A stretch of DNA of 30,896 nt from a virus. The notes below the pieces were generated by a model that saw only the letters and a program-made list of their open reading frames with translations, was not told the DNA's origin and did not search any database. Position numbers and translations under genes: made by a program. The stretch spans positions 90,296-121,191 of IMG/VR virus record IMGVR_UViG_3300001847_000838. One strand, written 5' to 3'. Positions 1-30,896 of the stretch are shown here, piece after piece. How positions within the stretch are numbered: position 1 is the first letter of the stretch; each line of letters starts with the position of its first letter.

Positions 1-155
1 CAATCATAATCAATGCTTTGAAATCCACCATCGCGGCTAGCGTGCATGCCTTGCATAATGTGAATTGCAAAATATTCTCTCTTTGTTAATCTTGGCTCAA
101 TGTGCCCGGTTTGCACATACTCCTCAGCCGCCTTTTCCAAGTCTTGTCGGGTCAT
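1..155 (-). CDS. Phage hypothetical protein, '[11 protein letters not shown]' family (partial, runs off window edge)
   Basis: Not in ORF track. ATG at 155 overlaps the TGA of the upstream gene (ATGA). Translates [44 protein letters not shown]..., a motif recurrent in small phage proteins. Confidence 0.7.
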
Positions 156-397
156 TCCACTGCCTCGTAAGTTGCTTCAAAAATATCTGGTTTGCAGGGA
201 TAAAATTCCCCTTCCACTCCCTTGATAATCCAATCACCCTCTTTGATAGTCATTACTCCTTCAAGTGTCCAAATACCCATCGGCTCATGTATTTTATTGT
301 GTCGAAACTCTTCTGGAACAAATGCTCTTAGTTCCTCAAGATTCTCTCCCGTCCATTGGACGGCTTCAATTACCACAGGTTTCTTTCTAAATTTCAT
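152..397 (-). CDS. Conserved small phage protein (KKPVVIEA...[14 protein letters not shown] family, PGDYG-like)
   Basis: 81 aa; N-terminal [15 protein letters not shown] and C-terminal [25 protein letters not shown] match a widespread phage family; SD AGAGG upstream. Confidence 0.85.
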
Positions 398-465
398 TTA
401 AAACCTCTTTACCACACGTGAGTAATACAACTAAACATTATTTTAATCCTTTTTTTATTAAAAGA

Positions 466-672
466 TGAATAAACACAAGGCAGGGCGCTACTCCTGCTTC
501 TGGTTACGTTGTCCCTGGTAGCCAGAACGTCAACAAGATTAGCTTGGGATAGGGCTATAGCTTGTTCTTATGCGTGTCTCCAGTAATTCTCCTTCAATAC
601 ACGAAGCTCTTCGCCACACGTGAGGGGCTTAAACCCTCAATTACAGCTTTCCACGCCGCTTGTGTTTATTCA
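466..672 (-). ncRNA. Candidate structured, tRNA-like non-coding RNA (~207 nt)
   Basis: Perfect 14-bp terminal inverted repeat (466-479/659-672) enclosing nested helices: GCGTG/CACGC, GTAATT/AATTAC, GAGGG/CCCTC, CGAA/TTCG, AACAAG/CTTGTT, ACGTT/AACGT with CTGG/CCAG, GCAGG/CCTGC. GC-rich island in an AT-rich intergenic gap; G-U extensions favour the minus strand. Confidence 0.7.
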
Positions 673-700
673 AAATTTTTAAAACATTAGTTTATTTTCT

Positions 701-1150
701 TTATATTGTTTCCCTTATAATATTTTTAACTATTAAACTAGATAAATGTTCATTTTCTTTACGAGATAGCAAAAATACAGTACAAATTTTAATTCCAAGC
801 TCTTCGTTAGCTCTAACAAAAGCTTTTTTATTTTCAAAGTCATTAATATTTCGTAATCCTTTTACGATTGCATACTCATTAATTTCTTGATTTTCTTGAT
901 CTTTTGCCATAAGTTCGTTTACAAACTCAACAAAAGATCCATTATAAGGAAGGACAATTACTTGATCTTTTGGTGCACCCGTGCGACGAAGAGCTTCCTC
1001 TACTCGCTCATAGTATTTCATTGATTTTTGAATGTTATCGCATTCTACAGCTACAACTATACGGTCAAACAGCTTAGAGGCATCTTCCATGATGCCAACG
1101 TGTCCTCTATGAACTGGATTAAACTTTCCTGGGATAACCGCCACTTTCAT
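701..1150 (-). CDS. coaD: Phosphopantetheine adenylyltransferase-like nucleotidyltransferase (HxGH cytidylyltransferase-like family)
   Basis: PGKFNPVHRGH (cf. CoaD PGxFDPxTxGH), LFDRIVVAV, IVKGLR..DFE and C-terminal LSSLIVK follow the CoaD pattern; 149 aa. Confidence 0.75.
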   Translation of the reverse strand: MKVAVIPGKFNPVHRGHVGIMEDASKLFDRIVVAVECDNIQKSMKYYERVEEALRRTGAPKDQVIVLPYNGSFVEFVNELMAKDQENQEINEYAIVKGLRNINDFENKKAFVRANEELGIKICTVFLLSRKENEHLSSLIVKNIIRETI

Positions 1151-1356
1151 CTGTCGCCCATACGATCGTATAGATCATCAGCATATCTTTCTACTTGACC
1201 CTGAGCTATATCGCATCCGTATGCATCTAAAAGCTCATCCATTTCTTCATCGTCAAGTTCTTCTCCGTTATCAACATAATAACCAGATTCAATCATGACT
1301 TCATCCCCAAACCCAGAAACTTCAATTTCAACTTCTCTATTGTTTAATTTGTACAT
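1147..1356 (-). CDS. Small highly acidic early protein
   Basis: 69 aa, 22 D/E vs 5 K/R; AGGAG SD and sigma70 promoter directly upstream; ATGA overlap with the coaD-like gene. Confidence 0.8.
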   Translation of the reverse strand: MYKLNNREVEIEVSGFGDEVMIESGYYVDNGEELDDEEMDELLDAYGCDIAQGQVERYADDLYDRMGDR

Positions 1357-1362
1357 AAAGAT

Positions 1363-1424
1363 CTCCTATATTTTTAAATTAACAAACTTAACCAATAAGG
1401 TCAAGTGTTTAAAGTTTAGTCACA
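1363..1424. repeat. 62-bp exact direct repeat, copy 1 (promoter + SD cassette)
   Basis: ctcctatatttttaaattaacaaacttaaccaataaggtcaagtgtttaaagtttagtcaca, identical to 1677-1738. Confidence 0.95.
1376..1404 (-). promoter_or_regulatory. sigma70-type early promoter
   Basis: TTGACC-N17-TAATTT with extended TG, followed by AGGAG SD. Confidence 0.75.
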
Positions 1425-1670
1425 AACATGATAATAACCACCTTTAGGGCCTTCAATAAAAACACTTGACCCAAAACATCTTTTGCGTTGAGCAAAGTAA
1501 AATTCTTGGGCTTCTTTTTTTGAGCTAAAAGTTGCGGGTTTTATAGGACCCCATCCAGCCATAGCTATATAAAACTCGCCATCCATGCCCATAGTGTGAA
1601 CTGCATAGCCTTTGCCGCCACCTTCCATAGTAAGAGGGATATGGGCTTTTACAGTGAAACCTTTTTTCAT
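1416..1670 (-). CDS. Hypothetical early protein flanked by direct repeats
   Basis: 84 aa; AGGAGG SD; its last codons (TGT GAC TAA) lie inside repeat copy 1. Confidence 0.8.
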   Translation of the reverse strand: MKKGFTVKAHIPLTMEGGGKGYAVHTMGMDGEFYIAMAGWGPIKPATFSSKKEAQEFYFAQRKRCFGSSVFIEGPKGGYYHVCD

Positions 1671-1676
1671 ACTAAC

Positions 1677-1738
1677 CTCCTATATTTTTAAATTAACAAA
1701 CTTAACCAATAAGGTCAAGTGTTTAAAGTTTAGTCACA
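1677..1738. repeat. 62-bp exact direct repeat, copy 2 (promoter + SD cassette)
   Basis: Identical to 1363-1424. Confidence 0.95.
1690..1718 (-). promoter_or_regulatory. sigma70-type early promoter
   Basis: TTGACC-N17-TAATTT, same sequence as 1376-1404. Confidence 0.75.
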
Positions 1739-1911
1739 TTAATAACCCTAGCATTAGGGCGTCTCGCTTCCGCTGCTATTATTGCCGCTGTCATATCCTT
1801 GGCTTTGATTATGACTGTTTCCACTCCCATCTCCGATAGAACTTTCAAAACTACTACAAACTCCTGAAGATCCTTCGATTTTTTCTTCTTGTTTCGGCTC
1901 GTTTTGCTCAT
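1723..1911 (-). CDS. Hypothetical protein (62 aa, MSKTSRNKKK...)
   Basis: 3' part of track ORF 1723..2067; ATG at 1911 with GGAG upstream; protein-like composition. Confidence 0.55.
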   Translation of the reverse strand: MSKTSRNKKKKSKDLQEFVVVLKVLSEMGVETVIIKAKDMTAAIIAAEARRPNARVINVTKL

Positions 1912-2092
1912 CTGATATAATTCTCCAAGGTCGGTTTTTACTTGCTGAAAAATTGTAAGTATGCCCTGCCATTTTGGCGTTGATTTGTTCTGCCACACAA
2001 GGGCAGTTAGCTTCAATTGTATTATTTTGATAAATTGTATACCCATGCCACTGATCGCAACGATCACACCAAGAAAGAGTTTGGTATTTCAT
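1754..2092 (-). CDS. Hypothetical protein with CxxC...CxC motif and low-complexity tail
   Basis: Likely start MKYQTLSWCDRC at 2092 (ATGA overlap with the upstream stop). Confidence 0.55.
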   Translation of the reverse strand: MKYQTLSWCDRCDQWHGYTIYQNNTIEANCPCVAEQINAKMAGHTYNFSASKNRPWRIISDEQNEPKQEEKIEGSSGVCSSFESSIGDGSGNSHNQSQGYDSGNNSSGSETP

Positions 2093-2331
2093 TCTTCTGG
2101 ATCCCACTCGTTAACTCTTGGTCCATGTTTTGTACCCCCATGATAAGTGTCTGGTACAAATACGCACTTACAGATAGGTGGCTTCATGCCGTGCTCTTCT
2201 TGCATAGCTAATATAACGTCGGCAACCTCTTCTATTGTTTTTTCGTTAGAACCTAACCATTTATCTAAACCTACTTCTAAGATCTTGTTCTTGATTTCTG
2301 TAACCATTTCACTTCTTTTCATCTTAAGCAC
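2089..2331 (-). CDS. Hypothetical phage protein
   Basis: 80 aa in a tightly packed minus-strand run (alternative start MKRSEM). Confidence 0.75.
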   Translation of the reverse strand: MLKMKRSEMVTEIKNKILEVGLDKWLGSNEKTIEEVADVILAMQEEHGMKPPICKCVFVPDTYHGGTKHGPRVNEWDPEE

Positions 2332-2546
2332 CCTTTCTCTTTGAGTTCTTTTTTAAGAAGTTTATTATTAGCTTCATAGCATTCTTTTCTAGAGCCCGTT
2401 ACTTCACATTGTTTTTTTCTAAATTCAACATCATAAGATATATTTTCAACAATCTTTTGACAAGACAAAACATAATAAGACTTATGAGCTACAAATAAAA
2501 TTATAGCAATAAGTAAAGATGTTAATATCATAAATAGTCTTTTCAC
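2319..2546 (-). CDS. Hypothetical membrane-anchored/secreted protein
   Basis: N-terminal hydrophobic segment, several Cys; GTG start with GGAG SD. Confidence 0.7.
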   Translation of the reverse strand: MKRLFMILTSLLIAIILFVAHKSYYVLSCQKIVENISYDVEFRKKQCEVTGSRKECYEANNKLLKKELKEKGCLR

Positions 2547-2556
2547 AATCTTCTCC

Positions 2557-2760
2557 TTATTTGTTTTCTTTGTCTATAATTTCAGAAGGAGTACAATACA
2601 TACGCACTTTATTGTAAGCTTCTTCTAATCTTACTTGATTAGCCCCAATGTTTAATAAGCAACGCTTTTCATCTTTAAATACATAAGTTTCAATATTTAC
2701 AGTGGCTTTTTTTGTTCCGACATCATTTATTAATAGAGCCGTTAAAACATATACCTTCAT
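2557..2760 (-). CDS. Hypothetical protein
   Basis: 67 aa; AGGAAAG upstream; packed with neighbours. Confidence 0.7.
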   Translation of the reverse strand: MKVYVLTALLINDVGTKKATVNIETYVFKDEKRCLLNIGANQVRLEEAYNKVRMYCTPSEIIDKENK

Positions 2761-3019
2761 AACTTTCCTTTTCTTTTTGAGTTAAAGTTTTTGCGCTTAA
2801 GCTTTTAGAGTTTGATCTTCCCCATTTTTTGTTCATATTAACATAAGTTTCTGTGCGTTTGCTTGGTTTTTCTCCGCTTTTTATGTAGTTTACATAGCAA
2901 TGCGTGGTACAAGCTACGTCCATTACATTTCTGCTTCTTCGAACTACAACGGCCCTTTTCATGCCAAGCTTTGTCCATTTAATTGGTTTTTTGCATCTTA
3001 CACACACGTTTCTTTTCAT
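2723..3019 (-). CDS. Hypothetical basic protein with CxxC...CxxxC (possible Zn-binding)
   Basis: Likely start MKRNVCVRC at 3019 (ATGA overlap with the upstream stop). Confidence 0.6.
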   Translation of the reverse strand: MKRNVCVRCKKPIKWTKLGMKRAVVVRRSRNVMDVACTTHCYVNYIKSGEKPSKRTETYVNMNKKWGRSNSKSLSAKTLTQKEKESYEGICFNGSINK

Positions 3020-3204
3020 CTTTTTTTCCTCCAAACACACTCTGGTCCGCGACCATCTTTAGGTCTTAAACGATACTCTTCACCGCCATTATTAAAACAG
3101 TTTTCTAAAGTAGGATTTTGATTAAACTTGTCTTCTGGCGTTAAAATAAAATCTTTGTCAGAACAAGAACAAAGCAGTAAAACGGTTACAATAATAATTT
3201 TCAT
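3016..3204 (-). CDS. Putative lipoprotein
   Basis: MKIIIVTVLLLCSC: short signal peptide with a lipobox-like L-C-S-C. Confidence 0.7.
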   Translation of the reverse strand: MKIIIVTVLLLCSCSDKDFILTPEDKFNQNPTLENCFNNGGEEYRLRPKDGRGPECVWRKKR

Positions 3205-3205
3205 A

Positions 3206-3394
3206 TTAATCTCTTGTTATAGTTATTTTTGTTTTTCTATTTACATATATAGCTACTTTTTTGGTCCATCTTGAAAGCTCCACAATTAGATCTCCTTTGT
3301 TCAGATCAAATTTATATCTATTAAAGTCTGCTGCAATATATTTTTTAACTGCATTATTCATATGATTCCTCATATTTTTTAAAGCATGATACAA
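3206..3394 (-). CDS. Hypothetical protein
   Basis: 62 aa ORF filling the gap in the gene run; start uncertain (TTG 3394 or a downstream ATG). Confidence 0.55.
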   Translation of the reverse strand: MYHALKNMRNHMNNAVKKYIAADFNRYKFDLNKGDLIVELSRWTKKVAIYVNRKTKITITRD

Positions 3395-3623
3395 AATTGT
3401 TTTTTTTATTTAACAAAGGCTTGTTCCCTGCGGCTTTTCTTCGTATATAATAGTTTTTATTTCGAGCTTTCTTTTTAGCTTTGCGCTCAGTTTCGGGCAG
3501 GGTTCTAGCTTGGCCATAGCAAATAGAAGAACAATATTTAGGTTTAAAACGGTTGTTATCGCGAAAACGTGTAACTCGAGCTTGAAAGATCTTGTTGCAA
3601 TAAGCACAAGTGCAAGATTTCAT
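3354..3623 (-). CDS. Basic Zn-finger protein (CxxCxKxF...YCSxxC)
   Basis: CAYCNKIF...KYCSSICYG treble-clef-like motif with a K/R-rich helix; ATGA overlap with the upstream gene. Confidence 0.7.
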   Translation of the reverse strand: MKSCTCAYCNKIFQARVTRFRDNNRFKPKYCSSICYGQARTLPETERKAKKKARNKNYYIRRKAAGNKPLLNKKNNFVSCFKKYEESYE

Positions 3624-3862
3624 AAACTTTGCTCCTCAAGCAGCTCCATTACTTTTAGAGCTTCATACCCTTCAGCAGATAGCGCCGCAATGTTGGGCTG
3701 ATAATAGGCAAGCAAAAAATCTTTAGCAATAAACTGTTTGCATTGCTCTTGTGTACGAAATGGACCAATTTCTACGGTGTCCCATGCAGAGCGTGGACCA
3801 ATTACATAATAAGTGATCTTTAGCTTATTTAATTGACCAAATTTTGTCATACAATCCAACAT
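3620..3862 (-). CDS. Hypothetical protein
   Basis: 80 aa; AAGGAG SD. Confidence 0.7.
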   Translation of the reverse strand: MLDCMTKFGQLNKLKITYYVIGPRSAWDTVEIGPFRTQEQCKQFIAKDFLLAYYQPNIAALSAEGYEALKVMELLEEQSL

Positions 3863-4071
3863 GTTTTCTCCTTAATGCGCGTAGCCCTAATTCGTACATA
3901 ATGGCTAGGCATGGCAATTTCATATTCTTTGCGAAGCTTTTTGGCTTCAGTATAGTCTATTATAATAGCATTATCTACAACCTCCCAGCCCCAAAAGTCA
4001 CGACCAGGAAGATCAGAAAAAGGTATATAATCTTTTTCGCGTGCTACAATTTGAAAAGTATTATTGATCAT
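3847..4071 (-). CDS. Hypothetical early protein
   Basis: 74 aa; first gene after promoter 4096-4124. Confidence 0.7.
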   Translation of the reverse strand: MINNTFQIVAREKDYIPFSDLPGRDFWGWEVVDNAIIIDYTEAKKLRKEYEIAMPSHYVRIRATRIKEKTCWIV

Positions 4072-4095
4072 AAACCCTTCTTGCCTTGTGCTTTT

Positions 4096-4124
4096 AGAAT
4101 AGCAAAACTGACAAAAAAGGTCAA
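4096..4124 (-). promoter_or_regulatory. sigma70-type early promoter
   Basis: TTGACC-N17-TATTCT with extended TG. Confidence 0.75.
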
Positions 4125-4275
4125 TAGTTTTATAAAACTTATGTTTTTATTATATATTAAAAAGCGCCAGGTCTAAAATACTCAGATCTGTGATCTACAT
4201 AATTTGTACTAATATCAGTAGATACAATTCTTGCTTTTGGCGTAAAAGATAAAGTTTATAAAAGCTTACAAAAAT

Positions 4276-4352
4276 TGGTACTTCGTAAAGGAGTTGAACC
4301 TTTCTCTCGAACGCTTATAAGACGCCCTCAGACTACCGGCCCGCCACGAAGC
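4276..4352 (-). tRNA. trnI: tRNA-Ile (anticodon UAU), atypical D arm, encoded CCA
   Basis: Acceptor GCTTCGT/ACGAAGT + A-CCA; anticodon loop CT-TAT-AA (4315-4321); T arm AAAGG-TTCAACT-CCTTT; D arm CGGGC-CGGTA-GTCTG; G at position 8. Confidence 0.85.
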
Positions 4353-4366
4353 AAGGTTAAGATAAA

Positions 4367-4738
4367 CTATAACAATTTTAGACTTGCAGTGATTTTGTCG
4401 ATTTCACTGTCATCCCAAGGACCAATTGCAACAGCTGTTCTAGTTTGTATACCATTAAATTCGGTATTTCCCGCATCTGTTACAATATAAGCAGATATAC
4501 TGTTTTTAAGAGCTTCTTCGTGAATTTTAACAAGATCAATTTCTGAGTTAACTGAAACAACTATTTTTTTACTCCCCAATCGTTTCCATTGCTCATAATA
4601 ACGATGTGCACGCTTTGAGGCGCAATTTAATAAAATAGGCAACAAAACATTTTCTACAGCATGTGCGGCTTGTGCAATCATTTTACCTTTACGCATCTTA
4701 AGGTCTTTACGGACCACAATAACCATTTTGGTATTCAT
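4367..4738 (-). CDS. pth2: Peptidyl-tRNA hydrolase, Pth2 family
   Basis: KMVIVVRKDLKMRKGKMIAQAAHA, KKIVV, DAGNTE, TAVAIGP, IDKITASLKLL: full Pth2 signature. Confidence 0.95.
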   Translation of the reverse strand: MNTKMVIVVRKDLKMRKGKMIAQAAHAVENVLLPILLNCASKRAHRYYEQWKRLGSKKIVVSVNSEIDLVKIHEEALKNSISAYIVTDAGNTEFNGIQTRTAVAIGPWDDSEIDKITASLKLL

Positions 4739-5019
4739 GTTTTTTCCTTTATTTTATAAAATATAATAATAAAAGATATTAAATAGATAGCTCCACAAGC
4801 AGCCCAAGATTGGAATGCTAAATTGTTCCATTCAAGCGTTATAATTTCTAAAAAACTGCCAAACCAAAAAACTGGTAAAAATATAGGACTTGTTATAGTT
4901 AGCATTATATAGCCAAAAACATTTAGCATACTTGCATAAGGTATTAACCGAAGAGCTAACATCAAAACGGTAGTAGCTATTGAAGCCATAAAGTGTGTGG
5001 CAAGTATTCTATCTCTCAT
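4735..5019 (-). CDS. Small multi-pass membrane protein
   Basis: 94 aa with about 3 hydrophobic segments; ATGA overlap with pth2. Confidence 0.75.
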   Translation of the reverse strand: MRDRILATHFMASIATTVLMLALRLIPYASMLNVFGYIMLTITSPIFLPVFWFGSFLEIITLEWNNLAFQSWAACGAIYLISFIIIFYKIKEKT

Positions 5020-5025
5020 AATGTT

Positions 5026-5034
5026 AGAATATCA
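5026..5034 (-). promoter_or_regulatory. Extended -10 promoter, probably giving a leaderless mRNA
   Basis: TG-A-TATTCT ends 6 nt before the ATG at 5019; no SD present. Confidence 0.5.
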
Positions 5035-5042
5035 CTTTAAAA

Positions 5043-5150
5043 AGCAAAAAGAAAGGGCTAGCTATCTTTTAGGGGAAATAAAAGATAGCAGGGTAACTTA
5101 AGAGGAGATCTAGTCGTCATCATGACAAACGGTTACTTTTTCGCCCTACT
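5043..5150 (-). ncRNA. Candidate structured small RNA / terminator-like element
   Basis: Closing AGGGC/GCCCT, 11-bp hairpin 5061-5089, GTAAC/GTTAC stem with a GTCAT/ATGAC sub-hairpin; U-tract at the minus-strand 3' end. Confidence 0.45.
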
Positions 5151-5314
5151 TTTATATATATCACATATCACAATATTATTAAAACTTTTTAATGGTTAGA
5201 TTTAAAGTATAGCTTTTAAGCAATAGAAAACCCTGGCTTTACAAAAAATATAAAAGCCATAGTAAAAAGTTATAAATAAGCAGTAAATATGCTCACTATA
5301 AAACTAAAGGTTAC

Positions 5315-5884
5315 TTACGGCAAAGTAGTGCCGTCCTTATCGTTCTCGGGGTTAGGCATCAAGTTATCAAGCGCTTCTAAACCTGTACCATCTCCGCTCA
5401 CCTGATCCTGCTGATGATCTTCTTCTTTAAAGATCTTGCGCCCAGAGGTTACTGGTGGAGATTTTGCATCTATTAAAGATTGCCTTTTCTTTTCTTTACT
5501 ATCTTTTATTACTGGAAAGTTATCTTTTAAATCTTTTATTAACTTTTTCTTAACTTTTATTTTTCCTGCGATTTCATCTTCAACCATCTGAACAAAGTCT
5601 TCAATAGACTCCTCTTCTTCAGCATCATAGTTAGGGTTGATCGCCCGCTGTATCCTTGTTTCAAGCGCGTAGGAGGCTTCCTCAGCGTCACTTTCGTTTA
5701 ATTGCTCTATTTGATGTTCAAAATAATGTTTAAGCACATAATCATAAGGAAGCTTTTCTACATCGGGCAAAGGCATATGGTAACGCTCTGAAAAACTTCG
5801 GCATATTTTTCGATAATAATAAGCTTCGTCTGGCTCGAGTACTGATGCTAAAGCTATGTCGTGAATTTTGACCATTTCGCTCAA
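5315..5884 (-). CDS. Putative tail assembly chaperone partner (gpT-like), acidic
   Basis: Follows a TAC-like gene; YRKICRSFSERYHMPLP helical N-domain and acidic tail; TTG start with GGAG SD (or ATG at 5875). Confidence 0.5.
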   Translation of the reverse strand: MSEMVKIHDIALASVLEPDEAYYYRKICRSFSERYHMPLPDVEKLPYDYVLKHYFEHQIEQLNESDAEEASYALETRIQRAINPNYDAEEEESIEDFVQMVEDEIAGKIKVKKKLIKDLKDNFPVIKDSKEKKRQSLIDAKSPPVTSGRKIFKEEDHQQDQVSGDGTGLEALDNLMPNPENDKDGTTLP

Positions 5885-5887
5885 GAA

Positions 5888-6364
5888 TTACTCCAAATCT
5901 TCTTTTTTTATTTCTTCATTCAATTTACGTTTGTCTAAAGCTTCTTTTAGTTTATTTATTGCTTCTTCATGTTTTTTTTGAAGCTCTTGACGATATTTAA
6001 CTTCTGATTTTACTGCAGCTTCAAGAATAACTTCTAATATTTCGTGATCTTTAAGTCCAGAACCTCCATAACGAGTACCTTTTTCATACCAAAAAGGAGG
6101 GGCATCTAAAACTCTTTGCCTAAGCTGGGCTAAAGCGTAGGCAATTGTATCGGCATGTGTACTGACAAATTCTGCGTTTTTTCCTAAAAGCTCACGATAA
6201 TCTTTATCAGCTTCTATATATTGAATAGGATTTAAAGAACAAAGAAATTTAAACACACCTACATAGGTGCCAGTTATTTGGCCGTGATGCCTTAAGTTAT
6301 AAGTCGCCGTACCTTCTTCTAAGTTGATGTTTATATCGTTTTCATTTACTTTTTCATTAAGCAT
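5888..6364 (-). CDS. Putative tail assembly chaperone
   Basis: 158 aa; YxGxFxF...AYALAQL...APPFW...D..IL pattern resembles myovirus tail assembly chaperones; AGGAG SD. Function is inferred. Confidence 0.55.
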   Translation of the reverse strand: MLNEKVNENDININLEEGTATYNLRHHGQITGTYVGVFKFLCSLNPIQYIEADKDYRELLGKNAEFVSTHADTIAYALAQLRQRVLDAPPFWYEKGTRYGGSGLKDHEILEVILEAAVKSEVKYRQELQKKHEEAINKLKEALDKRKLNEEIKKEDLE

Positions 6365-6396
6365 GACAATCTCCTGGCTATATCATATCATAGCGG

Positions 6397-6403
6397 TAAT
6401 CTT
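6397..6403 (+). promoter_or_regulatory. Candidate late-promoter motif TAATCTT
   Basis: 15 nt upstream of ATG 6419; same motif precedes four other genes. Confidence 0.4.
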
Positions 6404-6418
6404 TATAGTGAGGTTTGC

Positions 6419-6733
6419 ATGACAGACGCAATGGCAATAGGCTCATTAATTCTTTCGTTAGTTGCTGTAACTACACTTGCAGTTAACTATATGAAATTAA
6501 AAAGAAATTTTAAAGAAGAACTTGACAAAGAAATTGAAGAAAAATTAGCTGCAATTAGACAAGATTTAGAACGTGTAGAAAAAGCGTTTGCTGCAGATAT
6601 AGAACATTTAAAAGAAAAGCATGGTATTGAAATTAGCAACCTTGCTGAAAAAATTGATGCCCTACGCGATGAGGTTCGCACAGGGCAGACCCAACTTGTT
6701 CAGCTTCTTACTAAGTTAGTCTCCGAAAGATAA
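6419..6733 (+). CDS. Membrane-anchored coiled-coil protein (possible lysis-associated)
   Basis: N-terminal TM helix followed by a long heptad-rich helix; GAGG SD. Confidence 0.75.
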   Translation: MTDAMAIGSLILSLVAVTTLAVNYMKLKRNFKEELDKEIEEKLAAIRQDLERVEKAFAADIEHLKEKHGIEISNLAEKIDALRDEVRTGQTQLVQLLTKLVSER

Positions 6734-6913
6734 TAGCGATAACTTACTTTCAGGGGCTACCAAAGAAGCCATTAAAGTCCCATCGTAACGCACAACTTCA
6801 AGTTCCTCGCCAGGAAGGCCGCACCAAATACCGTACTCAACGGCTTCTGCTACAGAATCAAAAGTGCCAAAGTTTTCTACCATAAACGAGATTTTGCTTT
6901 TTAAATTGTACAT
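6716..6913 (-). CDS. Hypothetical protein
   Basis: 65 aa; strong AGGAGG SD. Confidence 0.7.
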   Translation of the reverse strand: MYNLKSKISFMVENFGTFDSVAEAVEYGIWCGLPGEELEVVRYDGTLMASLVAPESKLSLLSFGD

Positions 6914-6921
6914 ATTACCTC

Positions 6922-7227
6922 CTATTTTAAAAGCGTAAAGCCCTGTTCTTCTGCCTCTTTTTTGCTCAAAACTGTTCCGCCACGTTCGCCAATCTTTGCT
7001 GTACGTTTGTAGTCAATATCTACATTATATACAAAACGGCCTTTAGGCTTTTCAATCTTATAAACTAACCCAGTTTCATTATCTTGATGGTAGGTATTAA
7101 GTCCAAGGTTGTTCATTACTACCTCAAGTTCCTCTTTTACTTTCATACGTTCTTCATCGATTTGCTCAAGACGTGTGGCAAGCTCAAAAAAGCGTTTTTG
7201 TTGGGCTTCAAGTTGTTGGTTGGTCAT
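6922..7227 (-). CDS. Hypothetical early protein (N-terminal coiled coil)
   Basis: 101 aa; AGGAGG SD; promoter directly upstream. Confidence 0.8.
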   Translation of the reverse strand: MTNQQLEAQQKRFFELATRLEQIDEERMKVKEELEVVMNNLGLNTYHQDNETGLVYKIEKPKGRFVYNVDIDYKRTAKIGERGGTVLSKKEAEEQGFTLLK

Positions 7228-7247
7228 AAAAACCTCCTATATTTTTT

Positions 7248-7276
7248 AGAATAACAAAGCTGATTGTTTAAGTCAA
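7248..7276 (-). promoter_or_regulatory. sigma70-type early promoter
   Basis: TTGACT-N17-TATTCT; downstream AAAAAATATAGGAG is nearly identical to the 62-bp repeat leader. Confidence 0.8.
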
Positions 7277-7297
7277 CATTTATATTGTATAATATAA

Positions 7298-7708
7298 TTA
7301 AGGAGTTATTTTGTGTTTTTTATTTGATTTTGTGCGCTGCAAGATCTCATGAATCTTTTTGACATAAGGAAACTGATCTGGATGCTTCACCTTTTTTGCA
7401 TTAGCAGGACCATAATTATAACACACAAGAAACTGAAGTCCGCTTTTATGTATACAGCTTTTGCGGTATTCAGCAAGCATTTTGAGGCCAAGCTTGATGT
7501 TGATAGCAGGCTTACGGATTTCTTCAGGGGTGTAATTTGGTTGCGAAGAAGGCATAATTTGAAAGAGCCCGATAGCACCTACATAGCTAGTTGCATTTAC
7601 GTTAAACTGGCTTTCATGCTCAACAACTGCCAAAGCAAGCTCAGGCTCAATGCCGTATTTTGGGGCTTGAAGAGTGATAATAGCGATAATGGCTGCTTTA
7701 GTTAACAT
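7298..7708 (-). CDS. Lytic transglycosylase (SLT domain)
   Basis: Catalytic HES motif, GAIGLFQIMP, NIKLG..ML and YNYGP; hydrophobic N-terminus. Confidence 0.9.
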   Translation of the reverse strand: MLTKAAIIAIITLQAPKYGIEPELALAVVEHESQFNVNATSYVGAIGLFQIMPSSQPNYTPEEIRKPAINIKLGLKMLAEYRKSCIHKSGLQFLVCYNYGPANAKKVKHPDQFPYVKKIHEILQRTKSNKKHKITP

Positions 7709-7725
7709 ATCTCACCTCTAAGATC

Positions 7726-7754
7726 AGGATACTAAAAACCAAAAGCTAAGTCAA
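7726..7754 (-). promoter_or_regulatory. sigma70-type promoter for the SLT gene
   Basis: TTGACT-N17-TATCCT, then GAGGTG SD. Confidence 0.7.
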
Positions 7755-8011
7755 TCAAAAGGTATTATTTGGTCATAACCATAGAAATTTATTAAGTTTT
7801 TAAGCGAAACATTAAGCTCTTCTATAGGGCCTAAATTGTTATCTTGCATTAAAAATATAACAATAACTATTAACGGTATATGTGTATAACAACTAAGTGA
7901 GGTTGCAGCGTTTAAGGCTCCTTGACGATTACATTTGTCAATTAAATTGTTGCGTGCAGTCTTCAAAGTTTTAAAATAAGGCCTACAATCAACCTTCATT
8001 TTTACCTTCAA
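7751..8011 (-). CDS. Hypothetical protein
   Basis: 86 aa (ATG at 7999 is an alternative start); overlaps the upstream gene. Confidence 0.65.
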   Translation of the reverse strand: MKVKMKVDCRPYFKTLKTARNNLIDKCNRQGALNAATSLSCYTHIPLIVIVIFLMQDNNLGPIEELNVSLKNLINFYGYDQIIPFD

Positions 8012-8417
8012 ATTTTGCTAACATATCTATTTGAACAACTTCAGAATCTATATTACATCTAATATAATGCATGCCTCCATCAATAAAACTTTTTTTGCAA
8101 TTACAAGTATTGTAGTGATGAACATAGGCACTATAAATCATTTCTTGACAACTCAAACACCTAATTGCATTAACTTTTCGATTTTTACTCATTTCAATCC
8201 AATCTTTTCCAGAGACTATTGTATTTTTTCCAACTTTAGATAAAATCATAAAATCTTTATGGTTTTTGTTTCTATTTGGTATAGCATTATAGAAAACAGC
8301 AGAAGGAAAACCATAGCCAATGTCCCAAGTACCTACATAAGTAAGTTTGCCTTCAAACTTTTTTATGCATTCTTCTATTTTTAGATTTAATAAATTGTAT
8401 TTAACTACATCAAACAT
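7989..8417 (-). CDS. Conserved phage protein with Zn-binding motif CxxC...HxxxxCxC...IDGG
   Basis: IRCLSCQEMIYSAYVHHYNTCNCKKSFIDGGMHYIR is a recurrent phage domain; GGAG SD. Confidence 0.8.
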   Translation of the reverse strand: MFDVVKYNLLNLKIEECIKKFEGKLTYVGTWDIGYGFPSAVFYNAIPNRNKNHKDFMILSKVGKNTIVSGKDWIEMSKNRKVNAIRCLSCQEMIYSAYVHHYNTCNCKKSFIDGGMHYIRCNIDSEVVQIDMLAKFEGKNEG

Positions 8418-8456
8418 ATAAAATCTCCATAAAATTAAGTATTGTTAAGATTATTA

Positions 8457-8717
8457 TTAAAACAATAAGTCTTCATCGTTAAATGTAAACATAAACTTTC
8501 TACTGATACTAAAGTGTGCGTTATTATGAGAGTTTTTGCACATTTCTAAAACAGCTTCTTCTATAGTATTAAAATTAAAACCAAACTTGTTGGTCATAAT
8601 ATAAAATAGTTGAGCAAGTGAACCCTCAAAACAAACTCTTTCACTTGCAAGGAACCTGTACTTGTCTTTGTTCAACAAGGTTATACCATAAGATGTGTGA
8701 CCGTTTGGGTTAAACAT
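8457..8717 (-). CDS. Hypothetical early protein
   Basis: Start revised to MFNPNG (8717) because the AGGAGG SD and the -10 box lie within the first codons of the track ORF. Confidence 0.75.
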   Translation of the reverse strand: MFNPNGHTSYGITLLNKDKYRFLASERVCFEGSLAQLFYIMTNKFGFNFNTIEEAVLEMCKNSHNNAHFSISRKFMFTFNDEDLLF

Positions 8718-8735
8718 AGCTTTCCTCCTATTACA

Positions 8736-8764
8736 AGTATACATATATTGATTTTTTAGGTCAA
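8736..8764 (-). promoter_or_regulatory. sigma70-type early promoter
   Basis: TTGACC-N17-TATACT. Confidence 0.8.
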
Positions 8765-8800
8765 GTATTAAGCGAGTTATGATAAGGTGTACTTAATACT

Positions 8801-8838
8801 ACGTAGCGTGGCGTAGCGCTACGTTTCTTTTTTCTTTT
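8801..8838 (+). terminator. Intrinsic terminator-like hairpin upstream of the membrane/lysis cassette
   Basis: ACGTAGCG-N8-CGCTACGT followed by TTCTTTTTTCTTTT. Confidence 0.55.
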
Positions 8839-8870
8839 GCTTCTTTTCTTTTTAAATAAGGTAAAAAAAA

Positions 8871-9161
8871 ATGTTTGAAAAGTTAAAACAAATATTCTTG
8901 CAATCAAACAGTGAAGGTATACCGTTACCTCTGCTTAGAGATAACAAAACGGGTAAGGGTAGTTATACTCTAACAATGTTTTGGATGTCATTTAATATTT
9001 CTATATTACTTTTAGCAGGAAAGGTGACAAAATTAGTAGGAGATGTAGATTACAACAATGTACTTTGGCTTTTGGGTATAACTGGTGGTATGTATCTTGG
9101 AAGAAAAACTCAAGAAAGTAAAGCCGGCATAACAGTAGAAGGTGAAGATAATGCAAAGTAA
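8871..9161 (+). CDS. Putative holin
   Basis: 96 aa, two TM segments, charged C-tail; first gene of a membrane-protein cluster. Confidence 0.55.
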   Translation: MFEKLKQIFLQSNSEGIPLPLLRDNKTGKGSYTLTMFWMSFNISILLLAGKVTKLVGDVDYNNVLWLLGITGGMYLGRKTQESKAGITVEGEDNAK

Positions 9162-9279
9162 TTTTGTATCTTTACTTGTATTGACATTAATAGCAATATT
9201 GCCTATAATAGTAACTTTCTTTCTGTTTGTTGTATTTAGTTTGATTGATTTTATGAAAAAGGAAAAAAATAAATGTTAG
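9151..9279 (+). CDS. 42-aa single-pass membrane peptide (not in ORF track)
   Basis: MQSNFVSLLVLTLIAILPIIVTFFLFVVFSLIDFMKKEKNKC; bridges the gap and overlaps both neighbours. Confidence 0.6.
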   Translation: MQSNFVSLLVLTLIAILPIIVTFFLFVVFSLIDFMKKEKNKC

Positions 9280-9575
9280 AAGTTTTAAAATCTGCTTGGG
9301 AAGCAAACAAAATCAAAGTAATCTTAGTTGCTATCCCAGTTATTTTGTTAATTTTAGCCGCAACCTTATTAAATGGTTATAGAGCTTATTTGTTAGAAAC
9401 AGCTAAAAAGCTATTAGCAAAAGCACAAGAAAAAAATACAGAGATTCTTAAACAAGAAAATGAAGCTAAAATGCAAGCTGAACAAGCTATAGCCAATACT
9501 AATAAAGCAGAAGAGGCTATTGAAGAGATTAAAAAAGATGATGATGCATATTGGTACAAAAAGGAAAACAAATGA
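9273..9575 (+). CDS. Inner-membrane-anchored coiled-coil protein (i-spanin-like)
   Basis: N-terminal TM plus coiled coil, in a lysis-like context. Confidence 0.55.
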   Translation: MLEVLKSAWEANKIKVILVAIPVILLILAATLLNGYRAYLLETAKKLLAKAQEKNTEILKQENEAKMQAEQAIANTNKAEEAIEEIKKDDDAYWYKKENK

Positions 9576-9877
9576 TTTTAAAGATCTTACAATTTTTTTT
9601 GTTAGGATTAATAGCTACAATATCGGTTATGTTATTAAAACATCAATATATTATTCATTATCCTGTAGGCTCAATAGGAAAATGTATTGTATTTTACAGT
9701 AAAGTTTCTGAAGAAAGGCTAATAAAAGGCGTTATAGAAGAATATAGCATTCCTAAAGGTAATGCTAAAATTTTAATATCTGAACCTCAGATTTTATCCG
9801 ATGATATTGGTATGATATTTCAAAATGAAGAAATAAGAAATAAAGGATATATATTACTGGAGTGCGAAGATGAATAA
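9572..9877 (+). CDS. Membrane-anchored hypothetical protein
   Basis: Likely start MILKILQFF at 9572 (AAGGA SD, overlapping the upstream stop); N-terminal TM. Confidence 0.6.
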   Translation: MILKILQFFLLGLIATISVMLLKHQYIIHYPVGSIGKCIVFYSKVSEERLIKGVIEEYSIPKGNAKILISEPQILSDDIGMIFQNEEIRNKGYILLECEDE

Positions 9878-10262
9878 GAAAAAGTTACTATCAATATTTT
9901 TGATGATAGCAACTACTAATCAAGCTAATGCAAGCTGTGATTTTTCTAAAGATATTAAAGAAAATTTAGATGGAACATTTACATATAGTAAAGATTGTAA
10001 TGTTGAAGTAGGCAAGAGGATTAAAGAGCTTGATATACGTCGCCAACAAATAGAAGACTTTAATAAAGCAATAACGTTAAAAGATTTAGCAATCAGCAAA
10101 GCTGATGAGCGTGCTAAACTTTGGATGGATACCTCAACTGAGCTTAATGATAAGTTAATAAAATACGATGCAGCTTCAAAAAAAAATGATACTATATATT
10201 TTATAGGAGGGATAGCTGTTACTATCCTTTCTGTATGGGCAGCTGGACAACTTAGAAAGTAG
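9870..10262 (+). CDS. Exported coiled-coil protein with C-terminal TM anchor (spanin-like candidate)
   Basis: Signal peptide ...ANASC, two Cys, helical middle, C-terminal YFIGGIAVTILSVWAAG. Confidence 0.6.
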   Translation: MNKKKLLSIFLMIATTNQANASCDFSKDIKENLDGTFTYSKDCNVEVGKRIKELDIRRQQIEDFNKAITLKDLAISKADERAKLWMDTSTELNDKLIKYDAASKKNDTIYFIGGIAVTILSVWAAGQLRK

Positions 10263-10271
10263 GAGATATTC

Positions 10272-10649
10272 ATGAAGATGATGATTTTAGTTAATGAAGA
10301 TTTTAAAAAAGCATTGGTAAGTCTTTCAAAGCAGCCTTTGCCTCTTAAAGCTGCTTTTAAAATGAAAAGCATTATCAAAAAAGTAGATGAAGAGCAAGCT
10401 AAATATGATGAATGCCGCAAAGAAGCTCTTGAGCGTCTTGGCGAAAAAGGTGAAGATGGTAAACTAATTGTAGAAAATGGGATTGTTAAAATGTCAGCAG
10501 AAAATTTAGCTAAGTTTGCTAAAGAAGTTCAAGTTTTTCAAGATGAAGAAGTTGATTTTTCAAAGTTAAAACTATCAGAACTTGGAGAAGATGTGTTATT
10601 AACAACACAAGAAATGCTCTTGCTTGATCACATTATAATGGAAGACTAA
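10272..10649 (+). CDS. Conserved phage helical protein (DUF1617-like)
   Basis: AL..L...PLPLKAAFK...K...E...Y...RK.....G...EDGK pattern seen near phage tail genes; AGGAG SD. Confidence 0.6.
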   Translation: MKMMILVNEDFKKALVSLSKQPLPLKAAFKMKSIIKKVDEEQAKYDECRKEALERLGEKGEDGKLIVENGIVKMSAENLAKFAKEVQVFQDEEVDFSKLKLSELGEDVLLTTQEMLLLDHIIMED

Positions 10650-10659
10650 TTAGCTTAAA

Positions 10660-11319
10660 TTAAGTACCACACCCCATCATAGTACATGCATTTCTAGATG
10701 TTTCTCTAAAAGCCACAGCATTAGTGGTCCAACGCGCAGAAGTGGCATTAGTCCAGTTCATGGTTTGAGCACCTGCGGCAGCAGGAAGTGTATATTCAGA
10801 ACCATAAGAGTTACCGCTAACCGTTCCAGCAAAAATATTTGTTTTCCCCGCCGTTAGTGTGCCGCCATTATCAAAAACAATAGACACTACAGCACAACCC
10901 CCTACTGTAGGAGAAATGCTTACGGTAGGGTTGGTCGAGCCAGCTCCCGCATTAACAGCTTGCGCTGCTACATCTAATATAGAAACTAAGCCTGGAGCTG
11001 CTTTATAGGAAGAAGCGACTAATGTTATGTTTAATCCACCAGTATTTGGAACCACAATATTTGCAGCAGCTCCAGTTGGTGGGTTTAGTAAATACCACAA
11101 TTCCGTTTGTACTACACCACCGCCAGATATTTGAGTTGTTCCTGCTTGCGTCATCGCAATGCCTGAAAAAGTTGGTGATCCACCACCTCTGGCTGTCGTT
11201 GTAATTATTCCTAACCCCAACACTAAAACTGTAGCTCCTGCTCCCAAAGTATAAGACTGGCTTATGCTTGTTGCAGTTTGTCCGGTAAGCTGTACTGATG
11301 TATCAAAAGTGTGTGCCAT
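10660..11319 (-). CDS. Putative virion appendage tip protein (two-lobed beta domain, C-terminal MMGCG)
   Basis: G/T/A/S-rich beta-type sequence; last gene of the fibre cluster. Confidence 0.65.
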   Translation of the reverse strand: MAHTFDTSVQLTGQTATSISQSYTLGAGATVLVLGLGIITTTARGGGSPTFSGIAMTQAGTTQISGGGVVQTELWYLLNPPTGAAANIVVPNTGGLNITLVASSYKAAPGLVSILDVAAQAVNAGAGSTNPTVSISPTVGGCAVVSIVFDNGGTLTAGKTNIFAGTVSGNSYGSEYTLPAAAGAQTMNWTNATSARWTTNAVAFRETSRNACTMMGCGT

Positions 11320-11320
11320 A

Positions 11321-14300
11321 TTATATGTTTTGAACAGCTATAGCAAAAATGTTGATTGTACCTGTTCCAGTTTGTTGAACCGTCCAGTTGTTGTTAACCG
11401 CTGTTTGCTTCCACGGCACTGGTAGGTTAAGAACAACGCCGCCGTTAGCGGCTAGGTTAAACACAGCGCGAGCAGTACCAGCAGTAGCATCACGAACTGT
11501 AACAACTGTGGATTGGTTGGCCGCATTTGTAATAACTAAAGTTGAAAGGTCATTGAATGTAGCAGCAACCGCAGCGACAACCGTAGTCTCAGCCGTTCCG
11601 GTGATTGCAGTCGTAGTGTTAGTCACAAGGTCGCGAATATGACCTGGAGCCACAATTACGCGACCAAGTTTATCAGTCAATATGTTTGAACGTTGACCAT
11701 CAGTTACTGCAGTTGGTTGAGCAGTTTTTGCAACACCACCAACTTTTAAAGGGTTTCCTGAATCGGCTGAACCTGCAGCTACGTTACCAACAACTTGAGC
11801 ATTTAAGCTAGACGCAGTTGCTTGAGAAGCTGTCATACTCCAAGTTCCGAGCTGAGCAGACATAATTGTTTGCTGAGCAAGAGACGCATCAAAAGCTATG
11901 TTTACAGTACCTGAAGTAAAGGCAGAAGCTCTAATGCGAGCCTGAGTATAACCACCACCTGTAATTAAAAATGTACCATTAGTTGTAGTTGTAAATGTTG
12001 AAGAATAAGGTAATGATGCAGTTACAATGTTAAGAGGTATTTGCTGCCAAGTTGTACCATCACCAAGCAAACCTTCTGCAAGAAGCGTAGCTGTCCAAGT
12101 ACCAGTAACTAAAATTGAAATAGTATAAGCACCTTGAGTATTTACTGCAACAGTACCGTTTAATGCGGTAATTGAACCAGTTTGCACTGTATCTGTTGCT
12201 TGAGCACTGGTCGCTTGCTGAATACCAGATAAATAACCAAGTATACCAGAACCACCAGTTGGTGGATTAATACCAGTACCAGCAGTACCATTTGCAATTG
12301 AATTATCAGTTCTTAAAGCTCCGCTTGTTGTTAAAGATAACGGATTTGATTGACCTGTTGTATAAGTTGGAGCCGCAGCTGTTACCGCTCCTAAGTTTAA
12401 ATTACCTTTTTGGCCAGAGGTTGTAGATCCTTGTGATAAGGACATACTGTTAGTATTAGTAGAAATTGCTGATAAAGTAGATTCTGTTGCGGCTCCAGTT
12501 GGAAGCGATACAGTTCCTGAGATATTTGTAATATTCCAAGCACCTGACTGAGTTGCCGCAACTGTACCAGAAATACCTACTGTAGATCCTGTACTGTCAA
12601 CCTTTAAAGCACCAGAAGAACTAAGTTGTAATCCAGCTTGTTGTCCATCTGTTAATGATGGTGCCGAAGAATTATAAATACCACCAGATAATTGAGATGA
12701 ACTTGCTGCAGTACCGCCAGTAGCAGAACCTTGAATGGCATTTTGATTAGCTGATGTAGCAGCTCCAGTTGGTAGTGGTAATGATGATGCACTTACTGAA
12801 AAAGTGCCAGTACCAGCATTTGCTGTAACAGTTCCAGAAACAGGTTGAGTAGCTGGAAAATTAGAGACAGAAATAGATCCGCTAACTGGTTGAGTAGCTG
12901 GAAAATTACTAACTGAAATAGATCCGCTAACTGGTTGTGTAGTGGCACTGCCATCGACTTTAATAGCAGTCATTCCACTAATGCCTTGAATAGTAATAAC
13001 ATCTGAAGATGCTGTACCAGCACTACCTAAAGCTGGTTGTTTAGCTGAAGTTGCGGCACCTGTTGGTAATGGTAATGAACTAGCTGAAATAGGCAATGGA
13101 TTTCCACTATCATTTTTAACTTCAACTTCTACTGAAGAAGTTATGGCTACGTTTTGAGTAGATGGAAAATTAGAAACAGAAATGGAACCGCTTACAGGTT
13201 GAGTAGCTGGAAAATTAGATACGCTAATGCTACCGCTGACTGGCTGTGTAGTAGCGCTGCCATCGACTTTAATAGCAGTCATTCCACTAATACCCTGAAC
13301 TGTTATGACATCAGATGAAGCAGTTCCAGCTACTCCTAAAGCTGGTTGCTTAGCAGAAGTTGCGGCTCCTGTTGGCAAAGATACAGTACCTGAAACATTG
13401 TTAACATTCCATGTACCAGATTGTGTTGCTGCTACTGTTCCTGTTACAGTAGCGTTTAAATTCGCAGCAGTTGCTTGGGCTACAGTAAAACTACCACTAC
13501 CAGCGTTTGCTGTAACTGTACCGCTAACTGGTTGTGTAGTAGCGCTGCCATCGACTTTAATCCCATTAGCGGTAGTAATTACCTTGCCATTTAAAGAAGA
13601 TAAGGTAGATTCTGTAGCCGCACCTGTTGGTAAAGATACAGTTCCTGAGATATTATTAACATTCCAAGTGCCTGATTGAGTTACAGGAATAGAAGAATTT
13701 GTTACGTTTGTTTGGAACGTTCCCGTGCCAGCATTAGCAGTTACAGTACCGCTGACTGGTTGAGTTGATGCACTACCATCAACTTTAATAGCAGTCATTC
13801 CACTAATACCCTGAACTGTTATAACGTCTGAAGATGCAGTTCCAGCGCTTCCTAAAGCGGGCTGTTTAGCTGAAGTAGCAGCGCCACTTGGCAATGGCAA
13901 AGAAGTTGCAGATATAGGTTGTGTAGTAGCGCTTGCATCCACAAGAAGTGCGCCGTTATTATTGGCTTTAACATCTGTATATGCACTTAATCCGCTACTA
14001 TAACCATGCAAAACAGCATGAGCTACAAGACCATTATCTGAAGTTGTGACTTGCGTACTAATGGATTTTACATCTACGCTAGTGCCACCACTACCAACCA
14101 TTTGGCTTTTTTGATTGCCGTTAGTTTGATTTGATGCAGTAGCAGCGCCGCCAATTGTACCAAGGTTAGCTGTTACTGTGCCAGAAATTGGTTGAGTTAT
14201 TGCATTATCGGCAACTTCATAAAAAATCTGAAGATGATCGCCATTAGCAAAAGAAGATCCAGTTGTGTCATAAGTTAAAGTTAAAACGTTTCCAGCAACA

Positions 14301-14458
14301 GAACCGCCAAGATTTGGGTCATTTGCTTGATAGATCGTAATGTTATTAGTAACATCGGTAATTAATAGAACGTTTTCTAAAACTATAGAAACATAGTCCG
14401 AAAAGGTAACCTGCTTTGTCGATTTATTGAACGTGTAATTTTGTATTAGCGTGCGCAC
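11321..14458 (-). CDS. Long fibre/appendage structural protein (1045 aa)
   Basis: T/S/G/A-rich with repeats (QSGTWNxxNISGTVSLPTGAAT; VSNFPATQPVSG; three copies of a ~48-aa unit); N-terminal YTF module shared with the 1361-aa protein. Confidence 0.8.
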   Translation of the reverse strand: MRTLIQNYTFNKSTKQVTFSDYVSIVLENVLLITDVTNNITIYQANDPNLGGSVAGNVLTLTYDTTGSSFANGDHLQIFYEVADNAITQPISGTVTANLGTIGGAATASNQTNGNQKSQMVGSGGTSVDVKSISTQVTTSDNGLVAHAVLHGYSSGLSAYTDVKANNNGALLVDASATTQPISATSLPLPSGAATSAKQPALGSAGTASSDVITVQGISGMTAIKVDGSASTQPVSGTVTANAGTGTFQTNVTNSSIPVTQSGTWNVNNISGTVSLPTGAATESTLSSLNGKVITTANGIKVDGSATTQPVSGTVTANAGSGSFTVAQATAANLNATVTGTVAATQSGTWNVNNVSGTVSLPTGAATSAKQPALGVAGTASSDVITVQGISGMTAIKVDGSATTQPVSGSISVSNFPATQPVSGSISVSNFPSTQNVAITSSVEVEVKNDSGNPLPISASSLPLPTGAATSAKQPALGSAGTASSDVITIQGISGMTAIKVDGSATTQPVSGSISVSNFPATQPVSGSISVSNFPATQPVSGTVTANAGTGTFSVSASSLPLPTGAATSANQNAIQGSATGGTAASSSQLSGGIYNSSAPSLTDGQQAGLQLSSSGALKVDSTGSTVGISGTVAATQSGAWNITNISGTVSLPTGAATESTLSAISTNTNSMSLSQGSTTSGQKGNLNLGAVTAAAPTYTTGQSNPLSLTTSGALRTDNSIANGTAGTGINPPTGGSGILGYLSGIQQATSAQATDTVQTGSITALNGTVAVNTQGAYTISILVTGTWTATLLAEGLLGDGTTWQQIPLNIVTASLPYSSTFTTTTNGTFLITGGGYTQARIRASAFTSGTVNIAFDASLAQQTIMSAQLGTWSMTASQATASSLNAQVVGNVAAGSADSGNPLKVGGVAKTAQPTAVTDGQRSNILTDKLGRVIVAPGHIRDLVTNTTTAITGTAETTVVAAVAATFNDLSTLVITNAANQSTVVTVRDATAGTARAVFNLAANGGVVLNLPVPWKQTAVNNNWTVQQTGTGTINIFAIAVQNI
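13095..13165. repeat. 71-bp exact repeat shared between two fibre genes (copy 1)
   Basis: Identical to 17390-17460; encodes PSTQNVAITSSVEVEVKNDSGNP. Confidence 0.9.
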
Positions 14459-14470
14459 GTTAATTCTCCT

Positions 14471-16666
14471 TTACAGGACTATAGCAAAGTAATAAGCTGC
14501 CTTATTTATGGCTGCTTGCTGAGCTGTTGATACGGGCTTATTTATATCAGAAGTATTGTCTACGTTTCCAAGACCCACATCAGATTTAGTTATATTTATA
14601 TCAGACGTTAATGCATATCCATTTATTTGTCTGGTAGTAGGTACATAGCTTGATAAGGTTGAATTTCTAACAAAAGCACCAGTTCCAATGCCTGTGTATT
14701 CTGCGTTAGTTAAATGATAATATTGATTAGAAGTTCCACCCTGTAACCCAGCAATTTCATTATGAGAAAGTACCAGCGGAGTATGAAAATGACTATAATT
14801 TTGTGTTCCAGAATGCAAAATATGCAATGTTACGTTGCTTGTTTCGGTTGTTGTTCCGTAAACTTTTATCACTAATTTATCTGTGGCATTACAGCTAAAT
14901 TCAGGCTGTACAGTTGTGGCTGCTACTAGCTGAACAGAAGTCCAATTTATATAGAGGCTTTCAGCTGAAAAAAGAAAAGTCTCTACTCCACTTGATGTTC
15001 TAGTATAAACTTCTGTAAATACATGCGCATGCAGTGTGTCTACATACGTAAAGTAGTTAAACTCCCAAATACCAGGATCTACTGTTGTTTTACCAATTGC
15101 AGAGTCAGATATATAAGAATGCAGTAAAACTGTATTATTGTTTACAACAACAGTTTCATCTACTTCAGCTGCGGTATCTGGTGTTTTTGAAATTGTTTCA
15201 TAGCCAGCAATTCCGCCTGAAGTTGTTGATAAAAAATAAGTAACACCTGGTCCAGCATTAACAACAGCGCCGGAAGAATTTACCCAACTTGTGCCATTGT
15301 ATTTAAGTAATTGATCTGTAACTGGACTAGAAATTACTACATCACTTAAATCATTTAAGCTAGCATTAGCTCCTGTGGTAATTAAACCTTTAGAATCATA
15401 TGTAATTTTTGTATAAGTACCACCAACTATAACACTATTTGCTTCAACTTTAGTATCTGCATAAGTTTTTACAGCATGCTGTGTTGGATATAAAGTAGAA
15501 GAATCAGAAGATAAAGATGTATCATTCGATTTATTTGTTAGGTCTTCTTTTCCATCTAATGCCGATTGTGTGCTTGTTGAAATGGGTTTATCAAGATCTG
15601 ATGTGTTATCGACGTTCCCAAGACCTACATCTGTTTTTGTTAAATTAACATCTGAGGTTAAAGCATATCCATTAATTTGTCTACTTGATGGCACAAAACC
15701 GGAAAAGGTATTTGCTAATAAATCTAAAGCTTGTGATACTTTTGTTGGTACAGTAGACCAATCACCCGGTGTAGAGGGCGAGTATTTTATGCCGCTGGCT
15801 TCATCAAAGTATATAAGAGTTGGGCCTGTTACTGTGAGATTAACTAACGCAGAAACATCTGCAGTTACAGTTCCGGTTCCAGTTATGGTGGAGCCTTGGC
15901 CTAATGTTCCTAGCATGAATAAATTACCGTCAACTTGTGCTGACATTGACGCAAACAAACAGCTTTGAAGTAAAGTAAGGCCATTTGAACGAACCCTATT
16001 AGAATAAGGACCACCTACAAATTGGCAACTTTCTAAAATTAAAACGCTATCTGTGTCAAAACCATCCGCAAAAGAATTTATTATTCTTATTGATTGAGGA
16101 CCTGGTGGCAAACTATCTGTTCTTTTTACAGGATATTGACCGTTTGACAGTATAATATTAACAATTCCACCTAATCCTAAATCAAAATTTATCCGCGTTG
16201 AAACATTTACTCCATCCATTAAAAATGTTTCATCTGAAGCTCCAGTAGAAGTATAGTTGATTTGAGCAGAAATGGTTGCTGTATTGCGAATACAAGTTAC
16301 ACTAATACTTTTATTGGCTTGTACAGGCCAATTAATGGTTGAACCAGAATAAGTTCCAGGCGCTAAAAATATTACGTAGTCGCCTGCAGCTGCGCTAGAA
16401 AGAACTGAAACAGCATATTGCAACGTTTGATATGGTCTAGGTTCCGCACCAGTTCCAGTAGAATCGCTTCCGTTGCTTGCATCTACATAAACTTGTAAAG
16501 GGTTTTTATAGTTTACAAGTGATGCTAAGCTGTCTAAAGCTTGCGCAACTTTAGAAGGTACTGTAGGCCAATTTGCAGAAGTAGCTGGAGTGTAATTTAA
16601 GTAGTCAGCATCTGTGGATGGAACTAAATCTAAATTTCCAGTTACTGGGTTAAATTTAATCGGCAT
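14471..16666 (-). CDS. Fibre-like structural protein with a beta-helix-like domain (731 aa)
   Basis: VYVDASNGSD..G....PYQTLQ.A motif preceding beta-helix-like repeats; two VGLGNVDNTSD phage tail repeats; LNDLSDV and W.N fibre motifs. Confidence 0.8.
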   Translation of the reverse strand: MPIKFNPVTGNLDLVPSTDADYLNYTPATSANWPTVPSKVAQALDSLASLVNYKNPLQVYVDASNGSDSTGTGAEPRPYQTLQYAVSVLSSAAAGDYVIFLAPGTYSGSTINWPVQANKSISVTCIRNTATISAQINYTSTGASDETFLMDGVNVSTRINFDLGLGGIVNIILSNGQYPVKRTDSLPPGPQSIRIINSFADGFDTDSVLILESCQFVGGPYSNRVRSNGLTLLQSCLFASMSAQVDGNLFMLGTLGQGSTITGTGTVTADVSALVNLTVTGPTLIYFDEASGIKYSPSTPGDWSTVPTKVSQALDLLANTFSGFVPSSRQINGYALTSDVNLTKTDVGLGNVDNTSDLDKPISTSTQSALDGKEDLTNKSNDTSLSSDSSTLYPTQHAVKTYADTKVEANSVIVGGTYTKITYDSKGLITTGANASLNDLSDVVISSPVTDQLLKYNGTSWVNSSGAVVNAGPGVTYFLSTTSGGIAGYETISKTPDTAAEVDETVVVNNNTVLLHSYISDSAIGKTTVDPGIWEFNYFTYVDTLHAHVFTEVYTRTSSGVETFLFSAESLYINWTSVQLVAATTVQPEFSCNATDKLVIKVYGTTTETSNVTLHILHSGTQNYSHFHTPLVLSHNEIAGLQGGTSNQYYHLTNAEYTGIGTGAFVRNSTLSSYVPTTRQINGYALTSDINITKSDVGLGNVDNTSDINKPVSTAQQAAINKAAYYFAIVL

Positions 16667-19600
16667 TATGTCCTCACCACTGAAGAAATTGAATTTTTAG
16701 AAGCATCAGTGTAATTTACAGTTATTGTAGCAACCGTAGTTAAACCAGTTTTGTAAACATAAACTTCTTGTGTAGTTGTTGGATACGTTGCCGCAATATT
16801 ATCATAGTTATATGGTACTAATGTGTTAGTTTGCAGTACATTTGCCGTACCGTTTACTGATACGGAACCAATTAAATTTGAACCAGCAGGAATGGAAGGC
16901 AATGAGGTTACTGCTACGTTTGGCGTACCAGAAATTGTAGCAGTTACGTTGCCGGAATCGACTACTGTGTGCAAATTTGTTCCAGTAGCTTGAACTACTG
17001 TAAAGTTGCCAGAACCAGCATTTGCTGTAATCGTGCCACTAACTGGTTGTGTGGTAGCGCTGCCGTCTACTTTTACCGCAGTACTATTGCCACCTTGTAT
17101 GGCTAATGGTGATGTTAATTTAGAATCTATGGATGCTAAAGACGCATTTGCAGTAGATTGATTAGCTGATGTGGCAGCTCCAGTTGGTAAAGATACAGTT
17201 CCTGAGATATTATTAATATTCCAAGTTCCAGATTGCGAGGCTCCTACCGTGCCAGTTACAGTAGCGTTTAAATTTGCAGCTGTTGCTTGAACTACTGTAA
17301 AATTACCCGTGCCAGCGTTGGCTGTAACTGTGCCTGAAACTGGTTGAGTAGCTGGAAAGTTAGATACAGAAACAGAGCCTGATACTGGTAATGGATTTCC
17401 ACTATCATTTTTAACTTCAACTTCTACTGAAGAAGTTATGGCTACGTTTTGAGTAGATGGGAAATTGCTAACTGAAACAGAACCAATGGCATTTGCACCA
17501 GCAGGCAAGCTAGGTAAGGAAGTAACCCCAACTGTGCCAATTGCATTAGAGCCAGCATTTAAGCCTACGTTCCAAGTACCTGATTGAGCAGCATTTACTG
17601 TACCCGTAACAGTTTGAGTTGCAGGAAAATTTGATACAGAGACCGAACCAATGGCATTTGCACCAGCAGGTAATGATGGTAAAGAAGTTACCGCTACGTT
17701 TGGCGTTCCAGAAATTGTAGCAGTTACGTTGTTAGCTACAGTTTGGTGTGAAGCTACAAGAGTTACATAGCTAATTGTTGCGCTTACTACACCAGTAACA
17801 ACGCGAGCACGAATATATCTAAACTGAGAACCTGAATAGTTTGTTGAAACAGGAGTAGAGCCGCCTGTTACACCAGTTACTTGAGTCAATCCTTGTACCC
17901 AGTTAATATTGTCGTCAGATCCATCTAATGCAAAAGTTACAGCAGAACCACCTGCACCTTGGTTAACAATCATTGTATAAGCAGCATATCCATCGCAATA
18001 TAAGGCTGCTGAAGCGCTGTTTGTTGTTGCAGGGTTAATAGTTCTATCAATTATGTTACGTTCGTAAATACCATTAGCAGTTGAACGAGTACTAGAAATG
18101 GTTCTTGTAAAACTTGGCGTAGTTCCACCAATTGTTTCAACATATCTAAAATATGAACCGTCTAGTTTTAAAGCAGGAGTTTGATAAAAACCAACTGCTG
18201 TAATACGAGGCATTTGATAAACAGTATTCCAGTTTACGTTATCTGTACTAGATTGAACTGAAAAATCGTATGTTTGACCTGTACCAGAAGTTACGGTTAC
18301 CGCTACGTTTAAGCTTACAGCCACACCTTGAGTAACAGTTTTTGTTGCCGATGTTGTAGTTGCTGTAATTGCAGCAGATGCCTGTTCAGCTACCTGATAT
18401 AATGTATTTTCGTTAACCGCACCAATTGTGTTAGCGCCAGCAGCTAAAGCACCTGTAATTGCTGAAATATTTGATACGTTAACTGAATTACCATAACCAG
18501 TTAATTGTAATGGTTGTCCTAATGTACCAACTACACCTTGAACAGTAAGAACAGTACCGGTTGTGGTAACTTGAATACGCATCCACTTAAACCCATTAGG
18601 CATAACTCTATAGGTTGAAGCAGCTGTCATTGTTAATGCGCCGGCGTTGTTGTTTAATGCAAGATCTTGTACTGGCAAAGATACCCAAGTTGTAAGAGTT
18701 GGGTCATTAGTACCTTGTGCAGTTAAAACTGTTGTAGTAACAGCAGAAATTTGAATATCTACTTCCGAAAAACCACTAACATCAATTGGACCAGATAATG
18801 TATTACCGGCAGTTACTGAATATACCCAAGGTAGTAATACGCGAGTATTTGGTACGTTTGCTGGAGTAACAAAAGCATACGCCGTACCGGATGTGTAAGA
18901 GGTCATATTGGCTCTTACATAAATTTGCTGACTTGTAGCACTTGTAATATTAAGAAGTGCAGGATTTATTAAATACAATCCATTAGCTGTGGTAGTAGAA
19001 GTTTGAGCAGAACTTGCAGGAGAAGCTATTGGATTTGTAGCTAAGCTAAACCAACTAATATTATCTAACGAGTATTGAAACGTAATTGTTCCAACCCATG
19101 CTGTAGTAGCAGCAGGACCATTTGTAATTGTTAAATAATAAGATCCGCCACTGTTTAAAATATATGTGACTGTAGAATTAAGAGAAGCTAAGTTGTTGGC
19201 AGTAGGAGTAGAAATTATTGAACCAGGAGATGCAATAACAGGCAAGTTAGCTTGATCTGTAGCTAAAACAACCGGCAAAGAATTGGCTGATACAGTTTTT
19301 CCTTTAGATGGTAGTTTTGTATCAAGAGAAGCTGTGCTTGTTTGAATAGCAGACAAAGAAGTATTGCCAGTTGTTTGTAAGGCCGAAGTCGAAGCGCCAG
19401 TCGGTAAACTTACTGTACCCGCTATATTGTTTATATTCCAAGTACCAGACTGAGAGACTGGAACAGCAGATTGGTTTGATGCTATAGTTACAGGCAAAGA
19501 GTTGGCCATAGTATTTTGGCCAACTACTCCAGATATGTCACCGAGAGCGGTGGTGAGGGCACCTGACGGCGTGACCTTCACATTTACATAACCTCCTCCA

Positions 19601-20751
19601 CCTCCTGTAGTTCTCCCTGTAATAACAGATCTATTTAGTGCAGCTAATGTATAATCTGTTATAATAGCATTTATATTGTCTAAGTTAGAAGTTGTTCCTG
19701 CTGCCCAACAGGCAGTATAAATTGTAAGCAAAGTAGCATCTGCAGATGTTTTTGACACATCTACTGTCATTGGTAAATTTGGATTAGCAACAGAAGGGTT
19801 TAAAGAGCTGTTAGGCTGTTTGATTGTATGAAAATTTATCCAAGTTCCATCGGGAGAAAAAACATCAAATAAAATTGATCCAGAACCTAACCAAGCAAAT
19901 CTTATTCTAAATAAATTACTAAAAGTTAAATTTATAGCTTCAGGAGTTCCATTTCTTTTAAAATTAGAATTACTGTTTCCATCTAAAAGATCGTTATTAA
20001 AACTAGAAATAGGTATAAAAGTGTCTGATCCAGAAGTTCTTTTAGTTAAACCAAAAGTAGTTCCATTATAACCTATAAAAAAGCCATTGTTTGTATCATA
20101 TATGCCAATTCTTTGATAAGAATTGGCAGAAGTCGGAGTAGTAAAAGCTGCAGTAAAATACGCATAAATTTCATTTGCAGGACGATACTCAACCGTTTGA
20201 ACAGATATACCCTTAGCGGATGATGTAGTAGCTGTGCTTGTTGAGTACAAAGTGTGGCCATTTGTTTGGGTTACCGATCCTCCTCCGCTTATAGTATTTG
20301 TAATCAAATTTGTATCAAGGGTACTTTCAAAATTAACTTCTATTTGATTATACTTACTAGCAAAAATTGTAGATCCAAGAACATCAGTTCCAGCCGCTGT
20401 GGTTATATTGGCGTTTAAAGTTCCAGTAACTGGAATAGCAGTCTGATCGGAGGCAATAACTACCGGAGCAGAGTTAGCCATTAAATTCTGGCCCACAACA
20501 TCATAAATAATAAGCAGCTTATCAGAACCACTCATTGACGATGTGTTGTAAGCTAAAGTCAACACTGTTCCAGATAAGTTGGTTAAGCCATATTGAGACT
20601 GCCCTACGACGTATATTATCTGATTCTTATCTATGTTTATGATAGCGTACAGTTTCTTTACGTTGAAACCCGATATTCCGTAAAGATCTACTGTCCCTAC
20701 TCCAGCGGCTCCAGGGCTAAATGTATATGAGGGGGTTATACTTTGTTTCAT
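16666..20751 (-). CDS. Long fibre/appendage structural protein (1361 aa)
   Basis: Shares repeat modules with the 1045-aa protein; four tandem ~100-aa domains with S.D...W and (Y/W).R motifs. Confidence 0.8.
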   Translation of the reverse strand: MKQSITPSYTFSPGAAGVGTVDLYGISGFNVKKLYAIINIDKNQIIYVVGQSQYGLTNLSGTVLTLAYNTSSMSGSDKLLIIYDVVGQNLMANSAPVVIASDQTAIPVTGTLNANITTAAGTDVLGSTIFASKYNQIEVNFESTLDTNLITNTISGGGSVTQTNGHTLYSTSTATTSSAKGISVQTVEYRPANEIYAYFTAAFTTPTSANSYQRIGIYDTNNGFFIGYNGTTFGLTKRTSGSDTFIPISSFNNDLLDGNSNSNFKRNGTPEAINLTFSNLFRIRFAWLGSGSILFDVFSPDGTWINFHTIKQPNSSLNPSVANPNLPMTVDVSKTSADATLLTIYTACWAAGTTSNLDNINAIITDYTLAALNRSVITGRTTGGGGGYVNVKVTPSGALTTALGDISGVVGQNTMANSLPVTIASNQSAVPVSQSGTWNINNIAGTVSLPTGASTSALQTTGNTSLSAIQTSTASLDTKLPSKGKTVSANSLPVVLATDQANLPVIASPGSIISTPTANNLASLNSTVTYILNSGGSYYLTITNGPAATTAWVGTITFQYSLDNISWFSLATNPIASPASSAQTSTTTANGLYLINPALLNITSATSQQIYVRANMTSYTSGTAYAFVTPANVPNTRVLLPWVYSVTAGNTLSGPIDVSGFSEVDIQISAVTTTVLTAQGTNDPTLTTWVSLPVQDLALNNNAGALTMTAASTYRVMPNGFKWMRIQVTTTGTVLTVQGVVGTLGQPLQLTGYGNSVNVSNISAITGALAAGANTIGAVNENTLYQVAEQASAAITATTTSATKTVTQGVAVSLNVAVTVTSGTGQTYDFSVQSSTDNVNWNTVYQMPRITAVGFYQTPALKLDGSYFRYVETIGGTTPSFTRTISSTRSTANGIYERNIIDRTINPATTNSASAALYCDGYAAYTMIVNQGAGGSAVTFALDGSDDNINWVQGLTQVTGVTGGSTPVSTNYSGSQFRYIRARVVTGVVSATISYVTLVASHQTVANNVTATISGTPNVAVTSLPSLPAGANAIGSVSVSNFPATQTVTGTVNAAQSGTWNVGLNAGSNAIGTVGVTSLPSLPAGANAIGSVSVSNFPSTQNVAITSSVEVEVKNDSGNPLPVSGSVSVSNFPATQPVSGTVTANAGTGNFTVVQATAANLNATVTGTVGASQSGTWNINNISGTVSLPTGAATSANQSTANASLASIDSKLTSPLAIQGGNSTAVKVDGSATTQPVSGTITANAGSGNFTVVQATGTNLHTVVDSGNVTATISGTPNVAVTSLPSIPAGSNLIGSVSVNGTANVLQTNTLVPYNYDNIAATYPTTTQEVYVYKTGLTTVATITVNYTDASKNSISSVVRT
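17390..17460. repeat. 71-bp exact repeat shared between two fibre genes (copy 2)
   Basis: Identical to 13095-13165. Confidence 0.9.
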
Positions 20752-20759
20752 CCGCGTTC

Positions 20760-20969
20760 CTATCCGTAGACTAACGAGTTGATGATTGAATTTACGTTAT
20801 TAGTAGGAGCCCAGTCATTATTGTTAGGCCCAAATTTATGATATTCAGCACTACCGTCTGTCATTACAGCAAGAGACCCTATTGGTGCTTCAATTGGAGA
20901 AGAAATAGGGTTTTCATCTACTTCTAAAATAAGGATTTCATTTACTGTGATCTCACCTAAAATAGCCAT
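20760..20969 (-). CDS. 69-aa protein homologous to the N-terminal module of the 862-aa fibre (putative adaptor)
   Basis: MAILGEITVNEILILEVDENP...APIGSLAVMTDGS..Y.K.G.....W aligns with residues 1-58 of the 862-aa protein. Confidence 0.8.
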   Translation of the reverse strand: MAILGEITVNEILILEVDENPISSPIEAPIGSLAVMTDGSAEYHKFGPNNNDWAPTNNVNSIINSLVYG

Positions 20970-20984
20970 GATAAGCTCCGCAAA

Positions 20985-21185
20985 TTAACCATCAATCTTT
21001 TTAATTATTGCTTTAGATAGTTTTACTTTTGGTGAACTCCACAATGCATTAAGCTCATTTGAGTATTCTGGATGACATGAAATGCATAAAAACTCTCTGG
21101 AGCTGATGTCTTCGCCTTCCTGTATGCAAATGATTTCGTTTATATTTTTGTTTTTTTTACATGCATTGCATCGTTGGCTAGCCAT
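20985..21185 (-). CDS. Small CxxC...CxxC Zn-finger-like protein
   Basis: CNAC...CISC; AGGAG SD. Confidence 0.7.
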   Translation of the reverse strand: MASQRCNACKKNKNINEIICIQEGEDISSREFLCISCHPEYSNELNALWSSPKVKLSKAIIKKIDG

Positions 21186-21213
21186 ACATCAGCTCCTGAG
21201 TTTTAGTTGCTAG

Positions 21214-23802
21214 TTATGGAAGAGTAATAACTGTATAGGTTACTGTCCAATCTACGTTGTTATTAGCTGCAGCGTTTACTCTTATTCGTGCTGAAGTTCC
21301 ACTAACATCTAAAGTTCCATTCCAAGATGCTTGATCTTCAGATGTATAATCAGATTGCAAGTTAAGAATAGTTACAGTTCCACTTACGTTTTTAAAACGA
21401 GCACTACGTATATAAACTGCAGAATCCCCACTTGCTCCAGAAGTACCTCCAGTTCTTCTTCCTACTATCTGAGCTTGTACTAAAATAGCAGAATTAGAAG
21501 CAACTGAAATACTAGCAAGTGTTGTGACGGTTGCATCGGTAGTACTAACTTGCGCTTGAGACATTTCCCAATTAGCTTTAGTTGCACTAGAATCTACATA
21601 TTTCATAGAGCCACGGAAAAAAGAACTTCCGTTAACATCCAAGGATCTAGCTGGAGCGTTAGTTCCAATACCTAAACGATTATTTGAGTCATCCCAAAAG
21701 AGATTGGCATTATCTTGTCCAGGAAGACCATTTGCATCAGCAAAAAACACAGAACCTTGAGTCAAGGCAGAGTGCTCTACGATAGCGCCGGAACTAGAGA
21801 TCATAATGCGGTTGTTATTTAACGCAGCGCTACTGTTAGTACCACCGTTAGCAATTGGAAGAACACCAGACACGTCAGCGGTTAAGCTAACAGCAGCCCA
21901 AGACAAATTACCAGATCCGTCATTGTGCATAACAGAGTTAGCAGCACCTTGCGTCAATGGTAGTATATAGTTATGCGAGGTCGCGCCGTTACCTACATAT
22001 AGACCGATGTTCTTGCTAGCATCTGGGCTATAAAAAGCGGCTTTACCGTCTGGGTTAAGTACCAATCTGTTAAGAGAGCTATTAGAAGAAGACCCAGAAA
22101 CGCCCCCTGCTGGAGATACCTGAAACGCAATGATTCCACCAAGCCCCGTTCCAGTAGATTCACCAGATTTAATAGTTAAGCTACCAGAAGCTAAGTCAGT
22201 GCCAACCATTTGAGCAGTCTTAATGACACCAGTTTGTGCGCTAGATGCTGTACCGCCACCTAAGAATACAATATGGTTAGATGCAGTATTACTGTTTAGC
22301 TGAAGAGTAGTAACGGCAGTAGCAGTTGCGTTGGGAACAGTTCTAAGTAACAAACGTGTTCCATTAGCGCCTACACCATAATTTTCATTGGCAACTCCAT
22401 TTATTTGAGCGCCTTGAATATAACTAGACCCATCATATCCAGCAAAAGTTATAGACCCTAAAGTATCGCCACTTTGAACTGCTGCGCCAGCTCTTTGTTT
22501 TCTAAGAGACAAAAATGGGTTATTTGTGTTTGCTCCAGTGTGTTCAATCCATTGACCTACGTTAGCAGCCGCTGATCCACGAATATGAAGTTTAGCTTGT
22601 AAGGAACTGTTTATACCAATACCAAGCTGTGCGTTGGTAGAATCCCAGAAAAAGTTAGCATTATCTTGTCCAGGAAGACCATTTGCGTTAGCAAAAAATA
22701 CAGATCCCTGAGTAAGAGCTGAATGCTCTACAATAGCTCCACTGCTGGAGATCATAATTCTATTGTTATTTAGAGCGGTGCTAGAGTTAGTACCGCCGTT
22801 AGCGATTGGTAATACGCCGGATACATCAGCGGTTAAGCTGACTGCACTAGAAGACAAATTACCATTTGAATCGCTATGTACAACTCCCGTACTAAGAGCG
22901 CGTACACGAGCATTACCGTTAACATCGAGAGCTACGCTAGGAGCGTTTGTGCTAATACCCAAACGGTCATTGATCGCATCCCAAAACAAGTTGGATTCGG
23001 AATTGATCTTATTAGCATCTTTGTAAAATGCTACTTGACCTGCAACTCCAACGTCTGCATCATCTCGCATAACAAAAGTTCCGCTTGCATCAGCGAACTT
23101 TTGAACACGACCGGCAGAAAGATTTGCTAAACTAAGACTATTACTATAAGCTACATTTGGAGCTAACAGCTCATAACCGTTTCGGTCAGAGCTTACTTTT
23201 AAATAACCAGTAATAAGACTATTTTCTTCAAATTCCAGCCCCGAACCACCAGCCGAAGTGGCGGCTCCACCTTTATTTAAAGTAATAAGTTTGTCTTTAA
23301 TTTGGGTGTTAGTAGAGTTAAGGTATACTAGAGATCCATTAACCGTTAAATCACCATTAACTATAACGTTATTACCAAAAGTTTTATCACCATTTATGGT
23401 TTGAGCGCCTTCAGTCAAAACAAAGCTAGCGCTTGCTCCACTAATTGCTGGGACAGTATATATTTGAGCTGAAGAACGAGAAGCTGCTTCAATTTGAATA
23501 GCAACACTTCCAGATCCTTGAGATACAGCGTCATCAAGAGTTTGACCACTGGCGTTAGTGTTGTAAATAGGTAGTTTTAAATAATCACCTACTGCAATCC
23601 CGCCATCTGCAGCTGTAGAGATTTTATCCCAGGCAGTATCGGAGGATCCCGTTTTAATATATGCTCTACCTACATTAGAGCCATCTTCCCATACCGCTAA
23701 AGACCCCACTTCAGCAGAAGTTCCAGCTCCATCAGCTGGATTAGCATCGACAACAAGATATTTCTTTTCGCCAATAGTTATTAAATTTAATATGTTAGCC
23801 AT
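21214..23802 (-). CDS. Tail-fibre-like structural protein (862 aa)
   Basis: QTINGDKTF, GDLTVNG, GVLPIANGGT, FWD...RLGIGTNAP..LDVNG fibre motifs; 66-aa internal duplication; AAGGAG SD. Confidence 0.85.
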   Translation of the reverse strand: MANILNLITIGEKKYLVVDANPADGAGTSAEVGSLAVWEDGSNVGRAYIKTGSSDTAWDKISTAADGGIAVGDYLKLPIYNTNASGQTLDDAVSQGSGSVAIQIEAASRSSAQIYTVPAISGASASFVLTEGAQTINGDKTFGNNVIVNGDLTVNGSLVYLNSTNTQIKDKLITLNKGGAATSAGGSGLEFEENSLITGYLKVSSDRNGYELLAPNVAYSNSLSLANLSAGRVQKFADASGTFVMRDDADVGVAGQVAFYKDANKINSESNLFWDAINDRLGISTNAPSVALDVNGNARVRALSTGVVHSDSNGNLSSSAVSLTADVSGVLPIANGGTNSSTALNNNRIMISSSGAIVEHSALTQGSVFFANANGLPGQDNANFFWDSTNAQLGIGINSSLQAKLHIRGSAAANVGQWIEHTGANTNNPFLSLRKQRAGAAVQSGDTLGSITFAGYDGSSYIQGAQINGVANENYGVGANGTRLLLRTVPNATATAVTTLQLNSNTASNHIVFLGGGTASSAQTGVIKTAQMVGTDLASGSLTIKSGESTGTGLGGIIAFQVSPAGGVSGSSSNSSLNRLVLNPDGKAAFYSPDASKNIGLYVGNGATSHNYILPLTQGAANSVMHNDGSGNLSWAAVSLTADVSGVLPIANGGTNSSAALNNNRIMISSSGAIVEHSALTQGSVFFADANGLPGQDNANLFWDDSNNRLGIGTNAPARSLDVNGSSFFRGSMKYVDSSATKANWEMSQAQVSTTDATVTTLASISVASNSAILVQAQIVGRRTGGTSGASGDSAVYIRSARFKNVSGTVTILNLQSDYTSEDQASWNGTLDVSGTSARIRVNAAANNNVDWTVTYTVITLP
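21691..22839. repeat. 66-codon internal duplication (21691-21888 and 22642-22839)
   Basis: SLTADVSGVLPIANGGTNSS.ALNNNRIMISSSGAIVEHSALTQGSVFFA.ANGLPGQDNAN.FWD; 63/66 aa identical with many synonymous differences. Confidence 0.9.
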
Positions 23803-23866
23803 TTATTTTTATCTCCTTAAGATAAAAGATTATCTTTATTAAGTAAAAACTTTATATTACAAATAC

Positions 23867-24826
23867 TTATGTGCTTCCTACGAGCAGCTCTATATTAACG
23901 TGTCCTGTCCAATAGATCACGTCAGTTGTACCAGCCTTTACAGTAAGATTTAAGTCTGTTGCAGTAAGGCTGTAACCTACATCAAGATTGTTATCGTTCT
24001 TGATTGTTTGGTCAGATAGCCAAGTTCCTTGAGATTGAACATTACTAAGTTGTCTATAAAATAAGCCAGTTCTTTTAAAAGTACATCTTTTAGTTCCATC
24101 ATCAGATCTTCCAACAACAATGTATTCTACTCTTACAACGCATGGGTTAGGTAAAGTTATAGAGTAAGCTATCTGTGAAGTTAATGAGTCAGTATATAAT
24201 GCAAAGGTTTCTTGACGAAGCCCGGTGCCAGGATAGCCCATGTGGCTTTTTTGATGAAAATGAGCTATAGGAATATCAACATCTGGTCCTAGCCCAAACC
24301 TTCCTTGCTTATCTATTTTAGCAACTCTAACATTGTTGGTGCGAATATTAAGATCTTTAGCATCAACGGTTCCTAAAAACTGCAGGTTATCATCTATTCC
24401 TGCATTTCCGTCTAATGCCCAAAAATTCTTTTCAATCATAGAAACCGCTTCAGTTACTACATACAAGATGCCAACTGTAGCATCTTGTTTCATAACTTGG
24501 GCTACTATACCTCCGTTAATTGTAGTAGATAAGTTTCCATTTGCGTCACTATAAAGATAGCTACCAACTGTCCAAAGTGAAGTGTCTACATCAACCATAA
24601 AACCAAACGCACAAACCATACCGGTTTTTCCATTGGCTATAGTGTCATAAGTTACTCCAAAATTGGGATGCAAAGATGGATTGGCAAGCTCTACTTGAGG
24701 ATAAGCAGTTCCCTGAGAAGTTAGCCTTACAGCCTTCATGGCTAATATTATACTTCCGGTATTGTTCTCCACCACCTCATTTGTTGGGCTGTGAAGGTCT
24801 CTTCCTTTGAGCCTTGAATGAAGCAT
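23867..24826 (-). CDS. Virion structural protein (319 aa); C-terminal domain homologous to that of the 862-aa protein
   Basis: N-terminal capsid-fibre/decoration-like segment (G.V...G....VDTS.W..G..LY); W.L.GN......FLGT.D..DL.IRTNN motif. Confidence 0.7.
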   Translation of the reverse strand: MLHSRLKGRDLHSPTNEVVENNTGSIILAMKAVRLTSQGTAYPQVELANPSLHPNFGVTYDTIANGKTGMVCAFGFMVDVDTSLWTVGSYLYSDANGNLSTTINGGIVAQVMKQDATVGILYVVTEAVSMIEKNFWALDGNAGIDDNLQFLGTVDAKDLNIRTNNVRVAKIDKQGRFGLGPDVDIPIAHFHQKSHMGYPGTGLRQETFALYTDSLTSQIAYSITLPNPCVVRVEYIVVGRSDDGTKRCTFKRTGLFYRQLSNVQSQGTWLSDQTIKNDNNLDVGYSLTATDLNLTVKAGTTDVIYWTGHVNIELLVGST

Positions 24827-25044
24827 TAGATGGTCACCACGTTTCCATTATTATCTATAACTACCCTAGGTCCATCTTCTAAAAAAACTCCATAAGCTGG
24901 ATCCCAGGTATGAAAAATATGTCCAGCAGAATTTCTTTGTGCGGTTACTATTCTGTCTGAATTAAAGTTTCTTACAACATCCAATTGTCCAGTTATAGGA
25001 TTAAGAACCAACTCTTCTTTATCGCGCGGACTATTATTACTCAT
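24826..25044 (-). CDS. 72-aa protein with NPITGQLDVV motif (putative adaptor)
   Basis: Start and stop overlap both neighbours; motif shared with the N-terminus of the 731-aa protein. Confidence 0.75.
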   Translation of the reverse strand: MSNNSPRDKEELVLNPITGQLDVVRNFNSDRIVTAQRNSAGHIFHTWDPAYGVFLEDGPRVVIDNNGNVVTI

Positions 25045-25625
25045 GATGTCCTCTTATATTTTATTGCGGATTTTGCTGCGTCATAAGTTACTTCTATCAC
25101 GCCCACAGGTAATGAGTTTTTAAAGAAGTTATAGGATAAGGGATCTTCTGAAGCATCTCTAATAATTGTTACTTCATCAAAGTCCGCAGGTGCTAAACCT
25201 ACAGCATTAACTATCTCAACAGGTATAGGATTATCTTTGCTATAATGTTCGCCGGTATCGTCAACAGCTATAACTCGCTTTGCAAGTATAGGTTCTTCTT
25301 CATAAGAAGCTCTATTTATGTGCTCTAAAGTTATACCGGGTCTAGGCTGTTTAGGTGCAGAAACCGCTGCATTATCTAATATTTTGTATGCAGATACATT
25401 GATGCGGGCGTCTATATTTTCACCTTTTTTTCCTACATAAAAAGATGTAGAAGATTCAAAACGCTTTATTTCGACTTGTAAAGGAGGTTGGGTGTCAGAC
25501 GTAAGAATGACAATTTGTTTAACAAAGAAACCACGCACATCTTCTACTTGCACGAGGCCGTAAGAAGATCCGTCGACGATGAAAGCACGCGGCTTCACCT
25601 CTATCAGGTGTCTTTCAAACCACAT
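25041..25625 (-). CDS. Virion-associated protein (194 aa); C-terminal module shared with the 1361-aa fibre
   Basis: First gene of the fibre cluster; AAGGA SD. Confidence 0.75.
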   Translation of the reverse strand: MWFERHLIEVKPRAFIVDGSSYGLVQVEDVRGFFVKQIVILTSDTQPPLQVEIKRFESSTSFYVGKKGENIDARINVSAYKILDNAAVSAPKQPRPGITLEHINRASYEEEPILAKRVIAVDDTGEHYSKDNPIPVEIVNAVGLAPADFDEVTIIRDASEDPLSYNFFKNSLPVGVIEVTYDAAKSAIKYKRTS

Positions 25626-25727
25626 TGTCCTTTTCCTTACCTACGACTTAAGCCATCTCAAGAAGGTAGAGCCATCTCTACATGTTCAAGATTATCGTTC
25701 CTTTATAAGATATCATATTTATTAATG

Positions 25728-25761
25728 AAAAATAAAAACCCCAGCATTTACGCTGGGGTTT
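25728..25761 (-). terminator. Intrinsic terminator after the tail tube gene
   Basis: AAACCCCAGC-N6-GCTGGGGTTT stem with a minus-strand U-tract. Confidence 0.85.
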
Positions 25762-25786
25762 ATATTAAATAACAAGAAATAGAGAA

Positions 25787-26233
25787 CTAAGGTAGGCTTA
25801 CTGCGCCAGCCTCTTCTTGATCGCCACTTTCGTCAGAAACTTTAAGTCCAACATAGCTAATACTAATACGGGTAGTAGCTCGTGCGCTTGGAGCTGAATT
25901 GTAGCTTGTAGGAATACATCCAATAGCAGTCATAATAAGTTCGCCACTTTGACGGTCTCTAATAGAGATAGTTACCGAACCAAGATTTAAAATATCTTGA
26001 AGTTTAGGAAATTTAGGCAAAGTGTGAACACCGTTGCCAACTACCCTAAAACCTGCACAGCTTATATTGACTGCTTCATAGCTTGTTGGGGTAATTTCGG
26101 CAGGACCAAAACGACCAAGAATATGAATAGGCTCTACACCTATATTTGCACCATAGCTGCAGTTTTCAAAAACACCAACAACTTGGTTGTCTACGCTGAT
26201 GACTGCCCGGCCACCGGTTAAGACTTTAGACAT
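25787..26233 (-). CDS. Tail tube protein
   Basis: 148 aa directly after the sheath gene; G.EPIHILGR..P.E..PT.Y and I.IRDRQSG......GC motifs typical of myovirus tube proteins. Confidence 0.8.
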   Translation of the reverse strand: MSKVLTGGRAVISVDNQVVGVFENCSYGANIGVEPIHILGRFGPAEITPTSYEAVNISCAGFRVVGNGVHTLPKFPKLQDILNLGSVTISIRDRQSGELIMTAIGCIPTSYNSAPSARATTRISISYVGLKVSDESGDQEEAGAVSLP

Positions 26234-26252
26234 ATTTAACTCCTTTAATCAG

Positions 26253-28403
26253 TTACTGGTTTGCTGCCGACTGAACTTGAGAAATGCTCAATTCAATTGG
26301 AATAAAGTAAATTGTGGTGCTTAGTTTGATTTCAAGGCTAACAGACATAGTTGGCCCTGAAATTGATACCTTAGCATTTCTATATCCAAGAGGCGCTTGA
26401 TCGTCAGCAGTAATAGCTTTTACTCTGCGATATTCATCCATCTTGGAAGCAATAAATGCCAATGCTGTAGCGGAATCTACGTCTGCAAGCGATTGACCTA
26501 CAAAAGCCCTCTGAAGAGCATCCGATAGATCAAGAGCTACTATATCCGCCAAATAAACGGCTTGCATGCTATTGTATACAAAATTGGTATCAAAACCATA
26601 AGTAGTTTGATCAGAAACCCATTTAACGCCAGCAGTATCATTTTGAAGAATAAGAAGCCCGCCAAGAAGAGCATCTTCTACATCTCCAGGGTTGCCGGAA
26701 TCAAAACCTGAAGGATCCTCAAAGCTGATTATGTTAGCAAGCTTATTTGTGATTCCTTTATAAAATCCAGCAGCTTGCATACCAGCAGCTACGCAAGCTG
26801 CGTACCAAGGAAGATATTTTTGTATTACACCTTGGCTATCAATTTGACTAACTTTTTGAAATGCCATGTTCATGCGGTAATTGGCTGCAATTTGAGCTTT
26901 AGCCTTAGAATTAGCATAACTTCCAAAATATGATAAGACAGCTATACGATTACGTTTTAGCTTAGGGGTGCTCATCTTTAAGCAATGATTTTTTACTGCA
27001 GCGTGAATAGCATCAATAGTATATGTCGATAAAGAATCGGTAAGACCATCAGCAAGATCGCTGCTTGCATCTCTACTAAACAATGGAACAACAAAGTTTG
27101 CTTGCAATGCCTCTAAAGCAGCAAGAGCATCTACGATATCAGCTGCAAGAGTAGCCCCCTTAGCTCCATTAGACAAAAATTCATAAGAAGACATTGGAGA
27201 AGGAAGGCCAGAAGAAGCTTGTTCAACCCACTCTACAGCAGAGCTATTAGCTATTGCATCTTCCCAATTTGACAAAGATCGCTTCACTCTACCCGGCATT
27301 AAGCTGGATCCACTTGAGCAAATTCCAATAGAGGATACATTATCAAGTTTGTTTGGATTAGATTGTTGAGAAGCAACAGGAACAGCTGCTGTGTATCCTG
27401 GTTTTGAAGAAATAAAATCAGCAAGATCCTTTAGAGTAGCATATGAAGACATATCAATGCTTAAAGCCGAACCAGATCCACCTACAACGACTGTTGATAG
27501 GCTATTGCCTGAAATAGTCATTGTTGCAGTAGTTCCAGCATATCCAATCTCTAAAGCAATATCTCCAGAAGCTTCTAAAGTTTCATTTAAACCAATATCG
27601 CTTCGAATAACGGACATCTCTACTGCAGACTCTGCACCAGAAATAGAAAGACCCTCAGCAAGACCTAAGGCTGCTAAATCCCCCAAATTAAGTTCAATAA
27701 TTTCAAAACTTTTTGCCCAACCTTTGCGATAATTCGCAGGATCAGCAGAAAGAAAAAGCTTAAGAGAGTTTGCTGCTGTACCAGCAATAGCAGAAATACC
27801 TGCGGGAAGTTCAGAGTTAAGCTCAGTAATTAAATCGTTAATATTTCCATGATCTCCAGCAATTCCGCTCAAAGTAACAACGGCAGATGCACCGCCATTA
27901 ATTCTAACCGCAAATGTCTTGTTGTTAAGAGCTGCACCAAAAGAAGAGATAGTAGAACCACTATAAGAAGGAGCTTCTTCTGCTTGACTAGCGATAATTT
28001 TATACTTAATTTTGTTACCTTCGACTCCAAAATTTTTAGCTTTTAAACTTCCATAGTCGGTATCTACAATAGCAGAAGCTTTTGTTCCAGAATTGGTTTT
28101 TAAAATTAAAATGTTTGTAGCAGAACCCACAATATTTGCATCTGCCGATGGAGAGCTAAGCGCTTGCATAGCATCTACAATAGGTCCAGAAACATACTTT
28201 TTAATAACTTTATCGGCTTGATCTGGAGAAAAAAAGTTGCTTTTTAGATCTTCATCTCCAAAAGCCGCTCCTCCAGCTGCTTCGCCTATAATAGCTACTA
28301 CGCCTGTATTTCCTATTCCAACAGGAATAGATTTAACGCTAACGCTTGGATAAGCGCCAGGAATTACGGTGTTAATGAACGAAGTGGTCAGTCTCTGTGC
28401 CAT
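26253..28403 (-). CDS. Tail sheath protein (contractile tail)
   Basis: 716 aa; N-terminal PGAY...VAIIGEA.GG; C-terminal sheath domain (D.TTY, FVGQ, TIYFIPIEL.I). Confidence 0.9.
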   Translation of the reverse strand: MAQRLTTSFINTVIPGAYPSVSVKSIPVGIGNTGVVAIIGEAAGGAAFGDEDLKSNFFSPDQADKVIKKYVSGPIVDAMQALSSPSADANIVGSATNILILKTNSGTKASAIVDTDYGSLKAKNFGVEGNKIKYKIIASQAEEAPSYSGSTISSFGAALNNKTFAVRINGGASAVVTLSGIAGDHGNINDLITELNSELPAGISAIAGTAANSLKLFLSADPANYRKGWAKSFEIIELNLGDLAALGLAEGLSISGAESAVEMSVIRSDIGLNETLEASGDIALEIGYAGTTATMTISGNSLSTVVVGGSGSALSIDMSSYATLKDLADFISSKPGYTAAVPVASQQSNPNKLDNVSSIGICSSGSSLMPGRVKRSLSNWEDAIANSSAVEWVEQASSGLPSPMSSYEFLSNGAKGATLAADIVDALAALEALQANFVVPLFSRDASSDLADGLTDSLSTYTIDAIHAAVKNHCLKMSTPKLKRNRIAVLSYFGSYANSKAKAQIAANYRMNMAFQKVSQIDSQGVIQKYLPWYAACVAAGMQAAGFYKGITNKLANIISFEDPSGFDSGNPGDVEDALLGGLLILQNDTAGVKWVSDQTTYGFDTNFVYNSMQAVYLADIVALDLSDALQRAFVGQSLADVDSATALAFIASKMDEYRRVKAITADDQAPLGYRNAKVSISGPTMSVSLEIKLSTTIYFIPIELSISQVQSAANQ

Positions 28404-28414
28404 TGCCTACTCCC

Positions 28415-28684
28415 TTATTTCCTCAATCCAAAATGTTCTATACCTTTTCCAAAAAGTTCTGGTTTATCACAACCGATGCTTTTTAGATGAGCCCAAAGTA
28501 CATCTTCTAGCTCTTTAGGCCTATCATATTTTCGACGCTCCGAAGCCCACCAAGCGCAGAAAATCTCTTTTGCTTTATAATCACCATACCTACCCGTAGG
28601 GGTGGGTACTTGTCGAGACTCTTCAAGTTTCTCTTTGATCTCAACTTCTCGCGGTTTATTGTCAGGGTTCTTTTTTCGACCCAT
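28415..28684 (-). CDS. Hypothetical protein preceding the sheath gene
   Basis: Likely start MGRKK at 28684 (TAATG overlap); track gives 28696. Confidence 0.7.
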   Translation of the reverse strand: MGRKKNPDNKPREVEIKEKLEESRQVPTPTGRYGDYKAKEIFCAWWASERRKYDRPKELEDVLWAHLKSIGCDKPELFGKGIEHFGLRK

Positions 28685-29112
28685 TACTTTTTCCATTTCT
28701 CAGGCTTTACACCAGCAGCTACGCATACAGCATGTGGATCCTTAACGTCGGGGCTCTTTTCTTTTACTTTGCGAGTGCAACGATCGTGTTTTGATTCCTC
28801 TTCAGATTTTTTTAATCTTTTTTTGCTTTTATAATCTATAAACTTATTAAGAGGTTTTTGATGCAAAGAAGACATATTAGGATGACCAAAATCTTTTTGC
28901 TTAGGAATTATTTTTTCTTGAGCTGTAGGGATTTTTTGGTGTGGAATCTTTAAGTCTGCCATCTCAGCTGCACTTTGGCTTTGAGGCGCGGCTTTTTTAA
29001 GAGTTTCTTCCTTAGCCTTGCTATTTTTTTCAAGGCGCTCTTTAGCCATCTGCTTAACTTTTTCAAGGACTCCAAGAGCCGCTTCTTTGGGCGTATATTC
29101 TTTCTTTTCCAC
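28684..29112 (-). CDS. Lys-rich putative internal virion protein
   Basis: Repeated L-x-K motifs; C-terminal DRC...VK......PHAVC; AGGAG SD with GTG start. Confidence 0.65.
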   Translation of the reverse strand: MEKKEYTPKEAALGVLEKVKQMAKERLEKNSKAKEETLKKAAPQSQSAAEMADLKIPHQKIPTAQEKIIPKQKDFGHPNMSSLHQKPLNKFIDYKSKKRLKKSEEESKHDRCTRKVKEKSPDVKDPHAVCVAAGVKPEKWKK

Positions 29113-29174
29113 AGTTTCGTCTCCTAACGAACTAAAGATTATTGTCCTTATTAAAATCCTTTAAAATCAAAAGC

Positions 29175-29873
29175 TTATTTTTTGTTCTTAGATGATTTTA
29201 AGATTCCTGTTGCCCCTAAAGTTTTATCTATTTCTTTTTTATGATCTTTAGACTTTCCAAAAGGATACCCAATTCTAGCATTAATCGTTTGGCCTCCTGG
29301 TGGAGAAGCTGAAGGCACTGAAGGTGGCGGTGGCGATGGGGGTAAAGGTGCGCTTGCAGCAGGCCCTCCCCCAAATGGGTACCCAATTTTAGCATTAATT
29401 GTACCGTCAGTTTTTGACATTTCACGCTTTTCGGACATGCGAACCATAAATTTTTGAAGTGGCCGAGGCATTTTAGGTATTTTGTTTCCACCCTTAAAAC
29501 CATCCGAAGGAGCCCCAGCTCCTGCTGGCGTTATAGGGGGGTGCAAATTAGAACTTGAAGCGGGCATTTTAGGCATTTTTATCTGTTTAGGTCGTTGCCC
29601 AAGTTTAGCTTCGGCATTAAGCTGTTTTTGGCTATGCATTTCAGAGAGAGCTTGTTGATGTACATCTTTATTTAGTACTGACTCTGAAGCAGCTGGAATA
29701 TGACTCTCAGGAAGTTTTTGATTTCCAGGAATCTTCATGTTATGAACAGCATGCTCTAAAGCATGAGGCTTAGTTATAGAAACTTTTCCTTGCTGAAAAG
29801 CTTTCATGATTGCTTTGTGTAGAGCTTTTTTGATGTCATCTCTCATAAAGTTAAGATTGCCTCTCTCACTCAT
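29175..29873 (-). CDS. Pro/Lys-rich low-complexity putative internal virion protein
   Basis: Two TINA(K/R)IGYPFG repeats flanking a poly-Pro linker; L-x-K motifs. Confidence 0.65.
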   Translation of the reverse strand: MSERGNLNFMRDDIKKALHKAIMKAFQQGKVSITKPHALEHAVHNMKIPGNQKLPESHIPAASESVLNKDVHQQALSEMHSQKQLNAEAKLGQRPKQIKMPKMPASSSNLHPPITPAGAGAPSDGFKGGNKIPKMPRPLQKFMVRMSEKREMSKTDGTINAKIGYPFGGGPAASAPLPPSPPPPSVPSASPPGGQTINARIGYPFGKSKDHKKEIDKTLGATGILKSSKNKK

Positions 29874-30867
29874 CTACGGTTAGCCAAGGCTCATCTTCAT
29901 CGTCTAAAAAAGATGGTGCATTTTGGCTTAAAATGCGTATTCCCCCTTTAAAACCTTCATTTTCTAAATTTTCATTAAGATTATCAATTATTTGTACGTT
30001 TTCTATTACTCTACGGGGCGTTTTAAGCCAAGTGTTTTCTACTTGACCAGACAAAGTTATAAACCTAGAGTAAACGTTTTCTCCGCCAGGAACTCCCCAA
30101 TCATTATTTGGCATCAAATCAGAACTTGATATAGAAGATTCCGCAAAAGATCTAGCCTCAAGAAGTCCTTCTCTATATCTTAAAAGAATGTGAACTATAA
30201 ATGCATGAAGCCACATCAAAATAGATGGATCCCCATGAACATGACAACCTATATGATATGTTTCTCTAAAAAAACTATGCTCTCTTCGCACTCTATAAAT
30301 TTGATATTTTGGAACAACAGCTAATCTGGATGCAGATATCTGCATGCCTGCCTCTATAGCAATACCATTTTTGCCGCTTCTACCTAATACTACGTAACCT
30401 TGACCGTTATCTGGATTAACTAAAATCATATCTTTAGACACAAGCGTGCTATTGATTTCATTTGGAAGAATCACTATACCAGTATCTTGGTCATAAGATA
30501 TTGGAATAAACGGTTTTAATATATAAGGTATGGGTTTACCAATTTTGTTTGGCATAAGTTCAATTACTTCTGAAGAAAGATCTCCCATACTTTTTTCTTC
30601 GATTATTTCGCTTGAGGATCCTAAGCCTATAGTGACACACGGAAGCTCATCTTTATCTCCAGGTCGACTTTGAAGATTAATTGATATTTTATTATTTGCA
30701 AGCCACTGTTTAGCTTTATCTATCTCTGATTGACCATATTTTTTTTGTAAAGCAGGCTCATCAACCATTTGACTAAGAATATCATCAACAAGCCAAAGGT
30801 TTTTGCGCATATCATCTAAACCTTGTTCTATGGCTGTTTTTATTATAACATCACCAGAAAATATCAC
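29866..30867 (-). CDS. Putative tail completion/neck protein
   Basis: 333 aa upstream of the sheath; LPCVTIGL..SSE and VYSRFITLSG strands resemble tail-terminator-type folds; GAGG SD. Function is inferred. Confidence 0.55.
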   Translation of the reverse strand: MIFSGDVIIKTAIEQGLDDMRKNLWLVDDILSQMVDEPALQKKYGQSEIDKAKQWLANNKISINLQSRPGDKDELPCVTIGLGSSSEIIEEKSMGDLSSEVIELMPNKIGKPIPYILKPFIPISYDQDTGIVILPNEINSTLVSKDMILVNPDNGQGYVVLGRSGKNGIAIEAGMQISASRLAVVPKYQIYRVRREHSFFRETYHIGCHVHGDPSILMWLHAFIVHILLRYREGLLEARSFAESSISSSDLMPNNDWGVPGGENVYSRFITLSGQVENTWLKTPRRVIENVQIIDNLNENLENEGFKGGIRILSQNAPSFLDDEDEPWLTVDE

Positions 30868-30896
30868 TTAAACCTCTTTAAGATCTCAGGAAGAAT

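Follow-up and report, generated by a model that had tools for sequence, protein, structure and literature searches.

How do fibre proteins encoded one after another in a large freshwater phage come together? The DNA analysed here, called the window, is a stretch of 30,896 nucleotides (positions 90,296 to 121,191 of IMG/VR record IMGVR_UViG_3300001847_000838). A small set of reusable plug-and-socket modules, with predicted binding, appears to link its nine fibre proteins end to end, and these pairings come back in many unrelated phages. The ten open reading frames of the original prediction were all found at the positions claimed, on the minus strand, together with all of its repeated terminal modules. 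The overlapping stop and start codons that it had described were also present, over 4 nt (ATGA) between the genes for the 194-aa and 72-aa proteins and over 1 nt (TAATG) between those for the 1361-aa and 731-aa proteins; the 72-aa and 319-aa genes likewise overlap by 1 nt. Contigs of two DNA runs, which may be the source samples, bridge the gene junctions almost unchanged, so an assembly artefact is excluded. The cluster is also covered by contigs from RNA runs; their higher depth near the 862-aa gene was set aside, because contigs cannot rank genes.

The cluster lies behind the tail genes, and carries the following modules:

25787..28403, minus strand: genes for the tail tube (148 aa) and the sheath (716 aa), immediately upstream of the cluster (PHROG 279)
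25221..25625, minus strand: anchor domain N, residues 1-135 of the 194-aa protein, a small beta-barrel
25044..25199, minus strand: socket A, subtype A1, C-end of the 194-aa protein, four beta-strands
24955..25020, minus strand: plug a, long-leader subtype, in the 72-aa adaptor
24829..24954, minus strand: module H, C-half of the 72-aa adaptor
24440..24826, minus strand: module h, leader and cement_2-like domain of the 319-aa protein
23876..24211, minus strand: socket B, subtype B1, C-end of the 319-aa protein, an eight-stranded beta-sandwich (pLDDT 95.5)
23605..23802, minus strand: plug b, subtype b1, N-end of the 862-aa extender
21217..21561, minus strand: socket B, subtype B2, C-end of the 862-aa extender
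20760..20969, minus strand: 69-aa adaptor, consisting only of plug b2 (residues 1-58) and tail c2 (last 10 aa)
20488..20751, minus strand: domain C, c2 lineage, N-end of the 1361-aa fibre
16669..16824, minus strand: socket A, subtype A2, C-end of the 1361-aa fibre
16604..16666, minus strand: plug a, short-leader subtype, N-end of the 731-aa fibre
14474..14509, minus strand: hydrophobic tail c1, C-end of the 731-aa fibre
14204..14458, minus strand: domain C, c1 lineage, N-end of the 1045-aa fibre
11324..11659, minus strand: socket D, C-end of the 1045-aa fibre
10660..11319, minus strand: 219-aa tip protein, with a C-terminal tag (MMGCG) as candidate plug for D

The 731-aa protein matches many tail-fibre PHROGs and the 1361-aa protein PHROG 1645; these family matches, and the position after the sheath and tube genes, are those of fibre proteins in general. 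The sheath matches that of Myxococcus phage Mx1 at 42%. None of the modules is named by any Pfam family, and A, B, b, C and N gave no significant match to PDB sequences.

Adjacency of the modules was scored over a non-redundant set of 1,800 gene junctions, drawn from about 195 fetched loci and leaving the window out; part of this set had been fetched using the modules themselves as queries. Pattern scans used subtype alignments. Socket A was followed by plug a at 15 of 16 junctions, B by b at 21 of 27 (and at three more across one small gene) and tail c directly by C at 25 of 41, and there were no cross-pairings among the three. Within fibre-like junctions only, Fisher's test gave p values of 4e-23, 7e-24 and 2e-17 respectively, which overstate significance as the junctions are phylogenetically non-independent. 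The modules were almost always terminal (A 33/33, B 55/55, C 61/61, b 56/58), and the last B formed the C-end in 150 of 150 database matches. Two loci fetched through B, L145 and L146, contain A followed by a, an out-of-sample pass. Pairs also hold in L145 as an unrelated phage and in cultured phages, where c precedes C in all three checked (Sonali gp25 and 26, Atuin gp180 and 181, B23 gp324 and 327). The original prediction had named adjacency in unrelated phages as its test, and the pattern was recovered for all three pairs, including c and C, which it regarded as the weakest. Two junctions that it had left unpaired carry pairs as well: H is followed by h at 12 of 12 junctions, and D by a gene with a terminal hydrophobic tag at 12 of 34, compared with 10 of 1805 elsewhere.

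Fibre bodies are shuffled between loci while the pairs stay together, as in N-A/a-H/h-B/b-B/b, N-A/a/a-c/C, N-A/a-E/e-B/b, N-c/C and x-A/a-B, where a slash marks a gene junction. Proteins bearing h after H have three different downstream C-ends. Domain N is N-terminal in 78 of 79 cases and in many relatives heads the cluster as the first gene after the tube, and we infer that it serves as an anchor. Its fold matches are middling (Z 9.2, 75 aligned) and indicate a common fold only; a single-protein scan of viral contigs and cultured phages with the 194-aa protein found no match. Module h lies just below the family cut-off of PF09956 (E 7e-5). Domain C belongs to PHROG 5838, a virion structural protein, in 31 of 34 members, and occurs without an upstream c tail in T4-like cyanophage loci. 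One contig, L193, carries a Cytophagales MAG label; this was rejected as host evidence, as the contig resembles a whole phage in the bin.

At the far end of the cluster, D is C-terminal in all 39 homologues. Tip homologues keep their body and change their tail, and D also precedes the tip in L149. The 3,494-aa protein of that locus, searched over its last 3,332 aa for a natural socket-plug fusion, contained none and had only D at its end. With both partners at C-termini, the D/tag joint would be tail-to-tail, contrary to the claim that all joints run head-to-tail.

The two copies of each module were compared against 300 shuffles. Plugs were clearly alike (b/b z 11.8, a/a z 8.2), as were the C domains (z 7.7), followed by B/B (z 4.8) and A/A (z 3.1, weak); both A copies match one HMM at E<=2e-16. 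The claimed similarity of the c tails did not hold pairwise (z<3), but they stand as two subtypes of one tail type, and the c2-lineage C of the window clusters with four other c2-preceded C domains (support 90/97). Short-leader plug a comes after A2 in L019, L138, L145 and the window. Subtypes B1/b1 and B2/b2 co-vary (rho 0.56, p 0.001). Since each pair's two uses fall in different sublineages, assembly is probably mostly in gene order, and the co-variation of reused subtypes, a pattern read from sequence, favours ordered assembly. Because each pair type is used twice, orthogonality hinges on subtype specificity, seen as co-variation only. Subtype co-variation is in part a matter of shared descent.

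Of six pairs, one, B/b (as B1/b1), was modelled as a complex of trimers, as the original prediction had suggested for all terminal modules, and here the outcome was positive. The B3:b3 (3:3) model scored 0.93, against 0.71 for the best of three controls. Of 80 solved complexes, 58 attain the mark, and of 110 mismatched pairs 2 do (counts that are rough for this job); near relatives of a genuine partner pass it as well. Runs shared 100% of contacts, with a partner pLDDT of 95. In the model the N-terminal strand of each b chain runs along the SDxT strand of the B trimer, with residues 4-12 of b at the predicted interface. The best-placed contact joins T74 of B and T9 of b, which are the only two invariant threonines, each within its own alignment.

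The B fold resembles C-terminal domains of tailspikes (Z 8-9); its best match (Z 9.2, 108 aligned) is middling and points to a common fold only. The B family comprises 6,668 representative clusters at E<=0.001 and 2,329 at 1e-10. Three of four distant loci from database matches (L145, L147, L148) have B without a following b, so B also serves as a plain terminal knob. Plug b resembles the Mtd_N/PTL_trimer-type N-terminal trimer domain in its features (0.90), which at an hhalign probability of 20% is a lead only, and genes of Mtd_N type carry on b chains in L028 and L097. Mtd_N (PF18454) caps the fibres of Bordetella phage BPP-1; none of 30 b members matches it at E<=1, and b, which is without a Pfam match, pairs with a 115-aa beta-sandwich and not with a short peptide.

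We favour, at a probability of roughly 0.72, the reading that these genes specify an accessory appendage on the virion of an Mx1-related myovirus, built of separately encoded proteins joined via terminal docking pairs. Each protein would comprise plug, body and socket, and would probably be trimeric. The 194-aa protein would anchor the chain through N, the 72-aa and 69-aa proteins would be pure adaptors switching joint type (a to H, b to c), the 862-aa protein (b...B) an extender and the long Ser/Thr-rich proteins shafts, with the 219-aa protein as a tip held by its own C-terminal tag. At the B/b joint, N-terminal strands of b would lie on the SDxT strands of the B trimer, 3:3 as modelled. Binding of the other pairs, the trimer state, the stoichiometry and a role in adhesion are presumed, and the appendage would be located on the neck, sheath or head rather than the baseplate. 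Adjacency in unrelated phages and the 3:3 model support the modules as cognate docking pairs, at the level of prediction. The docking pairs of the original prediction are thus supported, but its one unbranched 1:1 appendage in strict gene order goes beyond what the analysis shows: fibre genes are reordered and not collinear in L031, L013 offers two a plugs to a single socket, and both halves of one pair sit on the 862-aa protein.

A variant with the same docking pairs, differing from the favoured reading only on stoichiometry and order, is that there is no 1:1 line: the 862-aa b...B protein would self-polymerise like gp81 of phage A-1(L), with the 319-aa protein as initiator, many extenders and the 69-aa protein as terminator, while A/a and c/C, each being reused, would leave room for loops, skips or alternative tips. 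We regard this as possible but rather unlikely. The triad B/b...B/b, found in at least 10 distinct loci, mirrors gp82-gp81x14-gp80 (PMC10966104), and alongside the two plugs per socket of L013 some proteins have two to four tandem B or two b. The extender gene also has its own upstream signal:

23826..23833, minus strand: ATAATCTT motif, lying some 30 nt before the 862-aa gene and followed by a strong RBS

This intergenic motif precedes five minus-strand genes of the genome and is a possible late promoter; a similar AATCTT lies at the extender gene in L002 and L090. Most relatives, however, lack an upstream motif of this kind. The extender always combines a B2 socket with a b1 plug, whereas B2 is more often followed by b2-type plugs, which suggests self-avoidance.

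Small genes after fibre C-ends often encode chaperones. Transient caps are described in PMC10579305. The downstream N-terminal module could accordingly be a folding chaperone or transient cap (Tfa/gp38-like) with no continuous chain, and in L147 and L148 B is followed by small unrelated genes. One gene of the cluster may have such a product:

20985..21185, minus strand: 66-aa Cys-rich (Zn-ribbon-like) gene, between the extender and the next plug; homologous genes stand at that place in L092 and L126

For the plugs themselves this explanation is improbable, as they head fibre bodies of up to 1900 aa besides tiny proteins, and the tiny plug proteins bear a second module from which the following gene can be predicted. 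Fibre genes do recombine within their bodies, which would carry junction blocks along, and gene ends are tied by overlapping stop and start codons, but we give very little credence to the pairs being relics of recombination or duplication, co-inherited as DNA blocks without binding, because they persist across an inserted unrelated small gene and gaps of -11 to +133 nt, the two copies in the window are only 19-42% identical and lie in different lineages, and invariant residues meet at the modelled interface.

Should the predicted binding hold, the layout of long phage appendages could be deduced from the order of their genes, and many unnamed proteins would gain a role. The chances are about even that environmental phages share a library of terminal docking pairs, six or more in number and mutually exclusive, which with its orthogonal subtypes works as a combinatorial assembly code. 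Under such a code, gene order would give subunit order in appendages of up to nine different proteins, here about 4,900 residues per chain, and tiny two-module adaptors would convert joint types. It would also explain how fibres are lengthened or re-tipped by whole-gene exchange, and could supply small, possibly orthogonal trimer connectors for protein engineering. In a literature searched mostly without subscription papers, we found neither these families described nor a docking code, be it a general one or a combinatorial one of six pairs. An isolated c and C gene pair occurs in the cultured Arthrobacter phages Sonali and Atuin, which grow on a laboratory host, so the docking idea is directly testable.

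The T4 long tail fibre, gp34-gp35-gp36-gp37-(gp38), also joins several proteins end to end in gene order, but is baseplate-anchored and every joint is unique, with no reused or shuffled pair types; the modules have no PHROG or Pfam match to T4 proteins. Docking domains of PKS and NRPS are terminal cognate pairs, reused and roughly collinear with gene order; this likeness is an analogy only, ours being a structural fibre and not an enzyme line. The view that such an arrangement had not been described for phage fibres was too strong, given the A-1(L) neck fibre (PMC10966104) and the Klebsiella system (PMC13352976). In Klebsiella podophages, one RBP carries at its N-end a conserved docking peptide that attaches to a branching domain of the RBP from the preceding gene; experiments showed this peptide to be needed for incorporation (Latka et al., PMC6872550, PMC13352976). 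By analogy only, a and b are conserved N-terminal elements tied to the upstream gene. The Klebsiella system has one side-branch joint, two RBPs and an internal T4gp10-like domain, whereas the window's sockets lie at C-ends, in series, and belong to several families. A T4gp10-like domain, which may nevertheless be present, gave no Pfam or PHROG match and was absent from the fold matches of B and the 194-aa protein. A beta-helix depolymerase had no Pfam match in the window proteins; in Mx1, N forms a fusion with a pectin-lyase tailspike.

The neck fibre of the Anabaena myophage A-1(L), gp82-gp81-gp80, consists of separately encoded trimers from one operon, joined head-to-tail where N-terminal elements rest on the C-domain that precedes them (Yu et al. 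2024, PMC10966104). No similarity to gp80-82 was found for A, B, b, C, D or N (HMM E>0.07 for all modules), and at the sequence level B gave hhalign probabilities of 0.2% and 1.1% with gp81 and gp82. The h profile has no match to gp81 and matches gp82C at 17.4 bits, compared with 10.5 for the best among 600 shuffles, and with an hhalign probability of 58%, so the h domain of the 319-aa protein, the only one of nine window proteins with such a domain, is a probable homologue of gp82C. The two systems share the logic of anchor, extender and tip, seen here in the B/b...B/b triad; A-1(L) repeats a small bead in a 14-copy homopolymer with a single type of joint, whereas the appendage proposed here would use six joint types and long shafts.

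A 121-kb phage contig, originating from freshwater or aquatic samples, ends with the window; its sheath protein and the sheath of Myxococcus phage Mx1 share 42% identity. Sheath and tube genes precede the ten genes of the fibre cluster, all on the minus strand, and the fibre-gene junctions are bridged by contigs from two DNA runs. Since a separate baseplate and fibre-like cluster occupies 43–68 kb of the full record (G000), the ten-gene cluster is probably an accessory appendage. The elements concerned are:

10660–25625, minus strand: fibre cluster, encoding in order proteins of 194, 72, 319, 862, 66, 69, 1361, 731, 1045 and 219 aa
21217–21561 and 23876–24211, minus strand: the two copies of module B
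8871–10649, plus strand: small convergent genes adjoining the cluster end, one matching an Rz-like spanin (PHROG 2536)
G000 C1:52592–53044, outside the window: 150-aa protein of the baseplate-fibre cluster with a domain of the cement_2/gp82C-like type, as in h (E = 4e-8)

The plus-strand genes are probably a lysis cassette, with similar ones in relatives. At loci L007 (5660–7099), L008 and L018 a gene of 480–540 aa, homing-endonuclease-like by appearance, is inserted directly after the tube gene. A conserved gene of ~165 aa often closes the fibre clusters of relatives (e.g. L002:16835–17335) and is absent from the end of the window cluster; its product looks like a permuted papain-like amidase.

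The original prediction held that three cognate pairs chain the fibre proteins in gene order: C-terminal sockets A and B with N-terminal plugs a and b, and hydrophobic tail c with N-terminal domain C. The ORFs, motifs and stop/start overlaps that it described were all found in the sequence. Repeats of a, b, B and C were significant against shuffled sequences; the copies of A were weakly alike pairwise and were joined by an HMM, and the two c tails showed no likeness in pairwise comparison. Across fetched loci and database matches the modules were confined to protein termini, and the bodies between them were swapped freely among loci.

Approximately 195 loci were collected via the tube, anchor domain N (the N-end of the 194-aa protein) and modules b, B, C and D (the C-end of the 1045-aa protein), HMMs were built and gene junctions were counted, excluding the window and collapsing at 70% identity (n = 1,800). 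A was followed by a at 15 of 16 junctions, B by b at 21 of 27 and c by C at 25 of 41, with no cross-pairings among the three pairs in the 1,800 junctions. One small gene intervened in one, three and three additional cases respectively, and adjacency persisted when the count was restricted to fibre-like junctions. The p-values are inflated, since related phages are counted and the modules themselves were used to retrieve some of the loci; out-of-sample cases therefore carry more weight. Locus L145, fetched via a distant B protein, sits amid terminase, portal-like and capsid-like genes; there A ends a 317-aa protein, and the next protein begins with a and ends with B. In all three cultured phages found through C, the gene before C bears a c tail. 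L146 is a further out-of-sample locus in which an N-A protein precedes one starting with a. The predicted successions recur across phages, these out-of-sample cases included. No b follows B in L145, L147 or L148, and no c lies upstream of C in T4-like cyanophage loci. In one phage group (L035, L040, L051, L058, L077, L083) a 48–61-aa gene separates the c-tailed gene from the C gene.

B is predicted to fold as an 8-stranded beta-sandwich (pLDDT 95.5) resembling tailspike C-terminal domains (Z 8–9). The 3:3 model of B and b reached a score of 0.93, against 0.71 for the best of three controls; this mark is attained by 58/80 solved complexes and 2/110 mismatched pairs, counts that are only a rough guide for the B/b job. 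Contact agreement between runs was 100%, and partner pLDDT was 95. Residues 4–12 of b lie against residues 67–79 of B (the SDxT strand), and the best contact, T74–T9, joins residues each invariant in its own alignment. The model supports, rather than shows, binding of b by B. Structural matches of B (TM 0.85–0.92) also include predicted folds of proteins from uncultured giant viruses (Marseillevirus, Pithovirus, Clandestinovirus), and some phage proteins carry 2–4 tandem B domains. For N a small barrel is predicted, which matches tailspike and tube accessory domains to a middling degree. In the cultured phage Mx1 it heads a 664-aa pectin-lyase tailspike (WNM70132.1, L001:39624–41618), ~22 kb from the tube gene. 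The barrel matches and the Mx1 tailspike N-end are compatible with N as an anchor.

The two junctions for which the original prediction named no pair have candidate pairs too. The h leader of the 319-aa protein followed H, the C-half of the 72-aa protein, in 12/12 junctions; of the pairs, this is the most open to plain co-inheritance. The adjoining h domain and A-1(L) gp82C are probably homologous, and the 150-aa protein of G000 possibly forms another such joint. In 12/34 cases the gene after D encoded a protein with a short hydrophobic tag at one terminus, versus 10/1,805 elsewhere. As the tag is mostly C-terminal, including in the 219-aa protein, the D joint would be tail-to-tail. Among 219-aa homologues the body is conserved and the tail varies; at L151:7108–8726 the same tip body has a different, repeated GGVWK-type tag, and the fibre before it has a GDVW-type motif at its end. 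At L149:1–10660 a 3,494-aa fibre, composed of 1361- and 1045-like segments, has D at its C-end, and its gene runs into the start of a homologue of the 219-aa tip.

Other loci hold other junctions. Small proteins with a short beta-rich tail (E) precede long fibres whose N-terminal leader (e) is distinct in L019, L023, L026, L028, L029, L104 and L146 (two subgroups, 3/3 each), and L146 reads N-A, a-E, e-B, b. In L028:12536–15226 and L097 the b chain is continued by an IDGG-type C-terminal peptide and then a Mtd_N-like start. In a sister group (L011, L012, L015, L016) N is followed by a 260–310-aa protein and a 60-aa coiled-coil-like protein, with conserved junctions (8/8, 9/9, 7/7); no A, B or C modules were found in that group.

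Each pair is used twice in the window cluster, so order requires subtype specificity. Across phages, B1 (319-aa protein) co-varies with b1 (862-aa) and B2 (862-aa) with b2 (69-aa; rho 0.56), A2 (1361-aa) goes with the short-leader a (731-aa), and the c2 tail (69-aa) tracks one C lineage containing the 1361-aa and excluding the 1045-aa protein (support 90/97). The two copies are therefore old lineages, which rules out local duplication as their origin; the co-variation is itself partly shared descent. The 862-aa extender gene has a ATAATCTT motif upstream. Subtype co-variation favours the predicted ordered chain, though not as a strict rule: L031 places the extender gene after the b2 gene, in L013 one A is followed by two a plugs, and some loci have B without b or C without c.

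The docking-pair pattern is real and widespread, well supported by genomics and with one predicted interface. We propose, with a probability of roughly 0.7, that the cluster proteins form trimers which would be linked by their terminal pairs, mostly in gene order, into an appendage anchored by N. A polymer or branched form would be a variant differing only in stoichiometry; the triad B, b...B, b, seen in at least 10 loci, could polymerise like A-1(L) gp81, and we hold this variant as a tentative possibility. That the downstream module serves only as a chaperone fits poorly and is improbable. Poorer still in likelihood, the pairs as a mere relic fit the data badly.

Comparable systems are known. 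T4 gp34–37 are collinear. In the A-1(L) neck fibre, separately encoded fibre trimers are joined head-to-tail (PMC10966104), so the original view that such an arrangement was undescribed for phage fibres is too strong as regards the joining itself; in Klebsiella phages a peptide has been shown to dock onto a branching domain (PMC13352976). Our literature search returned no publication that describes the module families seen here or a multi-pair code whose pairs are reused. The window system would work like the A-1(L) neck fibre, the Klebsiella docking peptide and T4 gp34–37, and by sequence it belongs with none of them except through the h domain.
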